Below are positions 1-64,000 of a stretch of DNA of 64,000 nt, piece by piece. Within the stretch, counting starts at the first letter, position 1, and the number at the start of each line of letters is the position of its first letter. The stretch spans positions 110,596 through 174,595 of the IMG/VR virus record IMGVR_UViG_3300024520_000049; one strand, given 5' to 3'. Source of the DNA: a virus. A program made the position numbers and the translations under genes. The notes under the pieces were generated by a model that saw only the letters and a program-made list of their open reading frames with translations, had not been told where the DNA came from and ran no database searches.

Positions 1-2055
1 GCTCTGCGCAATGACGGGTATTTGCGGCTGATCCAAATGACTGGCGCGGGTGGTGCGCTGACAGGCGTTATCAGGCTGTACCCTGAGGGCTCGCCAGACC
101 GTCCGGTCGAACCCATGATACATTACCCTGACTGCATCAGCGTCACTGACACGGTGGATATCCTAAACCAGTTCTTGGGCGCCATGGGGTCGCGGGTTGG
201 CATCGTAGGCCACAATGTGAAGGCTGACGGTATGTGGCTCTTGCACTATGGTGTGGACATCCGCCCGCATGTGTTTTACGACACCATGCTGGCGGAGCAC
301 CTCATCTCGAATCTAGGACCATTCGGCCTATCAGAATTGACGCTGAAATACACGGACATGGGCAGGTACGATCTGCCTGTGATCGACTTCACCCGAGAAC
401 ACCCGGAACTGATCGAAGGGGGCTACGGCTTCATACCGGACGATCTTCTGCTCCCGTACGCGGCAGGAGATACGATGGCGACGTTCAGAGTGATGGAGGC
501 GCAAAAGGAGGCCATCCAGCGCTGTCTGGTTCCGCGGGGGCTACAAGGTCAGTACCCGTCGCTCCTCGCGGCCACGGTACGGCTGGGCTCCCACCTCTAT
601 GAGCTGGAGCGGACCGGCATACCCATAGATTTGGTGCGCCTGGAAGAGCTAACAGCTGCCTATAACAACAAGCACCGGCAGCTGGTGAGCCAGATGCAGG
701 CCATGGCGGCCGAGATGGGCTGGCTAGAGTTTAATCCGGGGTCAACGTTGCAGGTCCGAAATCTGCTCTTCAATACTAAAGAACACAATGGCCTGGGTTT
801 AACCCCGGTAAAAAGTACAGGCAAGCGTTCAAAATCCTGGGAATGGGTAATGAGCCAATCCCCCGCCAAGCAGGCAGAGTACAACGCGTCCACGGACAAG
901 GCCACACTTGAGCTGCTGGAAGAATATCACCCAATGGTTCGGCATCTGCTGAACATACGACGAGTTGATGTGATCTGTAAGAACTTCCTTAGAGAAGATA
1001 AGACAGGCGGCATACCCGGCAACATCTATGCGGACGGGCGCATCCACCCAGGCTTCGGCCAGCTGACAGACACTGGCCGGCTCAATAGCCGCAACCCGAA
1101 TGTCCAGAACTGGCCGAAAGCCAGCGAAGGCTACATCGCTGAAATATTCTCGGGGGAAGAGGCCCCGAAGTCGCTGCGGTCTATTATTCTGGAAACCTTG
1201 CCAGGATGGGTGATCATTGAGGCGGACTTCAAGCAGGCTGAGTTGTTTGTTCTTGGGGGCATGGCAGATGATCTGGTCATGCTCTCTGCACTAAACACAC
1301 CTGGGAAGGATCTTCACGACATTACAGCGGTGGACTCATTCGGTCTGCAAGTGTTTATGCCAGACGGCTCTGCTGTTGACGATAATGCCATGCTGGCCCT
1401 TGCGGCCACAGACATGGACGCATTCGTGAAGTTGCAGAAATCGTTGGTTTATGTAGACCCTAAAGGTAAGAGGATGACCAGAGATGAGTTCAAATCTACC
1501 ATCAGGGTATCGGCGAAAGCCATCAACTTCGGTATACCTTACGGACGTGGTGCAGGCGCAATTGCTATGCAGGTAAATGCCACCACGGGCCTTGGAGTAA
1601 CGAAAGAAGAAATCCAGATAGGTCTGGATGGGTGGAAATCCACCTACAAAGTGGCGTGGGCGTGCATGGTGAGATATCAAACCGACGCAAACACGCTGGG
1701 TTATGTTGAGAGTCCGTGGGGGCGCCGTCGGCACTTCCGCAAAGCTACGAACAGAGCAGAAGAGGGTGCGAATGCGCGCGAGGCTGCTAACTTCCCTATC
1801 CAGTCGACTGTTGCCGATACAATGGCGATCGCTGCAGACCGGCTGAGTAACATACGACAGAGGGAGGGCCTGAGTTTTAGGCTCTTCAATCAAGTACACG
1901 ATGCGTTCCTATTCGCCCTCCCCGAGGGTGAAGTAGAAGCGACGACCAAAGCGATTCACGAAGGTATGGGCGGCATTGACATCCCGATGCCGTCTGGGAA
2001 GCCTCTACGCCTTGAGATAGACGTAGATGTGTTCACTAGATGGGGTGAAAAGTAA
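1..2055 (+). CDS. polA: DNA polymerase family A (3'-5' exonuclease + polymerase), 5'-truncated by window edge
   Basis: Frame open from base 1. Exonuclease motifs GHNVKAD and DTMLAEHL; polymerase motifs TGRLNSRNPNVQN, A (EADFKQAE), B (RVSAKAINFGIPYG), C (NQVHDA). Confidence 0.96.
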   Translation, partial: ALRNDGYLRLIQMTGAGGALTGVIRLYPEGSPDRPVEPMIHYPDCISVTDTVDILNQFLGAMGSRVGIVGHNVKADGMWLLHYGVDIRPHVFYDTMLAEHLISNLGPFGLSELTLKYTDMGRYDLPVIDFTREHPELIEGGYGFIPDDLLLPYAAGDTMATFRVMEAQKEAIQRCLVPRGLQGQYPSLLAATVRLGSHLYELERTGIPIDLVRLEELTAAYNNKHRQLVSQMQAMAAEMGWLEFNPGSTLQVRNLLFNTKEHNGLGLTPVKSTGKRSKSWEWVMSQSPAKQAEYNASTDKATLELLEEYHPMVRHLLNIRRVDVICKNFLREDKTGGIPGNIYADGRIHPGFGQLTDTGRLNSRNPNVQNWPKASEGYIAEIFSGEEAPKSLRSIILETLPGWVIIEADFKQAELFVLGGMADDLVMLSALNTPGKDLHDITAVDSFGLQVFMPDGSAVDDNAMLALAATDMDAFVKLQKSLVYVDPKGKRMTRDEFKSTIRVSAKAINFGIPYGRGAGAIAMQVNATTGLGVTKEEIQIGLDGWKSTYKVAWACMVRYQTDANTLGYVESPWGRRRHFRKATNRAEEGANAREAANFPIQSTVADTMAIAADRLSNIRQREGLSFRLFNQVHDAFLFALPEGEVEATTKAIHEGMGGIDIPMPSGKPLRLEIDVDVFTRWGEK

Positions 2056-2067
2056 AAGGAGAAATCA

Positions 2068-3507
2068 ATGTATGATTTGAACAAACAGGTAGCAACGAGC
2101 GCGTCCAACGCAGGTGGTCGCGGTATTTTCAAACAAGGGGTGAAGAAGCGCTTCTTGAACGTGAAGGATGGTGTCACTACGCACTTTCGCGTGATGCCAG
2201 CGCACAACCCTGGACACCTGCAGCAAAACGCGGACGGCGAGTACGTCGCCACAGACCCGCAGTCATGGGTCTACTTCCGCAATCCAGAAGATGGGCTGCT
2301 CACACACTGGGCTCGGCTTATCTTCGTATCGGCCTTTGTTGGTCACGGGTCGGCGAAGGCTGGCGGTCGGCGAGACATCTTGTCTCCACTCACATACGGA
2401 CCAGATCTGGAACACACCCCAGTCTGCCCTGTCACCAAGGTCGCGGAGTTTGCTCAGCGCACCCCAGAGTGGAAGTACCTGACAGAAGACGTGAAGGACG
2501 GCAGCGGTCAGTTTGTTGACCGCAAAGCAATCCAAGCGCCAAGCGAGCAGCTGATCATGAATGTCCTGATGCCCAACGCTCTGGAGGAAGGCTGCGTAAT
2601 CGGGCTGCTGTCCAAGAGTGGCTACATCTCTCTGCTCGGTAAGCAGGGTCTGGCTAATCAGGTGAATTCGGCGATTACTCCGGATATACTCAAGATTAAC
2701 CCTATGGCTCGCTTCTCCTGCGGGGATTTAACACATCCCACGGAAGCTCCGCTGCTCTCGTTGACCAAGGAGAACACGGGCACGTACGGCAAGTACATCA
2801 TCAGCCTGACACAGCTGCCTAATCATGAGGTACGACGTCTGCCTGCTCCTCCGGAGATCATGGCTCAGCGTATCCCTCTCGCCAGCACACGGTCGCTATT
2901 CCCCATACGCACCGAGCAGGAAATCGTGGATGAGCTCTGCCAGCTCCTTAACGGGGTGTCCCCGGCCGGGCTTCACGAGCATGAGCTCATCAAGGCGGCT
3001 GTAGGTGAAATGTTCCACGTGCCTGATCCGCCAACACGAGCCTACACTCAGGGCTTCAGCCAACCGCAGCCTGGTGTTGCGATGCCGGGCCAGCCCGCGC
3101 ATCCACCGTTCCCTGGTGGCGGCGCGCCAAGTGGTGTGCCACTGGGAGGTATGCCGACCCCAACTACTGGGGTAGCTCCGCAGCAGGCAGCGATGCCTAG
3201 TACAGCAGTTCCAACTGCTGTACCCACGGCGGCTCCAACCGCAGCACCAACTGCTGCCCCTACCGCAGCACCCACGGCGCCGGCAGCGCCTGCGGCCGCT
3301 CCAACACCGGCCGCCCCGGCACAAGCTCCGCCAGGTATGGCTCAATCAGCTATGCCTGCACAGCCGGTTCCCACCGGGTTCGCTGGCCCTCCGCCAGCGC
3401 CCACAACACCGCCGGCAGCAGCGTCTGCCCCGGTGCCAGGAGAAACGCCACCTGGGTATAACCGGGATGAGTTCCTCAATAAGCTGAACAATGGCAATCA
3501 AGCTTAG
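2068..3507 (+). CDS. putative single-stranded DNA-binding protein (gp32-like) with long Pro/Ala-rich tail
   Basis: Lies between polA and recA. N-terminal 'FLNVKDG..HFRVMP' and 'CPV' resemble phage gp32-type SSBs; low-complexity PTAA tail ending DEFLNKL; strong SD AAGGAG. Confidence 0.55.
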   Translation: MYDLNKQVATSASNAGGRGIFKQGVKKRFLNVKDGVTTHFRVMPAHNPGHLQQNADGEYVATDPQSWVYFRNPEDGLLTHWARLIFVSAFVGHGSAKAGGRRDILSPLTYGPDLEHTPVCPVTKVAEFAQRTPEWKYLTEDVKDGSGQFVDRKAIQAPSEQLIMNVLMPNALEEGCVIGLLSKSGYISLLGKQGLANQVNSAITPDILKINPMARFSCGDLTHPTEAPLLSLTKENTGTYGKYIISLTQLPNHEVRRLPAPPEIMAQRIPLASTRSLFPIRTEQEIVDELCQLLNGVSPAGLHEHELIKAAVGEMFHVPDPPTRAYTQGFSQPQPGVAMPGQPAHPPFPGGGAPSGVPLGGMPTPTTGVAPQQAAMPSTAVPTAVPTAAPTAAPTAAPTAAPTAPAAPAAAPTPAAPAQAPPGMAQSAMPAQPVPTGFAGPPPAPTTPPAAASAPVPGETPPGYNRDEFLNKLNNGNQA

Positions 3508-3522
3508 AGGTAGAAAGAAAAC

Positions 3523-3553
3523 AGGGGCAGCCTTTCGGGGCTGCCCCTTATTT
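3523..3553 (+). terminator. intrinsic terminator-like hairpin
   Basis: AGGGGCAGCC-TTTCGG-GGCTGCCCCT followed by TATTT, just after the SSB stop. Confidence 0.7.
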
Positions 3554-3566
3554 GTGAAGGAGCTCT

Positions 3567-4754
3567 ATGGCTAGGAAAAAGAAGAAAGACGAAATCCCTA
3601 CTACCATTGAAGGCGGCGTCGGCTTCCTGCTAAAGAAGCTTGAGATAGCATCAAAGGCTCGCGCAACAATGAGGGCCACAGACGTATCTGCCACCTGGCG
3701 GTACATCGACTTTACGGATGTGTCCAAGAACCGGCCCTGCCTACCCTTGGAGTATCTGTACGGGACTCGAGGACTCATATGTGGCCGTATTGTAAAATAC
3801 AACGCAGTACACGCTGCGGGTAAGTCTGCGTCCATCTTCATGAACTATGCGATGGGCCAAAGACAGGGTGTTTGGGCAACGCACCTGGAATCAGAAGAGA
3901 CACCACCCCCGCCCGATTTTCAGCGGCATTTGGGGTGTAATCCAAAAGAACTCATTGTGCAGTTTCCGCACAATGTGTCAAATTGCCTCGACGAGGCGGA
4001 GACGTTCATCCGCACGGTACGGGAGAGCTTAGACCCAGATAAGAAGCATCCTATTATTGTGGGTATCGACTCAGTAAGTGGTCTGGCATCTAAGACACTA
4101 AACCCCTCTGCGGCAGAAAAGAAGGAAGAGAATAAGCAGGGCAAGGTGGCTTTCCACTCCCGCGCGTTCAGTGAGTTCTTCCGGGAGAAGCTGCCTATGT
4201 TTAAGGAGTATGACGCAGTCATGGTATCCAGCGGGCAGCTGAAAGCAGACATCGGCGCAGCCAGTGTTTTCGGGGCTAAAGGCCCTCAGCAAACGAGTCT
4301 GGCCGATGCGCCATTCTCCTACCACGCCAGCTGGACTGTGGAGATCACACATGGTAAGTGGTGGGTCGAAGGTGTCGGTGACATCGGCGAGACGATCACC
4401 TGCCGCACCACCAAAAATAAGCTGGCCTCTCGGGGTCGGATGATAAAGATACATCTGCTTAAGCCAGAGCTTGCCGGCGGGGATGTAGGGTGGGACTTCA
4501 CCGAAGCTCACAAGACGTTGTTCCTTAAGGCTAAGCCTTTTGACGAAGACACCTACACGAACTCCGGCGGGTGGCACAAGCACCCTAAACTGAATGGCGG
4601 GAAAAGCGTGCAAAACTTCACGGAGTTTCTTGACCTGATGTACGACAATGAGGAAGTGCTCATGGAGTGCCGGCGGAACTTGCGTATTCGCGGATTCGGC
4701 CTGGATTTTGAAGCCCCGTATATTGCGGAGGAGCCCGATGCCGGAGATTCCTGA
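3567..4754 (+). CDS. recA: RecA/UvsX-like recombinase
   Basis: GRIVKY..HAAGKS (Walker A-like), HLESEE, IIVGIDSVSGL (Walker B), GETITCRTTKNKLA. Confidence 0.85.
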   Translation: MARKKKKDEIPTTIEGGVGFLLKKLEIASKARATMRATDVSATWRYIDFTDVSKNRPCLPLEYLYGTRGLICGRIVKYNAVHAAGKSASIFMNYAMGQRQGVWATHLESEETPPPPDFQRHLGCNPKELIVQFPHNVSNCLDEAETFIRTVRESLDPDKKHPIIVGIDSVSGLASKTLNPSAAEKKEENKQGKVAFHSRAFSEFFREKLPMFKEYDAVMVSSGQLKADIGAASVFGAKGPQQTSLADAPFSYHASWTVEITHGKWWVEGVGDIGETITCRTTKNKLASRGRMIKIHLLKPELAGGDVGWDFTEAHKTLFLKAKPFDEDTYTNSGGWHKHPKLNGGKSVQNFTEFLDLMYDNEEVLMECRRNLRIRGFGLDFEAPYIAEEPDAGDS

Positions 4755-5265
4755 GCATATACGAGACAAGATACTCTCGCGTAGTAACTACGCAGTAGAG
4801 GAGAAGCTTGCCAGGCGGGTCCGAGCAGCACTCGGGCTCCGTCCAGCGAGTCTCAAAGCGCTGCGGCGCGATCGCATGAACGAGACAGACAAGGGCTACG
4901 CCACCGACTGGGAGCTTGTACGAGATATCCTCTACGACTTGCTACCCGGTTTGCTGGAGGGCGGCAGGAAGAAGCCGCTGCACGTCTTCTCCTCGCGGTG
5001 CGTTAAAGAGACGGAAGATCATATCCGCTTTGCGTACCCGCCGGACAAGGGCCTACCCACTGTGCCTACGTTCTTCATCATATACCCTGGCGGTGACGTC
5101 AGTGTTGTCACACTTATGCTCCGGGCCAGTTTACCAGCTGTCCCGGGGAAGTTTTCGGTGCGCCCGTTCCATGGGCTTATCGTCGCCGTGGACAGGCCAT
5201 TAGCGGACTTTGCAGAACCTTTGCAAGAAGCCGCAGAGTGCTGGAAACGTCACCATAATGTGTAG
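4738..5265 (+). CDS. hypothetical protein
   Basis: ATG at 4738 after GGAGGAG, overlapping the recA end; gene chain continues. Confidence 0.6.
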   Translation: MPEIPEHIRDKILSRSNYAVEEKLARRVRAALGLRPASLKALRRDRMNETDKGYATDWELVRDILYDLLPGLLEGGRKKPLHVFSSRCVKETEDHIRFAYPPDKGLPTVPTFFIIYPGGDVSVVTLMLRASLPAVPGKFSVRPFHGLIVAVDRPLADFAEPLQEAAECWKRHHNV

Positions 5266-5611
5266 CGACGTGCTCGTGTTAGAGCATTCAGGAGAATCCG
5301 CAGACCCCTGCAAGGTGGTGTCTGCGGACTACCGGGCGGTGTTTCGCATACCCCCCGACGAACTGGCCGCACGGTCAGTCACTGAGGTTATCGCGTATTT
5401 CCTAACGGAGTCGCGAAGCCCCGGCTGGAACTCGCAAATGCGGGCACCAATCAAAATCGGGGATATTATCTGGATCCCCAAAGAGAGTATTCTAGGCGGC
5501 GCCTGGATGATATGCCCGGTATCGCCACACCGCACCGGTTTGATGTTCACGCAGTGGCCAGACTACACTGCGAAACCTGTTGAAATTAACTTCGAGGAGA
5601 TTGCTATATGA
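5258..5611 (+). CDS. hypothetical protein
   Basis: Start overlaps the previous stop; ATGA-coupled to the next gene. Confidence 0.55.
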   Translation: MCSDVLVLEHSGESADPCKVVSADYRAVFRIPPDELAARSVTEVIAYFLTESRSPGWNSQMRAPIKIGDIIWIPKESILGGAWMICPVSPHRTGLMFTQWPDYTAKPVEINFEEIAI

Positions 5612-6270
5612 CAAACCCGTCGGGGCTGGAGAGACTTGCATTTATGTACTGCCTCACAGCCATAGATCACGAAGAGGTTGAGCGGGCCAAAGGTGGTCAG
5701 CTTGTATTCCCAAAGGACGATCCATACACCGCAGACACCCTCTCAGCTCGGGAGAACTGGTTTGAAGAGGAAGCCAGAAAGTACGATCGATTCCGTCAGG
5801 TGGTTCGCGTCACCCTGCTGTGCCCCCCGCACGATTGTGTTTCCTTATTTAGCGCGGACGAGGCATCATTGCTCTCTCAGCTATGGGACGCACTCGCAAG
5901 CTACGGGGTAGGAGGGTATCGTGAAGTCGCGGGCTGGGAGGTTCAAGAACGGACCTGGCCGACGCTACTTAACCGTAGCCTTGTTAATGGTGTGCAGATC
6001 CCTGCATGGGCTAAACACGACCTAACCAGGCGCTGGCCGGTTATCCAGCTCCACGACATAAGCCAGATCTACAAGTCTGGTGCGTCCCATTACAACAGAC
6101 CCCTGCCAAAAATGGAGCACGTGCTACGCTTCTGGCTGGGCGAGGACTTCCCCTGCGAGTCTGACCTGCAGATTGCTGCGAGTGTCTACCCGCAGCGGGA
6201 GGAATTGAAGCATCAAACTTGTCAGTACGTTGATGGTATGTGCAGAGCAGTAGCCCGGTACATTGCGTAG
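5608..6270 (+). CDS. hypothetical protein
   Basis: 220-aa ORF with SD GAGGAG; possibly a degenerate exonuclease fold (not established). Confidence 0.6.
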   Translation: MTNPSGLERLAFMYCLTAIDHEEVERAKGGQLVFPKDDPYTADTLSARENWFEEEARKYDRFRQVVRVTLLCPPHDCVSLFSADEASLLSQLWDALASYGVGGYREVAGWEVQERTWPTLLNRSLVNGVQIPAWAKHDLTRRWPVIQLHDISQIYKSGASHYNRPLPKMEHVLRFWLGEDFPCESDLQIAASVYPQREELKHQTCQYVDGMCRAVARYIA

Positions 6271-6276
6271 CAACTA

Positions 6277-6912
6277 ATGACAAGAACCACTGAACGATAC
6301 GTGTATAATGGTCCGGTACCTCCGGACAACACAGATACCAACTTTAAGCCTAACCGATACATCCTTGCCTACGCTCAGAAAACGGTTAAACCCGGTGGAC
6401 GTATCCTGGATTACGGGGCCGGCAGATATGCCCGCAACGCTAAAGGTTTGCGGGAGTTGGGATTCGAAGTTTACGCGTATGATCCTTATGAACATAAGTG
6501 CAGTGGCGACGGGTGGGCAGGAGTCTCTGAGGACTTGCCCGTAGGTGAGCGGTTTGATCTCGTGTTCAGCGCGTATGTGCTGAACGTAGTGACAGAGGCT
6601 GTTGAGCAGACTTTGGACTTTTCGGACTTTGGTCCGGACGTTCACTGGGCGCGCGGCTCTGACATACTCAAAATGGCGCGCGGCGCACTCAACGTAAAGC
6701 GCAAAGGTCGCGTGTTTGAGTTTTTCATGGATACTTTCGCTAAGGTTCACCCCACGGCGGGAGAGGAGATGGAACATGGAGAGGTTACCGAGGACACACT
6801 CATGCAGTTCTGTGAACATGGCATGATCACCATACGGGGGTTCCAGAGAATTCCCAGCCCTCCTGGGTATGTTAGGATTCCACAGGGAAGTAGCAGTTTG
6901 TTTTTGAAATAG
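6277..6912 (+). CDS. class I SAM-dependent methyltransferase
   Basis: ILDYGAG motif I, YAYDPY, FDLVFSAYVLNVV. Confidence 0.85.
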   Translation: MTRTTERYVYNGPVPPDNTDTNFKPNRYILAYAQKTVKPGGRILDYGAGRYARNAKGLRELGFEVYAYDPYEHKCSGDGWAGVSEDLPVGERFDLVFSAYVLNVVTEAVEQTLDFSDFGPDVHWARGSDILKMARGALNVKRKGRVFEFFMDTFAKVHPTAGEEMEHGEVTEDTLMQFCEHGMITIRGFQRIPSPPGYVRIPQGSSSLFLK

Positions 6913-6946
6913 GAAAATGATATGAAAGAACAGGTAAAGAGGTCAT

Positions 6947-8599
6947 ATGAGCTTAGATAATGCACTCGCTGTGATGGGCTTCGACAAAGTACGCGCAGGG
7001 CAGCGAAAGATGGTAGAGGCAGTAATCGCCGGTGGTGATCTGCTGGGCGTAATGCCCACAGGCAGCGGCAAGAGTGGGGTATACATTTTACCCTGCCTTG
7101 CTAATCGCTGGAGGGGGCTGATCTTCAGCCCCCTGATCTCCTTGCAGGGGGATCAAGTACAAAAGTTGACAGACCGGGGTGTTTCGGCCGCGGCAATTAA
7201 CTCCACAAACTCTTCGGAGTGTAACCAGCAGACACTGGACGCATGGTGCGCAGGGAATCTGCAGTTCTTATTTGTGGCGCCAGAGCAGTTGGCGCGTGAC
7301 CAGTTCCGTGCGACGCTTCTGGAGTATCGGCCGGATCTTGTAGTGGTGGATGAAGTGCATACCGCCGCCGCGTGGGCCGATGACTTTCGGCCGGCGTACA
7401 AACTCATCGCGCCGGTAGTCCGTCAATTGCGGCCGGCACAGTTACTGTGTCTGACAGCGACGCTGACGCCAGACAACGAGGCGTCAGTGCGGACAATCAT
7501 GGGAATGGAGACCGCGCAAAAGATATCCCATTACAAACGCCGCAAGAACCTGGAGCTCAGCTCGAGGTACTGTGCGACAACAAAGGACATTGTAGACATT
7601 GCTCGGGAGTCCACAGGCCCGACCATCATCTACTGTGCGACAGTAGCACGTATCGAGAAGCATCTGTTCCCTGCTATGCAGAAGGCGTTTGCTGACTCAG
7701 GCGGGGTGATCAAGTATCATGGACAGCTCTCCGCGTCCGCACGTGAGATGAACATGAAGATGTTTATGCAGGGGATGGCCAAGTATGTCCTTGCAACAAA
7801 TGCATTCGGGCTCGGCGTGGACAAAGCCGACGTACGGATGGTGCTACACGCGGACACGCCCGGATCAGTCGAAGCCTACGCACAGGAGGCTGGCCGTGCC
7901 GGCAGAGATGGTAAGCCCTCCAAGTGCGTGCTTGGGTACAATGAAGGTTCGATACGTACTCAGAAGTTTTTCGTGGACTCAAAAAATCCTCCGCGGAAAG
8001 ACTACGAAGCCACCTGGGCGGCGCTGCTTAAACTTACTCAGCAGGGTAAGACGGCTATCACCATGACACTGGATGAGATCGCCAGCAACGCTGGTGTGAA
8101 GGCCCCGCAGCTGGGCGCAGTGATGAACGTGCTGCAAGGGGCGAAGCTGGTCTCACGAACGAGTGGGAGGTACGTAGAGACCGTAAAAATACTCGGCAAC
8201 CGCCCAACTGACAATGAAGAACTCACAGAGGTCTACGACCGCATTGTAATTGGGATGACGTACGGGCAGACAGCCATATCTATGCCGCCCTCCGATATGG
8301 CGAAGCTCATTAAAGTAAAAACCGTGACAGGCATGCGCCAGCTGATGGTCGCTTTAGAGGTGGCAGAGGCCGTAGACTACACACCCGCTAGTCGGGCGAA
8401 AACAACCCAGCTCCGCACAACAGAGCTGAGCCTGGACTGGGATCGACTGGCGAAGAAGCGAGTACGTGAGCTCACCAGCCTCGCCCACGTGCAGACGTAC
8501 CTGGACGTCACAAAGAAAAACAAGCACAGCGCTCTGGAGTATTACTTTGAAAACGGTAGTGTTCCAAAGAACGAAGCGGCGTTTGATACTTGTGACTGA
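6947..8599 (+). CDS. recQ: RecQ family ATP-dependent DNA helicase
   Basis: MPTGSGKS, SPLISLQGDQV, VVDEVH, DDFRPAY, LTAT, ATNAFGLGVDKADVR, YAQEAGRAGRDG. Confidence 0.95.
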   Translation: MSLDNALAVMGFDKVRAGQRKMVEAVIAGGDLLGVMPTGSGKSGVYILPCLANRWRGLIFSPLISLQGDQVQKLTDRGVSAAAINSTNSSECNQQTLDAWCAGNLQFLFVAPEQLARDQFRATLLEYRPDLVVVDEVHTAAAWADDFRPAYKLIAPVVRQLRPAQLLCLTATLTPDNEASVRTIMGMETAQKISHYKRRKNLELSSRYCATTKDIVDIARESTGPTIIYCATVARIEKHLFPAMQKAFADSGGVIKYHGQLSASAREMNMKMFMQGMAKYVLATNAFGLGVDKADVRMVLHADTPGSVEAYAQEAGRAGRDGKPSKCVLGYNEGSIRTQKFFVDSKNPPRKDYEATWAALLKLTQQGKTAITMTLDEIASNAGVKAPQLGAVMNVLQGAKLVSRTSGRYVETVKILGNRPTDNEELTEVYDRIVIGMTYGQTAISMPPSDMAKLIKVKTVTGMRQLMVALEVAEAVDYTPASRAKTTQLRTTELSLDWDRLAKKRVRELTSLAHVQTYLDVTKKNKHSALEYYFENGSVPKNEAAFDTCD

Positions 8600-9263
8600 A
8601 GCGGAGCGTCTTATCGATGAGCTGTCTTATGAAGACATACAACGCTACTCTCGTTATTTCTTGTCAGTGGCGCCGAAAACTCCAGACGAGTTTCTGCGCC
8701 GCTGGTTGTTCTCATTCTCGTCTATTCAGACGGGGTGGGCGCAAAACGTGGCGTTGTACAACGCCATTAAAGATCTACAATGGGGGTGGTCAGAAGACGC
8801 CTTGCTGGGGTGCATAAAAGGCTCAAAGGCCGGGTTGCACAACAGACGCTGCCGTTTCATTTGGGGGTTTTACGAGCAATTCCGTAAAAATCCTGCTAAG
8901 TTTTACGGTAGGAAGGGCGAAAGCTGGGTAGATTATCGGGATCGCCTCATGGGAATGATCCCCGGTATCGGCCTGGCTAAGACAGCCTTCGTGCTTGAAA
9001 TGACGTGGCCTATCAAGGCGCAGATTTGCTGCCTGGACCGTCACATTATAAGGATGTTTGGAGAGAACGCAGAAAAGATTACGAATAAGAAGTACAAAGA
9101 ACTTGAGCAAGAATGGGTAAGGTTGTGTAAACGAAAGGGCGCTCCTCCTGCGATCGCCCGGGCAATATGCTGGGATAAGATACAGGATGAGTCAGACAGC
9201 AGCTACTGGTGCTGCGTGTTTCACGAAGAACGAACGATACTATCGAGGGCGCTGGCGGTATGA
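8583..9263 (+). CDS. helix-hairpin-helix DNA glycosylase/lyase-like protein (OGG/EndoIII superfamily)
   Basis: IPGIGLAKTAF HhH motif with Lys, followed by CCLDRHIIR (catalytic Asp region); start TTG 8583 or GTG 8592. Confidence 0.7.
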   Translation: MILVTEAERLIDELSYEDIQRYSRYFLSVAPKTPDEFLRRWLFSFSSIQTGWAQNVALYNAIKDLQWGWSEDALLGCIKGSKAGLHNRRCRFIWGFYEQFRKNPAKFYGRKGESWVDYRDRLMGMIPGIGLAKTAFVLEMTWPIKAQICCLDRHIIRMFGENAEKITNKKYKELEQEWVRLCKRKGAPPAIARAICWDKIQDESDSSYWCCVFHEERTILSRALAV

Positions 9264-9718
9264 AAGAATGGTGGCAAGGTTTACCATCGATAATGGACGT
9301 AGAGGTATCGCAAGGGTCGGGGTCGCAGAAACCCCTCCCTGGGCAGATACTTCCATGTATGCTGTGTAAGAAGCCATTTCTTATGCGCAAGTACCTTGGA
9401 CCTCCGGACCAGATATGTTCGGAGTGCTTCAAAACTTATGCTGATGCTGCGAAGATCGTGTGCGTTAAGTGTAAGGCTGTCATCGCCAGGGTTAAGCCCG
9501 AGGTGTTGGACAGTGGTTTCTACATAAGGCCGAAGGCCGTGCTGCACACCGACAAATGTGGGATGTGCTATGTGGGGACTGAGGAGCGGTGGACGTCCAC
9601 TGTTATCGAGGTAGCCGAATGGGAGACACGAATTGGTCGCCGCAAGACGACTATCTTCCTGGCCAAGCTCGGCCCCGAGAATGTTCCAACAATAACGAAA
9701 AACGAAAAGAAGGAGTAA
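9260..9718 (+). CDS. zinc-finger protein (four CxxC)
   Basis: CMLC, CSEC, CVKC, CGMC. Confidence 0.65.
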   Translation: MKEWWQGLPSIMDVEVSQGSGSQKPLPGQILPCMLCKKPFLMRKYLGPPDQICSECFKTYADAAKIVCVKCKAVIARVKPEVLDSGFYIRPKAVLHTDKCGMCYVGTEERWTSTVIEVAEWETRIGRRKTTIFLAKLGPENVPTITKNEKKE

Positions 9719-9721
9719 CCC

Positions 9722-9931
9722 ATGGTTAACTTTATCATAGGTCTCACTGCCGGCTTCATTACCGGCGTAGGTTATGCTGAGCGTCACGAGCGCCCTTGGC
9801 ATGAGCTGAAAACCTCATTAGCGTGCAGCGCCATCGGCGCGTACCGTCTGGTGAAAGGTGGCCCTCACGCCCCGACACCAGAAGATGCCACGTCTGAGCC
9901 ACCAGTTGGCGCAGAGCAGTCCGCAGCCTGA
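9722..9931 (+). CDS. small membrane-anchored hypothetical protein
   Basis: Hydrophobic N-terminus FIIGLTAGFITGVG; SD AAGGAG. Confidence 0.6.
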   Translation: MVNFIIGLTAGFITGVGYAERHERPWHELKTSLACSAIGAYRLVKGGPHAPTPEDATSEPPVGAEQSAA

Positions 9932-10677
9932 TGCTGCAATGCTGCGAGTGGGCAAAGACTGAGCTTCGGGGGGAGTTTGGGGTGGTTATCGCCTCAGACT
10001 CCTCCCAGGAGTGGCTGCTGCCTTGGTGGTTTCGCAAGTTCCGGAAACACAACCCAGACGTTTTTGTCACGCTATTTGATCTTGGCATGACTACTGACGG
10101 GCGCAATGTGGCAGAGAGCCTTTGCCACGACGTCCGGAAGCTGGAGATCCCCTTCAAGGTTCTTGGCTGGATGTGTAAACCGTTTGCCGTCGTGCAGGCG
10201 CCGTACTCTATCATCTTGTGGATCGACTTAGACTGCGAGGTGCTTCACTCCGTGAGAGAGTTCGGTCTGCTGAACTCTCTCATCAATCACCTGTATCTAC
10301 ACCCAGACGAGGGGACGCCTCCTGAGTGGCAAGCCAAGCTGCTCCCCGGCGAGGTGATGTATAACAGCGGGGTGCTTCTGGTTAACAACGGGCACCCGGC
10401 TATGCCTGAGTGGGCACGGGCCTGCCTGGAGGGGCTGAACTACGTACGCAGTGATCAGGAGGCGCTCTCCCGCGTGCTGCACCTGCGGCAGACTGTTGTG
10501 GGCGAGCTTGGGGCTGAGTGGAATAACCTGCGACTCGACCCTCCTGTGCGCAACCCAAAGATACGGCACTGGACCGGCCCTCACGGCAAGGCCATCATCC
10601 GTGACCAGATAGCGAGTCAGCAGTGGCGCAAAAACTTCATCCAAACCGAGCCGAGGTTCACTGATGACGTTCTTTGA
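9931..10677 (+). CDS. glycosyltransferase, GT-A fold (GT8/nucleotide-diphospho-sugar transferase-like)
   Basis: WMCKP, WIDLDCEV (DxD), YNSGVLL, SDQEAL, WN, IRHWTG. Confidence 0.85.
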   Translation: MLQCCEWAKTELRGEFGVVIASDSSQEWLLPWWFRKFRKHNPDVFVTLFDLGMTTDGRNVAESLCHDVRKLEIPFKVLGWMCKPFAVVQAPYSIILWIDLDCEVLHSVREFGLLNSLINHLYLHPDEGTPPEWQAKLLPGEVMYNSGVLLVNNGHPAMPEWARACLEGLNYVRSDQEALSRVLHLRQTVVGELGAEWNNLRLDPPVRNPKIRHWTGPHGKAIIRDQIASQQWRKNFIQTEPRFTDDVL

Positions 10678-11992
10678 AAGCTATCGGCAGATGACGCTGG
10701 AGGACCTTCACGATGAAGGAGCGCCACCGAGCGGTATATGGACAGAGAGCCATGGGCTGTCTTCCGCGGTACCTGAGTGGTTTGGCGCGCGCAAGGTCAG
10801 GCCCAGAGAGGATCTGTTCCCCTACGCACTTAGGGATAAGAGCCCCACCCGGGAAAACGGCTATGCGCTATGGGATTGGATTGTCTGCGGCGGTCGGCCG
10901 AAATCACGGCGCGCGTCTCATGACAGGTTCCAGCCTGAGCTTACAGTAGACGATTTTTCGGTAGCGCGCAGCACCAACGTGTACTGGGCCAAAAGCGTGT
11001 GGCCGCAATACGCCGCGCGAGCGATGGATGGCGGCAGCATGATACTCGATCTTTCTCTGCTTCCCCTGGAGGAGGCCGACCAGCTACTGAAGATGGCGCA
11101 CCACATGGCGCATGTACGCGGTGACGCCAAAGCGCGCAAGAGCGGCTGCTGGCCGAACTTCATGGCCACAAGCCGAAGCTTTGCTCAGGCGGCCGCGGAG
11201 TTGGCCGTCGCGCGCCAGCTGGACCTACCCATCGATCCGACACAGCACAACTCCCTGCCCTGGGGTGTGGTTGCAGTACCCTCGCCGCGGGCGGGGTTCA
11301 CGGAACGTCCGGCGATAATGCAGGTGCCTTTCGCGCGCCGGAGCAATCCATCTGATAACCTTATATACATCTGCGTGGGTGTCGAAGCCGGCGGAGACCC
11401 ACTGCAGGTGACAGACATTACGGACAAAACCTCCCCCACGGACTGGTGGAGCTATCAACCACTCCGGCTACATATCTGCGGGTGGGAGACAGCCGCCTGG
11501 GTGTTCTCGCAAGAGACCGCACGACCGCTGAAGTTCGGCTGGGAGTCCACGACGCGGCAAGCGATCACGTCATTGAACGCTGACCTGATGCCGGTGACGG
11601 CCCTGCACCACGTGCTTGCTGAGCATCGCGCCGCACCCAAAGGGTATAAGCATATTTCGGAGTGGCTCGAAGAGGATTGGGAGCGGCCGGGCACCCCGTC
11701 ACTCCCCTGCCCGGCGTGCCTGCTCCGCCCATTATACCCTGCGCAGTCTTTCAGGCTGCCATGGTGGCGTAGCATGTTTGACCCGGACTTAGCGGAAAAG
11801 GAGCAGAGAGATGTTCGCAAAGCGTTTAATAAGACGCTACGTTCCGTCCTAAATTCAGTGCGCATCGAGAAGGGGCAGCAAGGGGCGCTGACACCCAAGG
11901 AGTACGCCCGTAAGTATAAACTGAATCGCGACTTGTGGGAGGCTAAGCTGAAAACTATAAGAGCAAAAGACCGAAAACGAAGGAGGGGCTGA
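10664..11992 (+). CDS. hypothetical protein
   Basis: 442-aa ORF coupled to neighbours; no motif recognised. Confidence 0.7.
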   Translation: MTFFESYRQMTLEDLHDEGAPPSGIWTESHGLSSAVPEWFGARKVRPREDLFPYALRDKSPTRENGYALWDWIVCGGRPKSRRASHDRFQPELTVDDFSVARSTNVYWAKSVWPQYAARAMDGGSMILDLSLLPLEEADQLLKMAHHMAHVRGDAKARKSGCWPNFMATSRSFAQAAAELAVARQLDLPIDPTQHNSLPWGVVAVPSPRAGFTERPAIMQVPFARRSNPSDNLIYICVGVEAGGDPLQVTDITDKTSPTDWWSYQPLRLHICGWETAAWVFSQETARPLKFGWESTTRQAITSLNADLMPVTALHHVLAEHRAAPKGYKHISEWLEEDWERPGTPSLPCPACLLRPLYPAQSFRLPWWRSMFDPDLAEKEQRDVRKAFNKTLRSVLNSVRIEKGQQGALTPKEYARKYKLNRDLWEAKLKTIRAKDRKRRRG

Positions 11993-12564
11993 TGAGTATC
12001 AACATAATGACCGTAGACCCGTCTCTGTGCAACACAGCACTGGTTGTGTTCCAGGTGACAACCGCGTACCCGAAATGGACGATCGTGTCTACCCAGGTTC
12101 TTCGCACGGAGGCGGAGGCGAAAAAGAGGGGTATTTACAAAGCCGACGACGAGACCCGCAGAATCGAGTTTCTCGTTCGCGGCCTGCGGACGCTGTACGA
12201 GGCTTACACGCCGAAGTTGATCGTTACAGAGATAACAAAAGGTGAGCCGAAAAGTAAGCACGCCGCGGCCACTCTGGCTATTGCAAAAACCATCATAGTG
12301 GCGTCCGCGGCGTTGTGGGATGTCCCTGTAGTGTATGTGGATCAGGCCGATGTGAAGAAGGCCATGTGCGGCAAGAAGACCGCGACGAAGACAGAGATGA
12401 AAAATCGCGCCGCGGAGCTTTATCCTGACCTCCGAGAGGAGTATGAAAGTACGCAGTCGAAGGACGGCTGGCTGGGTACGTTTGAACATGTCGCTGATGC
12501 CATCGGCGTTTTTGAGTCAGTCAAGCACTCGTCCCAGGTACAGCTGCTGCGGGGTTTGGTGTAA
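11992..12564 (+). CDS. ruvC: RuvC-like Holliday junction resolvase
   Basis: IMTVDPSLCNTAL, IVTE, VKKAMCGKKTATK, EHVADAIG. Confidence 0.9.
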   Translation: MSINIMTVDPSLCNTALVVFQVTTAYPKWTIVSTQVLRTEAEAKKRGIYKADDETRRIEFLVRGLRTLYEAYTPKLIVTEITKGEPKSKHAAATLAIAKTIIVASAALWDVPVVYVDQADVKKAMCGKKTATKTEMKNRAAELYPDLREEYESTQSKDGWLGTFEHVADAIGVFESVKHSSQVQLLRGLV

Positions 12565-12941
12565 TGAAACCATCTTGGAGTAGCGTCGGGAGTGAAGAGG
12601 TTGTTGTGCAAGGCGCCGCAGCGAATATCTCAGCGCTCACACAGATTACGATGACCTCGTGCCTCCAGTCCATGCTACTGTTCGGCGTTGGGGGGATCGA
12701 GGTCGGGTACACTGGGATTGTTGGCAGCCTGAGCCCCGTGACCTATGATATGCGGATCGGTGCCATAAAACGCCCAGAGTGCCTGGAGGTGCGCAAGAAG
12801 CCAGTGTGCCTCCACTGGGCTCATCTGCTGTGCATCGCCGGCCTATCCAGGCTGGAGATGAATCCGACCGCCAAAGATGTCGCCAAAACGGTTGACGCTT
12901 GGAATAACATTTACAACAACGAGAAGGAGAAAAATGGCTAA
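12564..12941 (+). CDS. hypothetical protein
   Basis: Coupled ORF. Confidence 0.55.
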   Translation: MKPSWSSVGSEEVVVQGAAANISALTQITMTSCLQSMLLFGVGGIEVGYTGIVGSLSPVTYDMRIGAIKRPECLEVRKKPVCLHWAHLLCIAGLSRLEMNPTAKDVAKTVDAWNNIYNNEKEKNG

Positions 12942-13398
12942 CATTGATGACGAAGACCAAAGGCCGCTCACCCCGGACGACGAGGGGTTTTATGAGTTTT
13001 ATGCGACCAACGCTATGACGACGTGGGTGCAGAATCCACTGATTGATATTCCCTACCAGGTGTTCGGGCAAATGGTGCTGGACTTGGTGTTTCGAGCACA
13101 CCCAGATTTGAACGGGTATGAGACTGCATCAGCTTTCGGCCCCGATCGCCGAGTCGGAGAGCTCCGACGTGTCTACGCTGGGTGCTGGGGGGAGGCATCG
13201 CTACTATCTGCGGAGGGGTTTTGGTGCGAAGAGGTCATGTCCAAGCTCGCCGCCACCCTCGACGAGCTTATGGCTGACGAGTCTAACATGATGGTAGCAG
13301 GAAGTTTGCGCTGTGACGTAGCTCCCGGCGGCGTAACCGTTGAGAGCCTCCCCAGTGTGAACGTCTACTTCCTATATGCTGTGAGGCCTTCTCTATGA
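12934..13398 (+). CDS. hypothetical protein
   Basis: SD AAGGAG before ATG 12934; acidic protein. Confidence 0.6.
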   Translation: MANIDDEDQRPLTPDDEGFYEFYATNAMTTWVQNPLIDIPYQVFGQMVLDLVFRAHPDLNGYETASAFGPDRRVGELRRVYAGCWGEASLLSAEGFWCEEVMSKLAATLDELMADESNMMVAGSLRCDVAPGGVTVESLPSVNVYFLYAVRPSL

Positions 13399-14006
13399 GC
13401 GAAGAAACTGAACCAGCAGATAAGCAGGAGGAGGCTGTGGACCCGTCCAAGCACTATTACCTGCTGTACAAAGACCCGGAGTCAGAAGAGGGTACGCGCA
13501 GCCGGTTCCCGCTTAAGAACCTACCTTTCATTAAGCGTGAGCTTATGCGCGTCTGCAAGGAGAACACGGCGTTTGCGGGGCAGTCTGCGAAGCTGGTTAC
13601 GTATATCCCGTTCACTTTGGAGGGGTCGACCAGCTTTAACGAGAGCGTGGTGGTTGAGGGTCCAGTATCCTATATCATTGAGTTCTTAGAGAAGCACACG
13701 ATGCCGGCAGACCAGGCAATGCAGGCATTCGCGCGATTCGTCGCGTCCATGGCGGAGCAGTCGGATCTGAAGATCGCCAGCGTCATCTGTGTGCTGGACG
13801 ACCCGGAGGTCGGGCTCACGCCTAAGTCCTTCACGATACCCTTCAACGGCGCCGGCAAAGAGGCGCTGATGTGCTTCAATAACGCGGCGCATGTACATCT
13901 GGAGAAGTTCGAGGCGGACTGTCGGGAGAAAGGTCATGATCTCCGCCGGCAGCCGGGAGACGATATCATCCGCCCCGGTGACGGGCTATACCGAGGGCCT
14001 ACATGA
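13395..14006 (+). CDS. hypothetical protein
   Basis: ATGA-coupled ORF, 203 aa. Confidence 0.65.
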   Translation: MSEETEPADKQEEAVDPSKHYYLLYKDPESEEGTRSRFPLKNLPFIKRELMRVCKENTAFAGQSAKLVTYIPFTLEGSTSFNESVVVEGPVSYIIEFLEKHTMPADQAMQAFARFVASMAEQSDLKIASVICVLDDPEVGLTPKSFTIPFNGAGKEALMCFNNAAHVHLEKFEADCREKGHDLRRQPGDDIIRPGDGLYRGPT

Positions 14007-14007
14007 T

Positions 14008-14394
14008 ATGCAGTATCTGGTGGCAATCCCCGGAGACGGGGCGTATGAGGAGGAAGCGCTCGAAGCTGGCGAACCCGTGGTTCCAGCATTCTGCATGGGC
14101 GCGTGTAACCACTTCATTGGCGTTAAAGCTGATGGGCGGGTAAGCACAGCACGAGTTATGGAGTTCACTGAAGACCCAGATGAGCTCCTTAAATTGTTTT
14201 GCGCGCAGTACCCTGGCCTACCTAAAAAAATGCTGGAAGACGTCCTGTTCAACGTAGTCAAAGTTGCGTCCGCATTGGATAAGCTCGACCGCTTCAGAGT
14301 GTTCGTTCAACCTCACAGCGCTACACTGCAGTCAACCATTGATGAAGAACTCGTCCCGATCTGGGAGGATATGGATACTACCAAGTACTTATAA
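14008..14394 (+). CDS. hypothetical protein
   Basis: ATG right after the previous stop; CxxxC motif. Confidence 0.6.
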   Translation: MQYLVAIPGDGAYEEEALEAGEPVVPAFCMGACNHFIGVKADGRVSTARVMEFTEDPDELLKLFCAQYPGLPKKMLEDVLFNVVKVASALDKLDRFRVFVQPHSATLQSTIDEELVPIWEDMDTTKYL

Positions 14395-15359
14395 TGTCGA
14401 CGTTTAAGCGAAAGTTGATGTCCCGATCGAAGCCCCACCTGGTGCATGTGATGCCGAAGGTGGAGCTGAGCGGGCCGCTAATGTTCGTGCGGGATCTTGC
14501 CGTCCGCGCGCGGGAGTTCGACCATACGATCATCGGGTTCAACGCGGCCAAAGATGCCGACGAGGAGCTTGATAAGTTCTTAAGCGCTTATGGCGTTGAC
14601 GTTTACTATCTGAACAGTGTGAAGCTGAACAACGGGCACATCCGGAGAGTCGGAGGAACCCACGTGGTGTTCTACGATCTCTCCATGCGGCATCTGGACG
14701 GCAAGCGCCACCCCGGGGTGAACTACCCGTCGATGTATTATGCGTACAGCACGCGGGACCCGGAGGTGCGCACTGCTGTTACGGTTTACAGCCGTGAGGA
14801 TGTTCACGAACTGGAGCCTGACTTTGTGATCGCGCCTGGCGTGGCCAAAGGAGAATGCCAGAAGTATCACCAAAGCCGACGTGCGCTGCTCAAGGAGCGT
14901 CTGGGCGTGACCTTGCTGGCTGGCCGTAAAGACAAGTTCCATACGAAGCTTGCGGTACGCCTGATGTCGGCGCTGGACTCGAAGCACTGGGTGCTGATGC
15001 TCACAGAGTTCCCTGGCCAGGACCCATTCGGGCTTCTGGCTGCAAAAGAGGCAGCCATTGAGAAGAAGTTGCTGGCCCCATGTAAATTTCGGCCAGGCGT
15101 GGCGACCTTCTATTTGAGCTACGCCACTGTTCACCTGTCAACCGGATGCCAACGCATCGACGCGGAGGCTGGCATGTTTAAGGTACCCATTGTAGACGGG
15201 CTACAACCCATAGACGGGGTTCTGGAGGATATCGATAAGATCGTAACCGACCCGGACTTCCGCACCAAAGCAAGGAAAAGAAGTCAGCTCGCGGCCGATA
15301 GCTGTGACCTGAGGATGACCATTACCCACTATAAAAACATTATAAGGGCATGTGTATGA
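14394..15359 (+). CDS. putative GT-B fold glycosyltransferase (divergent)
   Basis: N-terminal LVHVMPKVELSGPLMFVRDL resembles the GT4 start; VIAPGV; C-terminal EAGMFKVPIV resembles EA-x-x-x-G-x-P-V. Confidence 0.5.
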   Translation: MSTFKRKLMSRSKPHLVHVMPKVELSGPLMFVRDLAVRAREFDHTIIGFNAAKDADEELDKFLSAYGVDVYYLNSVKLNNGHIRRVGGTHVVFYDLSMRHLDGKRHPGVNYPSMYYAYSTRDPEVRTAVTVYSREDVHELEPDFVIAPGVAKGECQKYHQSRRALLKERLGVTLLAGRKDKFHTKLAVRLMSALDSKHWVLMLTEFPGQDPFGLLAAKEAAIEKKLLAPCKFRPGVATFYLSYATVHLSTGCQRIDAEAGMFKVPIVDGLQPIDGVLEDIDKIVTDPDFRTKARKRSQLAADSCDLRMTITHYKNIIRACV

Positions 15360-15718
15360 CAGTAAAATTTCGCTTGATGCTGGAGATCGATGATCAGCCC
15401 AGCACAACAACAGCGGATGAAGTGCTCACCCCTCGGGTGCCGAGGATCGTAGCCATTGAGCCTGATGACAAACCAAACATCATCTCTAAATGGCTTAAGC
15501 GGGTGGTTCCCGCGCGCAGGAAAAAGCGTAAACAGCTTGTACCTGTACCGTGCGACACTATGGCGCGCACGGCGTTAATTATGGAGATACCGAGAAAGGT
15601 GTCACAAGAACTGGCTCATGCCTTGTATGGTATGGACCCCAATGCATGCGAAGACCTGGAGTATGTAGTCAGGCCGCCGCGTGTTGTTAAGAAACAAGAG
15701 GGTGTGCGGACTGTATGA
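15356..15718 (+). CDS. hypothetical protein
   Basis: Coupled ORF. Confidence 0.55.
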   Translation: MTVKFRLMLEIDDQPSTTTADEVLTPRVPRIVAIEPDDKPNIISKWLKRVVPARRKKRKQLVPVPCDTMARTALIMEIPRKVSQELAHALYGMDPNACEDLEYVVRPPRVVKKQEGVRTV

Positions 15719-16431
15719 TCCGGGCCTCTTCTGATCGTAAAACACAAGCATATCCCGCGCAGCGCAACACGTTCGGCACTCTTCCAGGATTACCTGGGGA
15801 GGGGGGCACATGCCCCGGAGCGACGACAGGCGCTGGTGGATGCAGCCATGTGTGGAAAGGAAGAAAGACAAAAGTATGTTACGTAGACAAATTGATAAGA
15901 GCCTACAAAGGCGTGAAGGGTGTATTACAGCATAACACTGAAGAACTTACGAAAGCAACACACGACGAAAAAGTAGCTCTGTTTATTACAGAGTTCCTGC
16001 GATTTTATGACGAGGAGAAAAGGCGAGAGAAAAGCGACGCGTTCTGGTATCGACTACATTGGAGCGGTGACGTTCCCGACGAGGAGTACGCCTGGGCCTT
16101 GAAAGAGGCCATGGAGGCGTGCCCTTTTATAAAGTTCTGGGGGTACACCCGATCGTTGTTCAGCGTGCCTATACTTGCGGGCACAAAGAACCTCCGCTGG
16201 TACATATCAGCGGATGCGACCAACGTGGAGGAGTCCTGGGAACTGTATCAGAAATACTTGATGGATCCGGAAGTGAACAACATCCACTTCTGCTATCTGG
16301 GCAAAGAAAGGCCAAAAGAGCTTAAGCTCGCAACGTGCCCTGTAGACGCAGGCAGGCTGGACTTGGAGGGCGGATGCCACAAGTGCCAGCTGTGTTTTAA
16401 GGGCGCACGTATCTTCTTTCCGGAGAAGTAA
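15715..16431 (+). CDS. phage GP88-like protein (Cys-rich, radical-SAM-like remnant)
   Basis: TCPGAT..C..VCY, YRLHWSGD, FWGYTRS, C-terminal CP..CHKCQLC. Confidence 0.7.
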   Translation: MIRASSDRKTQAYPAQRNTFGTLPGLPGEGGTCPGATTGAGGCSHVWKGRKTKVCYVDKLIRAYKGVKGVLQHNTEELTKATHDEKVALFITEFLRFYDEEKRREKSDAFWYRLHWSGDVPDEEYAWALKEAMEACPFIKFWGYTRSLFSVPILAGTKNLRWYISADATNVEESWELYQKYLMDPEVNNIHFCYLGKERPKELKLATCPVDAGRLDLEGGCHKCQLCFKGARIFFPEK

Positions 16432-16796
16432 TGAAGAAACGACGAACAGACGTGTCCGAACGGGACACGTACATCATACTAAAGCTGCTGGCCGCGGGGC
16501 GCGAAAGTGTCACGCGGATCGGCAGCCAGTGGTTGGCGGATAGCGGCAGCAAAGCCGCGAACCTCCGCCACCGCGCCTCAGGGTGGGCTGGCTACCGCTG
16601 CCGGAGCCTGGCCAACACGGGGTTGGTCCGGCGGGTGGAGGTAACGGCCCGGCGGGGGCAATCAGAGTGGGTTTATTATGAACTGACAGGAGAGGGCCGG
16701 CAGCTGCTCAGGGTCTTGGACGATGGGAAAGAACTTTGCAAAGTGCGGGGAAAGTACCAACTTACGAATAAGGTGGAACACGATGATCTTGATTAA
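16431..16796 (+). CDS. putative winged-helix DNA-binding protein
   Basis: Basic protein; C-terminal 'SLANTGLVRR...VYYELTGEGRQLL' is typical of wHTH (PadR/HxlR-like). Confidence 0.55.
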   Translation: MKKRRTDVSERDTYIILKLLAAGRESVTRIGSQWLADSGSKAANLRHRASGWAGYRCRSLANTGLVRRVEVTARRGQSEWVYYELTGEGRQLLRVLDDGKELCKVRGKYQLTNKVEHDDLD

Positions 16797-17631
16797 CGGA
16801 GCTGGCAGGACACTGGAGAAACTGGTGCATCTTGACGGTATATTTGACGGCGGTACGATCATCCTCATGGGCGGCGCGCCAACGATCAAACACCAGCCGC
16901 TGGACCTGCTGGCGCAGCGTGGCGTGGTGACGGCGGCGATCAACAACGCTGGTATCCACTTCCGCCCGACTCTGTGGTTTATAGGGGATAACCCTGAGGG
17001 CTTTGAGCCTCAGCTGCTTATGGACGCAGGTATTATGAAGTTCATACCGCACTGCTTCGCCGGCAACACCGCGCAGGGTAGGAAGTTGACTGACATACCG
17101 AACGCCTACTTCTACGTCCAGACAAAGGACGCGGAGCTGGGCGAGTTCCTGAGCAAGCCGCGTGAGGTGCCGTGGTTCTTTAACACGTTGTTCGCCTCGC
17201 TCCACATCCTCTACCGCCTCGGGTTTAAGCGTATTATACTGGGAGGGTCTGACTTCGAGCCAAGCCCGGACCAGATGTACGCACACGATACCAAGCTTAG
17301 CCCCGAGGAGCGTGACATGAATGTACGCCTGTACCAGCGTCTGGTTGGGGAGCTGATTGCGTGCAAGGGCGTTTTTGAGCAGGCCGGCGTGGAGCTGTTT
17401 GACTGCTCAGTGAAGTCTAAACTGGGCAGCACCTATCCGGTGATCTCCATGGAGGAGGCTGTCGATATGTGCCTGGATGGGTTCCCGCGAGAGATGGTTG
17501 ATACAACTACGCTGAAGCATGGCACCCGTTTCGCCTCAGCAGACTGGCGCAAAAAGATGAAACTAGCACCCCTTGATGAGTATGAAGAGCTTGAGGATAA
17601 CCAGGAGAAAGCCTGGGATTCTGTGCTCTAA
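16783..17631 (+). CDS. DUF115/MAF-like (sialyltransferase-fold) sugar transferase-like protein
   Basis: IILMGGAPT, AAINNA, FRPTLW, LYRLGFKRIILGGSDF. Confidence 0.6.
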   Translation: MILINGAGRTLEKLVHLDGIFDGGTIILMGGAPTIKHQPLDLLAQRGVVTAAINNAGIHFRPTLWFIGDNPEGFEPQLLMDAGIMKFIPHCFAGNTAQGRKLTDIPNAYFYVQTKDAELGEFLSKPREVPWFFNTLFASLHILYRLGFKRIILGGSDFEPSPDQMYAHDTKLSPEERDMNVRLYQRLVGELIACKGVFEQAGVELFDCSVKSKLGSTYPVISMEEAVDMCLDGFPREMVDTTTLKHGTRFASADWRKKMKLAPLDEYEELEDNQEKAWDSVL

Positions 17632-17732
17632 ATAACAGGGTATTTAATGTTATAAGTATATAGTAGTAGATACTATATGTATCATTACTATTCACTTGTT
17701 AACTACCCAAACTCAACATAGGAGAAGAGACC
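17632..17732 (+). promoter_or_regulatory. AT-rich intergenic region, candidate promoter
   Basis: Sharp GC drop; TA-rich inverted repeat TAGTAGTAGATAC..GTATCATTACTA; SD AGGAG before 17733. Confidence 0.45.
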
Positions 17733-18626
17733 ATGGGCAACGAAACAAACACACAAGAAGAAACAGCATCGACCTCTGAAAAGAAATCCCCACTGGTGAA
17801 GCGTGCAGCCGCGCGTTCCGTACAGGGGGCTATTCTGCTCGGGGGCTTCGGTGTGGTGACACCTCTGGAGATCACCAAAGACGTTCTGCGCCTCGGCGCT
17901 TACGGACTTGGCGGTCTTTCTCTGATCCTTAAGAAGGGGTCCGACGGTCTCCACCTGGGGGCTGATATCGTTAAGAATACGCAAACCCGCGTCGACCATA
18001 AGGTTGGAGCACTCTTCGGCCAAGTCGGGGAGTGGGGTGGTGTGGGACTGACGAGAGAGGAACGTCACGAGCAGGAGCAGGCCTTCTTGGTTGAGCTCAA
18101 TGCATCGAAGAAGCTCCTGAAAGAGCTGGATGCTGTGCACGCAATGGATCGTGGAGACGCCCCGATGGACTTCCCACGCATTAACGCGTTCTACGCGGAC
18201 ATCGCGGAGCTGCGCAAGCAAGCAGCTGGCGTGGCTCCCTCGGAGCCCGCTGCGCCAAGCGTTGCGGACGTTGCTAAAACACAAGCGGCTGACGTGGCGA
18301 AGACGGCTGATACGCAGGAGATGACAGGCACCAAGGCCTGCCCGCACTGCGGCAAGGCGGTTACAGCTCCCGAGTACAGCGCGCATGTTGAAATGCACGC
18401 GACCCGGCTCGCTCTCGTCTACTCAGGCGAGGGTGTCACAGCCAATATAGACGCCGTCTATAAGAAGCTGAAAGATCAGGGTACGGCGGGTACGCGCGAA
18501 GCGCTGCGCAAGGTTGCAAAACCGATCGTGGCGTTGATGAAGAAAGCGAAAGATGCTACCATAGATCCGGGTGTGGCGATGCCCAACAACCCAGGTTCGG
18601 TAATCAATCCTAACCCCGCCACATAG
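17733..18626 (+). CDS. hypothetical protein with C2H2-like Zn finger
   Basis: CPHCGKAVTAPEYSAHVEMH. Confidence 0.7.
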   Translation: MGNETNTQEETASTSEKKSPLVKRAAARSVQGAILLGGFGVVTPLEITKDVLRLGAYGLGGLSLILKKGSDGLHLGADIVKNTQTRVDHKVGALFGQVGEWGGVGLTREERHEQEQAFLVELNASKKLLKELDAVHAMDRGDAPMDFPRINAFYADIAELRKQAAGVAPSEPAAPSVADVAKTQAADVAKTADTQEMTGTKACPHCGKAVTAPEYSAHVEMHATRLALVYSGEGVTANIDAVYKKLKDQGTAGTREALRKVAKPIVALMKKAKDATIDPGVAMPNNPGSVINPNPAT

Positions 18627-18637
18627 GCGGAGTTGGG

Positions 18638-18679
18638 GTGGCGGGGTCAGACATTTGTCTGATCCCGCTACGAACTTTT
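18638..18679 (+). terminator. stem-loop / terminator
   Basis: GTGGCGGGGTCAGAC-ATTT-GTCTGATCCCGCTAC followed by GAACTTTT. Confidence 0.55.
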
Positions 18680-18695
18680 AGATATCGGAGGTAGA

Positions 18696-19031
18696 ATGGC
18701 ATTCCAATCTAAGGTATACTTAGTTACGCTGCCGGCAATTATGGCGCCGATGCGGCCGTTCACTTCACTGCTGAAGGCCGCGTTGTTCATCGCTAAACAT
18801 GAGCGCTACCTGCCGGGGTGGAAATTATATGTGGGGCAGCCGGACGACGCGGCGGGCCTGCAGGAGATGACAGCGCAGGCTGAGCCCATGATAGCCCACC
18901 TGCAGCACCACATTCCGACGTGCGGGGAGGAGTTCATCTCCTCTGAGTACCGCGTAACGGATGATCCGGACCATAAGAGGTTCAAACACCTGAGGTTAGA
19001 ACGATGCAGGAAGGTAACAACACGCACCTGA
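18696..19031 (+). CDS. hypothetical protein
   Basis: SD GGAGG; 111 aa. Confidence 0.6.
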   Translation: MAFQSKVYLVTLPAIMAPMRPFTSLLKAALFIAKHERYLPGWKLYVGQPDDAAGLQEMTAQAEPMIAHLQHHIPTCGEEFISSEYRVTDDPDHKRFKHLRLERCRKVTTRT

Positions 19032-19220
19032 TCAAATCCAAAAACGCGCAGCGTAAGCACTCCGATGGGGGCGCATACCGTGAGAACATCTCGCGTATTT
19101 TTGGTGAGAAGAAGGTAGTAGGCACAGCCAAGCTGAAGCCCAAAAACAACCAGACCAGCGTGGTTACATGCCGGTCGGCGAATAAGCACGGGGAAGACAA
19201 TGACAGCTACAGGAGCGGAC

Positions 19221-19598
19221 ATGAGCGAATCTTTGGTAATAAGACCGCAGAGCCCGAATCTCCCGCTGGATAATCCTGCCTTCGTGGAGCTTATGACAGA
19301 CGCCATTGTACTCGACCCTGAGTACCTGGACGCCGCGATCATAGGCCACGACACAAACGAAGATGGGGAGATCATCTTTGTATATAGCTATGAGAAGCTC
19401 ACCGAAGCTTTCCGCAACGCCGAAGAAGGGTGGAATGACCTTGACGCGATGGAGTGGGTAGACTTCAACACTGTAAGAGCCCTCCCCTACATGGGGGATC
19501 GGGCGCCGATAATTAAATACGAACTCGAAGATGAGGAAAACAAAGATGAACGAGAAGAATTGGAGGTTCCACGGAACCATCGGGGAGGTACTCCCTAA
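19221..19598 (+). CDS. hypothetical phage protein
   Basis: LDAAIIG..FVYSYEK..DAMEWVDFNT..YMGDRAPII, a pattern I recognise from small phage proteins; SD AGGAG. Confidence 0.65.
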   Translation: MSESLVIRPQSPNLPLDNPAFVELMTDAIVLDPEYLDAAIIGHDTNEDGEIIFVYSYEKLTEAFRNAEEGWNDLDAMEWVDFNTVRALPYMGDRAPIIKYELEDEENKDEREELEVPRNHRGGTP

Positions 19599-21063
19599 GC
19601 TGAAAAGTGGCTACCGCGGGGTAGCAGTGCTCATTGACCCAGCCAAGAGCAGAGCGGCAGTTACCGGCAGTGGCTGTATTAGAACAACCCTTCCTGGCCT
19701 GTTGCAGAATATGAAGGGGCTTAAACGGCGGTTGGATCTGAAGCAGATACAGGAACGCTACCCAGAGCTACTCCTGATGGTCACGCACAAAATCGGAAAG
19801 AAGGCTACGTTCCCACGCCGGCACGAAGTCTCCAGCTGGCTGGGTCTGGCGAAAAAGGCCCCGATCGGGAAGATAGCGCTGGGGGAGGACAACTTCCCAT
19901 CTGCCCCTGAACCGGCACCCCAGCCCGAGCTGGGCCTACCCCCCTCAGAGCCTGAGGTTGTTGATCCGCCAAACGCGCAAAGGGCCGCGGACCCAGGAGC
20001 TCTCTCCCTCGTCTGCCCCGAAGATATCGCGCAGGGGCGTGTGATCCGCGCTTTCTCTGAAACAGGCTCAACGGGGGACACGTTCTTCGTCGCGCACGAT
20101 GTCGCTGATATCCTGGGCTACCGTGACAGCCAGAACTTGGTTCGACTCCTCAAGAATGAGGATACAAGAGATGGTCTACGCCCTCACTTAGTGAGGGTGA
20201 AGGATCGAGTGATCGAATCCCCTTGCCTGAGCTTCCCCTGTTTAGTTCTAGCCATGTTTCGATCGGACAAGCCTCTGGCCGTCAAATTCCGGGGCTGGGT
20301 GGCGCACGATGTCATGGATCAGATCCGCCGGACGGGTTCTTTTTCGGCCGGTGGTGGGCATGCAGAGGTAGTTGGGTCTGATGAGCGGTGGAGGCTTTTT
20401 GAGGCTTCGGGAGCCCGCCAGGATCGCATGCTTGAGGCGCAGATGGCTCAGATGTCGATGTTGCAGTCACTCGTCAGCACCATGGCCGACATGCAGAAGG
20501 GCTTCGGCCACAAAGCGTCGCAGCCAGAGTCGGCGGGTTACTCCCGGGCACAAACTGCGGTCATCGGGCTGCTTGAGCCCCCTCGCGTCCCGATGAAGGA
20601 GTTCCCTTCGGACGCGTATCTCGTTGCAACCAAGGTGTCTGGGCAGCTGATCACGGACATCGCTCACCCCAATGCGCCACTAGGCACACGCACCACGCTG
20701 CTGGACTTGTTCCCGTTACGGAATGAAGCTGCGGAGATTCTCTTCATCCTTCTAGAGCGGTGGGGTGTGGTTGTTCGACATGAGCAGGGCAGCGATGAGC
20801 CGCATCTGACGGTTGACGCTACATGGCAGGAGTACGAGATCTTGGTGCCGGCATTCCGGAATACCTATATGAAAGACGGCAGCAAAGTGCTGCATAGCGA
20901 CGGTTCTGACGCGTTCCGCTCTATGTTGGTATTCCATCCAGAAGAGGCGGTTAAGCGTCTTCAGCGTCACTTCACAAAGCTGCGGGACTCCAAGCAGCTT
21001 GAGCAGGAACTTGCTGCGGCTGTCTCACTCCGAAGCGCCCGCCGCCAGAAAAAGAAGGCGTAG
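19546..21063 (+). CDS. Bro-N domain protein (antirepressor-like)
   Basis: FFVAHDVADILGY..., MFRSDKPLAVKFRGWVAHDVMDQIRRTGSF. Confidence 0.85.
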   Translation: MNEKNWRFHGTIGEVLPKLKSGYRGVAVLIDPAKSRAAVTGSGCIRTTLPGLLQNMKGLKRRLDLKQIQERYPELLLMVTHKIGKKATFPRRHEVSSWLGLAKKAPIGKIALGEDNFPSAPEPAPQPELGLPPSEPEVVDPPNAQRAADPGALSLVCPEDIAQGRVIRAFSETGSTGDTFFVAHDVADILGYRDSQNLVRLLKNEDTRDGLRPHLVRVKDRVIESPCLSFPCLVLAMFRSDKPLAVKFRGWVAHDVMDQIRRTGSFSAGGGHAEVVGSDERWRLFEASGARQDRMLEAQMAQMSMLQSLVSTMADMQKGFGHKASQPESAGYSRAQTAVIGLLEPPRVPMKEFPSDAYLVATKVSGQLITDIAHPNAPLGTRTTLLDLFPLRNEAAEILFILLERWGVVVRHEQGSDEPHLTVDATWQEYEILVPAFRNTYMKDGSKVLHSDGSDAFRSMLVFHPEEAVKRLQRHFTKLRDSKQLEQELAAAVSLRSARRQKKKA

Positions 21064-21082
21064 GCCGCACAAACACACAACC

Positions 21083-21137
21083 AACCCCCATTCATGTTCA
21101 GGAAAATATTCTTGTTCACGAATGGGGGTTTTTTATT
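21083..21137 (+). terminator. intrinsic terminator
   Basis: AACCCCCATTC...GAATGGGGGTT followed by a T-run. Confidence 0.7.
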
Positions 21138-21148
21138 GGGGGTAAATC

Positions 21149-21487
21149 ATGAGTGCAGATCTTTGGGTTCTGCTTCTCGCTGCCATGATTCAGGTGGAAT
21201 CTGGGGGCATATCACAGATCAATCACCAGGAGCAGGCCTACGGCGTATTGCAGATACGCCAGGGAGCTCTTGATGATGTCAATCAGTCCTGCGGTACTCG
21301 TATCACTCTGCAGGACTGTCTCCGTAACGAAACCATAAGTCGTTGGGTCTGCGTACAATACGCACGACGTTACGGCGCACAAACAATGGAAGGGATTGCA
21401 AGGACGCATAACGGAGGGCCGGCAGGCCCTTCGAAGGTTTCTACCCGGGCCTATTGGAACAGGGTAAAGCGGGAGCTGCGGAAGTAG
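21149..21487 (+). CDS. lysozyme-like protein (i-type lysozyme/destabilase/transglycosylase fold)
   Basis: AMIQVESGG (catalytic Glu), YGVLQI, ARTHNGGPAG, TRAYWNRVK. Confidence 0.8.
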   Translation: MSADLWVLLLAAMIQVESGGISQINHQEQAYGVLQIRQGALDDVNQSCGTRITLQDCLRNETISRWVCVQYARRYGAQTMEGIARTHNGGPAGPSKVSTRAYWNRVKRELRK

Positions 21488-21578
21488 CTCATAGTGCCCG
21501 CTTCAAAACCGCGGAAGCGCGGGATACGAATGGGGTTTACAATGAAGACGAGAAGAACTGACAAGGGACAAAAGGGGC

Positions 21579-22676
21579 ATGACAAAGGTAGGGACAAAAC
21601 CACAACAGCGGGCACTCGGGCTGAGTGTCGGCGCACTTATTGAGGCAAAAATGCAGCACCAGGAAAATACCGATCACGATCATGTGTTGGTGGGATGGCA
21701 GGCGCCTGTGCAAGCAGGGACTGTTACCTTCGACATCACGACGTTGACCGGGCTATCACCATTCACGCTCGTGTATGGACCCGCCAGTACGTTTGCAGGG
21801 CGTGAGATGACACCGGAGCAGATAATCTCGTGCAGCAAAACTTACCGTATGCGGCTGAAGCCGTTCACGGTGAACTATGCGAAGGAGAAGATCACAACAA
21901 CCGGGGACATCAAACTCTCCACATTAGTGGATACAAACTGCACACGATGCCAGCATAAGACCTCGATGCCTACTGGGAAGGCGCGGGCGCTGCAACGAGC
22001 CGGTAAGTTGACGTGCTCAATTTGTAAGGACAATGTAAAGCTAAGTATTATGGGGGTGAGACCCCAGAAACTTTCCACGTCTTCGTCACTCGTGACGAGG
22101 ATGCAGAAATGTATGGCGATGCCCTTTGCACCGAACCCTGATGTAATGCCGAACGTCTACGCGCTTATGTTGCCAGGTTCCGCGCCCGGTGCATACACGC
22201 CAGAGTCGGTAAGACAGACGGAAATGGTCAGGCGGTACCACCGTACAGCTTCCCGGTGCCCAGAATGTCAGTATGTCTCCCTTGTGCCAAAGGGAGCCAA
22301 TTTTGACGCTGGGTTCCTTATGGCTTGTCAGAACTGTCGCCACGCCTACGAGGTGCAAGGCGACAGTCACTTGTCATATGATATCCGTCCTCTAAGCGTT
22401 CTTAGAGAGCACTTTGGGAAAGTGCGCGAGACGGTTTCAAAGTCCAAACACAAAAAGGGGAAATCGAAAGTGACGCAAGAAGTTGAGTGGGGGCGCATCC
22501 CTGGGCTGCAATGCCTGGTGTGCCTGGCTGAAACCATCAACGTGGGCTGGGCTCCAAAAGCTCTTCTCCACAACTCAAATCACTTAAAGCAGCTCAACCA
22601 GCATGGTTGGGTAAGAGCATTCCCAGCGCTCGGGATGGCAAATAAACGAGCACAGCCACAAGTAACAATCGTCTAG
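21579..22676 (+). CDS. multi-Zn-ribbon hypothetical protein
   Basis: CTRC, CSIC, CPEC, CQNC, CLVC. Confidence 0.7.
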   Translation: MTKVGTKPQQRALGLSVGALIEAKMQHQENTDHDHVLVGWQAPVQAGTVTFDITTLTGLSPFTLVYGPASTFAGREMTPEQIISCSKTYRMRLKPFTVNYAKEKITTTGDIKLSTLVDTNCTRCQHKTSMPTGKARALQRAGKLTCSICKDNVKLSIMGVRPQKLSTSSSLVTRMQKCMAMPFAPNPDVMPNVYALMLPGSAPGAYTPESVRQTEMVRRYHRTASRCPECQYVSLVPKGANFDAGFLMACQNCRHAYEVQGDSHLSYDIRPLSVLREHFGKVRETVSKSKHKKGKSKVTQEVEWGRIPGLQCLVCLAETINVGWAPKALLHNSNHLKQLNQHGWVRAFPALGMANKRAQPQVTIV

Positions 22677-22701
22677 GTGATCCTGGGCTTATGCTTACAA
22701 T

Positions 22702-22726
22702 GTGGGGGGCCTAACCGGCCCCCCAC
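22702..22726. terminator. hairpin between convergent genes
   Basis: GTGGGGGGCC-TAACC-GGCCCCCCAC. Confidence 0.6.
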
Positions 22727-22729
22727 CAC

Positions 22730-23077
22730 TTAGCTTTTACGCGCTTTGCGCCGAGCCCAGGCGGCCTTCTGCCCCTCGGAGATTCTCCGGCGGGCCTCCT
22801 CAGACTGTACTGTGCCTTCGCGGTTCTTCTTACCTTTCATAGATCGTGCAATGCGCATATTCCAGGTGATCCTGTGCTGTTCCTCGTCGTCGCGCACCTC
22901 TATGGAGAGTTCCTCATCGGGGTCGGCGAAGTTCATGATATAGTTCACCTGGCTCAGGGTTAAAACCCAGCCCTGCTTCTTCAGCTCTCTCCACTTCTTT
23001 CTGACACCCTTCTCAGACATGCGCGGGTAGCGGGATTCAGGTGGTAGTTTTGGTGCTTTTGGTACGTCTCGTGGCAT
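22730..23077 (-). CDS. small basic protein with NUMOD3-like DNA-binding motif
   Basis: MKGKKN..QSEEARRRISEGQKAAWARRK; SD AAAGGAGG on the minus strand. Confidence 0.7.
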   Translation of the reverse strand: MPRDVPKAPKLPPESRYPRMSEKGVRKKWRELKKQGWVLTLSQVNYIMNFADPDEELSIEVRDDEEQHRITWNMRIARSMKGKKNREGTVQSEEARRRISEGQKAAWARRKARKS

Positions 23078-23135
23078 AGGTGCCTCCTTTGTTGCTGAAG
23101 AGACGATATCACACCTGACAAAAAAGTCCAGACCG

Positions 23136-23277
23136 TACTTAAACTATTCTAGGCAGTAAATCGAGACTATCGTTACAACTTCAGAGAGGATACTTAAACT
23201 AAGCCGCGCCTTCAGATACCTGCTGTTTATACTTTAACTACATACTTAAACTATTCTAGGCAGTAAATCGAGACTAT
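23136..23277. repeat. 35-bp perfect direct repeat plus TACTTAAACTA iterons
   Basis: TACTTAAACTATTCTAGGCAGTAAATCGAGACTAT at 23136-23170 and 23243-23277; core motif also at 23191 and, as a variant, at 23230. Confidence 0.9.
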
Positions 23278-23494
23278 TGACACGGAAAAATCCCGTTTTT
23301 GTAAATTTCACAAAATAAGAGATATCCCCCCTAAAGGGGGTCTATCCTCTTATTAAACAAAAACGTCGTCCGCCTTAGCCTAACGGCACGGCTTCCTAGT
23401 TTTGTTCGCTCCATCGCGATAAAACCCCATCTGGGGCTTGCAAAGGGGGTTCCGCCTTGTAAGATATACCACGCACAAACACAAAGGAGGCTCC

Positions 23495-23755
23495 GTGGAG
23501 AAGCTGATGACTCACCCTGTTGAATGCCGCAAATGCGGCCACATTGAGGATGCGCAGCATTGCACCTCGAACACCTGCGGCAACAAAGATTGCCGCGCTC
23601 ACCTGACAACCCCATGCCCTAGCGGCTGCGGCCACGACATCATGGTGTCTTTGGCCTACCCGCACTATTCCAGGAGCAGTAGCTCCTGCCCCTACTGCTA
23701 CAACAACGGCGTCGATGCCGGGCCGTCGATGTTGAAGATTCCGCTGACGACCTAA
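23495..23755 (+). CDS. small Cys-rich Zn-binding protein
   Basis: SD AAGGAGG; CRKC, CGNKDC, CPSGC, CPYC. Confidence 0.6.
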   Translation: MEKLMTHPVECRKCGHIEDAQHCTSNTCGNKDCRAHLTTPCPSGCGHDIMVSLAYPHYSRSSSSCPYCYNNGVDAGPSMLKIPLTT

Positions 23756-23760
23756 ATAGC

Positions 23761-23902
23761 GGGCAGGTAGCTTAAATCGGCAAAGCGGGGGCCCTGGTCC
23801 TCTAGGATGAGTGGCTACTGCAGCTAGGTTATTTTCTAATTTTTTCCTAATAGCAGGTGACGCGATTCCGACATGCGGGTTCGAATCCCGTCCTGTCCAC
23901 CA
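23761..23902 (+). ncRNA. tRNA-like RNA (142 nt), Ala-type acceptor stem, anticodon arm replaced or interrupted by a large insert
   Basis: Acceptor GGGCAGG/CCTGTCC-A-CCA (G3:U70, A73), D-arm GCTT..AAGC, T-arm GCGGG-TTCGAAT-CCCGT; about 66 nt longer than a canonical tRNA. Confidence 0.75.
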
Positions 23903-23950
23903 ATGACCTAAAATATTTAGAAAAAAGCACGTCTTTTTCTAAACGCCTTT

Positions 23951-24008
23951 GAGCGAGGCGGGCCGATGCACTGACCAACTGCGGTGCAAAAGCCTGTCTC
24001 GCTCTTTT
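23951..24008 (+). ncRNA. long imperfect hairpin followed by T-run (small RNA or terminator)
   Basis: GAGCGAGGCGGGC/GCCTGTCTCGCTC outer stem, TGCACTG/CGGTGCA inner stem. Confidence 0.5.
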
Positions 24009-24036
24009 CATTTATACTTACAATTAAGGAGGCAAT

Positions 24037-24240
24037 ATGCCTGACTTCCACGAGACTCGTATGGGTCGGAGATTTATTGAGGGCACCATGCCTAAAATCG
24101 CCAACGCACTGGAGCGCATCGCTGACGCACTGGAGCGGCGCAATGACCTGGAACGTCACGAGGAGGGCGCGCCGACTAGCGGTACCACTGCAAGGCCTGA
24201 TCCAGACTATAACCCCGGAGGCTCAGGGCCTCCTTCATAA
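24037..24240 (+). CDS. small hypothetical protein
   Basis: Strong SD AAGGAGG; MPDFHETRMGRRFIEGTMPKIANALERIADAL. Confidence 0.7.
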   Translation: MPDFHETRMGRRFIEGTMPKIANALERIADALERRNDLERHEEGAPTSGTTARPDPDYNPGGSGPPS

Positions 24241-24457
24241 TCAGTCGAGAGGCCAGGATCACTACCTGACCTCTCATAGCGCGGGTACAGAACCAAGCCC
24301 GCCTCTCGGTCGAAGGATCTCAGAGGGTTATCACGATAGCCCCGGACCGGTGGGACCTCAGCTTTGGCACAAATTGCTGCAGGTCATGACAAGAAGTTCA
24401 TCAGCCACGCTTGTCACCACTCTCCTACAGGGCGCGAGCGGCGCCCGATCACTGATC
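24239..24457 (+). ncRNA. candidate structured ncRNA (~220 nt, multi-hairpin)
   Basis: Closing stem ATCAGT/ACTGAT and about six internal hairpins seen by eye. Confidence 0.55.
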
Positions 24458-24474
24458 CGTCCGCTCACTTTTTT

Positions 24475-24605
24475 CTTCGCGTGGCGCAATTGGAAGACGC
24501 CTCACCCGCAAGGTGAGCTGGGCCGAGGTGTGCCCAGGAACGAGAGTTCAAAGGGGGTTCGATTCCCCTACATGATTGCGGGTTCGAGCCCCGCCGCGAA
24601 GACCA
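24475..24605 (+). ncRNA. tRNA-like RNA (131 nt) with four internal hairpins replacing the anticodon/variable arms
   Basis: Acceptor CTTCGCG/CGCGAAG-A-CCA, D-region TGGCGCAATTGGAAGACGC, T-arm GCGGG-TTCGAGC-CCCGC. Confidence 0.75.
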
Positions 24606-24765
24606 GAACCCACCCCCCGGAAAATGGCAGGAAACACCTGTCAAAACCCCCGGAAAACCCCCTCCGCGCCGAGGCAAAAACCCGTCCAGATTTGCAGTTA
24701 CACCCCCCACTACGATTTTTTCTAGGCAGGGAAAGGGTCTGCAGGCTATATTAACGAGAGCAAAT

Positions 24766-25215
24766 ATGAAGAAGAAAGAAATAATTGATTGGGTTGAGCG
24801 GCGGTTCTTGCCTCAACTTCGACTTAAGCCGGACGACACTGCGGCCGTCTATTGTCTGGACAGGGAAGGTCGGTATACAATCATCCCACCCACTCCCATG
24901 CCGCACCTGGACCGAGTGTGCGCATACCACATCCGGCGAGCACTGAAAGGGCAGCCCGATGAGACCGCGTGCGACGCCTATGCTGAAGACCCGCTTATCT
25001 CTGATGGCGGAGACCCGCTGTGGTGCGGCCCAGCAGCAGCCAGTATCTTCAGGCTGTGGTTCCCCGAGCTTCCTCGTGTTGTAGCGACTCATTTAGAGGA
25101 GGTGCTTGACGATTACATCGTAGTCGTGCACAGTGCCTACGTTTACGGGGTTTTCCGAAGAGGGCACAGGCTTACGGAAGTGGCACGTAAACATTACGAT
25201 AGCAGGAAGAGCTAA
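24766..25215 (+). CDS. hypothetical protein
   Basis: First ORF after the RNA locus; 149 aa. Confidence 0.6.
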   Translation: MKKKEIIDWVERRFLPQLRLKPDDTAAVYCLDREGRYTIIPPTPMPHLDRVCAYHIRRALKGQPDETACDAYAEDPLISDGGDPLWCGPAAASIFRLWFPELPRVVATHLEEVLDDYIVVVHSAYVYGVFRRGHRLTEVARKHYDSRKS

Positions 25216-25219
25216 GACT

Positions 25220-25414
25220 ATGCAAAAAGGTGACTTACTACGATGCACAGAGTGCGGCTACAGGTTTGAGGACGATGATGTCCCAGTCTGCCCGAAGTGT
25301 GGAAGTGAGTCATATGTGGGGCCTGATACAGGCCTTAACGAAGACGAAGAGCTTGAGTATTACAAAACTTTCTATATTGACGAACTCGAAGAAGATGAGG
25401 AGGATGACGAATGA
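25220..25414 (+). CDS. small Zn-ribbon protein with acidic tail
   Basis: CTECG..CPKCGS. Confidence 0.65.
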   Translation: MQKGDLLRCTECGYRFEDDDVPVCPKCGSESYVGPDTGLNEDEELEYYKTFYIDELEEDEEDDE

Positions 25415-26136
25415 CAGATAAACCACAATCACGAGATAGTATTCTTGAGGCAATCTCCGGCGATACCGGACTGGCTATCGACGAGATTCGGGCAGCGCTG
25501 ACAAAGACTGTCAGTACTCCAGGAGATTACGCTGCTAAAGTGCACCAGGCCGCCGAGCCGTTGGAGCCCTTTTTTAACACCATTTTCACATATTATGTGG
25601 ACAGCGAGGATGTGCATACTTACTACTGGAATGGTTCTTTGGTGGATGCCCCAGGCGTGCTGCAGATGTTGCAGATGATCTGGTCCCAGGCTGAAACACT
25701 CAGCATCTCCCCTACGGAGCAAGCGCCACTTCAAATTAAGGAGATCGCACTGGCTCAGCCCGAGGACAACCGGGAGCACTTAGGCCAGCTCTTTGACGAT
25801 TTGGTATCCCACACATCGCCGGCCGAGGCCGCTGCCTGTTTGGTATTTGTAGCACAGGTGAACGACGAGAAGAAGACCGTTGACCGGATCGTTCACATGG
25901 CTCTCGGCCCTAAGAATGTTGTCGTCGGACTCTCCGCAAGTCTCTGCCACGCAATGGAGCACGTTCTGTATCAGGTAGTCCAGGCCATTAAGCAGGACAA
26001 GCCGGTGCAGGACCATCTCTACATGCGCCCAGCACCACCGGCGGAAGACGCACCATCCGGGCCTGATCCTATCCCGTTTAAGCCCGACAAGGCTAAGAGA
26101 AACAAGCGCAAAGCCGCGAGAAAGAAGCGTGGATGA
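25411..26136 (+). CDS. hypothetical protein
   Basis: Coupled ORF, 241 aa, basic C-terminus. Confidence 0.65.
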   Translation: MTDKPQSRDSILEAISGDTGLAIDEIRAALTKTVSTPGDYAAKVHQAAEPLEPFFNTIFTYYVDSEDVHTYYWNGSLVDAPGVLQMLQMIWSQAETLSISPTEQAPLQIKEIALAQPEDNREHLGQLFDDLVSHTSPAEAAACLVFVAQVNDEKKTVDRIVHMALGPKNVVVGLSASLCHAMEHVLYQVVQAIKQDKPVQDHLYMRPAPPAEDAPSGPDPIPFKPDKAKRNKRKAARKKRG

Positions 26137-26710
26137 AGCACCATTACAGTCAACTCAGGACCTTATCGAGAACAGGTTCAACCCCACGCTCCCGGCAGAC
26201 GTCAAAGCTTACCTACTGATCGGGGAAGTGGACGTGGCCGGCAGAGGGTACGGGCTGGTTCACAGCAAGGGGGATCCCTCACAAACCGAGCTTATGCTGG
26301 AGGACAAGATACCTACGGCTATAAAGCACTTTGCGCTGATGCAGTCCTCGCCTAAGTACGCAACCCACCGGCGGCTAGTAATGGGCGAGCACCTCACACC
26401 CGAGCGCTCACTCTGGCTGCTCCGCTCCGCCAAGGTTTTAGAGGACGCTATGACAAGCTTCTTCCTAATCTGCGTGCAGGAGCCTAACAATCACTACATT
26501 GCAGTAATGCATGGTCGCAACATGCCGCTGACCTTTGTAAGTACGATCAATGCACTGCATATTATCGACGAGAATCGCCGAGAGAATGGACGTGCTGGGT
26601 TTATGCATCTGGTTGAGCCGCACATACCGATTGTGAAGCTGCCCCAGGAGCCTGCCCTGCCGCCTCCTGCACCCTCACCAATATGGCCGGATAAACACTG
26701 GATGAACTGA
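26129..26710 (+). CDS. hypothetical protein
   Basis: Coupled ORF, 193 aa. Confidence 0.6.
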   Translation: MDEAPLQSTQDLIENRFNPTLPADVKAYLLIGEVDVAGRGYGLVHSKGDPSQTELMLEDKIPTAIKHFALMQSSPKYATHRRLVMGEHLTPERSLWLLRSAKVLEDAMTSFFLICVQEPNNHYIAVMHGRNMPLTFVSTINALHIIDENRRENGRAGFMHLVEPHIPIVKLPQEPALPPPAPSPIWPDKHWMN

Positions 26711-26721
26711 GGTGGAGATAA

Positions 26722-27120
26722 GTGGCCATGACGATTGACAAAGCCATAGCGCTATTGCAGAGCCTCACCTACAAGCCGCATTGGAAGCTGAAGGTGACAT
26801 ACAGTGAGGCCGACGATCTGGCCTACCTTCGGTTGAAGGTCAAGACGGAGTGCACACGCACAGGTGAGATGGTACAATTTGCTACCGATACGAAAATAGC
26901 CATCTCACCATACTGCAACCGACCACTGCAGTTTGACACTGGTGAGGCGGAGCTCTTACAGGCCGTCCGGCAGTGGATACACGAACTTGAACTACACGAA
27001 GCAGATGAATGGCTGCAGGTAGATGGGAAGATGGTCTTTGACCCACATCCCGTACCCTACAAGCCAGGACGAAGTTACGTAGAGGCAACGCCAGCTGGGC
27101 ACAGGCTTCAGAAGGTATGA
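26722..27120 (+). CDS. hypothetical phage protein
   Basis: LTYKPHW...ELHEADEWLQVDGKMVFDPH, a recurring phage protein pattern. Confidence 0.65.
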   Translation: MAMTIDKAIALLQSLTYKPHWKLKVTYSEADDLAYLRLKVKTECTRTGEMVQFATDTKIAISPYCNRPLQFDTGEAELLQAVRQWIHELELHEADEWLQVDGKMVFDPHPVPYKPGRSYVEATPAGHRLQKV

Positions 27121-27416
27121 AGATGCGGATGGTTCATCCGGATGTGCGATCGCGGCCGGAAGGCTTTATGATCGTATTTCCCGACGACACAGCTCTTATC
27201 GTTTTCGAGCGCGGCTTAGATGGCGCTGTCGAATGTGGCAAAGCGCTGTGCCGTTTAGGTTACAGCCAATGGACGACAGACGACGGAACACTGTATTACG
27301 CAGGAATACTGGACGGGCATAACTATGAGCAGGAGGTCAGACACGGGTGGCTCGTTGAGGAGGCCTTGCAGAGCATGCGCCAGGAATTACACGAAGAGGA
27401 CGAAGATGAAGGATGA
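27117..27416 (+). CDS. hypothetical protein
   Basis: Coupled ORF. Confidence 0.55.
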   Translation: MKMRMVHPDVRSRPEGFMIVFPDDTALIVFERGLDGAVECGKALCRLGYSQWTTDDGTLYYAGILDGHNYEQEVRHGWLVEEALQSMRQELHEEDEDEG

Positions 27417-27690
27417 TAAAGAAGCCTTAGAGGGCTCTCGGGCCGCAGACGGCCAGGAGCCCGCAAATCAGCCTAAAGTCGCGCAGGAGCCGCCAGACGG
27501 CCACCAGCGGGCGAATTTGGCACGTAAGGTTGTCGACATGACAGCCTACATCGAAACGCTACAGATGCGTTACAAGGAGAGCTTAAACAAAGCAAACAGC
27601 CTGCTGGGAACAATTGAGCAGATAAGAGTGGAGCGGGATAAGCTCCAACGACTGCTTGATCATGATATGCAGGCGGGACCTCGTGGGTAA
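27406..27690 (+). CDS. coiled-coil hypothetical protein
   Basis: SD GAGG; heptad-like C-terminal half. Confidence 0.55.
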   Translation: MKDDKEALEGSRAADGQEPANQPKVAQEPPDGHQRANLARKVVDMTAYIETLQMRYKESLNKANSLLGTIEQIRVERDKLQRLLDHDMQAGPRG

Positions 27691-27852
27691 CCGCGACGAC
27701 ATCCCAAGTTCCCAGACGCTGGCCACTCTGGCCATGTTGGTGCTTCTCGCCATACTACTGCTGCTAACGGCAGTTCTCGGCGTATAGCCTGACGAAACCT
27801 CGGCACTTGTTTCAAAGTACCGAGGTATGTATCACCTGAACGGAGAGAATTC

Positions 27853-28119
27853 ATGGACGTGATGGAGCCTTGGGTATTCGTGGTTGTGTTCGTGGTAGTT
27901 GTAGAAATAGTCGTCTCGGCATTGCTGGTATACAGCATCTGCCGGGCGATTCGCCAGCAGAGTGTGGAGCTGAAGAAGACAGCAGCGCTTACTCTGAGGG
28001 TCCAGCTACACCTTGAGGAGGTAAACACAGGACAGACACAGATCTTAGAGACTCTGAAAGAAGTAACCCCAACCCTCGTGAAGATAAGCGAGATTTACCA
28101 AAAGGAGAAAGATGAGTGA
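27853..28119 (+). CDS. membrane protein (single TM + coiled coil)
   Basis: WVFVVVFVVVVEIVVSALLVY. Confidence 0.6.
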   Translation: MDVMEPWVFVVVFVVVVEIVVSALLVYSICRAIRQQSVELKKTAALTLRVQLHLEEVNTGQTQILETLKEVTPTLVKISEIYQKEKDE

Positions 28120-28492
28120 TGACGTAACGCCTTGGCGCCCCGAGGATGCTGCAGAGCAAATGCGGGAGAAGATCAGGGAAGAATTCACCAAGCTCATCCC
28201 CGATGAGCAACTGGACAAAATGATCCAGGATACTATCACCAACTTTATGAGGACAGACCTCGACAAGTTGGTGCGACATAACCTCCAGCAGGAGATCGCG
28301 ACGCGTCTAAGGGATTACTTCGAAAAGCCAGAATGGCAGGAGCAGTGGTCTTATTCAGACGTTGATGGCGGCCAAGATATCGCCGGCGAAGCCGTGATGA
28401 AGTTAATAGAGAAGCACTCAATGTCGTTGATGCAGAGCATTCTCGCCAACGCAGTGCAGCAAGTGTTTACGAACATGCGCCACCAGCTGTAA
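28112..28492 (+). CDS. hypothetical protein
   Basis: SD AAGGAG. Confidence 0.65.
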   Translation: MSDDVTPWRPEDAAEQMREKIREEFTKLIPDEQLDKMIQDTITNFMRTDLDKLVRHNLQQEIATRLRDYFEKPEWQEQWSYSDVDGGQDIAGEAVMKLIEKHSMSLMQSILANAVQQVFTNMRHQL

Positions 28493-28533
28493 GGTCGCTT
28501 GATTTAACAGCGATCACCAAGTAAAAAACCCAG

Positions 28534-28574
28534 AAGCCCGCCAAGCGCAAATATGCTGCTTGAGCGGGCTTTTG
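28534..28574 (+). terminator. intrinsic terminator
   Basis: AAGCCCGCCAAGC...GCTTGAGCGGGCTTTT. Confidence 0.6.
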
Positions 28575-28606
28575 ATTTAATGGCCGCAGATTTATAGGAG
28601 ACGAAG

Positions 28607-28924
28607 ATGACGAAAGTGAATTTACGAGGAAGAGAGTGTGAAGTGCAGATGAGTCGTTACTGCGAGGGTGATCGCTTAGCGATTCGCCTGATCAGTGTAG
28701 AGGATGGGATGCCTGAGGCTGTGGCAACCATTAACGTACCGGGGATAAAATTGGCTGAGGACGAGGTCCTGCTCAAGGACTATTCCGAAGGTACGGCCGT
28801 GGTCGATGCTCTGGTGGAAGCCGGCGTTGTGGAGCTTGCCAAGCCTCGCAGAGCTTGCAAGGTCTCCTCATTTGTAACTACGCAGGTGTACAAGGTGCTG
28901 GTGGAGGTGCCCCAATGCGGTTGA
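28607..28924 (+). CDS. hypothetical phage protein (DUF4313-like)
   Basis: Y..G.RLAIRL...AVATINVP...LLKDYSE..ALVEAGVV. Confidence 0.55.
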   Translation: MTKVNLRGRECEVQMSRYCEGDRLAIRLISVEDGMPEAVATINVPGIKLAEDEVLLKDYSEGTAVVDALVEAGVVELAKPRRACKVSSFVTTQVYKVLVEVPQCG

Positions 28925-29421
28925 GCAAGGATCACTGCTTAAACCCGACAGTATCTACCTGCTGGTGGTGTGGAGGAGAAAAGAATGAGGTCATCCTCAC
29001 AGGCGCCGCTGGTGAGAAGATGGCTAAGTCTATGGGCTTTAAGGACGGGAAAATGCCCATGAACACCATCATGGATATGGACCCTTGCGACAAATGCCTG
29101 GGCCACCAGGAGCTCGGGGTAATGTTTGTGTCCGTAAAGGAAGATGACCTCGAGAAGTACGCTGAAGCTCAGTCGTACAACAAGGGGCTGGATCCAAACA
29201 ACCGACACCATCAGAACCTGTATAAGCGGGTCATTCCAGAGCGGACAGGCCCAATGTGCGTACTCACTGAAGAGGGTGCTCGCAAGCTCCCCATCGAGCC
29301 TCCCGAAATGCTTGAAGGGATCATCAAAAAGCGCTGCTGTATGGTTCCAGAGAGCGTATACGAAGCGTTCGGATTCCCTAACGAAGACATCAACAACCTG
29401 GAGGACGACGATGAAATATGA
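28915..29421 (+). CDS. Zn-binding hypothetical phage protein
   Basis: LNPTVSTCWWCGGEKNEVIL...PCDKC. Confidence 0.65.
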   Translation: MRLSKDHCLNPTVSTCWWCGGEKNEVILTGAAGEKMAKSMGFKDGKMPMNTIMDMDPCDKCLGHQELGVMFVSVKEDDLEKYAEAQSYNKGLDPNNRHHQNLYKRVIPERTGPMCVLTEEGARKLPIEPPEMLEGIIKKRCCMVPESVYEAFGFPNEDINNLEDDDEI

Positions 29422-29998
29422 GTGCACCGAGGAGCTGTTTAACAAGGCTGTGGAAGCACACCAGATGATTGTTATCAGGGATGAAGGCCTTAGTCGACAC
29501 CTCCGGTTTAAGAAGCCGGAAACAACCGACATGTACTTCGACCTCATTACTTGGCGTGGGCATCTTTGCTACACTGGGGACATGGGAACGTATGTGTTTA
29601 CGCGTGTCGATGACATGTTCAAGTTCTTCAGAGGCGATCGCATCAATCCCGGCTACTGGGAAGAGAAGTGCATCGCCAGCCAAACCCGCATGAGAGGCAA
29701 CGGGATCAAGGCGTTTGATGTCGACACGTTCAATGACACAGTGCGTGAGTACATCAAGAATTACTGGGAACTGGATGTCGTCCCCGAGGACCTGCAGGCG
29801 GAGCTGGATCGTGAGGTACTTTGCCATCACGAGAATGAGTACGAGGCTTATCAAGCCGCGCACAACTTCAGCTTCAAAGAGTACAACTTCTACGACTGCG
29901 AAGGCCTCTGCGGGTGGATTTACACCTACCACTTCATCTGGTGCTTGCGGGCGTTGGTGTGGGGTATCAACCAGTACGACAAATCGAAGGAGGACTGA
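29411..29998 (+). CDS. conserved hypothetical phage protein
   Basis: RHLRFKKP..YFDLITW.GHLCYTGDMGTYVF..INPGYWEEK..HFIWCL. Confidence 0.75.
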   Translation: MKYECTEELFNKAVEAHQMIVIRDEGLSRHLRFKKPETTDMYFDLITWRGHLCYTGDMGTYVFTRVDDMFKFFRGDRINPGYWEEKCIASQTRMRGNGIKAFDVDTFNDTVREYIKNYWELDVVPEDLQAELDREVLCHHENEYEAYQAAHNFSFKEYNFYDCEGLCGWIYTYHFIWCLRALVWGINQYDKSKED

Positions 29999-32416
29999 TG
30001 CGGGGCGTATCATCTGCGCTTGCAGACAGGGACGGGGTGATGGCGGCAGTAATTCAAAATCACCCGAAACTCAACAAAATCCATGTGGCTGAATCCTACG
30101 CACAGCTTAGGCTCCAGCCGGATTTCACCTTCCGCATTATCATTGAGAGCATGGACCGACAACTGTTGGAGGATACTAATGCCGCGTCTGGGTAGGCCGG
30201 TCAAAGATGCTGCCTCTGCCCGGTGTTTATGCAGGAATCTCGGCAGTAGTAACGATAACCCGTTCCTTACCTCCAAGATTTGGCGCGGGTCCTGGTTCGG
30301 CCTTAAGCGCGCTATCATACGCGCCACCAATCCCGACTGGGCGCTGGACAACCAACTAGTGGAGGATTTTAGGGATGCGAAGACAGGTTCAGTGTTCCCT
30401 CAGAACGGGCGCCGTTAAAAACGAAGTTATCTGGGAGGTGCGGGAGATGCTTGCCTCCAACATACAAGCGGCAATATGGCGTGGCGTGAGGGGAGGACGA
30501 TACAAGGCCCAAAAGGTATGGAAGGAAATGGTGTACAATCCGTACACCGAAGCAGAATCTGAGTTGTGGCGACACGTCACAAGACCATTGATGGACGACA
30601 TAAAAGAGGACTCTTATGAGTGAAAAAGACGAAGTAGTTGAGAAGTTGAAGCAGTCACAGCTGCTGCCGGAAGTACTGGTAGTGCCAGAAGAGCACCGGG
30701 CGATGGTAGATGAGCTGGAGGAGAACCTCCACGTCAGCGCACTCGCAGTCAAGCTGGCGAACAAGGATCACTACCACCGTCACAATGATTTCTGGAACTA
30801 TCTGCGTGAGCAGGTGTTTCCCGAGTCGACGATGACTACCACCACATACGTAGACGGCAAGGTCTTCCTCCGCCGACCAAGCTACGAGGAGCTCGAGCGG
30901 GAGGTGCGGCTGCTTAAGAAGATGTTTGTAAAGGATCAGAAGTATTCCTTAGCCGCAGAGATGCGTGATATGGAGAAGCTTGTGAGCGATGTGCAGGATC
31001 TGATCCAGACAGAGCCAGGGGTGCTCGTCGAGGCGCACCTCACGCTGAAGACCATGATTCAAGATGTGAGTCGTGAGATGGCGAAAAAGCACGGGTTTCA
31101 GTGGGACGGGCCAGCCGGGGAGGAGCCTGGCGGTGGAGAGCAGCCGTCTTGAGCTGCAGCTCCGTTCAAGGCCGTGGCTGAATGCCGAGCTGGCCTTGCC
31201 GGAGAACGGACAAGCAAAGCGACTCCTGATGGAGGCGCATTTAGGAATGCAGCATCATCTGAGGACAGTGGTGCACCCGGTAGAAGATCAGATGACAGCT
31301 GAGCACGGGCATGAGATCCTCGATTAGGGAGAAAGAAATGGCGAAGAAAAAGACGGTAGCGCGGCTCTCAGAGATTCCTCTGGGCGGCCTGTTTGTACAC
31401 GTGGCACCCTATATCAAAGTGTCCAAAACTATGGGCTTGCCGGTTATTGCCACAGGCCGAGACGATGCTGTGACTAAGCGGAAGTTCAAAGCTAATCAGG
31501 AGGTGGAGCTTCCGAAGGCGCTTAAGATCACCGGCAAGCAGGGCTCCATGGTAAATGTTCAGTGGTGAGCGTCAAAGACCGATTTCCGGACAACACGACG
31601 TTGGCGGATTTCGTGGATGTACGGATTGCGCATGAAGCACTGGAGCAGCTCTCCCGCGCATATGCTCACCCAGAGGGGGGCCCATGGGGGGTCCCTCTTC
31701 ACGTAGCAACACCCATAATGGAGCAGCTGGCCAATGAAACTTGTCGAGCGCAACTTATCTCGTACGTCGGACTCGGAGTTCAGTAGTGCCCGCGACCTTT
31801 CATGGGACGCGGTTGTCGACGCGACCTCTGAGGCGGCCTGGGATCTGATGGGGGATTTGTATTATGCGGGCCACCCATCCTGGCCCAACGACCCAGTGAT
31901 GTGGGTTCGCGAAGAGGTGGATCTAAACGTCTGGGACGACCATAACAATTAAGGAGGCGCAAATGCGCTTATGTAACAACATCGTAGACGTGCTGCACGA
32001 TCTTTCACATGTGAGCGCCGGCCACACAATAACGGAGCTTTACGTGGATCATGACGCTTCCCAACCCGTCATGGCTTTGTGGGAGAGCGGGCTGATGCAG
32101 CTATCTGATGAGCTCATTACTACTACTCGGGACACGATTCGTGAGGCTCGGTAACAAAGTTCACCGTTTCGTGTCAGAGATAAGCCACGCGTTCCGCAAC
32201 AACATGCAGCCCACCCACGCGCATGCTGCGGTGGGTAAAGTCGCAGAAATCGCCCATCAAGTACGCGCGGAAATTCTACCCCGGAAGCGTATAATGTTAA
32301 CCTTCGCAGAGGATGATTTTCTATATGAGTACGATCTCACGAGCCACAGCACGTTTGAACGAACTTGGCGTGAAAAAGGCCGAGGAACTATGGAGCTACC
32401 CAGTAATGAAGCTTGA
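29998..32416 (+). other. first, diverged block of micro-gene array (starts ~29998, 30179, 30375, 31565, 31734, 31963, 32141) interspersed with other genes
   Basis: ~60-90 aa coupled ORFs; several end in QLLED/QLVED/IKED-type tails. Confidence 0.5.
30616..31152 (+). CDS. hypothetical protein
   Basis: SD GAGG; 178 aa. Confidence 0.6.
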   Translation: MSEKDEVVEKLKQSQLLPEVLVVPEEHRAMVDELEENLHVSALAVKLANKDHYHRHNDFWNYLREQVFPESTMTTTTYVDGKVFLRRPSYEELEREVRLLKKMFVKDQKYSLAAEMRDMEKLVSDVQDLIQTEPGVLVEAHLTLKTMIQDVSREMAKKHGFQWDGPAGEEPGGGEQPS

Positions 32417-32984
32417 AACAATACTTGGCCGGCCGGTCAACGACTTCCTGATGCGTCTGGCGCTCGGTCTGCCGGCGCCTTGGGAGACGTCTAGAGAGTT
32501 CTGGGACCCCGAGCCTTTTGGGCTTCATATGCAGATGACCAAAGGCGGGATGAAGCTAGCCCTCCAGCCCATGCCGCTGACGACGCTTACTAAAGCGGCG
32601 TTTGGTGCGACCTGGGAGCGGTCACTCAGGGCGCTCCTGGCAACCAGTGCGGACGCTCCGCCAACACTGGTGGTTCAGTTCAGCCCCGAGATCCGCACTG
32701 TAACTGCGAAGATTGTGTTCAACATATCCGGCCAGTCAGATCAGGTGATTGATGTGACCGAACAGTATGCTGCGCACGGATGGAGCGGATCAGAGTGGTA
32801 TCTAACCTACAACCCAGAGGAGGACGAGGGTGCCAAAGAAGACGACGGAGCCCACGACGGAGGAGCTGAAGCTTCGACTCCGTGACCTGTATCTGGCTGT
32901 GCAGTCAGGTAAAGGCCTATACACCCAAAAAGCGCTGGCGCGGGCGACGCTTGTCCGTGCCGGCTTAATGCCAAAGGAGGAATC

Positions 32985-33941
32985 ATGAGACCTTGCGAAC
33001 ATTGCGGTGAGCCACTGGAGGAGGGGAGTCATACTAGCAAGAAGTGTCATAAAGAGTGCGCGCGGGAGAGGAAGAACGACCTTCGGCGTGCTAGACGTAG
33101 CGACCCAGAGAAGCGGGAGAGGGAGCTCGCCCGACGACGCATCGCCAACCTAACACCCGAGCAGCGGGAGAGGAAGAACGCCAGGCAACGCATCGCCAAC
33201 ATGACCCCCGAGCAGCGGGAGAGGAAGAACGCTCATCATCGCGCCCGGCGCGCCAACCTCACCCCAGAGCAGAGGGAGAGCAAGAATGCCCTCACCCGTG
33301 TCGCCAATATGACACCAGAGCAGCGGGAGAGGACCCGTGTCGCCAACCTCACCCCAGAGCAGCTGGAGAAGAAGAGAGCCCACAACCGCGTCGCCAACAT
33401 GACGCCAGAGCAGGTGGAGAAGAGGAACGCCCGCAAACGCATCGCCAACATGCCGCCAGAGCAGCGAGAGAGGAAGAACGCCCGCAAACGCATCGCCAAC
33501 ATGCCGCCAGAGCAGAGGGAGAGGACGAGGGCACGCGCCCGTGTCGCCAACATGACACCAGAGCAGCTGGAGAAGAAGAGAGCCCGCAACGCCAACCCAA
33601 CCTCAGAGCAGCGGGAGAAGAAGAACGCCCGCGCCCGTGTCGCCAACATGACACCAGAGCAGCAGGAGAAGGAGAGAGCTCGTCGTCGGCAGCGCATCGC
33701 CAACCTCACCCCAGAGCAGCGAGAGAGGAAGAACGCCCTCACCCGCATCGCCAACATGACGCCAGAGCAGGTGGAGAAGAGGAACGCTAGCAAACGCGTC
33801 GCCAACCGAACACCCGAGCAGCGGGAGAAGCAGAGGGCCAGCAACTGCAAATGCCGAGCTAACCGGCAACAAACAAACGAGTACTTTGAGATTCTTGGCC
33901 TCATTGAGGCTCTTCCAGACCTAATCAACGAAACAATATAA
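32985..33941 (+). CDS. Zn-finger + ANxTPEQ tandem-repeat protein, copy 1 (318 aa)
   Basis: MRPCEHCG..HKEC head, ~15 basic repeats, constant tail QQTNEYFEILGLIEALPDLINET; SD AAGGAGG. Confidence 0.85.
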   Translation: MRPCEHCGEPLEEGSHTSKKCHKECARERKNDLRRARRSDPEKRERELARRRIANLTPEQRERKNARQRIANMTPEQRERKNAHHRARRANLTPEQRESKNALTRVANMTPEQRERTRVANLTPEQLEKKRAHNRVANMTPEQVEKRNARKRIANMPPEQRERKNARKRIANMPPEQRERTRARARVANMTPEQLEKKRARNANPTSEQREKKNARARVANMTPEQQEKERARRRQRIANLTPEQRERKNALTRIANMTPEQVEKRNASKRVANRTPEQREKQRASNCKCRANRQQTNEYFEILGLIEALPDLINETI

Positions 33942-33950
33942 GGAGGAATC

Positions 33951-34625
33951 ATGAGACCTTGTAAGCATTGCGGCGAGCCTCTGGAAGAGGGGAGCTGCCA
34001 CCGGACGAAGTATCATAAAGAGTGCGCGCGAGAGAGGAGGAGGGCCCGCTCCCGCATCGCCAACATGACACCAGAGCAGGTGGAGAAGAAGAGGGTCGGG
34101 AACCGCATCGCCAACTTCACCCCTGAGCAGCGGGAGAAGATCAACGCCCGCCGCCGGCGCGCCAATCTCACCCCAGAGCAGTGGGAGGCGGAGAATTCCA
34201 GGCAGGCCCGCAACCGCGCCAACATGACCCCAGAGCAGCGGGCGAAGCGGAACGCCTACCAACGCGGACGGCGAGCCAACCGCACACCAGAGCAGCGAGA
34301 GGAGTGGAACGCCTACAAACGCCAACACACCGCCAACCTCACCCCAGAGCAGCGGGAGAGCAAGAACGCCCGCTCCCGCATCGCCAACATGACACCAGAG
34401 CAGGTGGAGAAGCAGAGGGCCGGGAACCGCCGCGCCAATCTCACCCCAGAGCAGTGGGAGAAGCGGTTGGCCCCCCAACGCGTCGCCAACATGACACCAG
34501 AGCAGGTGGCGGAGAGGAGGGCCTGCCAAAGTGCCCGCCAACGCGAACAACAACAAACAAACGAATACTTCGAGATTCTTGGCCTCATTGAGGCCCTTCC
34601 AGATCTAATCAACGAAACAGTATAA
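33951..34625 (+). CDS. Zn-finger + ANxTPEQ tandem-repeat protein, copy 2 (224 aa)
   Basis: Same head and tail, ~9 repeats. Confidence 0.85.
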   Translation: MRPCKHCGEPLEEGSCHRTKYHKECARERRRARSRIANMTPEQVEKKRVGNRIANFTPEQREKINARRRRANLTPEQWEAENSRQARNRANMTPEQRAKRNAYQRGRRANRTPEQREEWNAYKRQHTANLTPEQRESKNARSRIANMTPEQVEKQRAGNRRANLTPEQWEKRLAPQRVANMTPEQVAERRACQSARQREQQQTNEYFEILGLIEALPDLINETV

Positions 34626-34634
34626 GGAGGAATC

Positions 34635-35294
34635 ATGAGACCCTGTAAGCATTGCGGCGAGCCTTTGGAGGAGGGGCGTGGCTACCGCGCGCAATATCAT
34701 AAGGAGTGTCAGCGCGAGAGGAGGAGCCGCCACCACCGCATCGCCAACCTCACCCCCGAGCAGCGGGAGAAGCGGAACGCTAAACAGCGCATTGCCAACA
34801 TGACCCCAGATCAGGTGGAGAAGCAGAGGGCCTATGATCGCGGACGACGCCAAACCCGCACCCCAGAGCAGGTGGAGAAGGACAGAGACCGCTGCCGCAT
34901 CGCCAACATGACCCCAGAGCAGGTGGATAAGCGGAACACCCGCCACCGCGACAACATGACACCAGAGCAGCGGGAGAGGAAGAACGCCCGCTACCGCGTC
35001 GCCAACCTCACCCCAGAGCAGCGGGAGAAGGAGAGAGCCCGCAAACGCATCGCCAACCTCACCCCAGAGCAGCTAGAGAAGAACAGAGCCCGCGCCCGTC
35101 GCGCCAACATGACCCCAGAGCAGGTGGAGAGGGTAAGGGCCCAGGCCCGTCGCGCCAACATGACCCCAGAGCAGGTGGAGAGGAGGAGAGCCTACGCCCA
35201 GGACCTCCGCCACGAACAGCAACAAACAAACGAGTACTTTGAGATTCTTGGCCTCATTGAGGCCCTTCCAGATCTAATCAACGAAACAGTATAA
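34635..35294 (+). CDS. Zn-finger + ANxTPEQ tandem-repeat protein, copy 3 (219 aa)
   Basis: Same head and tail, ~9 repeats. Confidence 0.85.
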   Translation: MRPCKHCGEPLEEGRGYRAQYHKECQRERRSRHHRIANLTPEQREKRNAKQRIANMTPDQVEKQRAYDRGRRQTRTPEQVEKDRDRCRIANMTPEQVDKRNTRHRDNMTPEQRERKNARYRVANLTPEQREKERARKRIANLTPEQLEKNRARARRANMTPEQVERVRAQARRANMTPEQVERRRAYAQDLRHEQQQTNEYFEILGLIEALPDLINETV

Positions 35295-35303
35295 GGAGGA
35301 ATC

Positions 35304-35498
35304 ATGAACCCAGAACAACGCAGAAAGATCAACATGCGGCAGCGCCGCGCTCATCTCATCAATCGCTGCAGCGATAGCGACCTCACCCCAGAACAACAAA
35401 AGGAGAAGAACGACCGTAAACACGCTCACCGCCTCGCCAACATGACCCCGTCGCACCTGGAGAGGATCAGAGCCTGGGATCGCCGCCACGGCCAATAG
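35304..35498 (+). CDS. degenerate short ANxTPEQ repeat protein, copy 4
   Basis: Same SD context AAGGAGGAATCATG; MNPEQ, LTPEQ, ANMTPS; lacks Zn head and tail. Confidence 0.65.
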   Translation: MNPEQRRKINMRQRRAHLINRCSDSDLTPEQQKEKNDRKHAHRLANMTPSHLERIRAWDRRHGQ

Positions 35499-35566
35499 GC
35501 CCACGAAGAAGACAGTCTTACAACGAAACGATAAAAACGACACGAAACGAACAAGGAATAAGAAAA

Positions 35567-36271
35567 ATGACTATCTCCGCAGAAAACAACGAAGAAAACA
35601 ACGAACCCAAGCAGCAGAAAATCGAGCTGACAGACGAACAGTGCAAGAAGATCCTCGCCAGGGCCATCGCCCGTATGAAGGCAATGTCAGGCGACTGGAA
35701 ATCCATCTCCGAGGACTTTGTTGAGCTCATCGACGGCCGTACTGACGGTAGGGATTACATCCGCAGCCGCCTCCCCGGCCTTTCGCTACATAGCCTAAAC
35801 CTCTTTGAGAAGGTAGGTCGAGGAAGCTTGGACCCCCGCCTCGGCCCCAGCGCGATGATCCACAAGCCCCACATGCTGCGGAACCTCTCAATCGCTGACC
35901 AGCTTAAGACTCTTGACGAGAAGCTGTCTCTTGCGATACTCGGCGTCGATCCCGGCAACTTCCGGCTGGTGCGCTGGTCAGATGAGCTTTCGTTAAGCCA
36001 ACGCAAGCAGCTGGTAAGCCACTCGGCGCTCCGGACGGTAGCAGAGCAGATCCTGTACCTGGAGGCTCTCCGCACCAACCGCCGCTTGAAGAGCGCAGAC
36101 AAAGAGACAGCTGATTATTTCGTGAAGCCTAACGGCGTCGTGGTCTTCACAACGAAGAAAGAGGAGCATGAATGGGAACCAGAGGACCTGCTGCAGCTGG
36201 CGACTAACGCCGTGAAGCGTGCCAGGGAGTGGGACAACAAGAGGAAGGGCAAAGGTACGTCAAAGCCGTGA
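35567..36271 (+). CDS. hypothetical protein
   Basis: 234-aa ORF after an A-rich spacer. Confidence 0.7.
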   Translation: MTISAENNEENNEPKQQKIELTDEQCKKILARAIARMKAMSGDWKSISEDFVELIDGRTDGRDYIRSRLPGLSLHSLNLFEKVGRGSLDPRLGPSAMIHKPHMLRNLSIADQLKTLDEKLSLAILGVDPGNFRLVRWSDELSLSQRKQLVSHSALRTVAEQILYLEALRTNRRLKSADKETADYFVKPNGVVVFTTKKEEHEWEPEDLLQLATNAVKRAREWDNKRKGKGTSKP

Positions 36272-36740
36272 AGCTCGGCTCAGTGAGGGTCATCGTATAC
36301 CTCAACCCGTTCGCTACCGTGAAGAGTCAAGTGTTCAAACAGCCTTGGGAGAAGGCGAACTACACTCTTCGGCAGCTGAACGTGGGTGTGAGGAACGTAC
36401 GGAATCACGTCCACGCCGAAGTGTACAGGGCGCGGGCGGGCATATGAAATCCGTTAAACAAATCATAAAGCACAACAGACTAGGCGTGGCCCATAAGGTA
36501 CTGTACGGCTCAGGCAAGTACACACAGGTCCGTGGGCGCATGCTGCTAGGGCAGCCATTGGGCATGTTTGGCCGCATGCTCATGCTTGTAGACCACCAAA
36601 TAGAAGAAGACCTAGGAGGAAGGAGAAGATGAAGATCAAGAAGGCACAACCCCGCGTCTGGGGTGTGCTTACGGACGCGGGTGGCAGAACGCCTGCGACA
36701 AGCGACAACAAGAACCACACGAGTAAGGAAGAAGACGAAA

Positions 36741-37862
36741 ATGACTGATGCTATAAATGACCAAATGTCCGATGATCTTGGCGGCGCCAAACCATCGACT
36801 ACACCAAACGCGCTGGCTGACGCTGCGGCAAAGCCTACCAAAGCAAAAAATAAGAAGATCGAATCGTTGACGCCTGAGCAGGAGGCGGCGATACCTGAGT
36901 TCCGTGATCGCTGGATTGCGATTGGACTGCAGACTCGCAAGTACGACAAGACCATGGTGCCAGAGCTGATGGCTCGCATCTACAAAGAGGGCGGGCTCGA
37001 GCCGCCCCAGCACATCCTGCATCTGACGTCACCAATGGCGGCCAATGCGCTCATCAACCTGCTGCAGGACAACGAAGACCACCCCATGAAAGAGGCCGAT
37101 GTCTCTTTGACCACGGTTGAAGGCTACGGCGCCGACGGGGCCACCTCGTTCGACATTCGCTCAATGACAGTTGACGATAAGACGCCGGACCTGCGGGCAC
37201 TGTGCAAGGACAAAACCCTGGACACAGTACACAATGGGGCTGCCTGCTACGGTGCTCACGACGCGGCCTGGCTGGGCTTCTACGAGTTCTGGATGGAGGC
37301 CGGCATTGAGGAATGCAAGCAGCTGCTTCCGCTCATGGACGCGGCCAAAGCCGCTGTGGGCTGGTTCTACCCGTTCGAGGAGGCTTGTATCGTCACACCG
37401 CTGCCTACTGAGCTGCACCGTGATGATGAAGGTCGCTTGCACAACACAGAAGGTGCTGCTCTGATCTTTGATGATGGCTGGGGCGTATGGAGCGTCAACG
37501 GCGTGCGTGTGCCGCGCAAGATCATCGAAGAGAAGGACAAGATCACTGCTCAGGACATCCTCGATGAGGAGAATGCAGAGATCCGCCGTGTTATGATGGA
37601 GTTCCTCGGCACAGAGAAGTTCATCCAGGAGTCTGGTGCCCGCTTGGTGCACAAGGACGATTGGGGGGAGCTCTACGAGAAGGAGCTTGAGGACGACGAA
37701 CCTCTCTGTATGGTGAAGGTGGTGAACAGCACACCTGAGCCAGACGGGCATTATAAGGATTACTGGATTCGGGTACGTCCGGGGTGTGAGACGGCACATG
37801 ACGCTGTTGCCTCTACCTTCCACCGGACGGCTGAAACCTACGATCCTTCCGTAGAAACCTGA
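36741..37862 (+). CDS. DUF6745 domain protein
   Basis: YGAHDAAWLGFYEF, GWFYP, GRLHNTEGAAL..DGWGVW.VNGVRVP, ENAEIRRVMME, VNSTPEPDG..Y.IRV..AHDAVASTF..YDPSVET. Confidence 0.85.
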   Translation: MTDAINDQMSDDLGGAKPSTTPNALADAAAKPTKAKNKKIESLTPEQEAAIPEFRDRWIAIGLQTRKYDKTMVPELMARIYKEGGLEPPQHILHLTSPMAANALINLLQDNEDHPMKEADVSLTTVEGYGADGATSFDIRSMTVDDKTPDLRALCKDKTLDTVHNGAACYGAHDAAWLGFYEFWMEAGIEECKQLLPLMDAAKAAVGWFYPFEEACIVTPLPTELHRDDEGRLHNTEGAALIFDDGWGVWSVNGVRVPRKIIEEKDKITAQDILDEENAEIRRVMMEFLGTEKFIQESGARLVHKDDWGELYEKELEDDEPLCMVKVVNSTPEPDGHYKDYWIRVRPGCETAHDAVASTFHRTAETYDPSVET

Positions 37863-37869
37863 TATAACT

Positions 37870-37908
37870 GCTATCCCAGGGCCGCTGCAATGGTGGTCCT
37901 GGGATAGC
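37870..37908 (+). terminator. strong stem-loop after the DUF6745 gene
   Basis: GCTATCCCAGGGCCGC...GTGGTCCTGGGATAGC; no clear U-tract, so it may be a processing or stability element instead. Confidence 0.5.
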
Positions 37909-37922
37909 GATTTGGAGATTAT

Positions 37923-40900
37923 ATGCAGTTAATTCGACGAAGAGTAGAAGTGAAGGAGCGTGCCATCCAGAGATCGTCGGCCAGGATCTCAGAGGAGCAT
38001 GTGTATAAGGATTCGACCTGCGACGTCTTGCGGGCGTACCATATAAAACTTTACGAGGCGCTACACGCGGAAGCTCCAGCGCAGGCAGTTGATCCAAGAT
38101 CTTCTGCGACTGTGCTCCAACTGTCCGACCAATTACAGGACGATGCATGAAGAACGCTGTTATACATGCAGTGGTTATCACCCCAGGCGGGAGATCAGCC
38201 ACGATTATTGTGAGCCACCACGACCAATTCTGGGTGGGGCATGCGCAGAGACGAGAGCAGGAACGACAACTACTGGAGGCGCAATCTTATGAGGTTAAAG
38301 CAGCAAGTCACGCCCAAGGTTAACCAGCGAATGTACGCCAGCGACCTGGCGATCAATGGACTTTTTACACTGGAACTGTGGTCGAATCTCATTCACCCCG
38401 ACCGCCATCGCGAGGCGATACATGAGGAACTATACGATGAAGCTCGGACCGACAATGAAGTATGAGGTGTATCGGCAGGTCCAGGAAGGAGCCGCTGTCT
38501 GCGCACCCCCAGACCTGTTGTCTGGAGGACCGCACCCAGCCACGATGCGCCCCGGCGCTGTCTCAAGATATCTCCACCCGATCGCCAATCATGCCCATGA
38601 AATTGCGCACCAGCTGGGCGCGGAGCTATGGGACGGGGAGGTGCTGTTACGAGGTTGGGGCCGACTCGCCGAGACCACATCAAGGCAACTACCCGCCAGG
38701 GCTACGATTTAATCCCACGCACCAACAACGGTCACATTCACAGCATGCCGATCGGCAGCGTGGAGCTGATGGCGCAGGGACAGATTGACGGGATGATCTA
38801 TGAGATAGAGGACAAACTGCAGGAAGACGTAACAGGGAGGAGGGCAAATCTATGGCGATGAGATTAGGATACACGAGTGAGCGCGGCCGTATACAAGAGG
38901 ATCCCCGCCACCGCGTCTCGATGGCGTGCCACCAGGCGGATAGGCGTCTACTTAATGGTGCCTCTTTGGCGCCCCTCTTCTCCATACTGCTGCAGGATGT
39001 GCGGGATGCTGCTAGAGATCAGCTGCTTATCGATGTCGCGCCAAAGCCCAGGGACTGGAACGGGCAGGTGCTCCTGTGAAGTTGGGAGAGTCCGCAGGGA
39101 AGACAATAACGCAGCTGTGCTTTGACTCGCCCGCCAGCAACGCCGTCATCATGCACGATGCTGCCACGGTGGATAGGTGGAGAAGGTTGGCATTCCCAGC
39201 ACCACTGTTCCACCCAATCACAAATAGCCAAAGCGGCCAACTAGAGGAGGACGCCAAATGAAGATAGAGACAGACAAGTTTATACGTCAGCGCCTCCGCC
39301 TCTATGCGGAGTTGCGCAAGAACGTGATAGCGCCGTATGGCTTTGCGGTGTTCAACGAGGTCGCTACCGAGTTCGGCGCTTTCCGCACCCCAGGTACACA
39401 ACCATTAAGACAATTGCTCCACCAGCTAGTTTGGGAGGGTATGTAATGAGATTAACCTGCCCACAGAAGGGCCTGATCGATCGCAACCTTAAGGACCATA
39501 TTTTCAGCGGGATAATAATAGGGGCGGGGCCGCTGTTCACGAGGAAAACGAACCCGCAGCGATTCTTCGATTCAACGGGCGGCCGTCACGTAGGGGACGT
39601 TATCGCTACCGAGATCCGCCGCCGAAACTAAAGGATTAAAACTAATGCAAATCAAGGCTGTGCCCACCTCGGAGCTCCGCAACCGCTCACTGCGCGCCGA
39701 GGATTATCTACACGCAGCAAAGCGTGCGAAGATGGGGCGGTACATTGCTCGGCTGGAGGCGCAAAGAGATAACATAAACAAGAAGCGGCGATCGATTTTC
39801 GACTGCTGCTGGAGGTGACAGGTGAAGGTTAGCCATATGGATATGTGCCAGCACGAGGTGCGGGACTGTAAGATGATAGCCGCCCACACAGCTATTAGAG
39901 CCGCGCGCCCAAGCCAGTACAGCCGAGAGCTTCTGCTGGTTCGGGATGACCTTCACCCCCAGCTTAATGCGGTAATGGACCAAATCGAGGAGGACGCATG
40001 AAGGTTGAAAGATCAATACGCAAACACCTCGGACACGCGGGGCTAAACGCCCGTGTAGGCGCAATCGCCGTTGACGCTGCCCAGAAGAAGTACTCCCCGC
40101 AACCCCCAGGCCTTCTGATACTGGCGCTAACGATTGAGCAAGAGGTAAGGCGAGGGATTAAAGATGAAGGTTAAACATGTAAACCAGTGTCGCCACAAGG
40201 TTTGGCACCCTGTAGAGGGGTTAGCACGCTTCGCTATCAGAGGTCGCGTCAGCAACCAAAGCTATACCAAGCTGGTGGTGGAGCTCATCCAGGAGGTGTT
40301 ATCTCCTGACCTAATACGAATAGTCGCCGATCAACTCGAGGAGGATGCCCGTGAAGTGTAAGCTAGGCAGCTCAGTACAGCGTGCAGCCAGCCAGGCCTC
40401 GTCGGTCACCCACATTACTTACCCACACTTTGAGGGCCTGGACGAGGAGCTCTGGTGGTTAACCTTGGCAAGACTTGTCAACAACCACAAGGATGGGATG
40501 ATAACCCGAACACCTGAGCAGCTACGCCTACGCGCCCAGCTGACGGATGACTGGAGGCGGTACCCATGCCAGCTATCTCACGCCTATGGGTTTCTTCCAG
40601 ATCACGGGTAAGTCAACAAGGGCATAACGCTGCCCACCGGGCCGTGGACCGCGCCGTCGCCGACGAGGCCTGGGAGAAAGTCTCCAAAGGCATCCCCCAC
40701 GTTACTGCCGACAACCGCGAAGACATTCGCAAAGCGCTGACGGATGACTGGAGGCGGTACCCATGACAACCATTTCACGCCGATGGCTGCCTGTCAAAGT
40801 ATGGGTAGACAGCCATAACCGCAACGGCCTTCAGGAGCGCGTAGCCATCGCTGTAGCCGAAAGCTCCTGGATAGCCGCTGCCGAAGGTATTGCTATGCGC

Positions 40901-43196
40901 GGGATCGGGCACACCATCGCGGCTAATCGCCACGAGGCGCTGGCGCAGATGGGGGCGGATTGGGGTCACGCGGAGGACTGGGAATGAAGCTGGGCGATCA
41001 GGCGACGACGACCTACGGCCCCTCCTCAGAAGTTTATGTTGCGGTACGAGCCAGTTGGGGGCCGACCCTCAAGACGAGCCCTGGCCTGTTACTGAGTCTT
41101 GTCATAGGAACCAACCTCATAAATGAGGTGCAGCACGCCATCCTCGATGACACACACCTGGAGGACACATGAAGTTGAGTGAGACTGTTACAAAAGCTGG
41201 ACGCAAGCTGAACCACTCAGTGCATTACTCGGTACACGTTGAGGTCACCCATAAGCCTAATCGGTGTACACGCCACCACGATCTGCGAGATCACTACGCA
41301 GAGCTCGCGTTGCATAATGTGGTCGTATGGCGCGGTGTGCGTGAGCAATTAAAGGAGGACACATGAAGTTGAACAGCGTGATGCTCGAGCTCGGCCGACC
41401 CGAGGTGAAGCTCAGGCGCAAATTAGTAGGTGGCCAGATCGACCTGCTGGCTGATCACGAACTGTGGAGCCTGGATGAGATAGAGACCATCATATGGGCG
41501 ATAATGGAAGAATCGACCTACTACTACGACAAGCACCCCATCTGGGCGGAGGAGGACCAGCCATGAGAATAGCTAAAGAGAAAAGCGGGCTTCTCCGCAG
41601 TTGTGCCCGATCCCGTGCACGCCAAGGCGTGCACCGGGCGGTAAAACACACGATCGATACACCATCCCTAGTCGTGAGAGTCTGGTCCGGGGATGGCTTG
41701 TCTCGCCAGCCGCTCCTGCGCCAGATACGCGATGACGTTGTTGCTGACTACCCGCGTCTTCGCCGCATCAGCGGCGGGGGGAACTCAGTATGAAGCTGAA
41801 ACCAGTAATACGCGAGGACATCCGCAGAATCCGCCCCGCCAATGACGCGGTACCCCGGGTAAAACGGAGACCACCATGGACGAGGCAGGCAGCGGTGCTG
41901 AAGTATATAGGCAGTACCGAGAGCTCCAGGTACGCAGTGATGGCTGAGGTCTGCATCGATATAAAGAGGGATAGCCTATGAAGTTGAAATCAGCGAAGCT
42001 CGGGGGCGGCTTGCGGCTTCGCTCCTCCAGTCACATCTGGGTACGTACGAAGCCGATCGGCCCGACGCAGTGGTGGCGCGTAAAGGACAGGCTGATGCAT
42101 AGCGAGCCCTGGCCAAGCACCTTCCATGCTGTAGAGCTGGTGCTTGACGCAGCGATCGGCCAGATGTGGGCCGACGCCGAGGAGGACGCATGAAGCTGAA
42201 ATCAGTGAAGCTTGATGCGGGGAAGCAGCTCCGCAGCTTCTACGTGGGCGGCACACCACACAACGTGCCGGAGGAACTTTGGCAGTCCTGGCAGCATACA
42301 CGAACCCATCTCGCTCAGGTTATCATAATGGGGCCGGGAGGGCAGCCATACCATATGATGAACAACCAGATGTGGGTAGACTGGAAGGGGGATGCATGGC
42401 AATGAAGCTGATATCAGTGGTGCAAAGGGTGAACTATGGTGCCATACGCAATGTCCCAGACCTAGAAGAGGACCTTACACTAATTACGCAAACACGCGGA
42501 GAGTTCATGCCCCCAGCGGCTCTGCGTATCGCCCTGCAATCCCGCAATGGGGTGTGGGACCAGATGCGAGCGGATTGCTGGGGGTGGGAGATACGATCAT
42601 GAAGCCGATACCTGTAAAAACAAGAGTTAGCGGAGGCCAGATGAAAGCGAAACTCAGATACCCCTTGCGCAGAGATGTACCCAGGTCAGCAATACGCGAA
42701 GCATTTGTCCGCCACCCAAGCGCCTGCTTAGTTGTGCACGTGTCCAATGCGGTGGCTACTCAGGTGTTCGTCGACACCTGGACGTGGCTATGACGTCTGC
42801 ACGATGTAAAGTCGGGCTGCACTGGCTCGGCACCAAAGCTGAGAAGGCCATGCCTCGTAACGCCGTTGAACTGTGGATCCTGGCCCGCAGAAAGACAGGA
42901 GTCGATCAGCAACGAGCACTGGTGCTGCCTGATCCGGTGCTCGGCCAACTACACGACGACTGGAAGAAGGACACACCCCCATGAAGGTAACAAGGAGCAC
43001 ATCCAGGCGCAGAGCGGTCAACTGCCCGTTCCAGGCTCTGGGCATCAGCTCTCAGGCCAAGGACCTGGTGGATGAGGATTTATGGTGGCTCGTCAAGTAC
43101 AAGCTACAGCCAGGCCCGTGGGTTGGCGTAAGCCGAGAAGGAGACAGTATCAAGACGGAAATCGAGCTTGATAGTCATAAAAATTCACCTATATAG
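37923..43196 (+). repeat. main tandem micro-gene array (~27 coupled ORFs of ~58-90 aa)
   Basis: Starts at 37923, 38147, 38289, 38437, 38628, 38858, 39076, 39258, 39446, 39645, 39822, 39998, 40164, 40351, 40566, 40763, 40984, 41169, 41363, 41563, 41790, 41978, 42190, 42402, 42599, 42790, 42981; recurring junction GAGGAC-N2-3-ATGAAG. Confidence 0.8.
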
Positions 43197-43314
43197 GTGC
43201 AAGAAATGCAGGTGGGGAGAAATAGGAGGACCCCCCTCAGGTAGTGGTAATAGTTAAAAAGTGGGTCTAGATTAGAGGCCTCAACAACACAAACAAACGG
43301 ACAAGGAGAAGAGA

Positions 43315-43656
43315 ATGGCGAAACAGAAGATCTACCGTCAAGGCGACGTGCTCGTCGTTGCACTGGACGAATTCCCTAAGGGAGTTGACAGCAGCAAGAT
43401 GAAGAAGTACAACCACGCCGATCAGCTGGTGCTTGCCTATGGCGAGACCACTGGCCACCACCACACCGTGGTAGGTAACAGCAAGGTGGCCGAAGCGCTC
43501 AAGGAAGAGTACGGAGAAGACATCTTCTTCGAGCTGGATAAGCCCAGCGCACTCACCCATGATGAGCATGACACCGTGGAACTTCCAGCAGGGAAGTACC
43601 AGAAGGTGCAACAGCAGGAGTACTCTCCTGACGCATACCGGGACGTGCGCGACTAA
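43315..43656 (+). CDS. conserved His-rich 'RQGD' protein (usual DUF6745 neighbour)
   Basis: YRQGDVL..VLAYGETTGHHH..LTHDEH..LPAGKY..QQEYSP..RDVRD; SD AAGGAG. Confidence 0.85.
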   Translation: MAKQKIYRQGDVLVVALDEFPKGVDSSKMKKYNHADQLVLAYGETTGHHHTVVGNSKVAEALKEEYGEDIFFELDKPSALTHDEHDTVELPAGKYQKVQQQEYSPDAYRDVRD

Positions 43657-43674
43657 GTTTCTCGCCAGACCCGT

Positions 43675-43716
43675 GGGCCAGCAACCATTCTTCAGGTTGC
43701 TGGCCCTTTTTATTTT
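43675..43716 (+). terminator. intrinsic terminator
   Basis: GGGCCAGCAACC-ATTCTTCA-GGTTGCTGGCCC-TTTTTATTTT. Confidence 0.85.
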
Positions 43717-43793
43717 CAGCAGGGTATATGTGAGCATTTAGCCTGTGAAACCTACTTAAACGATAACATGTAAACACTTAGCGAGGAGGGCAT

Positions 43794-43997
43794 ATGAAGC
43801 CACGAGGATACAAAGAACAGACGGGTATCCCCTGCTGCGCCAACTGCGTGTTCGGAGGATACCTGGGCGCCCAGGAGCAGCCAGAGCGCATGGCCATCTG
43901 TGAGGTCATGGGCGAGTGTGAGTCCGGAGCCTACTCGGATATCGCCGTCGAGCCGCTGGGCATTTGCGACGCCTGGAACAGCAGAGCTGGCACATGA
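43794..43997 (+). CDS. small Cys-rich protein
   Basis: CCANCVF..C..GICDAW; SD GAGGAGG. Confidence 0.6.
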   Translation: MKPRGYKEQTGIPCCANCVFGGYLGAQEQPERMAICEVMGECESGAYSDIAVEPLGICDAWNSRAGT

Positions 43998-45707
43998 AGC
44001 TGGGTGAGCGTATGCCCGGCGCCCTCTTCGAGGTAGACCAGAAACTCCAGGAGCTATCTGCCACCCGCAGCATCAAGCGCTATGTGGCTGAGGCTATAGA
44101 CGGTACAGGCGACGAGGCTCTTGAGGACGAGTACTGGAGCATCTCATTAGCGATCGATTTCATTGAGGATCAGATAGAGGAGGACATATGCAACTAAAGA
44201 GTGTTGTCGAGCAGGTGAGCAGCACCAAGAGCTTCCCAGCGCTGTCTGATCACGTAGACACAGGCCCACGGGTAGTGGTGATCGCGAGTATGGGTAACGG
44301 TGGTTGGGATGTAGCGAGGGAGACACGCGCAGAGATCTCCCGCCAGGTGCGGAAGGAGGACATATGAAGCTGGGCTACGCAGTCTTCGCACAGGTTCGCC
44401 ATAAGCTCAGCAACGCCGCTTGCGATTGCCTACTGCAGGAAGGCATGGCGATCGATATGGCTAATGAGTGGAGAGCGCCACGGGCAGGGACGACCATCAC
44501 AGAGAATCACATCGAGGACCAACTAGCGGAGGATGCATGAATAGCGTTATTAAACAGGTAACGGGGCAAGTCATCCCTGCGGGCATCCCGGAGATGATCT
44601 CTATGTATGTGGAGACGCAGCTCGTCGAGGAGCTTGCTGAGCCGGTTCAAGCCGCCACCCTCTTCACTGCGGAGATCGCTACTGAGGTAATTCTTAAGCA
44701 ACGCGGCACGTGGGGCTGGCACGCATGAAGCTGGGAGACATGCAGCTTTTCGGCGGGGTGTGCAAGCTCCGCCCTGCGCCTAGCGACTTCCTAGATAGCC
44801 AGGTGTGCCCTGTCCCATGGGCAACCACGATCAGGGCTATGCGCATCAAAGTATGGCGCGCCCACACACCGTTCCGCGAGGCAGAAGCTGATCAACTGCG
44901 GGAGGACGTATGAAGCTTAGCAATCATGTCTCGGTGCAGGTCCGCCAAGAGCGTAGCACGGGTGCTTGCGAGACCCTCCTTCAACGCAGTAGCGCGGTAA
45001 CTATGACGAGTAAGTGGGCCGCCCGGCGGACGTTCACCGCTACCATAGAGAGACACATCAATGACCAACTGAAGGAGGACACATGAAGCTGATTAGCACA
45101 CGGCGCCGCAGTGATAAGAAGTTAGAGCTCTATATGAAGCCACGCATCTATACGCAGCTAGGGCATCGGGCATGGTCGAAGGTTCTCGCTACCATACCCG
45201 ATGGCTGCCCCTCTCATCGAATAAGGAGAGATGCTCAAGTACACCACGGGACCCGTGATAGGCCGAACAACACACTCAAACGACAGCTGGAGGCGGACAT
45301 GCTATGAAGATAGGAGCACCAGCACGGAAGGCTATCAAGTCAACCATCTGTCGCGGGCTGTGGACGACCGCCAAACTGAGCGTTTACCATAAAGGGAAGA
45401 CGGGCACGCTGGCACTGGGCCCGATGAGCGATGATCCCGCGACCGCCTTGTTGCAGGCAGTCTTGAGCGCCCCAATCCTGCAGCTAGAGGAGGATGTATG
45501 AAGATGATGTCCGTTAACCAGCCAGTCAGGTACAATCTGGCCCACAGGGTGTACGAAGACACCTCACAGCATATACCCTGGGGAGGGTCAACACCCGCAT
45601 TCTCCCCAGTACCAGCACTCAGCCAAGCACTTGGCTGGATATCTGAGGGGATTAGACATGAGTTCAAATATAAAGGAAAGGATAATGAGAGCAGAAAGCA
45701 CAAGTAA
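43994..45707 (+). repeat. micro-gene array, second block (9 ORFs)
   Basis: Starts 43994, 44188, 44364, 44537, 44725, 44910, 45083, 45304, 45498; ends DQIEED, DQLAED, DQLRED, DQLKED, LQLEED. Confidence 0.8.
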
Positions 45708-46125
45708 ATGGACTTACCTCGGTGAGCCCGGTGGCCGTGGAGGCCATCATGACGACCAGCTGCGGTTCGCCCGCAACAATGAGAGCGGAGAGCTGTATCT
45801 CTTCGACCGCAGCGGGGAGAACCCCGACCTTACAGACGACGCGCCCTGCCGGGTGCTGATACACAAGCCCATCACAATCGCATCTGGCGCCGGCAAAGGT
45901 AGCAAAGAGATCCACTGCCGCGTGTCGGTTATGGTAGAGGATCCAGAGCCCGGGATCTATGCAATGCCCATTCACTACGAAGCTGCCATGTGGCTGCACG
46001 AGACCCACGAGACACGGATCCTGCCAGCGGAAGGCGACAAGCGCATCCTGCGTATGCTTCGCCTCTTCCAGCTGGTATCGGTGCCGCTCACGCCTGAGGA
46101 GGAGGGTATCTTTGATGAAGACTAA
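45685..46125 (+). CDS. hypothetical protein
   Basis: ORF interrupting the array. Confidence 0.6.
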   Translation: MRAESTSKWTYLGEPGGRGGHHDDQLRFARNNESGELYLFDRSGENPDLTDDAPCRVLIHKPITIASGAGKGSKEIHCRVSVMVEDPEPGIYAMPIHYEAAMWLHETHETRILPAEGDKRILRMLRLFQLVSVPLTPEEEGIFDED

Positions 46126-46338
46126 CCCGATAGATAAACAAAAGGCAGCCAATCGCCGGCATAAGCGCCGGCTAAGAGAGTCTGCAGAAGTCACCGCCCG
46201 CGCGACTGCATCTGCTGAAGTCACTGCCCGCCTGATGCAGCTGCTGGCCAACAAAGGCCTGGTAACGGCTGAGGAGATCGTGCAGGTAGCGAATGGCCAG
46301 TCTCCTAAGGAGCTGGGCTACTCCGACTGCGGGCTAGT

Positions 46339-47402
46339 ATGACCAGCGTGAAATATGAAGTGCTCCGCCAGGTGATGGACTCAGTGTGGGCCCAGGTGAT
46401 AGCCCCGGCAGACTGCCTTGTGGTAGCCCGGCTACGCCAGCAAGCGCAGCCGAAGGTGCAGCTGCGAGTTCGAGCTCAGGTGAGCGGCGCAGTGTGGGAG
46501 CAACTAGAGGAGGACGCCCATGAAGCTGGCTAGCGCGCGAGAACGGGTAGATGACCTGGTGTTGGACCGAGTGCACTTGACCATGTGTGCACAGGTAGTC
46601 TGCCTTATCGGACACCCGGCGTGGCCGCAGGCGGACGCTCTGGTGAGCCATGCTCTGCTGCGCCGGCTGGAGGATCAATTAAAGGAGGATCACGATGACT
46701 AACGTATCAGTTAGAGTTGACGAGCGAGTGAGCACACAGCTTTACGCCCGCTCACGGAGACACGTGAATTCCTACGTTCGCCTGCAGCCCCGGGATGCTG
46801 TGCACTGGCAGACCTTCGTCGAAGTACACCCCCGCTTGCGGGTCAGCGTGTGGGGCCAGGTGTGGGACCAACTGGATGAGGACATCGATGATTAACGTAT
46901 CAGCTGAAGTACAGCTTCGAGTTCGTGAGCAGCACTGGAGCTCAGTACACCTCCAGGCGTGGCGCGGCACGTGGGATCGTGTGCACCGCCAAGTGGAAGA
47001 TCAGGTGTATACCTCACTTCATACCCAGGTGGCATTCCACGTTGAGCGCCAACTCGGGAATCAACTAACGGAGGACATCGATGATTAACGTATCAGCTGA
47101 AGTGTACGATCGAGTACGACGACAGCGGTGGGCCTCCACGCATCGTCAAGCGTGGTGTCACACGTGGGGGCGTGTGCATCACCGCGTGGAGGATAAGGTG
47201 TACCGCGCTATTGCTGCGGATGTGCATCTTCAGGTGCAGGATCGAATGTGGGACCAACTAGAGGAGGACGCTGATGATTAGCAAAGATACTTACGTCCGC
47301 GGCCAGGTGCATAATCTAGTGTGGGCTATAGCAGCCCACCACGTAGCTAAGGCTACACATACTTCGGTGGAGGACCAAGTGATTGACCAGATGCAAGGGT
47401 AG
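46339..47402 (+). repeat. micro-gene array, third block (6 ORFs, Trp/Gln/Val-rich)
   Basis: Starts 46339, 46520, 46695, 46888, 47081, 47274; ends WEQLEED, WDQLDED, WDQLEED. Confidence 0.8.
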
Positions 47403-47457
47403 AGTAGGTAAGAGTACCAAGGATTAGTGAGACCAGACCAACACACGAAGGACGAAA

Positions 47458-47661
47458 ATGATTGAGAAGTTCGGACACGCGATCACGAACTCAGCAGACA
47501 CCCGTGTCGCAGTCAAGATGATTGCGGAGCAGCACGTGATGGAGGATTGCGGCTTCATCCCCACCATTCAGGACTGGACTACCCCGATGGGCAAGACCCC
47601 TGAGAGCTGGATGCTGCGCGTGCACACAACCACAGTACTAGCGTTGGAGGTAGAAGAATGA
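47458..47661 (+). pseudogene. DUF6915-like protein, C-terminal half only
   Basis: FGHAITNS..VAVKMIAEQHVMEDCGFIPTIQDW matches the second half of DUF6915 as I recall it; the His-rich N-half is absent. Confidence 0.5.
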
Positions 47662-48083
47662 CTATACAGCCATTAAGTAAAGAGATACACCAGATGGCGC
47701 TGGACATGGGCGTCCTACAGCTGCGGCTGCAATTCTCTGGGGGTAGTGACGAGGGTTTTCTGAACGTAGAGTCCGCACCGTGGCTGTATCACTCGGTGTG
47801 CCGCACCTGCCGGAGGGCGGGCCAAAAGTCTGATCGTGGCTATGTTTGCATACATTGTGATGAGGTTATTAGCTACCCGCACAAACCACGAGACTTCTAC
47901 GAAGCTGTGGAGGAGTGGGCCTGGAAGGTATACTCCTATGGCGGCGCTGGCGCCGGTGAGGACTATGGTGATGACATCACCTATAACCTGGAGAATAAGA
48001 CAATGGAGCATCAGCGCTGGACGGAGGGGCGCGTCTACCACGACGAGACAGAGGAGAAGCTGGAGGTAGCGGATGCTGATTAG
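47658..48083 (+). CDS. DUF6878-like hypothetical protein with inserted Zn ribbon
   Basis: LQFSGGSDEG, CRTC..CIHC, YSYGGAGAGEDYGDDITYNL. Confidence 0.55.
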   Translation: MTIQPLSKEIHQMALDMGVLQLRLQFSGGSDEGFLNVESAPWLYHSVCRTCRRAGQKSDRGYVCIHCDEVISYPHKPRDFYEAVEEWAWKVYSYGGAGAGEDYGDDITYNLENKTMEHQRWTEGRVYHDETEEKLEVADAD

Positions 48084-48300
48084 CGAAGACACCTACGTAC
48101 GAGCCCAGGTGAACAACACACCCTGGGCTCGGGCGAGCTGGCACGCTCGCACTGGCACCGCTAGCACTGTTTGCCATCATGTGGAGCTCCAGCTGCAGGA
48201 CCAGGCTGCGCAGATATATGCGCTACGTGATACAATCCGTGAACGCGTGCAGGACCAAATAGAAGAGGATCAACTAAAGGAGAACGAAGATGGCGATTGA
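48073..48300 (+). CDS. micro-gene array member
   Basis: MLISEDTYVRAQV...QDQIEED; paralog of the 47274 ORF. Confidence 0.65.
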   Translation: MLISEDTYVRAQVNNTPWARASWHARTGTASTVCHHVELQLQDQAAQIYALRDTIRERVQDQIEEDQLKENEDGD

Positions 48301-48557
48301 ACCAGTAGACGTTGACCGATGCCAGGGGGAGAGCAGGCCCGGGGCGTTCGCCCTCGGCCCGAACACCTTCCGCCGTTGCGGCCGCCTCCCCACAGCCATT
48401 GTGCTTGAGCGCGAGGATGGCGAGGACGGCCACAAGGGCAGCATGTCCCTCTGCGAGCACTGCCTGCCTATTATGCAGGACATGACGAATGTGCCGGTGG
48501 ACGTGATCCACATCAAGGAGCGGGGGGTTAGTGAAGTGTTAAAGAAGGAGAAGAACA

Positions 48558-48971
48558 GTGGATGAGAAATTAGAAGAAGCGAAGAAGACTGAGCTCCACT
48601 CGTGGGCGCAGACGCTGGTCATGGACTTCCAGCGCCTCGCTGAGATGGGGATGAATTACCTGGCTCTGGGCTTCGGTGATCCGAAGACGGGCGAGGAGTA
48701 CGAGGTGATCGTACAGCGCAAGAGCGGGCGCACCCCTGCGGACAAGGTCACAGCGCTACAGGCTGAGGTTGACCGGCTACAGCAGGGATTGGAAGGCGCG
48801 ATCAACAGGCTTGAGACGATACGCGAGACAGAGTCGAGATTCATGCTGGACCGGGACATTGAGAGCTACAAGGCAGCTTTGTGCCCCACGCATCTCTCCG
48901 CTGCAGGCGAGTGCGCCTACATGCACGTACCCGACAAGCACTGCGTGAAGTGCGGCAAGGTCGGTCTCTGA
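48558..48971 (+). CDS. hypothetical protein (coiled coil + Cys tail)
   Basis: SD AAGGAG. Confidence 0.55.
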   Translation: MDEKLEEAKKTELHSWAQTLVMDFQRLAEMGMNYLALGFGDPKTGEEYEVIVQRKSGRTPADKVTALQAEVDRLQQGLEGAINRLETIRETESRFMLDRDIESYKAALCPTHLSAAGECAYMHVPDKHCVKCGKVGL

Positions 48972-49651
48972 TGAGCAAAGCTAAGGACTACCGCAGTGCG
49001 AATCTGGCCAAGCACTGCGGCAATTGTGTCTTCCACCTATGGGAGGAGGACAAGGCTGTGTGCCAGAACCCGGCGTTCCTGGCGGTTGAAGACGCAGCAC
49101 GGACAGCTGTGGGCATGGGCTGGCATGAGGAGGACATGCGCGCTAAGGCTGCTGACTATGTGCTGGAGGACTTCTTCACAGACTCAGACTGGCAGGAGTA
49201 TCACGCTATCTGCGATGATTGGGCTGGTAAGAGTGAGCACCTCGTGATGAGCCACAGCTTGGAGCTCTGGGAGGAGAGCTTCTACGAAGCGCTCGACGTT
49301 GAGGCCGCCAGGCCTGACCCAACAGAGGTCATCAGAGAGCCATGCGACGATCCGGACTGCCAAGCCTGCAAAGTAGCTACCGTGCTGCATACACCACAAA
49401 CGGCTGAGGCTGAGCAGTGCTGTGACCCGGGCTGCCACGCCTGCAAGGCGGAGCATGAGGCGCGACTGCTTAAGCAGCAGCTGTCTGACGTCAACAAGAA
49501 GGGCTATGAAGAAGGGCGTGCGGCAGTGATAGCGGAGCTCCGAGAGCTGTACCACCACTGGGCTCTTGTTGCGGAAGGTGCTCCCCACAAGGAGTACATT
49601 GCGGCGCACCAGTATATCAAAGACGTGAAGCAGATAACAGGAGACAGCTGA
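48971..49651 (+). CDS. Cys-rich hypothetical protein
   Basis: HCGNCVF..ICDDW, like the 43794 ORF; duplicated C.DP.C.ACK motif. Confidence 0.6.
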   Translation: MSKAKDYRSANLAKHCGNCVFHLWEEDKAVCQNPAFLAVEDAARTAVGMGWHEEDMRAKAADYVLEDFFTDSDWQEYHAICDDWAGKSEHLVMSHSLELWEESFYEALDVEAARPDPTEVIREPCDDPDCQACKVATVLHTPQTAEAEQCCDPGCHACKAEHEARLLKQQLSDVNKKGYEEGRAAVIAELRELYHHWALVAEGAPHKEYIAAHQYIKDVKQITGDS

Positions 49652-50903
49652 TGGTTGGTATGTTCGGCATAGTGGCAGTAATCCTGATGTTCCCACGCGC
49701 CCTCTCAGAAAATCGCTGGACCTGGCGTGTGGCTGGTGAGTTCCTGGTCCTTCTTGTGCTGACCGTGCTCTCTATCCTGTGCCTTGTCACCTCGGCGAGC
49801 AAGGGCGGCACATCATGAGCCGGCCGCTGGAGTGGGATGTAATCGACTGGGAGAGAAGCGGGCCTGCCCATACCGCCAACTCCACGGTCCACGATGACGG
49901 CCGGCCGTTCCGGTACCGCGTAACAAAGCAGGGTAAGGAGTTCTCCGTAGGGCATTCAGACCACGAGCTGCTCTCTGACCCGGTGGATCCGTTCCCGGAT
50001 CTTGCTCAGGCTTACTGCCAGAATAACGAGTACATGCTGGTGAGATCCTTGGAGGATGACTACAAACGCAAAGAAGGAGGTGGATGATATGCCCGATTTA
50101 GGGCCACTTATCAAGGGCTTAGAAACGGTAATAAAAGCCAAGTACGACCTGATGTGCGAGACCTGCGGTAGAATGACAAAGGCTCGCGAGATGATCGGCA
50201 AGCACGAGCAGGCCACCTGTCTGGTGTGTCAAGGAATATGTCCTGACTGCGAGCAGTACGGAGAGGATAGCGAACGCGGGCTAGTTTGCCTGGAGTGTGA
50301 TAAAGTGTGGGAGGCAGAACCATGAGCACGACAACCAACAGCGTGCGCCTAAGAGACAACACCAGCGCGGCTATCAATGACTACGAGATCTGGCTGCTCC
50401 AGTGGAGCGACTACTGTGCAATGCTACAAAGGAGGGCAAGATGATAATACAACGAACCATATCTGTAATGCTGCTATTGCTGATGTTGCACTACCTCGCC
50501 ACCGATAAGGAGTTGATCGCGGCCGTGCTATTGCTGTGTTCGCTCATGTCCGAGGCGCTTGCTGAGCTGAAAGGCGCACGTGACGACGCGCGGGACCCGT
50601 GAAGTGCCCAATCTGTAAGGAGCCCATAGTCAAGAAGAGTATGCTGCCAGCAGAGGCGTACAGCTTCATGCGGGACCTGGGCCTGAACGCCTTCCCTGGC
50701 GCCTTCCTCAGCCGTAAGTGCTGCAACTACTGTGTCGGGGCGATGCGTGCCGGCATGACATTGGAGTGTTTGCGCAGAGAGAGTATACGTAGCAGGCAAT
50801 CAGACGCTGCTGCAGTGGACAATCAGACGGATGCTGAAAAAGCACCGCCACACCTAAAAAAGTGCGTACAACCAGACTGACGGTCGAATAAAGGAGGATA
50901 GAC

Positions 50904-51578
50904 GTGACAAAAAAAGAAGCGCAAGAAGGTGTCGACGCGCGTCTGCGACTGTCTGCAATGAAGACCCGGCACCGATTGAAATTGTCGTGGAACTTTGACA
51001 GCGAACTCGTCCTAGCCTCCCGCTGGCCCCGACGACTGCCGAGAGATCCCTGGGGGGCTGGCTACATGCGCCGAGTACCGGGCCCACGGTGGATGCACAC
51101 GGGGCCAGTGAGGTTCCATCTCTACGATTCGGCGACAGCGGGTAACCGACTGTATGACGCTCAAGCGTTTTACTACGCGTGGAGGATCACGGAAGAGGAG
51201 CGCGCCAGGGTTCTGCAGCGCTACAAATCGGCTGGCGACAGCCTGCCCTGGGGGACGGCCCCAACCTGGGGCTCGATGGACCTGTGCGCACGTTGCGGGG
51301 AGGACTACCATAACTCGACCCGGGGTCATGTGTGCCTCAACCCGCTCCCGGCTTGGGAGCATCTAGTTGAAGATCTGAGGGAAGCCAGCCCCGGCAGGCA
51401 CTACACGACTTTGGTCTGCCGCTGCCCCTTCCACACCGAGAAGCGCCGTTCCTTCCGCATCGACCCTCACATGTACCGGTTCGGCTGCACTAAATGCTAT
51501 CACCCTGGCGGGAAGCTAAGCGATCTGGCGTCCCGCATAGAGGAGGTACGAAATGGCGTCAATAGCGCCGATGATTAA
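50904..51578 (+). CDS. protein with C-terminal CHC2 (primase-type) zinc finger
   Basis: CRCPFHTEKRRSFRI...FGCTKC..PGG. Confidence 0.7.
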   Translation: MTKKEAQEGVDARLRLSAMKTRHRLKLSWNFDSELVLASRWPRRLPRDPWGAGYMRRVPGPRWMHTGPVRFHLYDSATAGNRLYDAQAFYYAWRITEEERARVLQRYKSAGDSLPWGTAPTWGSMDLCARCGEDYHNSTRGHVCLNPLPAWEHLVEDLREASPGRHYTTLVCRCPFHTEKRRSFRIDPHMYRFGCTKCYHPGGKLSDLASRIEEVRNGVNSADD

Positions 51579-52548
51579 ACTGCTGGGAGAGAATATGGCA
51601 CTGAAGCAGAGCAGGCACAAGTGGGAGCGTGTAGGCGAGGGTATCGAGGTGTGCGCTCACTGTGATCGCCGGCGCCTTAAGCGGGCACTCGCGCCCACAG
51701 AGGAGGGTGGAACTATCTACTACAGCATCGTCCACTGGAACAAAACAGAAGATGACCCCGCTCACGGAGATGAGCCTTCCCGCCCGGCAGACACGACTCG
51801 CGAGTCATCATACGCTGGACGCTGCACTCGCCGAGTGTGCCGCACATGTAATACCGTTGTAATGAACACAGTAAGAAACGAACAGGGGTACGTATGCGCG
51901 TGCTCCGAAGGAGAAGTAGATGAGTGATGATCAGTATAGCCTGGGCTTGGTGAAGTTCGAATGCGGCTGCGTCGGCTGGGTGCCAGCCATCCGGCCTGAT
52001 GAGGGTAAGACACACATGGACGCCACGTGCATCAAGCACTGTGACCGTACGGCGGACGGTAGCCCGTATGGGTTGATAGTGAAGCAGGTTCCTGCAAGGT
52101 GGGAGTCCATGCCGCTGCCGGCGCAGAAGGCCGTGGTCCAAGAGATGGGCCGGCTGATAGCTGAGGGCGGGGAGTTCCGCAAGTTGAAGGCCATCCTGGG
52201 AATCTCTGATGCCTGACCGGACATACAGAGTAGACCATCACTGGGCCTTCGCGCCCATAGCATACTACCTCACCCACACCTCAAAGATGACCCAGGAGCA
52301 GGCAGCGGCTGCCTTGGAGATTGACTTTAATCCGGCGAAAGGTGAGTACCTGGTTATCGAAGAGATAGAGATTAAACACTTCCCGGATAGCCTTCTCGGG
52401 GGCATCGTGGGAATAAGCGATACCTGAGTACGATGGGACACACATACCGCGGGGACGAGCATAAAAACAAGCGGCAGCTGAAGAAGGACTCAAAGAAAGT
52501 TAGAGCTGCACGTAAGCACAACAAGAAACACGGAGGAAAGAAGAGCTG

Positions 52549-52863
52549 ATGATCAACAAAGAATTTGCAAATGCGGCCATAGCGCTGCTGAATGAGCTGA
52601 ATGGTATTGATCCAGAGGCCACCCGCAAGTTGGTGGACACACACGTACCGTGCGGGGACGTGCTGATAGAGCACCCCACGATACAGGTTCTGACAGGCCC
52701 CCCACAAGCGTCGGTTGGGCTTCTCGGGATACTTAACGGCATCTGCGGGAGTTATGGACCGGAAGGCGGGGACAAGGAGGGCTGGGGTCCAGTTGCAGCC
52801 ATATGTGAAGAGGACGGCTCCATCTTTGAGTTTCAACTAGTGACCTGCGGATCTACCACCTAA
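52549..52863 (+). CDS. hypothetical phage protein
   Basis: LNEL..IDPEA..LV..HVPC...HPTIQV..VGLLGILNGICG. Confidence 0.65.
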   Translation: MINKEFANAAIALLNELNGIDPEATRKLVDTHVPCGDVLIEHPTIQVLTGPPQASVGLLGILNGICGSYGPEGGDKEGWGPVAAICEEDGSIFEFQLVTCGSTT

Positions 52864-53459
52864 TGTGGATCATGCTCACCACCAAGCTGCCTACGGAGGT
52901 GTCACCACCAAAGCTCAGCATCTTCTGGTCAGTACCATGGGTCGACGAGGAGATGGTTAAGAGCCAGATGGAGCCTGCAGTCAGGATCAATGGCTGTACC
53001 AGCAAGAAGAAGGTTCCCTGTGAGAAGGTTGGCGAGCTTGTCTTGGGCAATTCACCCTTCGGGCTGGAGCCTGACTTCAGGGAGGCGCGCAAGATCCTCT
53101 ACAAGAGCGAGTCAGTGCGCGTATTCCCACATGAGTTCTCAGTGCTGAAGAAGGAGAACCTTCGCATGTACATCGAGGAGTCGCATGAGCTGGTGGCCGG
53201 CAGCGCGGCCGAGGATGAGATCCTTTCAGAGATTAAGCGCGGCGCGCGTAAGGACACCTACGACGCCGCGCTGATCGACGGCGCAACACACGCTCAGGCT
53301 ACAATGGTGGCGCTGGGCAAGGACCCCACGCTGGAGGACAACGAGTTCCCGGCAATCGGCTGGTATCGGTGCAAGCGGGAGTTTGCACAGATCTACTGCT
53401 ATGATAACGAGATGGAAGAAACTGATCACCGGCGAGAGCCACAACTGGAGGACGCATAA
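52863..53459 (+). CDS. hypothetical protein
   Basis: 198-aa coupled ORF. Confidence 0.65.
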   Translation: MWIMLTTKLPTEVSPPKLSIFWSVPWVDEEMVKSQMEPAVRINGCTSKKKVPCEKVGELVLGNSPFGLEPDFREARKILYKSESVRVFPHEFSVLKKENLRMYIEESHELVAGSAAEDEILSEIKRGARKDTYDAALIDGATHAQATMVALGKDPTLEDNEFPAIGWYRCKREFAQIYCYDNEMEETDHRREPQLEDA

Positions 53460-53738
53460 ATGGCTGACCGAGCAGAGTACCCGCAGCACGATAAGCTGCA
53501 TGAAGTGAAGGAACGCTCTCAGACCATCGGGGAGTTCATGGAGTGGCTTGGTGCAGAGAAGAAGCTCTGCCTGGCCACCTGGGCGAACGATAACTGGATG
53601 TTGCCAGCGCCCTACGATATCCAGGATCTCTTGGCGGAGTTCTTTGAGATCGACCGTAATGCGCTTGAGGCCGAGAAGCTGCACATGCTGGAGGCGCAGC
53701 GTGCGTTAAATGCGCGAGCGGCAGAGCAAACAGCATGA
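53460..53738 (+). CDS. hypothetical phage protein
   Basis: YPQHDKL..SQTIGEFMEWL..LLAEFFEID..LEAEK. Confidence 0.7.
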   Translation: MADRAEYPQHDKLHEVKERSQTIGEFMEWLGAEKKLCLATWANDNWMLPAPYDIQDLLAEFFEIDRNALEAEKLHMLEAQRALNARAAEQTA

Positions 53739-55253
53739 CTAGCGTTAAGGCCCTTTTGCGGGAGCAGGTGCGGGCTCAGATATGGGGGCGGGTTCGGGAT
53801 CAGGTGCGAACCACGCCGCGACATCAAACAGGGGAACAGGTAGGGGATCGGGCAAAGCTCCCAGTATGGGATCAAGTGGGGGAACAGGTAGGGGATCAGC
53901 TATGGGGTGAAGAGCGTGGTTAGCGTTAAGGAGCAGGATCAGGTAGGGGCTCAGGTATGGGGTCAGGTACGGGGTCAGGTATGGGATCAGGTAGAGGAGC
54001 AGGTATCGGATCAGGCATCGAGACCGGTATCGGCTCAGATTTACAGGCAGGTACAGGATCGGGCGTGGGATCAGCTATGGGATCAGCTATGGGAGGATGT
54101 AGATGATTAGTGTCAAGGAGCAGGCGCAGGATCAGGTATGGAGCGGGCCGCGCCATAAGGTCGCGACCAAATTGAAGCTCCCGGCAGGCGTCCGCCTCGA
54201 TATGCACGATTGGTGGTGGGCGTCTATGACCCGTGAGTGGCGCCCGGGACACATACGGGACCAGCTGCACAGCGACGTGCAGTGTGATTAGCGTGCAGAA
54301 GCAGGCGCGCCCGAAGCTGCTGGAGCGTGCTAGCCACGCCCAGCTCGAGGCCAATTACTGGATCTCCAATGATGTTTGGTGCCGCGGCTCCATTCAGATA
54401 TATGATCTGGTGTGGCAGGCGACGGGGAGACCTATACGAGTCCCTATCCAGGAGGAATTAAGAGATGATCAGCGTTAAGAAGCGGGTGCGGGATCAGGTG
54501 GAAACCCACCCCCGCGCGGCTGTGGAGCAAATTCCGGCGTACACAGAGGTGGTAGTGCACAACCACTTACGCACTACCGTATATCTTAGCGTAATGGATC
54601 GGGTGTGGTTACTCACATGGGACCAGCTGTATCATGATGGGAGGCAACAACAGGAGGACTTCAATGATTAGCGTTAAACAGCAGGTACGAGATCAGGCAT
54701 GGGATCAGGCAGGAGGTCAGTTAGAGAGTCAGTTAGAGAGTCAGTTAGAGAGTCAGGTACGGAGTCAGATATGGAATCAGGTATGGGCTCAGGTATGGGA
54801 TCTGGTACGGATTCAGGTATGGGAGGACTTCAATGATTAGCGCCAAACAGCAGTTATGGAGCGAAGCGCTCGAGACTGGGTGCTAGTTCATCCAGAGTTG
54901 CAGATACGGGCGCGGACACAAAACCAAATAGAGAACCGAGTTTGGGCTAAGGTGTGGGAGCAAGTACGGGATCAGACATGGGATCAGCTGTGGGATTTAC
55001 GGGCGCACGCGTGGGATCAACTAGAGGAGGATGTAAATGAAATGGGCACGAGAGACACGAGGCCATCAATATGACTAACGTCAGTGTACGGGCAACGGTC
55101 AAGCCAGAGGGCGGGGCAGAGGCTCAGCTGTTTTGGCAGGTAAGCTATCGGGTAAGGGCTCAGGTGTCGAGACAGTTGTGGCATCGGGTAGAGGATCAAC
55201 TAGTACAAGTGGACCGCCCAATGTGGCTCCTACTACGGGAGGATAACACATGA
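53735..55253 (+). repeat. micro-gene array, fourth block (8 ORFs) with overt (Q-V-W-D)n 12-bp repeats
   Basis: Starts 53735, 53907, 54103, 54284, 54465, 54664, 54833/54856, 55071; MISVK starts; GGGATCAGGTAT-type repeats. Confidence 0.85.
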
Positions 55254-55460
55254 AATGGACACGAGAGACATATGACGGGCCAGGCTTCTCCAAATACACC
55301 AGCGACTGTGGAGAGTACGAGATCGTGAAGCTGTACGAGAACTTGCCGAACGGTGACGCCTTCCAGCTGAACGTGCGTGGGTACTTCAAAGGCACTGGCA
55401 CGCTGTCGTCACTGAAGACAGCAGCACGCTGGGACAAACGACATAACTAAGGGGGGTATC

Positions 55461-55817
55461 ATGTACGAACGCATGTACCATGAGAAGGTGGAAGAGCTGC
55501 ACAAGATGCAGACGGAGCGGGACGAGCTAAAGAAAGAGCTGGACGGCGTCAGCACGGCGCTGACCGAGGCTGGCGAGAGTATGGAAGCACTGGCTATAAA
55601 GCTGGCGGCCATCGAAAAGTCCTTCACGTATGCTGGCGGCAACCTGCCTGAGAACTTCAAGATCATCACCATGCATGATCTTGAGCGGTCGAAGTGGGAG
55701 CTTAAGGAGACTGGCACAATCCTCATCGAGAACATTGACGGCACACTGTACACACACTTCGGCGCCACCGAGCCGCCAGGCAGAGCAAAGGCTCTACGCT
55801 GGGGGATGATCATCTGA
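55461..55817 (+). CDS. coiled-coil hypothetical protein
   Basis: ORF with SD. Confidence 0.55.
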   Translation: MYERMYHEKVEELHKMQTERDELKKELDGVSTALTEAGESMEALAIKLAAIEKSFTYAGGNLPENFKIITMHDLERSKWELKETGTILIENIDGTLYTHFGATEPPGRAKALRWGMII

Positions 55818-56077
55818 TGGCTAAGGTATCAATACTCGCGTGGAAGAAGAAGCCCGCCGGCGTGTTCACCCAGAAGAAGCTGCTCTGGGAGGCGATGGAG
55901 AAGGTGATGGATGAAGATGAGCTCTTCATTGGTGACAAGGAAGCCACGTACAACCGCCTGTGCACAGTGCTGCGCAAGGAGGGCAAGGTAAAGATCACGG
56001 ACGACATCGACACAGCTGTCTTCCAGGTCTGGGATTGCGTAACCAATGAGCTCATGCTGGAACTCGAGGAGGCTTGA
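55817..56077 (+). CDS. hypothetical protein
   Basis: Coupled ORF. Confidence 0.55.
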   Translation: MAKVSILAWKKKPAGVFTQKKLLWEAMEKVMDEDELFIGDKEATYNRLCTVLRKEGKVKITDDIDTAVFQVWDCVTNELMLELEEA

Positions 56078-56323
56078 GATGGGATCGACTATGCTTTACG
56101 GCAGCGCCGTGGACTCGATTGGCGGTGTCACGATAGCAAGCGGGGATTCCCGCACTGTCGATAAGGGTTACGACAACGTAACAATAAATATGCACTGTAC
56201 CAGCACCACTGTTACAGTGTACGAAATCACGTTACATGCATTCGAAGATGATTTGGGCGAGAAGGTTATGAAACAGAAACAGGAGCCCTTCTACAAGGCG
56301 CTCTACCCACGAAGGAAGAACAG

Positions 56324-56557
56324 ATGAAGAAGCTTATCACATGTCTTGTTCTGATGTGCGGTTGCGCTCCCTCGCCACCACCCCCGCACTCTACTAAATC
56401 GAGCCTCGATTCCAGCCAGACATGGGGCACACGTGAGGTTAAAGTTGTTACGGATGAAGAGGGTTACCGCTGGGCGGTGATTCATGAGACTCGTAACGTG
56501 TTCAGTGTCTCCCCGCTACCAAAGTTGAAGGATGAAGAGGGCAAACTCGCACCATAA
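56324..56557 (+). CDS. putative lipoprotein
   Basis: MKKLITCLVLMCGC signal/lipobox-like N-terminus. Confidence 0.6.
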   Translation: MKKLITCLVLMCGCAPSPPPPHSTKSSLDSSQTWGTREVKVVTDEEGYRWAVIHETRNVFSVSPLPKLKDEEGKLAP

Positions 56558-56582
56558 TTAACCACCCACGAAGGAAGAACAG

Positions 56583-57449
56583 ATGAAACTATACCTGGAC
56601 CTGCTGGACCGAATCATCGGCACCGGCGAACGTAAAGAGAACCGCACAGGCATTGACACGATGGTCATACCACCTGTGCAGATTCAGCACGACATGGGCA
56701 AGGGCTTCCCCCTGCTCACCACAAAGAAGATGGCGAAGAAGACCATGGCGGTGGAGCTGGAAGGCTTCATCAAAGGCGTCACCTCAAAGGCTTGGTTCCA
56801 GGAGCGCGGCTGCCGTATTTGGAACGAATGGGCCAACCCTATATCTGTGACGAAACGGGTGGAATATCTCGGTAAGCCAGAAGGAGAGGATCCCGATGCT
56901 TTCCGCAAGCGAGTACAGCTCGGTACGGATGATCTCGGCCCTATCTACGGGGCACAGTGGAGGAACTACAACTTCCAAGGATGTGATCAGTTTGATAACA
57001 TCGTACAGAAGCTGAAGACCAACCCCAACGATCGCCGTATGATCTGCATGGCCTGGAATCCCCTGGCTGTTGATGAGCAGGCTCTGCCGGCATGCCATCT
57101 CGGCTTCATCATCCAGCACATCAACGGCAAGCTTCACCTGGCTTGGTGGCAGCGCAGCGTTGATACATTCCTGGGGCTGCCGTTCAACTTGGCCTCATAC
57201 GCTCTGCTGCTGCACCTCATCTGCCTGGAGACAGGTATGAAGGAGGGGACAGTGACTGGGCAGCTGGTGGATGTGCACATCTACGAGAACCACCGGGAGC
57301 AGGTACTGGAGCAGTTGGGCAGGACACCCTACTCGCTGCCCAGGGTGTCTACGCCCAACTTCACGTCGATCTACGACTGGAAGGCATCTGACACCGAGTT
57401 CATTGGCTATCAGCATCATCCGCCGATCAAAGCAGAAGTTGCTGTCTGA
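56583..57449 (+). CDS. thyA: thymidylate synthase ThyA
   Basis: NRTG, FPLLTTKK, IWNEW, LGPIYGAQWR, LPACH, QRSVDTFLGLPFN, DVHIYENH. Confidence 0.97.
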   Translation: MKLYLDLLDRIIGTGERKENRTGIDTMVIPPVQIQHDMGKGFPLLTTKKMAKKTMAVELEGFIKGVTSKAWFQERGCRIWNEWANPISVTKRVEYLGKPEGEDPDAFRKRVQLGTDDLGPIYGAQWRNYNFQGCDQFDNIVQKLKTNPNDRRMICMAWNPLAVDEQALPACHLGFIIQHINGKLHLAWWQRSVDTFLGLPFNLASYALLLHLICLETGMKEGTVTGQLVDVHIYENHREQVLEQLGRTPYSLPRVSTPNFTSIYDWKASDTEFIGYQHHPPIKAEVAV

Positions 57450-57880
57450 TGGCTAATTACATATCCACTTGGCGCAGCAACTACTTCAAGGTGAAGGACA
57501 GGGAGGCGTTCTTGGAGTTCATTTCTAGAGTGCACGACCTCGACGTGAAAGAGGACGAGCGCGGATTTGTGCTGCTCGAAGCGCAGGATGGCGAGGGCGG
57601 CGCACCGTCGATGATATCGCTCAACCCTGACGACGATGACGCGGAGCCAGCGTACTTTGACACCGGCGAGGCAGCCTCATTTGAGTCCTATATCGCAGCG
57701 CACCTTGCCGACGGTGAGGTGGCTATCCTGATGGAGTCTGGCCATGAGAAGCTTCGCTACGTCAGCGGATACGCCACCGCGGTGAGAGCCGACGGTGAGA
57801 TCATCCACATCAGCTTGAGCATGATCTACGATCTGGTTGAGCGGGAGTGGGGAGTCAAAACAACGGAAGCTACATACTGA
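57449..57880 (+). CDS. hypothetical protein
   Basis: MANY..RSNYFKVKD...ESGHEKLRYVSGYA, a recognisable mobile-element protein pattern. Confidence 0.7.
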   Translation: MANYISTWRSNYFKVKDREAFLEFISRVHDLDVKEDERGFVLLEAQDGEGGAPSMISLNPDDDDAEPAYFDTGEAASFESYIAAHLADGEVAILMESGHEKLRYVSGYATAVRADGEIIHISLSMIYDLVEREWGVKTTEATY

Positions 57881-58123
57881 CGGACACACTAAACTAATAC
57901 GTAGGTATATTTATTGCGCGCTAGGTTCTATTGGATGGAGAGTCTGTGTTTTTAGAGGTCGTAAGCGCGCGATTCACGTTTTTTGCGACCTCTGGCGTTG
58001 CGGTGTGTTGGACGCACGCTTGTCCCACCGCCGCCGCCTCCTAAACATGGCGACAAGCCCGGACCGTCATGGGTAACAGACTCATGTCCGGACATTACTT
58101 AAACTAATCAAAAGGAGACACTT

Positions 58124-58537
58124 ATGCCTGAAGTACAAGTATTAACAGAAGAGCAGGCGGAAGCCTGGGCGGCCATCGAGAAGGCCGCGAAGGAGCTGGT
58201 GTTCGGCGAGGGCTTCGCAGTTGTGGCCGCCGGCAAGCGCCTAACAGCGCTGGTTGAGGAAGCTACTGCTCGCGCCATTCCAATGGCCAACTTGGAGTAT
58301 AAGAAAGACATGGTAGGGTCGAAGACCCCGCACCGTGGCTGCATGCTCGGCAAAAACGCTGCACGCAGCACCTGGACGTATACACCCGAGCTGCAGGCTG
58401 ACATTGACACGCTAGACACGCGTAAGAAGGTGGAGCAGGTTGATGGGTCCGCCACGAAAGTCGCTGGCAAACTGGACAGTAACAAAAATGCGCTGTTCAG
58501 GCTTTCTGTCGTAGAGCGTTTGACGTTACCTGGTTGA
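58124..58537 (+). CDS. hypothetical protein
   Basis: SD AAGGAG preceded by the TACTTAAACTA motif. Confidence 0.7.
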   Translation: MPEVQVLTEEQAEAWAAIEKAAKELVFGEGFAVVAAGKRLTALVEEATARAIPMANLEYKKDMVGSKTPHRGCMLGKNAARSTWTYTPELQADIDTLDTRKKVEQVDGSATKVAGKLDSNKNALFRLSVVERLTLPG

Positions 58538-58568
58538 CAATAGACAGTTACCCGGATAACGTGCTCTC

Positions 58569-59057
58569 ATGAAGAACATACCCATAATATGCGCCATAGC
58601 GGTGCTGGCAAGTATAAGTATATTTAGTATTGGGTACGCTCTCGGCCGCACCAACGCGCCAGAGCCGAAGTACGCAGACGAGCATACGTGCCCAGAACCG
58701 CGTTGGCCTAATGACCACAAATGCTTATCGGCCTCCAAGGAGGACGTGAATGCTGTGATGATCAAGTGGTCCAACGCTGTCATTGAGAGCATGCCCCGCA
58801 ACGCGGAGTGTGAAGTCAAGGCAGGGGATCTTATCATCAACGGCCTCGCCGAGTATCAGCGCGATCCGCAGACGGGTAAGTCCGTCCTGCGGCTCCGCTC
58901 TGCTGATGAGATCATACAAGCAGCGTATCATCGGCCCGCCAAGTCGCTGCTCAACGCAACACCGGCCCCGATACCAAAGCAGCTGCCTGAGGATGAGCGC
59001 GGACTCATCCGTAAAGGTGCTGGGGGTATCGGCGGGCTGCTTAAGAGGTTATGGTAA
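58569..59057 (+). CDS. secreted/membrane-anchored hypothetical protein
   Basis: Hydrophobic N-terminus IICAIAVLASISIFSIGYALG. Confidence 0.65.
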   Translation: MKNIPIICAIAVLASISIFSIGYALGRTNAPEPKYADEHTCPEPRWPNDHKCLSASKEDVNAVMIKWSNAVIESMPRNAECEVKAGDLIINGLAEYQRDPQTGKSVLRLRSADEIIQAAYHRPAKSLLNATPAPIPKQLPEDERGLIRKGAGGIGGLLKRLW

Positions 59058-59099
59058 TCTCCATAGCAGGGTTTAGTCCACCCTGCGCCCACCCGAATG

Positions 59100-59131
59100 C
59101 TGCCTCTGGGGTTCGCTTCAGAGGCAGTTTT
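59100..59131. terminator. terminator between convergent genes
   Basis: CTGCCTCTGGGG-TTCG-CTTCAGAGGCAG-TTTT. Confidence 0.7.
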
Positions 59132-59142
59132 ATGTACGGGTA

Positions 59143-59409
59143 TTAAAGACCTGGAAGCCGCCGAAGCTGTAGAAGTGCTCGACGGTTAATCTCGTCGATC
59201 TTCTCATTTGACTCTTCGACACTCATGCTGGGGACCAACATCCACCGGCCTTCAACAAATATCCACGTGTCGCCTGTGAGTGCATTGAACTTGTACATGC
59301 CTTCCGTCGTAAACGTCAGGCTGAACTCAGAAGAACTCTCCGGCGCAGGTGGTGCTGTGTGCTTACAGCTGCACAGCAAACATAGGATTATAACGACGTA
59401 CTTCATTGT
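59143..59409 (-). CDS. putative lipoprotein (minus strand)
   Basis: MKYVVIILCLLCSC lipobox-like start; one of only two credible minus-strand genes; start position approximate. Confidence 0.55.
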   Translation of the reverse strand, partial: TMKYVVIILCLLCSCKHTAPPAPESSSEFSLTFTTEGMYKFNALTGDTWIFVEGRWMLVPSMSVEESNEKIDEINRRALLQLRRLPGL

Positions 59410-59455
59410 GTAATATATCGTGAACAGCATTAGGAAACAAATCTAGGAGAATGGA

Positions 59456-60013
59456 ATGGCATTTAAGAAGAACACTGTGATGATCATGCGAGCGCCCTCG
59501 CAGTGCGGTAAGACACTGTACGCGAACAAGGCCAAAGCCTACCTCGGCTCTGAGGGCGTCGAGTGCAAGATAGTGTCTGCGGACCACTACTTTGTGAATG
59601 AGCACAACGAGTATCGCTTCGACCCGTCGAAGCTCGCCATCGCGCACAATCAGTGCTTTGGCAACTTCATGCGCATCGTGACAAGTAAGCCGGCCTCCCG
59701 CGCACGGGTGGTGATTGTGGACAACACCAACACTCGCCGCTGGGAGTATGAGAACTACAAGCTTCTGGCCCTCCACATGGGCTGGGATGTCGTGCTCTAC
59801 GAGATTCTGCCCGAGACGCGGGAGGGCCTACTAACTGTTCTTGGGCGGTATAATGGGCACGATGTGCCTAAGGAAGTAATCACGCGGCAGTGGGTGGAGT
59901 TCCAGGCGGACTGCTCATCCACAGCGCTGCCTGAAAATCGCACCAAGCGCGTGCGCATCTGGCCGGCATCCATCAACGGCGCTGGGTTGCTAGATAAGAA
60001 GCATTTGCAGTGA
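59456..60013 (+). CDS. AAA_33 / N4BP2-like P-loop (polynucleotide) kinase
   Basis: IMRAPSQCGKT, VSADHYF, AHNQC, VIVDNTNT..WE, GHDVP. Confidence 0.85.
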   Translation: MAFKKNTVMIMRAPSQCGKTLYANKAKAYLGSEGVECKIVSADHYFVNEHNEYRFDPSKLAIAHNQCFGNFMRIVTSKPASRARVVIVDNTNTRRWEYENYKLLALHMGWDVVLYEILPETREGLLTVLGRYNGHDVPKEVITRQWVEFQADCSSTALPENRTKRVRIWPASINGAGLLDKKHLQ

Positions 60014-60858
60014 TTAACGGCATCGAGGATGCTGATGTAACAACCGAACTCCAGGGTTGGTGGTACGCAGAAGAGCTGTGGGAGGGAACGCTGCAGACGG
60101 GGACCCCACGTCATAAAGCACTGGCCGAGAAGGAGCTGGCACGGATCCGTAACGGGATATCAGTTGAGGTCGCACAGATACTTGGAAGGAAGGCGGTGGC
60201 GCAAGCCGAAGCCAAACGCAGGGCAGCTGAAGCTATCGTAGTGCTGCGGCGCGCAGAGGAGGAGGCTGCACGGCGGCACGCTGAAACTCCTCATGAGCGC
60301 ACGCTACGTCTGGCATGCGAAGCTGCTCGAGCACGTATGCGAAAAGAGGCGGACACGCGTTTAGCTGAGATAGAGGAAGAGAAGCGCAAGAAGAAAGAAG
60401 CTCGGCAGCAAATCAGGGCAATGGCGGAGGCGCAGCAGGAGGCGGAGCGGGCTGAGGAGCGTAGACAGGAAGAGGAGATCCTTGAGCGCCGCCGCCAGGC
60501 GCGTTTGCGCGAAGAGGCTGCTAAGATCCGGGACGAGGAGAATTGGCGCAACCACCCTCTCTACAAGTCCGACCGCCCCGGCGCCTACGGCACTCACGAA
60601 CTCTACAAAACCGGGGTGTGCTGTGAGTGTGGTGGTGTACTTATGAGGTACACAGGACCGCAGGGCTACCATTCAGCTGACATAACCTACCTTACACGCA
60701 CGCCCCAGACATGCGTGCATTGTGAGGATCCGTTCTATACGCGGAAGCTGATCTGGCAGTCATACCATACACCAGACCGGAAGCCGGACTTTGAGGAGTC
60801 TAACTTCTGGGAAGATAATCACGCTGACAACGTGATGAAGGCCTACGAAGAGCGGTAA
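60010..60858 (+). CDS. coiled-coil + Zn-ribbon hypothetical protein
   Basis: E/R/A-rich helix; CCEC..CVHC. Confidence 0.65.
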   Translation: MINGIEDADVTTELQGWWYAEELWEGTLQTGTPRHKALAEKELARIRNGISVEVAQILGRKAVAQAEAKRRAAEAIVVLRRAEEEAARRHAETPHERTLRLACEAARARMRKEADTRLAEIEEEKRKKKEARQQIRAMAEAQQEAERAEERRQEEEILERRRQARLREEAAKIRDEENWRNHPLYKSDRPGAYGTHELYKTGVCCECGGVLMRYTGPQGYHSADITYLTRTPQTCVHCEDPFYTRKLIWQSYHTPDRKPDFEESNFWEDNHADNVMKAYEER

Positions 60859-60912
60859 GTGGATCTATTCCGTTTACGGTGATACTATAATAATTAACAA
60901 GGAGACATATAA

Positions 60913-61134
60913 ATGTCAAAGAGAGCGGAACGGCGTGTGCGCCGTGCAGAGAAAGTGAAGATGTTTAGAGAGCAGATCAACGAAGGTCTGAAAGCCACGA
61001 AGGGCAAAGACATGCAGAAGAGGATCAACCAGGTGATGACACGCCTGGCGCGCGCCTTCCCGCAGGAACGCCACCTGCTGACTGAAGCTGCGCGAGCAGA
61101 ATGTCTGGAGTTCGAATTAGACTTGGCGGTGTAA
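60913..61134 (+). CDS. small basic hypothetical protein
   Basis: SD AAGGAG after an AT-rich TATAAT-containing spacer. Confidence 0.6.
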   Translation: MSKRAERRVRRAEKVKMFREQINEGLKATKGKDMQKRINQVMTRLARAFPQERHLLTEAARAECLEFELDLAV

Positions 61135-61145
61135 GCGGCAGAAGG

Positions 61146-61700
61146 ATGACACACGCAGATCTCATCAATGTGACGGCCGACCTCGTAGAGGCGAAAACCT
61201 ATGCGGAGGTTGGCCTGTGCTTTGGCACACGATTTGATGAGGTTGAGATCCCCTCGAAGTACGGCATCGGCCCCGATGCCGCGCTCTCCCCCTACTTCAA
61301 AATGACCGTCGCCGAGTTCCATCGAGCGTACACGGGAGTCTACTTCGACATCCTGTACCTCGATGGTCTTCCTTTAGGGTACAGCGAGTGCAAGCTTAAC
61401 GCCTTCCACAGCCTGGACTGGATGAAGCCGAACAGCGTGTTCGTGATCAGGGGCGTATGGCCACCACGCCGGCATGCGCTCTCACCCGCCGCCCAGGTGT
61501 TCGCGGAGCTGCTGTCCGATGACAAGTGCTCTGGGTTTAGCATCCCGGACGACAACGGCCTGGGCGTGCTGATGCTCCGACGTTCAGTACACCCGCTCCC
61601 GCCGATCGGCTTCAGCCGCAAGTACCTGCGGGAGCACCCAGAAATACTAAACCAGAGCAGGAACTTCGCCGATGGGTGGTTGGAGCTGATGGCACGATGA
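61146..61700 (+). CDS. class I SAM-dependent methyltransferase (Methyltransf_24-like, divergent)
   Basis: TYAEVGLCFG, FDILYLDG, MKPNSVFVI. Confidence 0.65.
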   Translation: MTHADLINVTADLVEAKTYAEVGLCFGTRFDEVEIPSKYGIGPDAALSPYFKMTVAEFHRAYTGVYFDILYLDGLPLGYSECKLNAFHSLDWMKPNSVFVIRGVWPPRRHALSPAAQVFAELLSDDKCSGFSIPDDNGLGVLMLRRSVHPLPPIGFSRKYLREHPEILNQSRNFADGWLELMAR

Positions 61701-62239
61701 CCAAGATAACCTCACGACACCAAGCACTCGCACTGTTCAAGCAGGGGCACTATGGCAACGCCGTACCCTCATGGACTTACAAAGAGTTCATCAACCAGCC
61801 CTTGCCTGGGCTGTTCAGTGTTCGGTACCGCGGGGGGATTGGAGGCAGTGGCATATGTGAATACCTCAAGACCTACAAAGAGGCGCTGGAGATCACACGC
61901 AAGAGCAGCTACCCCAGCAAGAACTTCTTCTACAACCAGAGCTGCCCTGATCACCGCTTGGCGATACAGGGAGAGATGCGCCGCACGGTGCAAGGGCTCT
62001 ACCTATTTTACTCTATGGCGAAGCTGCCGATGCGCGAAGCACTGAAGGATGGCAAACACGCCGAAGGCCTGCGGGCCAAGATGATGCTGGAGCACTTCTG
62101 TGACCCCAGCAGCCTGAATGACATCTACTGGCTTTTGGACAAATACGAAGACGCGAGCTTGGAGTTCACAACGTGGTCATGCTGCTTTGGAACTCTGCCC
62201 AACCGCAACACGGTGGTTTGGGAAGTCCGCCACTATTAA
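61697..62239 (+). CDS. hypothetical phage protein
   Basis: Coupled ORF ending NTVVWEVRHY. Confidence 0.65.
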   Translation: MTKITSRHQALALFKQGHYGNAVPSWTYKEFINQPLPGLFSVRYRGGIGGSGICEYLKTYKEALEITRKSSYPSKNFFYNQSCPDHRLAIQGEMRRTVQGLYLFYSMAKLPMREALKDGKHAEGLRAKMMLEHFCDPSSLNDIYWLLDKYEDASLEFTTWSCCFGTLPNRNTVVWEVRHY

Positions 62240-62434
62240 CAAAGGAGGGGGCGATGATACTTATGGAGCGTCCGGCCGCCATGGCCATTTACCGACCCTT
62301 TCGTGATCTGTACGATGTGGCCCACCACCCGCTGATGCCCAAAGCGGTCGCGCTACGGCGGCGGATAACGGAGAAGACTTCGATGGGTGTTCGTGTTGAG
62401 CTGCAAGCTCAAATCGCAGAGGACTCATTTTTCC

Positions 62435-62524
62435 GCCCCTGATACCACCACAGGCTGACTCCTCCAAGGTCGTCTGTGGAGCCAAACACACAATGACAAA
62501 GCGTCGGTATCAGGGGCTTTTTTT
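62435..62524 (+). terminator. large terminator-like structure with internal hairpin
   Basis: GCCCCTGATACC...GGTATCAGGGGC-TTTTTTT enclosing CCACAGGC/GTCTGTGG. Confidence 0.55.
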
Positions 62525-62624
62525 AACTCAAGGAGAAACACATGGATAGTTTAGCATCACCGGGAGCTGTGCTCCTGCTCTTATTCTTACTGGCCGCGTT
62601 CGGCCTATATAAGTCTAACGGGAA

Positions 62625-63017
62625 ATGATCGACTGGATACCCGTCGACGAGAAGCTGCCCTGCGTGGGGGAGTTCTACCCACCAGATGGCAGTGCCGGCA
62701 CACCGCAGCCAGGCCAGATGGACAGCGAGGACCTGATCCTCACGAACTGTATAGAGATATGGGTCGGCCACTTGACTTACGACCAGGTGCTTGGCGCCGC
62801 CGCGAAATGCTGGCATTGGCGTATCAACGGCCTCGCCCACGGCAGCGATACGCTCGAGATGCAGGAAGTCACACATTGGGCGCGGGGTGAAGGCCAAGTA
62901 CCCTGCCCATGGTGCCACCAGAGCTGGCACCCTCTGGACACGCACGTATGCCTCTGCAGGAAGTGCGGAGAGCCACTAGAAAACACCCAACGAATAGGGA
63001 AACACCTATGCATATAG
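62625..63017 (+). CDS. DUF551-like hypothetical protein with Zn ribbon
   Basis: WIPVDEKLP...VTHW, CPWC..CRKC. Confidence 0.6.
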   Translation: MIDWIPVDEKLPCVGEFYPPDGSAGTPQPGQMDSEDLILTNCIEIWVGHLTYDQVLGAAAKCWHWRINGLAHGSDTLEMQEVTHWARGEGQVPCPWCHQSWHPLDTHVCLCRKCGEPLENTQRIGKHLCI

Positions 63018-63379
63018 GGCCAGACGACCTGAAGATGTTCCAGCCCATCCCAGAGGACCCGATGGTGGCGTACCTGATGCACAAGGACGACGCTGTCAAA
63101 CTCAGGTACGCCAGCAAGATCGACCAGCTCAGGGGACGGATGCAGCAACTGACCGAGAAGTGCGGAGAGCTAAAAGAAGAGCTTCGTCGCCGGCCGCTGC
63201 CAACGCGCTTTACTCTGCTGAAGCGCACTGACGCTGTGGCTGTGGCACATGACACAGGTGACGGCTGGTCCCTGGAGTGGGAAGACCTGGAAGGCGAAAC
63301 CGAAGAGATACCCTGGCCCTTTGGCGAGCACCTCGTGACGTGCGAGGACTTGCGGAAGGTGGGTTTCACGATTGTATGA
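63008..63379 (+). CDS. hypothetical protein
   Basis: Coupled ORF. Confidence 0.55.
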   Translation: MHIGPDDLKMFQPIPEDPMVAYLMHKDDAVKLRYASKIDQLRGRMQQLTEKCGELKEELRRRPLPTRFTLLKRTDAVAVAHDTGDGWSLEWEDLEGETEEIPWPFGEHLVTCEDLRKVGFTIV

Positions 63380-63394
63380 ATGAGGAGGACTTCA

Positions 63395-63562
63395 ATGATT
63401 AGCGTTAAGCGTCAGGTATGGGATCAGATATGGGATCAGATATGGGAGCAGGTAGAGGCTCAAATATCGGCTCAGGTATCGGATCAGGTATCGGATCAGG
63501 TAGAGGGTCCGGTAGAGAATCAGCTAGCTGATCAGGTACGGGGGGATGTAGATGAACAATAA
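63395..63562 (+). CDS. isolated QVWD-repeat micro-gene
   Basis: MISVKRQVWDQIWDQIWEQV...DQVRGD; shares a 21-bp junction with 54653 and 54822. Confidence 0.75.
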   Translation: MISVKRQVWDQIWDQIWEQVEAQISAQVSDQVSDQVEGPVENQLADQVRGDVDEQ

Positions 63563-63576
63563 CGAAAGGACGAATT

Positions 63577-63858
63577 ATGATTGAAGACGACGGACTTAAC
63601 TATTTAGACTCAGCCGTACATGGGCTGGGTAAGGTGAAGCCTCCAGCAGGGAGGATCACCGAGTGGTGGTTCTGGGTTGTGATATGTAACACTGCGCAGA
63701 GAAAGACGTTCAAGACACAGGAGCAGGCCAAAGCGCGCCACGCTGAGTTTGCCCAGGCGCAGATGCGCGCCGAGCACCCGCTCCACTCCGTCACGGTCCA
63801 GCAGGACATCGTGGACGGCATCAATGGTATCATGAACCTCACGGTGCTGCCAGACTGA
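63577..63858 (+). CDS. hypothetical protein
   Basis: SD AAGGA. Confidence 0.55.
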   Translation: MIEDDGLNYLDSAVHGLGKVKPPAGRITEWWFWVVICNTAQRKTFKTQEQAKARHAEFAQAQMRAEHPLHSVTVQQDIVDGINGIMNLTVLPD

Positions 63859-64000
63859 TGCTGCTTTCGGTGCAGCGTCAAGTCAATCATCTACCCTGCA
63901 AGGAAGCCGAGCGGCACCTGTACGAATACTGGCGAGGCTCCACTTGCTTCACGTGGTGGGATTCTGTGTACGAGGCTGTGGACGATGAGGTAGCGGACGT

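Follow-up and report, generated by a model that had tools for sequence, protein, structure and literature searches.

Micro-gene arrays around a DUF6745–RQGD gene pair in an uncultured marine phage and their relation to the repeat tract of DUF6745 proteins

Organization of the Locus

The window, by which we mean the whole 64,000-nucleotide stretch of DNA that was analyzed, comes from an uncultured marine phage of 190 kb and contains a DUF6745 gene, an RQGD-family gene and ~55 tiny, back-to-back micro-genes in total (Table 1). Three micro-genes precede DUF6745, 27 lie between DUF6745 and RQGD, and ~25 are found past RQGD; together the arrays take up ~10 kb of the phage genome. An earlier note on this DNA had described ~27 micro-genes parting the two larger genes, and 27 chained micro-ORFs are indeed present there. 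The same note saw the pair as bracketing the array. Instead, both genes sit inside arrays, which extend past each of them.

Table 1. Features of the locus, with positions counted from the first nucleotide of the window.
Feature	Position	Strand	Details
Three chained micro-ORFs upstream of DUF6745	36268-36748	+	36268-36447 (59 aa), 36444-36632 (62 aa), 36629-36748 (39 aa)
DUF6745 gene, 373 aa, without central tetrad tract	36741-37862	+	PF20530 E 3.1e-60; phrog_31813 E 6.7e-13
Perfect 18-bp hairpin directly 3′ of the DUF6745 stop, no T-run	37869-37909	+	-34.4 kcal/mol, z = -6.4
27 translationally chained type-A micro-genes, 30-91 aa, mostly MK[LV] start and ..QLEEDx end	37923-43196	+	starts 37923, 38147, 38289, 38437, 38769, 38858, 39076, 39258, 39446, 39645, 39822, 39998, 40164, 40351, 40566, 40763, 40984, 41169, 41363, 41563, 41790, 41978, 42190, 42402, 42599, 42790, 42981
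RQGD-family gene, 113 aa	43315-43656	+	phrog_27831 E 4e-13 over residues 5-113
Intrinsic-terminator-like hairpin and T-run	43675-43706	+	12-bp stem, 9 G-C pairs, 8-nt loop, then TTTTTATTTT
Nine further chained type-A micro-genes past the terminator	43994-45707	+	starts 43994, 44188, 44364, 44537, 44725, 44910, 45083, 45304, 45498
Six chained micro-genes, type B or transitional, M[IT][SN]V..(xxQV)n..EDxDD	46339-47402	+	starts 46339, 46520, 46695, 46888, 47081, 47274
Single type-B-like micro-gene, 75 aa	48073-48300	+	46% identity to m47274; type-B profile 16.6 bits
Eight type-B micro-genes, clean QVWD and SQLE repeat genes among them	53735-55253	+	starts 53735, 53907, 54103, 54284, 54465, 54664, 55071
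Isolated type-B micro-gene, MISVKRQVWDQIWDQIWEQV...	63395-63562	+	12-nt repeat 63412-63538; profile E 2.7e-20

Neighboring micro-genes are joined by stop/start coupling, which is maintained across ~55 units. In the 27 in-between genes the junctions are mostly ATGA overlaps, with GGAGGA 3–11 nt ahead of the start; the upstream trio is linked through ATGA and ATGACTGA overlaps, and the six-gene block at 46339–47402 uses 8-nt ATGATTAG-type overlaps. The last codons of a micro-gene (..GAG GAG GAC..) double as the Shine-Dalgarno (SD) sequence of the next, and some junctions have a weak SD or none, or a GTG start. The encoded proteins have conserved N- and C-termini around a hypervariable middle. 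Within the upstream trio, the GTG start of the first micro-ORF overlaps the stop of 35567–36271, the second reads MKSVKQ..QIEED..., and the profile built from the type-B genes gives a weak match at 36313–36426 (E 0.005).

The hairpin behind DUF6745 and the strong terminator found only after RQGD, both described earlier, are confirmed. None of 200 shuffled sequences folds as well as the hairpin, which the terminator scan does not call. The site after RQGD is the sole strong terminator on the + strand within 35000–49000, and no strong terminator separates DUF6745 from RQGD, which share a strand; terminator-like sites overall are not in excess (13 vs. 11.1 in shuffles). Near-unchanged sequence of the region recurs in seawater metagenome runs from other samples, with no cassette loss, and the region is absent from RNA sequencing runs. 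The locus was also considered as the target of a diversity-generating retroelement, a candidate that we rejected: the 190-kb record has no match to the reverse transcriptase family PF00078, and control genomes do match it.

The DUF6745 and RQGD Genes

DUF6745 is a single-copy gene in the 190,498-bp record. Its PF20530 match scores 203.4 bits (gathering cut-off 27) and places residues 168–373 on profile positions 8–206 of 206. The N-terminal module (LT.EQ...W..GL....SP) is conserved, and all 22 invariant columns of alignment A1 are kept, including Q47, W58, P89, P98, G171, W177, H234, N278, E280 and R283. Neither the tetrad score nor the alignment reveals an x-x-[Q/S]-[V/L] tetrad run between the SP motif and YG.HD. 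The window copy has a tetrad score of 4, compared to 7–148 (mostly >10) in repeat-bearing relatives, and a non-repeat insert of ~65 aa occupies the position of the tract, in agreement with the earlier claim that this copy has no central repeat.

The RQGD protein takes its name from residues 8–11, carries GETTGHHH at residues 43–50, and conforms to alignment A2 (47 sequences) at each of its 11 invariant columns (Q9, G10, D11, G43, G47, H48, H50, H82, H85, G93 and D113). It is predicted, from its four invariant histidines, to bind metal. The structure model is all-beta (pLDDT 85), with a best Foldseek E of 0.39, cupin entries only as weak matches at E 0.7–1.2, and a best Z of 3.3 in the VIA wide search. 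The models of DUF6745 and RQGD match no known fold and no known enzyme fold, and PADLOC returns no match for either protein. RQGD matches no family in the Pfam copy used, which does not contain PF31129, the family named by the ESM Atlas.

Relatives of DUF6745 are encoded on 363 IMG/VR viral contigs and on an estimated ~1,300 bacterial stretches (599 confirmed), and 80 loci of each kind were inspected for the partner gene. Of the viral loci, 21 were not judged, as the contig breaks off at DUF6745 or within it; contigs that end inside the gene (20/80) are explained by assemblies breaking in the tract. In all 59 judgeable viral loci RQGD lies ≤566 nt from DUF6745, upstream in 51 and downstream in 8 (gaps −10 to 566 nt), and it is directly upstream on the same strand in 78/80 bacterial loci. 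The two genes are thus usually adjacent, as had been suggested, and outside the window the pairing is obligate. Here, the gap of 5,452 nt is an outlier beyond the side-by-side range (≤~570 nt). As an obligate gene pair, DUF6745 and RQGD are very widespread in viruses and bacteria, and our literature search found no mention of DUF6745. Neighbors of the pair include genes for DnaB, Erf, exonucleases, replication initiators, methylases, HNH proteins and rIIA/B. Within 4 kb of the actinomycete pair lie an STM4011-family radical SAM gene (23/80 loci) and an STM4013-family hydrolase gene (37/80 loci), with the STM4012 family identified at one locus, L167; radical SAM neighbors are confined to actinomycete loci.

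Coding Signal and Decay of the Micro-Genes

The reading frame of the micro-ORFs is coding-like. Ranked by codon usage, the annotated frame comes first in 35/35 type-A ORFs tested (leaving out 38769) and in 15/15 type-B ORFs, compared to 17/71 antisense ORFs, and all 50 tested micro-ORFs stay open. Their codon scores (0.25 and 0.23) amount to roughly half the 0.49 of ordinary genes.

In the type-B genes, the tetrads are in phase with the start codon, and 12-nt tandem repeats occupy 53936–54094 and 54682–54823. Members of the six-gene block match one another at BLASTP E-values down to 5e-24, with profile matches of E 2e-23 to 4e-20, and one copy in the eight-gene block, 54833–55074, carries a frame break. 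The free-standing QVWDQVWDQ and SQLESQLESQ genes that had been reported do exist, at positions outside 36741–43656, the span that the note covers (53907–54110, 54664–54840 and 63395–63562).

The type-A genes are strongly diverged from one another, with few pairs at a BLASTP E <0.01 and 47% identity between m44364 and m44910. Their composition shifts as that of type B does, with more R, W, H and Q and less F, G and Y. Taken together, the in-between genes show a period-4 signal in hydrophobicity, with autocorrelation z-scores of 5.6, 2.9 and 2.8 at lags 4, 8 and 12, respectively. The tetrad phase of 4/36 type-A proteins exceeds the 95th percentile of control segments. Against the type-B profile, the best type-A score belongs to m40164 (15.3 bits), where the best of 1040 shuffles reaches 11.1; besides it, only m46520 (12.6 bits), from the six-gene block, and m45083 (11.7) beat the shuffles. 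Most type-A genes cannot be tied individually to the repeat. Of the proposed array of repeat modules between the pair, the 27 micro-genes stand; they are heavily degenerate and not visibly repetitive, with the period-4 signal present only collectively, and may nonetheless belong to a library of such modules.

The Repeat Tract of DUF6745 Proteins

The earlier note held that many DUF6745 proteins carry a central repeat like that of the micro-genes, and proposed a search of their central regions with a micro-gene profile together with a survey of co-occurrence. Similarity and co-occurrence, whose absence would have spoken against the note's reading, are both found. The tract is present in 46/120 DUF6745 homologues by motif count, and the profile of the clean (type-B) micro-genes matches it in 53/120, with 107/118 domain matches ending ahead of the YG.HD motif. 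When the same profile was run against 1.84 billion proteins, DUF6745 proteins made up 141 of the best 150 matches, which also include 4 proteins of the window and 2 free-standing proteins from elsewhere. By profile similarity, the repeat is linked near-exclusively to DUF6745. Within the family the number of tetrads varies: P0011–P0019 have the same flanks and range over 426–494 aa through differing tetrad numbers. This variation holds for the family, and the window copy cannot be judged. The model of P0007 (mean pLDDT 87.7) folds the tract into a predicted helical hairpin (H66–101 and H111–164) at pLDDT 46–81.

The survey found free repeat arrays beside DUF6745 and RQGD at four further viral loci (L004, L043, L053 and L064), and in each of them DUF6745 lacks the tract. 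Arrays accompany 4/8 repeat-less and 0/71 repeat-bearing viral DUF6745 genes (Fisher p = 4.7e-5), or 5/9 repeat-less genes when the window is included. The pattern is one of either/or: the tract lies within DUF6745, or arrays lie beside a tract-less DUF6745, and it offers a specific hypothesis, open to testing, for tract and arrays alike. L043 is built as in the window, with DUF6745 first, RQGD second and, behind them, chained ‘MESVK..(xSVx)n..DSILEEEWNQ’ genes whose tails contain the next SD. The array tetrads differ among unrelated phage lineages (SV in L043 and L064, QV in L053), and a quick tree, with long branches, places array-bearing DUF6745 genes at ≥3 positions among the repeat-bearing ones. 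No arrays were detectable at the other four of the 8 repeat-less viral genes (L003, L016, L029 and L032) or in phage Ma-LMM01, so a repeat-less core can do without arrays. The tract is present in only 2/80 bacterial DUF6745 genes, so the core has a function independent of it.

Proposed Role of the Micro-Genes

We propose, with a probability of about 0.55, that the micro-genes are free copies, some clean and most worn, of the x-x-Q/S-V tract of DUF6745, and that the mini-proteins likely replace this tract in trans. In most viral members the tract lies between the two DUF6745 domains; here it would have been detached and multiplied. The tract is modeled at low confidence as a helical hairpin, or “finger”, and slippage in steps of 12 nt would change the length and surface of this finger and so tune the DUF6745/RQGD core. 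In this phage, a single core would gain many alternative fingers, with micro-proteins that may dock onto DUF6745 in trans and that likely serve as interchangeable surfaces for the two-protein core. The target of the core would be a fast-changing one, most plausibly a host defense protein. This target, and with it a putative counter-defense role for DUF6745 and RQGD, is proposed by analogy with the non-homologous Tweety gp54 and from the place of the pair among early and replication genes. A bolder extension, which we hold to be rather doubtful, is combinatorial recognition, in which the core could be armed by any of ~55 helical-hairpin mini-proteins as a standing repertoire against fast-evolving host defense proteins. 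Should the mini-proteins indeed arm the core in trans, the virus would have a novel route to a repertoire of recognition surfaces, through gene multiplication of a detachable module and by neither DNA rearrangement nor a retroelement. Such arrays would also explain stretches of unannotatable 60-residue ORFs in large phage genomes.

The mini-proteins could instead act alone, without ever touching DUF6745, and might serve as decoys or bind a host target; the internal tract would then have become redundant and could be lost. Arrays far from DUF6745, at 53735–55253 and 63395–63562 in the window and at 1314–2929 in L043, are consistent with this, as are the array-free, repeat-less DUF6745 genes (the four viral loci and Ma-LMM01), and tetrads make up the full length of the micro-genes, which have no docking domain of their own. 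However, the near confinement of the repeat to DUF6745 proteins, the observation of arrays only beside repeat-less DUF6745, and the fact that arrays abut the pair in the window, L043, L053 and L064 all point back to DUF6745, and we consider independent action improbable, if worth serious attention.

It is less probable still that the arrays are mostly neutral debris with little or no function, left by the duplication and decay of a slippage-prone 12-nt satellite that brings its own start and stop signals. The divergence of the type-A genes, the halved codon scores, the frame break in one type-B copy and the weak SDs and GTG starts at some junctions would all fit such decay. Debris would not be expected to leave 50/50 tested ORFs open and best in frame, to preserve stop/start coupling along the arrays, to show the same build with different tetrads in unrelated lineages, or to stay near-identical between seawater samples, and ~10 kb is a large cost for a genome of this size.

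It is very improbable that the micro-genes encode a library of peptides, precursors or substrates, for DUF6745 and RQGD to modify or process, as in multi-precursor RiPP systems, in which the conserved ends could be recognition signals and the variable middle the product: the four invariant histidines and the conserved Glu and Asp of RQGD resemble a metal enzyme, and the actinomycete pair has its radical SAM and hydrolase neighbors, but the phage record has no match to the radical SAM family PF04055 and hence no such maturase, the tract is internal to DUF6745 in most relatives, unlike the build of a RiPP precursor, the conserved tail is accounted for at the DNA level by the ribosome-binding site of the next gene, and neither protein matches a known enzyme fold.

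Comparison with Known Systems

The closest comparison to the detached tract is with the repeat-bearing DUF6745 proteins themselves (PF20530, phrog_31813; P0007, P0053 and P0011–P0019), whose N- and C-terminal domains are 39–53% identical to those of the window copy. The tetrad [W/R/G/E][D/A/S/N]Q[V/L/I] is common to their central tract and to the type-B micro-genes. While their tract is internal, the window copy has the non-repeat insert, and tract-like sequence is found in ~55 separate genes.

Among cultured phages, Microcystis phage Ma-LMM01 (NC_008562.1), like the MaMV phages, has an RQGD homologue, 35% identical, directly upstream of a repeat-less DUF6745, among replication genes. The two genes, gp175 and gp174, are adjacent with a 23-nt gap, and both are annotated as hypothetical. 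A profile search of the 162-kb record finds no type-B-like micro-genes. Another tandem-repeat gene, Bordetella phage BMP-1 bbp36 VR2, is described as non-essential and as varying in copy number between isolates (PMC2884959). It is likened here by description only, as its unit is 24 bp, its protein is unrelated and no detached arrays accompany it in that account (PMC2884959).

The nearest analogue that has been studied is gp54 of mycobacteriophage Tweety, a tunable counter-defense protein grouped with Che8 gp57 and PMC gp51. As described in the accessible portions of the published accounts, it has two unique end domains around a variable number of tetrapeptide repeats, which alternate between W and G through changes in the first codon base and differ in number between close relatives; it is encoded by a non-essential early-region gene, and its action against the Phrann gp29/gp30 defense is tuned by escape mutants in which the number of repeats has changed (PMC2884959, PMC9262239). 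Judged from those portions, gp54 shares its layout and its variation in tetrad number with the DUF6745 family, and its tetrad is AA[G/W/Q][S/Y]. As a homologue, gp54 was rejected: it matches no Pfam family at E ≤1, and hhalign against the DUF6745 profile A4 gives a probability of 0.1% (E 0.5). A Pfam scan, rather than the RQGD profile, found no family resembling RQGD in the adjacent Tweety genes 50, 53, 55 and 56, and detached micro-genes are not mentioned in the available parts of the Tweety annotation and gp54 literature.

We regard the detached arrays as new, given that gp54 is not homologous, that no RQGD counterpart is reported in Tweety and that our literature search found no paper on the pair with detached arrays. 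A cautious alternative would be to place the system with phage proteins like Tweety gp54, whose tetrapeptide tracts are tunable. The combinatorial reading, if true, would make the arrays a detachable and multiplied version of the single tunable tract of gp54.

Layout of the DUF6745 region

The earlier note placed a DUF6745 gene and a small partner gene, named RQGD after one of its motifs, on either side of an array of micro-genes. Both genes are present in the window, as are the hairpin after the first and the strong terminator after the second (table), and 27 micro-genes do lie between them. The array is not bracketed, however, as the chain continues upstream of DUF6745 and beyond the terminator, for a total of ∼55 micro-genes. 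Most of the 27 in-between genes are joined by ATGA overlaps, start with MK[L/V] and finish with ..[D/E]Q[L/I][E/K]ED[A/T], and the tail codons (..GAG GAG GAC..) double as the GGAGGA ribosome-binding site of the following gene. The junction motif CTNRAGGAGGAYRYATGAAG gave 16 single matches and no arrays in IMG/VR, which we took as chance. One micro-gene sub-family carries a different junction. Neither PADLOC nor NCBIfam holds a family for the DUF6745 or RQGD protein, and RQGD matched none of the local Pfam models.

Features of the window (coordinates are window positions)
Feature	Position	Description
Paralogous genes	32985-35294	three in tandem; 318, 224 and 219 aa
Upstream micro-ORFs	36268-36748	three, 5′ of DUF6745
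DUF6745 gene	36741-37862	PF20530, E = 3.1e-60; sole copy in genome
Hairpin	37869-37909	perfect, 18 bp, 3′ of DUF6745; -34.4 kcal/mol, z = -6.4
In-between micro-genes		27 ORFs of 30-91 aa between DUF6745 and RQGD
Sub-family with other junction	40351-40987, 42790-43196	..TDDWRRYP, then M..IS..
Duplicated micro-gene units	40539-40765, 46881-47100	public-run contigs break here
RQGD gene	43315-43656	113 aa; motifs RQGD and GETTGHHH; phrog_27831, E = 4e-13
Terminator	43675-43706	strong, 3′ of RQGD
Small Cys-rich ORFs	43794-43997, 47658-48083, 48290-52216	several, CxxC-type
Resumed chain	43994-45707	micro-genes past the terminator
Type-B micro-genes	46339-47402, 48073-48300, 53735-55253, 63395-63562	second, cleaner type
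Frame-broken type-B copy	54833-55074	ATG at 54833 reads MISAKQQ..

The parent IMG/VR virus record is 190,498 bp and complete by CheckV, with the window spanning bases 110,596-174,595. Nearly all long ORFs lie on the + strand; among their products are DNA polymerase, thymidylate synthase, a helicase and a UvsX-like recombinase. A tRNA search found none. Near-identical DNA was absent from the phage collection, while the region recurs almost unchanged in seawater metagenome runs from several samples, with no cassette gain or loss in contigs from four seawater runs. No RNA runs are listed among the sequencing runs containing the region. Just upstream of the micro-genes, the three tandem paralogues are made of 17-aa (51-nt) repeats ‘AN[ML]TPEQxEK..R’; all three have a Cys-rich N-terminus (MRPCKHCGEPLEEGSCH) and share the same ribosome-site leader. 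The small Cys-rich ORFs scattered among the arrays have no family match.

Two types of micro-gene

The micro-genes fall into a degenerate type A, which includes the 27 in-between genes, and a clean type B. The clean genes of type B consist wholly of tetrads that keep register with the start codon (e.g., MISV KQQV RDQA WDQA GGQL ESQL ... WEDF ND), with the DNA unit [NGG][GNT]CAG GTA, and all 14 matches of their profile in the whole genome fall inside the window. In the frame-broken copy, the repeat body (..RVWAKVWEQVRDQTWDQLWD..QLEEDVNE) sits in the frame of 54856, and this copy is probably a decaying member. A codon-usage score was trained on 76 of the genome's long ORFs. It ranked the annotated frame first for 35/35 type-A and 15/15 type-B genes, compared to 17/71 antisense ORFs of similar length. 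The type-A and type-B means were 0.25 and 0.23, with 0.49 for 13 ordinary nearby genes and -0.07 for antisense. By codon usage the micro-ORFs are coding-like, though weakly adapted.

Whether the in-between genes derive from the tetrad repeat has a different answer for single genes than for the group. The type-B profile reached at most 15.3 bits on type-A proteins, against 11.1 bits for the best of 1040 shuffles, and tetrad phase exceeded the 95th percentile of controls in 4 of 36 type-A proteins; singly, a repeat origin is mostly not demonstrable. Collectively, hydrophobic residues recur at lags of 4 (z = 5.6), 8 (z = 2.9) and 12 (z = 2.8), with a deficit at lag 3 (z = -3.5), the mean best-phase fraction is higher than in control segments (Mann-Whitney p = 5.7e-5), and composition moves in the type-B direction. 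Transitional genes also exist: the micro-gene starting at 46339 has a type-B body and a type-A tail, and the one at 42402 matches it (E = 5e-5). We therefore consider, with moderate confidence, that as a group the in-between genes are repeat-derived and represent worn-down repeat copies.

The tetrad tract of DUF6745 homologues

Most viral DUF6745 proteins carry a central tract of x-x-[Q/S]-[V/L] tetrads between the SP and YG.HD motifs, which the window copy lacks. This central repeat, which the earlier note described for many DUF6745 proteins, is borne out by the micro-gene profile. Among the best 120 of 394 homologues (E up to 1e-3), motif counting finds the tract in 46 and the type-B profile finds it in 53; 107 of 118 domain hits of that profile stop ahead of the YG.HD motif. 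The near-identical proteins P0011-P0019 (426-494 aa) differ solely in tetrad number. Viral contigs often end within the tract (20/80 viral loci, within L018-L078), which makes it a common assembly breakpoint and leaves DUF6745 genes often truncated in databases.

The repeat is largely specific to this family. A HMMER scan of the type-B alignment against 1.84 billion representative proteins gave 1013 hits (E up to 1e-3), and the best 150 were sorted with local HMMs built from the DUF6745 alignment A1: 141 have DUF6745 N- or C-domains, four are the window's own, two, P0256 and P0265, are free-standing mini-proteins of other origin that begin with MI[S/N]V, and three are something else. A homologue search with the micro-protein at 54664-54837 returned one candidate and scored none; the word index is probably poor on low complexity.

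Pairing of DUF6745 with RQGD

The two genes were said to be usually adjacent, and the survey agrees. Of 80 viral loci, drawn from 363 contigs encoding a DUF6745 relative, 59 place RQGD on the same strand no more than 566 nt away (51 upstream, eight downstream). The contigs of the remaining 21 break off at or within DUF6745, and 20 of these lack its N-domain. RQGD lies directly upstream in 78 of 80 bacterial loci (Streptomyces, Actinoplanes, Actinomadura, Nocardia, Obscuribacterales and others). The 5,452 nt separating the pair in the window is the only large gap seen.

In phages, early and replication genes surround the pair. In actinomycetes among the bacterial loci (L098-L177; e.g., L103, L155, L167), the pair has a conserved cellular context: an STM4013/SEN3800-family hydrolase gene lies within 4 kb in 37/80 bacterial loci by tblastn, an STM4011-family radical SAM gene within 4 kb in 23/80, and an STM4012-family radical SAM gene in L167. 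Microcystis phage Ma-LMM01 (L179, 5980-7511) encodes gp175, of the RQGD family, directly upstream of gp174, a repeat-less DUF6745, with the DNA polymerase gene on one side of the pair and the uracil-DNA glycosylase gene on the other; no type-B micro-genes occur in the phage's genome, and as a cultured phage it offers a usable experimental system for the pair. A 366-aa ‘DUF6745’ cluster in the ESM Atlas (50 members, mostly viral) has an N-terminal part that aligns structurally with RQGD (PF31129) and may, as a lead, be an RQGD-DUF6745 fusion. No open frame for such a fusion occurred in 270 proteins or 160 loci, and a search for longer RQGD homologues as fusions scored none of 138 candidates.

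Tract inside or arrays beside

Eight of the 80 viral loci have a tract-less DUF6745 (L003, L004, L016, L029, L032, L043, L053, L064). Free-standing tetrad-repeat genes stand beside the pair in four of these (L004, L043, L053, L064) and in none of 71 tract-bearing loci (Fisher p = 4.7e-5), leaving out L051, which is cut within its tract. L043 mirrors the window: DUF6745 is followed by RQGD, and RQGD by chained ‘MESVK..(xSVx)n..DSILEEEWNQ’ genes, each with a tail overlapping the next start. The anatomy and the three-part co-occurrence of DUF6745, RQGD and repeat micro-genes, for which the earlier note had suggested a survey, are real and well above chance. In a quick tree with long branches, array-bearing DUF6745 genes fall at separate places among tract-bearing genes, a hint that the tract became detached more than once. 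We infer that the repeat module may be supplied in trans and may serve a counter-defence role.

Free-repeat ORFs in L015, L017, L019, L030, L037, L072 and L079 contain no tetrads, just period-2 or simple repeats, and were not counted; other apparent array matches came from reading the tract itself in alternative frames. The small genes of L019 (3954-6165), a tract-bearing DUF6745 phage, start MNICVLKSNEW and carry period-2 (xS)n-type repeats; they are another kind of repeat mini-gene.

Structure models

The RQGD model is all-beta (pLDDT 85) with invariant H48, H50, H82 and H85, and has no match in the PDB (Foldseek best E = 0.39; VIA wide best Z = 3.3). The model of P0007, a tract-bearing homologue, (pLDDT 87.7 overall) has two confident domains, with the tract predicted at low confidence as a helical hairpin. 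It gave no informative fold match: the best Foldseek hit in the PDB had E = 1.5, BFVD returned only other DUF6745 proteins, and in VIA wide coiled-coil matches to the helical tract (Z ≤ 5.1) filled the list, so that the C-domain was barely probed. Profile A4, built from DUF6745, matched no PDB sequence at E up to 1.

Comparison with known systems

Neither a reverse transcriptase nor a radical SAM gene was found in the phage genome, which argues against a retroelement or RiPP-maturase reading here. We found no paper naming DUF6745, and for tetrapeptide-repeat phage proteins only the work on mycobacteriophage Tweety, whose gp54 has no Pfam family. In gp54, a run of 40-48 AA[G/W/Q][S/Y] tetrads separates two end domains, the repeat number varies among relatives, and escape mutants with a changed repeat number overcome the Phrann gp29/gp30 defence (PMC2884959, PMC9262239). 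The likeness of gp54 to DUF6745 lies in architecture only (hhalign probability 0.1%).

Follow-up and report, generated by a model that had tools for sequence, protein, structure and literature searches.

A tetrapeptide tract of a phage protein has a known role in only one studied case that our literature search found in the accessible parts of the sources, namely gp54 of mycobacteriophage Tweety. According to the available part of one report, Tweety gp54 (Che8 gp57, PMC gp51) carries 15-48 tetrapeptide repeats flanked by unique N- and C-terminal regions (PMC2884959), and the available part of another states that changes in repeat number "tune" gp54 to overcome the Phrann gp29/gp30 defence (PMC9262239). 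A second described system is the promoter-early stem-loop (PeSL) cassette of T4-type phages. As far as the accessible part of Arbiol et al. (2010, PMC2839356) goes, small ORFan genes of hyperplastic regions are separated there by short conserved repeats that include the Shine-Dalgarno (SD) sequence and the start. Each PeSL consists of an intergenic sigma-70 promoter and a terminator stem-loop, and these segments are proposed to be recombination substrates for modular shuffling.

Related by sequence are the DUF6745 proteins (PF20530; phrog_31813) of phages and prophages, whose internal (x-Q-V/L-x)n tract has the same tetrad motif as the array described here. Like the locus at 36741-37862, they possess N- and C-domains and a His-motif neighbour. 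In Microcystis phage Ma-LMM01, the His-motif homolog gp175 adjoins the DUF6745 gene gp174. The DUF6745 of this phage is repeat-less, and a genome-wide search for tetrad mini-genes found none; the pairing is therefore not obligatory. Our literature search found no paper on DUF6745 or PF20530, and none describing detached tetrad-repeat mini-gene arrays.

Within the window, i.e. the whole 64,000-nt stretch of phage DNA analysed here, 37923-47402 contains 42 small ORFs (42-86 aa) and three larger ones, arranged head to tail on a single strand (Table 1). We conclude that this row of 42 coupled mini-genes behind a repeat-less DUF6745 gene is real, and that it is most likely, with moderate confidence, a strongly diverged detached tetrad-repeat array. 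About 42 evenly spaced ORFs had been noted in the original prediction, and the start-to-start distance indeed has a median of 193.5 nt (IQR 185-213). The suggested period of about 195 bp was recovered as well: 7-mers recur most often at lags 193 (40 pairs), 197 (31) and 194 (18), and 68 pairs fall into the lag bin 184-195, where an equal-length control stretch has 9. The further estimate of about 60 units in the window stands as a motif count, which includes 29998-32154, 36268-36748, 48073, 53735-55253 and 62254-64052. As a family count it does not, because a profile HMM built from 123 foreign mini-proteins (other phages' units only, hereafter the external HMM) passes only 14 ORFs at E<=0.01.

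Table 1. Positions of the array, its subdivisions and the neighbouring features in the window
Feature	Position	Strand	Remarks
Three coupled mini-ORFs 5' of the DUF6745 gene	36268..36748	+	Gene chain, head/tail motifs
First of the three	36268..36447	+	Head MKLGSV; linked to core unit 54664 at z 6.1 (Smith-Waterman)
Second of the three	36444..36632	+	MKSVKQ...HQIEEDLGGRRR
Third of the three	36629..36748	+	
Repeat-less DUF6745 gene	36741..37862	+	373 aa; Pfam PF20530
RNA hairpin	37869..37909	+	18-bp perfect stem; follows the DUF6745 stop and precedes the first mini-gene
Mini-gene array	37923..47402	+	45 head-to-tail ORFs; in the 190,498-bp record of an uncultured marine phage
Block 1	37923..43196	+	26 small ORFs (57-86 aa); mostly MK(L/V) heads; DQLEED-type or W-rich tails
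His-motif protein gene	43315..43656	+	113 aa; phrog_27831; GETTGHHH...EYSPD..R.V.D
Intrinsic terminator	43675..43706	+	12-bp stem and U-run; closes block 1
Block 2a	43794..45707	+	10 small ORFs (58-74 aa); MKL/MQL/MN heads in 9/10
Unit of block 2a	43794..43997	+	Cys-rich, differs from the other units
Two inserted ORFs of other kinds	45685..46342	+	45685-46125 (146 aa) and 46115-46342 (75 aa)
Block 2b	46339..47402	+	6 small ORFs; external HMM
Clear tetrad-repeat units of block 2b	46339, 46695, 46888, 47081, 47274		Linked unit 46520
Outlying tetrad-type unit	48073..48300	+	External HMM E 7.2e-5; pairs with 47274, z 14.9
Second cluster	53735..55253	+	7 intact mini-ORFs and one frameshifted unit
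Intact starts of the second cluster	53735, 53907, 54103, 54284, 54465, 54664, 55071		
Frameshift-broken unit of the second cluster	54833..55074	+	
Outlying tetrad-type unit	63395..63562	+	External HMM E 1.2e-17

The small ORFs of the array have normal coding statistics. The GC content of codon positions 1/2/3 (0.62/0.42/0.64) matches that in 50 large phage genes (0.60/0.43/0.635), and the annotated frame gives the best codon score for 38 of the 42. The score per codon is lower than in the large genes of the phage (0.084 vs 0.149), and the amino-acid composition is shifted relative to them, being richer in R, Q, W and H and poorer in F, G and Y; both observations fit weak constraint. As for the borders, the hairpin 3' of the DUF6745 gene has a folding energy of -34.2 kcal/mol (z -6.2), equalled by none of 200 shuffles, and no U-run follows its stem. 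Because this hairpin stands between the DUF6745 gene and the array, co-transcription of both is not certain. The terminator behind the His-motif gene, which closes block 1, reaches -26.6 kcal/mol (z -5.4). Family searches with the two inserted ORFs gave no match.

The junctions between the units are tight. Among the 44 array junctions, 25 are -4 (ATGA) overlaps, four are -8 and three are -11, while -4 overlaps make up 30 of the 94 coupled junctions in the rest of the genome. Heads of the type M[KQ][LIVM] open 24 of the 45 array ORFs as against 8 of 224 other plus-strand genes, and M[ITL][SNI][VSK] heads are found in 5/45 and 10/224, respectively. The tail Q[LIVM]x[EDA]D, sought in the last 16 residues, occurs in 20/45 array ORFs and 6/224 other genes. 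GGAGGA, provided by the tail codons, is the sole strongly conserved block 5' of the next ATG. Hence the MK-type heads, the QL(E)ED tails and the double use of tail codons as SD of an ATGA-coupled next gene, all proposed beforehand, are confirmed. So is the conservation of the junctions, as identity exceeds that at ordinary coupled junctions in other parts of the phage genome both in the SD block (0.366 vs 0.302) and at +3..+14 (0.386 vs 0.292). The SD and the ATGA overlap impose part of the head and tail motifs. The SD does not impose the DQL part, which is nevertheless shared by a 38%-GC phage. Codon choice in the tail is also biased: CAA encodes 17 of 25 Q residues (genome 25%, p 9e-6) and CTA 8 of 17 L residues (genome 7.5%, p 1e-5).

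Such junctions might be expected if the array were an ordinary run of small early genes without common descent, whose likeness would come from the SD tail, the codon 2 forced by ATGA and a preference for Lys at codon 2. In agreement with this, information content is limited to about -12..+10, beyond which identity is at control and random level, and Smith-Waterman comparison leaves 27 of the 62 small ORFs without a partner. This explanation is nevertheless improbable and already largely refuted. It does not account for the small spread in ORF length, the 193-nt period, the existence of paralog clusters, the matches to the external HMM, the DQL tail, or the repeat-less DUF6745 gene beside the array, which recurs in 13 other loci.

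The product of 36741-37862 matches PF20530 with E 3.1e-60 and 203.4 bits (curated cut-off 27). All 14 aligned relatives carry a central (x-Q-V-x)n tract, while the DUF6745 of this phage has a non-repeat linker of about 50 aa instead. The array starts 61 nt 3' of this gene, and three further mini-ORFs lie just 5' of it. A search of 1.84 billion representatives with the family profile of the array gave 533 proteins at E<=1e-3, and the top matches were proteins of 350-600 aa, matched in their middle. DUF6745 was detected at E<=1e-3 in 12 of 15 matches tested, 10 of them above Pfam's cut-off, and the domain order in the profile-matched proteins was N-domain, (D/N)QV(W/R) repeats, then DUF6745. The product of 43315-43656 matches phrog_27831 (E 4e-13). 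Its homologs were found as 18 ORFs in 17 fetched loci, and by coordinates they adjoin the DUF6745 gene in those loci that were compared (e.g. L005, L010, L011 and L018).

To place the locus among others, 29 IMG/VR loci were fetched. Mini-gene arrays were present in 21 of them, with 1-36 mini-genes each, although 3 of these 21 duplicate other fetched loci; the class of detached tetrad-repeat arrays beside DUF6745 is defined here from these 21. A DUF6745 gene is visible in 13 array loci, and in 13/13 it is repeat-less (0-4 Q[VIL]). In five of the 29 loci mini-genes are absent and the DUF6745 bears repeats (30-46 Q[VIL]); three loci belong to neither count. The only cellular locus (L035) likewise has a repeat-bearing DUF6745 and no mini-gene. 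The layout had been taken to lack any described counterpart, but the same kind of array stands beside repeat-less DUF6745 genes in many phage contigs. A link to DUF6745 was no part of the original prediction.

How far the units are related to one another depends on the method. BLASTP of the middles, which had been noted as almost unalignable by eye, grouped 9 units in a single family and gave a few further pairs. Smith-Waterman comparison at z>=5 gave a cluster of 29 of the 62 small ORFs, 17 of them array members. The external HMM at genome-wide significance (E<=0.01) is passed by 5 of the 42 small ORFs in the span. In block 2b it scores 19-36 bits for the five tetrad units and 11 bits for 46520. 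It is also passed by six of the seven intact ORFs of the second cluster, the exception being 54284, which is linked to 54664 alone (z 6.3, Smith-Waterman). Fourteen units of the window, five of them in the span, can be clearly recognised as free-standing copies of the DUF6745 tract.

The other 37 small ORFs of the array are less easily placed. Eleven of them score weakly with the external HMM, though above 50/50 shuffles, and 26 give no signal with it. In a leave-one-out HMM test, 15 of the 37 ranked above all 40 decoys, whose termini (first 5 and last 8 residues) were fixed. A period-4 hydrophobic signal is present in the 37 as a group, with z 3.1 at lag 4, 3.4 at lag 8 and negative values at lags 3 and 7, and the 26 without HMM signal retain a weak one at lag 8 (z 2.7). 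Direct tests link 20 of the 42 small ORFs, about half, to the family. The predicted paralog family is accordingly upheld by the Smith-Waterman cluster and the leave-one-out HMM for part of the array, while Smith-Waterman and the external HMM found no link for 19/42, which share a head or tail motif at best. The proposed helical nature stands for core members, as AF2 modelled unit 47081 as a single helix over residues 2-65 with pLDDT 95. The MKL-type unit 44364 gave a poor model with two helices (pLDDT 57).

These results leave some room for two things side by side, namely 14 true tetrad mini-genes and an unrelated lineage-specific MKL family that shares heads and tails through gene conversion of junctions or through selected coupling signals. 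Besides the low pass rate of the external HMM (5/42), the MKL profile matched only four proteins in a word-based search, every one from this phage. The MKL-type fold is poorly predicted and not a single helix, and nucleotide-level constraint at the junctions could homogenise heads and tails without common ancestry of the bodies. We consider this arrangement unlikely. Several MKL-to-core alignments are full-length (42402-46339, z 9.0; 46520-53907, z 6.8; 40164-46339, z 6.6), the leave-one-out signal survives fixed termini, the period-4 hydrophobic pattern extends to non-core units, and the unit length is identical. It should be pointed out for annotation that about half of the units can be placed only by pooling weak tests.

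Divergence of the units is old. The closest paralogs have dS of 0.46 to above 3 and dN/dS of 0.2-0.9, with 0.2-0.5 in most pairs and 0.73-0.89 in two. The shifted composition, the lower codon score, the low-confidence fold of the MKL-type unit, the two high dN/dS values and the frameshifted unit at 54833-55074 could be read as signs of decay, in which a former tetrad array drifts neutrally and most MKL units yield no useful protein. Such decay is highly improbable here, given 42 consecutive open frames with start, SD and overlap intact, codon-position GC as in large genes and the dN/dS of most pairs. Phage genomes are moreover compact, and useless DNA is usually lost from them.

The original prediction further described the units as hypervariable and reshuffled by recombination at the junctions. 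Direct repeats of the region are in fact located almost only at junctions. Two younger tandem duplications were noted (40539/40736, 197 nt; 46.7-47.3 kb, 193 nt), and unit 40351 is a mosaic with a head as in 42981 and a tail as in 40566. In other phages, heads and tails are array-specific, which suggests concerted evolution. All of this would suit active reshuffling of a cassette library, with units gained and lost at junction repeats and varying within the population. However, contigs from four seawater runs (2018-2019) were at least 99% identical, with 10 single-base rows over 11.5 kb, and showed neither unit gain or loss nor joints, although contigs hide rare variants and three of the runs gave patchy cover. 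Even the closest paralogs have dS of 0.46-3.2, and a PF00078 search of the 190,498-bp record gave no match, so the genome has no reverse transcriptase and a diversity-generating retroelement target was rejected. With dN/dS below 1 and so few differences between runs, neither hypervariability nor reshuffling was borne out, and we give active reshuffling very little credence. A search for a sister genome of this phage found none.

On the preferred reading of a diverged detached array, the MKL...DQLEED units would have arisen by tandem duplication of tetrad units followed by long divergence, in which the tetrads eroded but head, tail and period-4 hydrophobic pattern were retained. Transcription of the blocks probably yields long polycistronic RNAs, on which ribosomes may pass from gene to gene by termination-reinitiation, giving a set of helical proteins of about 60 residues. 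From 43994 to 47402, 17 consecutive junctions are held only by stop/start overlaps, which makes this stretch a natural test bed for termination-reinitiation. More speculatively, the helices might act with the repeat-less DUF6745 and the His-motif partner in place of the internal spacer helix, and analogy with the Tweety gp54 tract might hint at a role in host takeover or counter-defence. It is even conceivable, though distinctly doubtful, that DUF6745 and its partner load any of dozens of diverged helices in trans, the mini-genes serving as a combinatorial library, and so form many "tuned" takeover or counter-defence machines at once in one phage. If true, the phage would possess an always-on form of tuning at the protein level, as an alternative to the mutational one of Tweety gp54.

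Detachment itself, if true, would represent a new route of gene creation, from an internal low-complexity tract to dozens of separate coupled genes diverged beyond recognition. It would also be a visible source of small phage "ORFan" genes and account for some of the dark matter in the genomes of large phages. DUF6745, the His-motif protein and the mini-proteins make up one cassette of three unstudied elements in many uncultured phages. Ma-LMM01, a cultured phage with both larger genes, is a possible experimental system.

Compared with the described systems, the likeness to Tweety gp54 is one of design only. No sequence relation was seen: gp54 matched 0 Pfam families, and BLASTP against the DUF6745 of this phage gave E 13. 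Its repeats are Ala-Ala-x-x within one gene, whereas those of the array are free-standing in many genes and outside any two-domain protein; in sequence and architecture the array is not of the Tweety gp54 type. The PeSL regions, as portrayed in the available part of their description, resemble the array in having small ORFan genes with conserved repeated SD/start segments, but the genes here overlap and leave no intergenic cassette. Sigma-70-like promoter sites (5 vs 6.3 expected from shuffles) and terminator-like sites (13 vs 11.1) are as frequent in the array as in shuffled sequence, and the only strong terminator is that at 43675. A PeSL-type hyperplastic region, as defined by its intergenic cassettes in that part of the account, was rejected. 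As to insertions, deletions and replacements between close relatives, no joints were seen here in the contigs of four near-identical runs, and contigs drop rare variants.

The detached tetrad-repeat arrays of other phages (e.g. L010, L011, L013, L014, L021 and L026) are further counterparts. They consist of head-to-tail mini-ORFs of 45-130 aa with overlaps of -4, -8 or -14, have a head and tail specific to each array, and are accompanied by a repeat-less DUF6745 and a His-motif gene as here. Unit spacing is 180-232 nt in four of them, close to the median found here. Some heads and tails are common to this window at the nucleotide level, namely ATGAAACTCAAATCAGTC (MKLKSV) with L014 and GGATCAACTAAAAGAAGAC...ATGAATAGT with the L011 array. 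The coupled mini-ORF row, the repeat-less DUF6745, the His-motif gene and the array-wide heads and tails are all present at this locus. The array is long, but not the longest, as the 368,758-bp record behind L013 has 71 matches over about 20 kb. It differs in regularity: nearly every unit of the other arrays is a regular (xQVx)n, against 5/42 here (14 in the window), the remaining 37 being diverged beyond easy recognition. Likewise, most ORFs of this array lack the regular tetrads of the internal DUF6745 tract, and what DUF6745 proteins elsewhere carry inside is here spread over dozens of separate ORFs of about 60 aa.

The array at 37923-47402 consists of genuine small ORFs coupled in a chain, and its core units belong to a phage-wide family and sit in a cassette context. 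A dynamic-programming gene chain together with an ATGA-overlap scan resolved this span into 45 consecutive ORFs on the + strand, 42 of them small (42-86 aa), and the row is broken by three larger genes of 113, 146 and 75 aa. The start-to-start spacing has a median of 193.5 nt (IQR 185-213). Meanwhile, 7-mers in common peak at lags 193, 197 and 194, and the lag bin 184-195 holds 68 7-mer pairs compared with 9 in a control stretch. ATGA overlaps were observed at 25 of the 44 junctions. By codon position (1/2/3), the small ORFs have a GC content of 0.62/0.42/0.64 and 50 large genes one of 0.60/0.43/0.635; the annotated frame is the best-scoring one in 38/42. The head M[KQ][LIVM] occurs in 24 of the 45 array ORFs but in only 8 of 224 other genes; for the tail Q[LIVM]x[EDA]D the counts are 20/45 and 6/224. 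Because chain, spacing, overlaps, coding statistics and head/tail counts agree, the head-to-tail row of micro-genes at a period of about 190-200 bp described in the original prediction was confirmed.

Small-ORF blocks and RNA elements of the array region
Feature	Position	Strand	Remark
Small ORF block	37923-43196	+	26 ORFs
Small ORF block	43794-45707	+	10 ORFs
Small ORF block	46339-47402	+	6 ORFs
Strong terminator	43675-43706		directly 3' of the His-motif gene; only one found
Perfect 18-bp hairpin	37869-37909		separates the first unit from the DUF6745 stop; -34.2 kcal/mol, z -6.2, U-run absent

Around the 45 array starts, only three stretches carry high information content: -12..-7 (GGAGGA), the ATG itself and +3..+9 (A-AG-nTnA), where position +3 is dictated by the overlapping TGA. 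The GGAGGA block bears out the claim that the EED codons double as the Shine-Dalgarno (SD) of the next gene: the tail E-E-D is the SD, while the D-Q-L before it is not. Set against 94 other coupled junctions of the genome, those of the array are more identical over the SD block (0.366 vs 0.302) and also over +3..+14 (0.386 vs 0.292); outside these two stretches, their identity equals the control and random values (0.254). The junctions are thus more alike than those of ordinary coupled genes, the alternative that the original prediction had named against itself. In the tails, Gln is encoded by CAA 17 times in 25 (genome usage 25%, p 9e-6) and Leu by CTA in 8/17 (genome 7.5%, p 1e-5); therefore, the junction is constrained at the nucleotide level too. 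Direct repeats of the region are almost confined to the junctions. An exact search of IMG/VR with the junction pattern returned a single locus (L003) with ordinary genes, which was rejected as a chance match.

A single paralog family, as originally proposed, is supported for part of the array only: with all tests pooled, a direct test connects 20 of the 42 units with the family, 3 others are connected via one step, and the remaining 19 show no tie. BLASTP links just 9 ORFs and a few pairs. When 10 residues were cut from each end, the middles gave a mean Smith-Waterman score of 19.33 versus 18.47 for shuffles (sd of means 0.126), a weak excess, and the termini scored strongly above shuffles. 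In a leave-one-out HMM test with 40 decoys per unit, whose first 5 and last 8 residues were fixed, 15 of 37 non-core units scored above all 40 decoys and 31/37 above the decoy mean. Single linkage at z>=5 over the 62 small ORFs of the window, with about 2 false links expected in 1,891 pairs, grouped 29 ORFs (17 of them array members) in one cluster and 4 in another, besides one pair and 27 singletons. Among several full-length links between core units and the diverged MKL...DQLEED type (MKL units) are 42402-46339 (z 9.0), 46520-53907 (6.8) and 40164-46339 (6.6), units being named by their start coordinates.

With an external HMM trained only on 123 foreign mini-proteins, the five core units of the span (46339, 46695, 46888, 47081 and 47274) score 19-36 bits; 11 of the 37 non-core units exceed all 50 shuffles (2.0-11 bits), and 26/37 are not raised. 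Genome-wide, this HMM finds 14 ORFs at E<=0.01, all on the + strand and all inside the window. Ordinary amphipathic helices are expected to show hydrophobic recurrence at lags 3 and 7. The 37 non-core units instead show it at lags 4 and 8 (z 3.1 and 3.4), not at 3 or 7, and among the 26 that the HMM does not raise, it stands out at lag 8 only (z 2.7). Pfam and PHROGs gave nothing over cut-off for 46 small proteins, PADLOC nothing meaningful for 8 proteins, and a tblastn search of cultured phages with a core unit as query chance matches only (E 0.4). The MKL profile A3 had 4 matches among 5.8 billion clusters, each from this same phage.

Several small ORFs deserve separate mention. The terminator is followed first by the ORF 43794-43997, whose 67-aa product is Cys-rich (...GIPCCANCVFGG...CEVMGECE...GICD...) and unlike the other units; this protein may bind zinc, and it looks unrelated to the family, being among the 19 units without a tie. 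Just 3' of the array, a 67-aa ORF at 47458-47661 matches Pfam DUF6915 over the C-terminal half of the family (E 1.3e-14). At 54833-55074, a tetrad-type unit is cut by a frameshift, with its head MISAKQQLWSEALETGC-stop in one frame and its tail ...VWAKVWEQVRDQTWDQLWDLRAHAWDQLEEDVNE... in another; decay of the copy, a programmed shift or a mistake in the assembly may lie behind this.

The core units (M-I/T-S/N-V...) are built of x-Q-V-x tetrads. A word-based search with the core profile returned matches nearly all from this phage, plus two N-terminal fragments that carry QVxDQV repeats behind a domain resembling that of gene 36741-37862. This gene encodes a DUF6745 protein (PF20530, E 3.1e-60). 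With the profile A2, an exhaustive HMMER search over 1.84 billion representatives gave 533 matches at E<=1e-3, the best of which lie in the central region of 350-600-aa proteins. DUF6745 was present in 12 of the 15 A2 matches tested, 10 exceeding the Pfam cut-off, and absent from P0017, P0067 and P0094; the order in the DUF6745-bearing matches is N-domain, (D/N)QV(W/R)n, DUF6745. In an alignment with 14 relatives, the repeat tract is found in 14/14, and the phage's own DUF6745 has a non-repeat linker of about 50 residues at this place. A PDB sequence search with DUF6745 gave nothing better than E 0.58, and no paper on DUF6745 or PF20530 turned up in the literature searched. Three repeat strings led to a single paper, on nanopore translocation of nucleic acids, which was judged unrelated.

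The same layout was found in other phages. When a 116-aa protein of different origin, made of two fused units, served as query in IMG/VR, 29 loci were obtained, in which all ORFs were translated and scanned with the core HMM and the HMMs of both DUF6745 domains. Five loci (L005-L009) carry a DUF6745 with 30-46 Q[VIL] dipeptides and 0 mini-genes, and three (L012, L028, L032) were placed in neither class. The other 21 contain 1-36 mini-genes each, with L019/L020, L030/L031 and L011/L022 as duplicates or near-duplicates. DUF6745 is visible in the fetched stretch of 13 of these 21 array loci, and 13/13 are repeat-less (0-4 Q[VIL]); the stretches of the 8 others are mostly short or end-cut. By coordinates, the DUF6745 gene adjoins the array in the loci compared, e.g. 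L010, L011, L013, L014, L016 and L018. Heads and tails also agree in nucleotide sequence between the window and other phages' arrays: the head MKLKSV is ATGAAACTCAAATCAGTC in L014 and ATGAAGCTGAAATCAGTG in the window, and tail plus overlap read GGATCAACTAAAAGAAGAC..ATGAATAGT in L011 (38% GC) versus GGACCAACTAGAGGAGGAC..ATGATTAGC in the window. The record of L013, a jumbo phage of 368,758 bases with direct terminal repeats, has 71 core-profile matches at about 337-357 kb (~20 kb). Hence, the array at 37923-47402 is long but not the longest. The fetched 13 kb of L013 hold at least 36 mini-genes with heads MNN(K/L)LIN and tails QLE(S/L)HE, and this array starts 19 nt 3' of a 224-aa ORF, whose own start coincides with the edge of the fetched stretch and which has the C-terminal one of the two DUF6745 domains and no tetrad tract. 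A search of 185,579 species genomes gave a sole match, a candidate-phyla-radiation bacterial genome from a metagenome assembly, whose DUF6745 bears the repeats and which has no mini-genes.

The 113-aa His-motif protein (43315-43656) has 18 homologous ORFs across 17 loci. In the cultured Microcystis phage Ma-LMM01, His-motif protein and DUF6745 lie side by side as gp175-gp174. As this DUF6745 is repeat-less and the whole genome has 0 core profile matches, a strict rule that a repeat-less DUF6745 implies mini-genes was rejected. Ma-LMM01 thus departs from the pairing that metagenomic phages show, and might serve as an experimental entry point.

The source record is one IMG/VR phage record of 190,498 bp, with a CheckV completeness estimate of 100% and 55% GC. 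Nearly all genes are on the + strand, including those for a family-A DNA polymerase, a UvsX-like recombinase, a helicase and a thymidylate synthase. With the array and with window 1-20000 as queries, megablast found no near relatives among 50,697 phage records, where the best DNA polymerase matches are about 26% identical. In IMG/VR, the DUF6745 protein had no match, the 113-aa protein 0 loci and the DNA polymerase 2 distant loci only (23% identity). In the window, two tRNA-like Rfam matches of 139 and 128 nt lie at 23761-23899 and 24475-24602 (36.2 and 26.6 bits; gathering score 29); their length suggests tRNA genes with insertions, and ARAGORN detected no tRNAs in the window. Three paralogous genes at 32985-35294 (318, 224 and 219 aa), all ending ...EALPDLINET(I/V), are rich in repeats of ~18-50 aa around R-I-A-N-M-T-P-E-Q and weakly match the repeat families STPRs, RPAP1_N and DUF3106.

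Concerning dynamics, the original prediction of a hypervariable, reshuffled array was not supported. Nine close paralog pairs have dS 0.46-3.2 and dN/dS 0.20-0.89, and one further pair is saturated in dS. The array occurs in eight seawater metagenome runs, none of them an RNA run. In contigs of four seawater runs on 37000-48500, 52 of 61 pieces are >=99% identical; 10 single-base rows and 2 one-base deletions, both outside the array, were recorded, and no joints indicating unit rearrangement were seen, rare variants being invisible in contigs. A diversity-generating retroelement was rejected because no reverse transcriptase was found in the phage genome. The picture is one of old, slowly turning-over paralogs rather than of present hypervariability. 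In some pairs, the synonymous difference is smaller at the ends than in the middle (46888/47081: 0.16 in the N-terminal 10 codons, 0.61 in the middle), which fits junction constraint or gene conversion. In public assemblies, moreover, the breaks fall exactly on the two youngest tandem duplications, 40539-40765 and 46881-47100, and the piece at the latter has about double depth. These units are thus collapsed by short-read assemblers, and the number of units in such arrays may be counted too low.

AlphaFold2 with a family alignment predicted unit 47081 as a single helix over residues 2-65 (pLDDT 95), and the MKL unit 44364 as two helices in a low-confidence model (pLDDT 57). ESM Atlas gave a best score of 0.77 and no structural matches for 43994. 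A complex prediction of DUF6745 with unit 47081 reached a median of 0.28, below the mark of 0.32, which counts neither for nor against a complex.

We infer that the MKL units descended from tetrad units. The blocks would be transcribed as polycistronic RNAs and translated by termination-reinitiation, and the hairpin preceding the first unit could serve in attenuation, in RNA processing or in RNA stabilisation. The products are probably helical. Because of an analogy to Tweety gp54, these helices might conceivably act with the repeat-less DUF6745 and the His-motif partner in host takeover or counter-defence. In the reports on gp54, its counter-defence is tuned by repeat number (PMC9262239, PMC2884959); gp54 is not homologous, and was rejected as a homolog.

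No counterpart of the whole architecture was found in print. PeSL-like cassettes in the array were rejected, since sigma-70-like promoters and terminators, in a sigma-70-type scan only, are no commoner there than in shuffles. The nearest published layout of repeats with coding spacers is that of the PeSL cassettes of T4-type phages, whose units are intergenic promoter-terminator elements, whereas those of the present array are not (PMC2839356).
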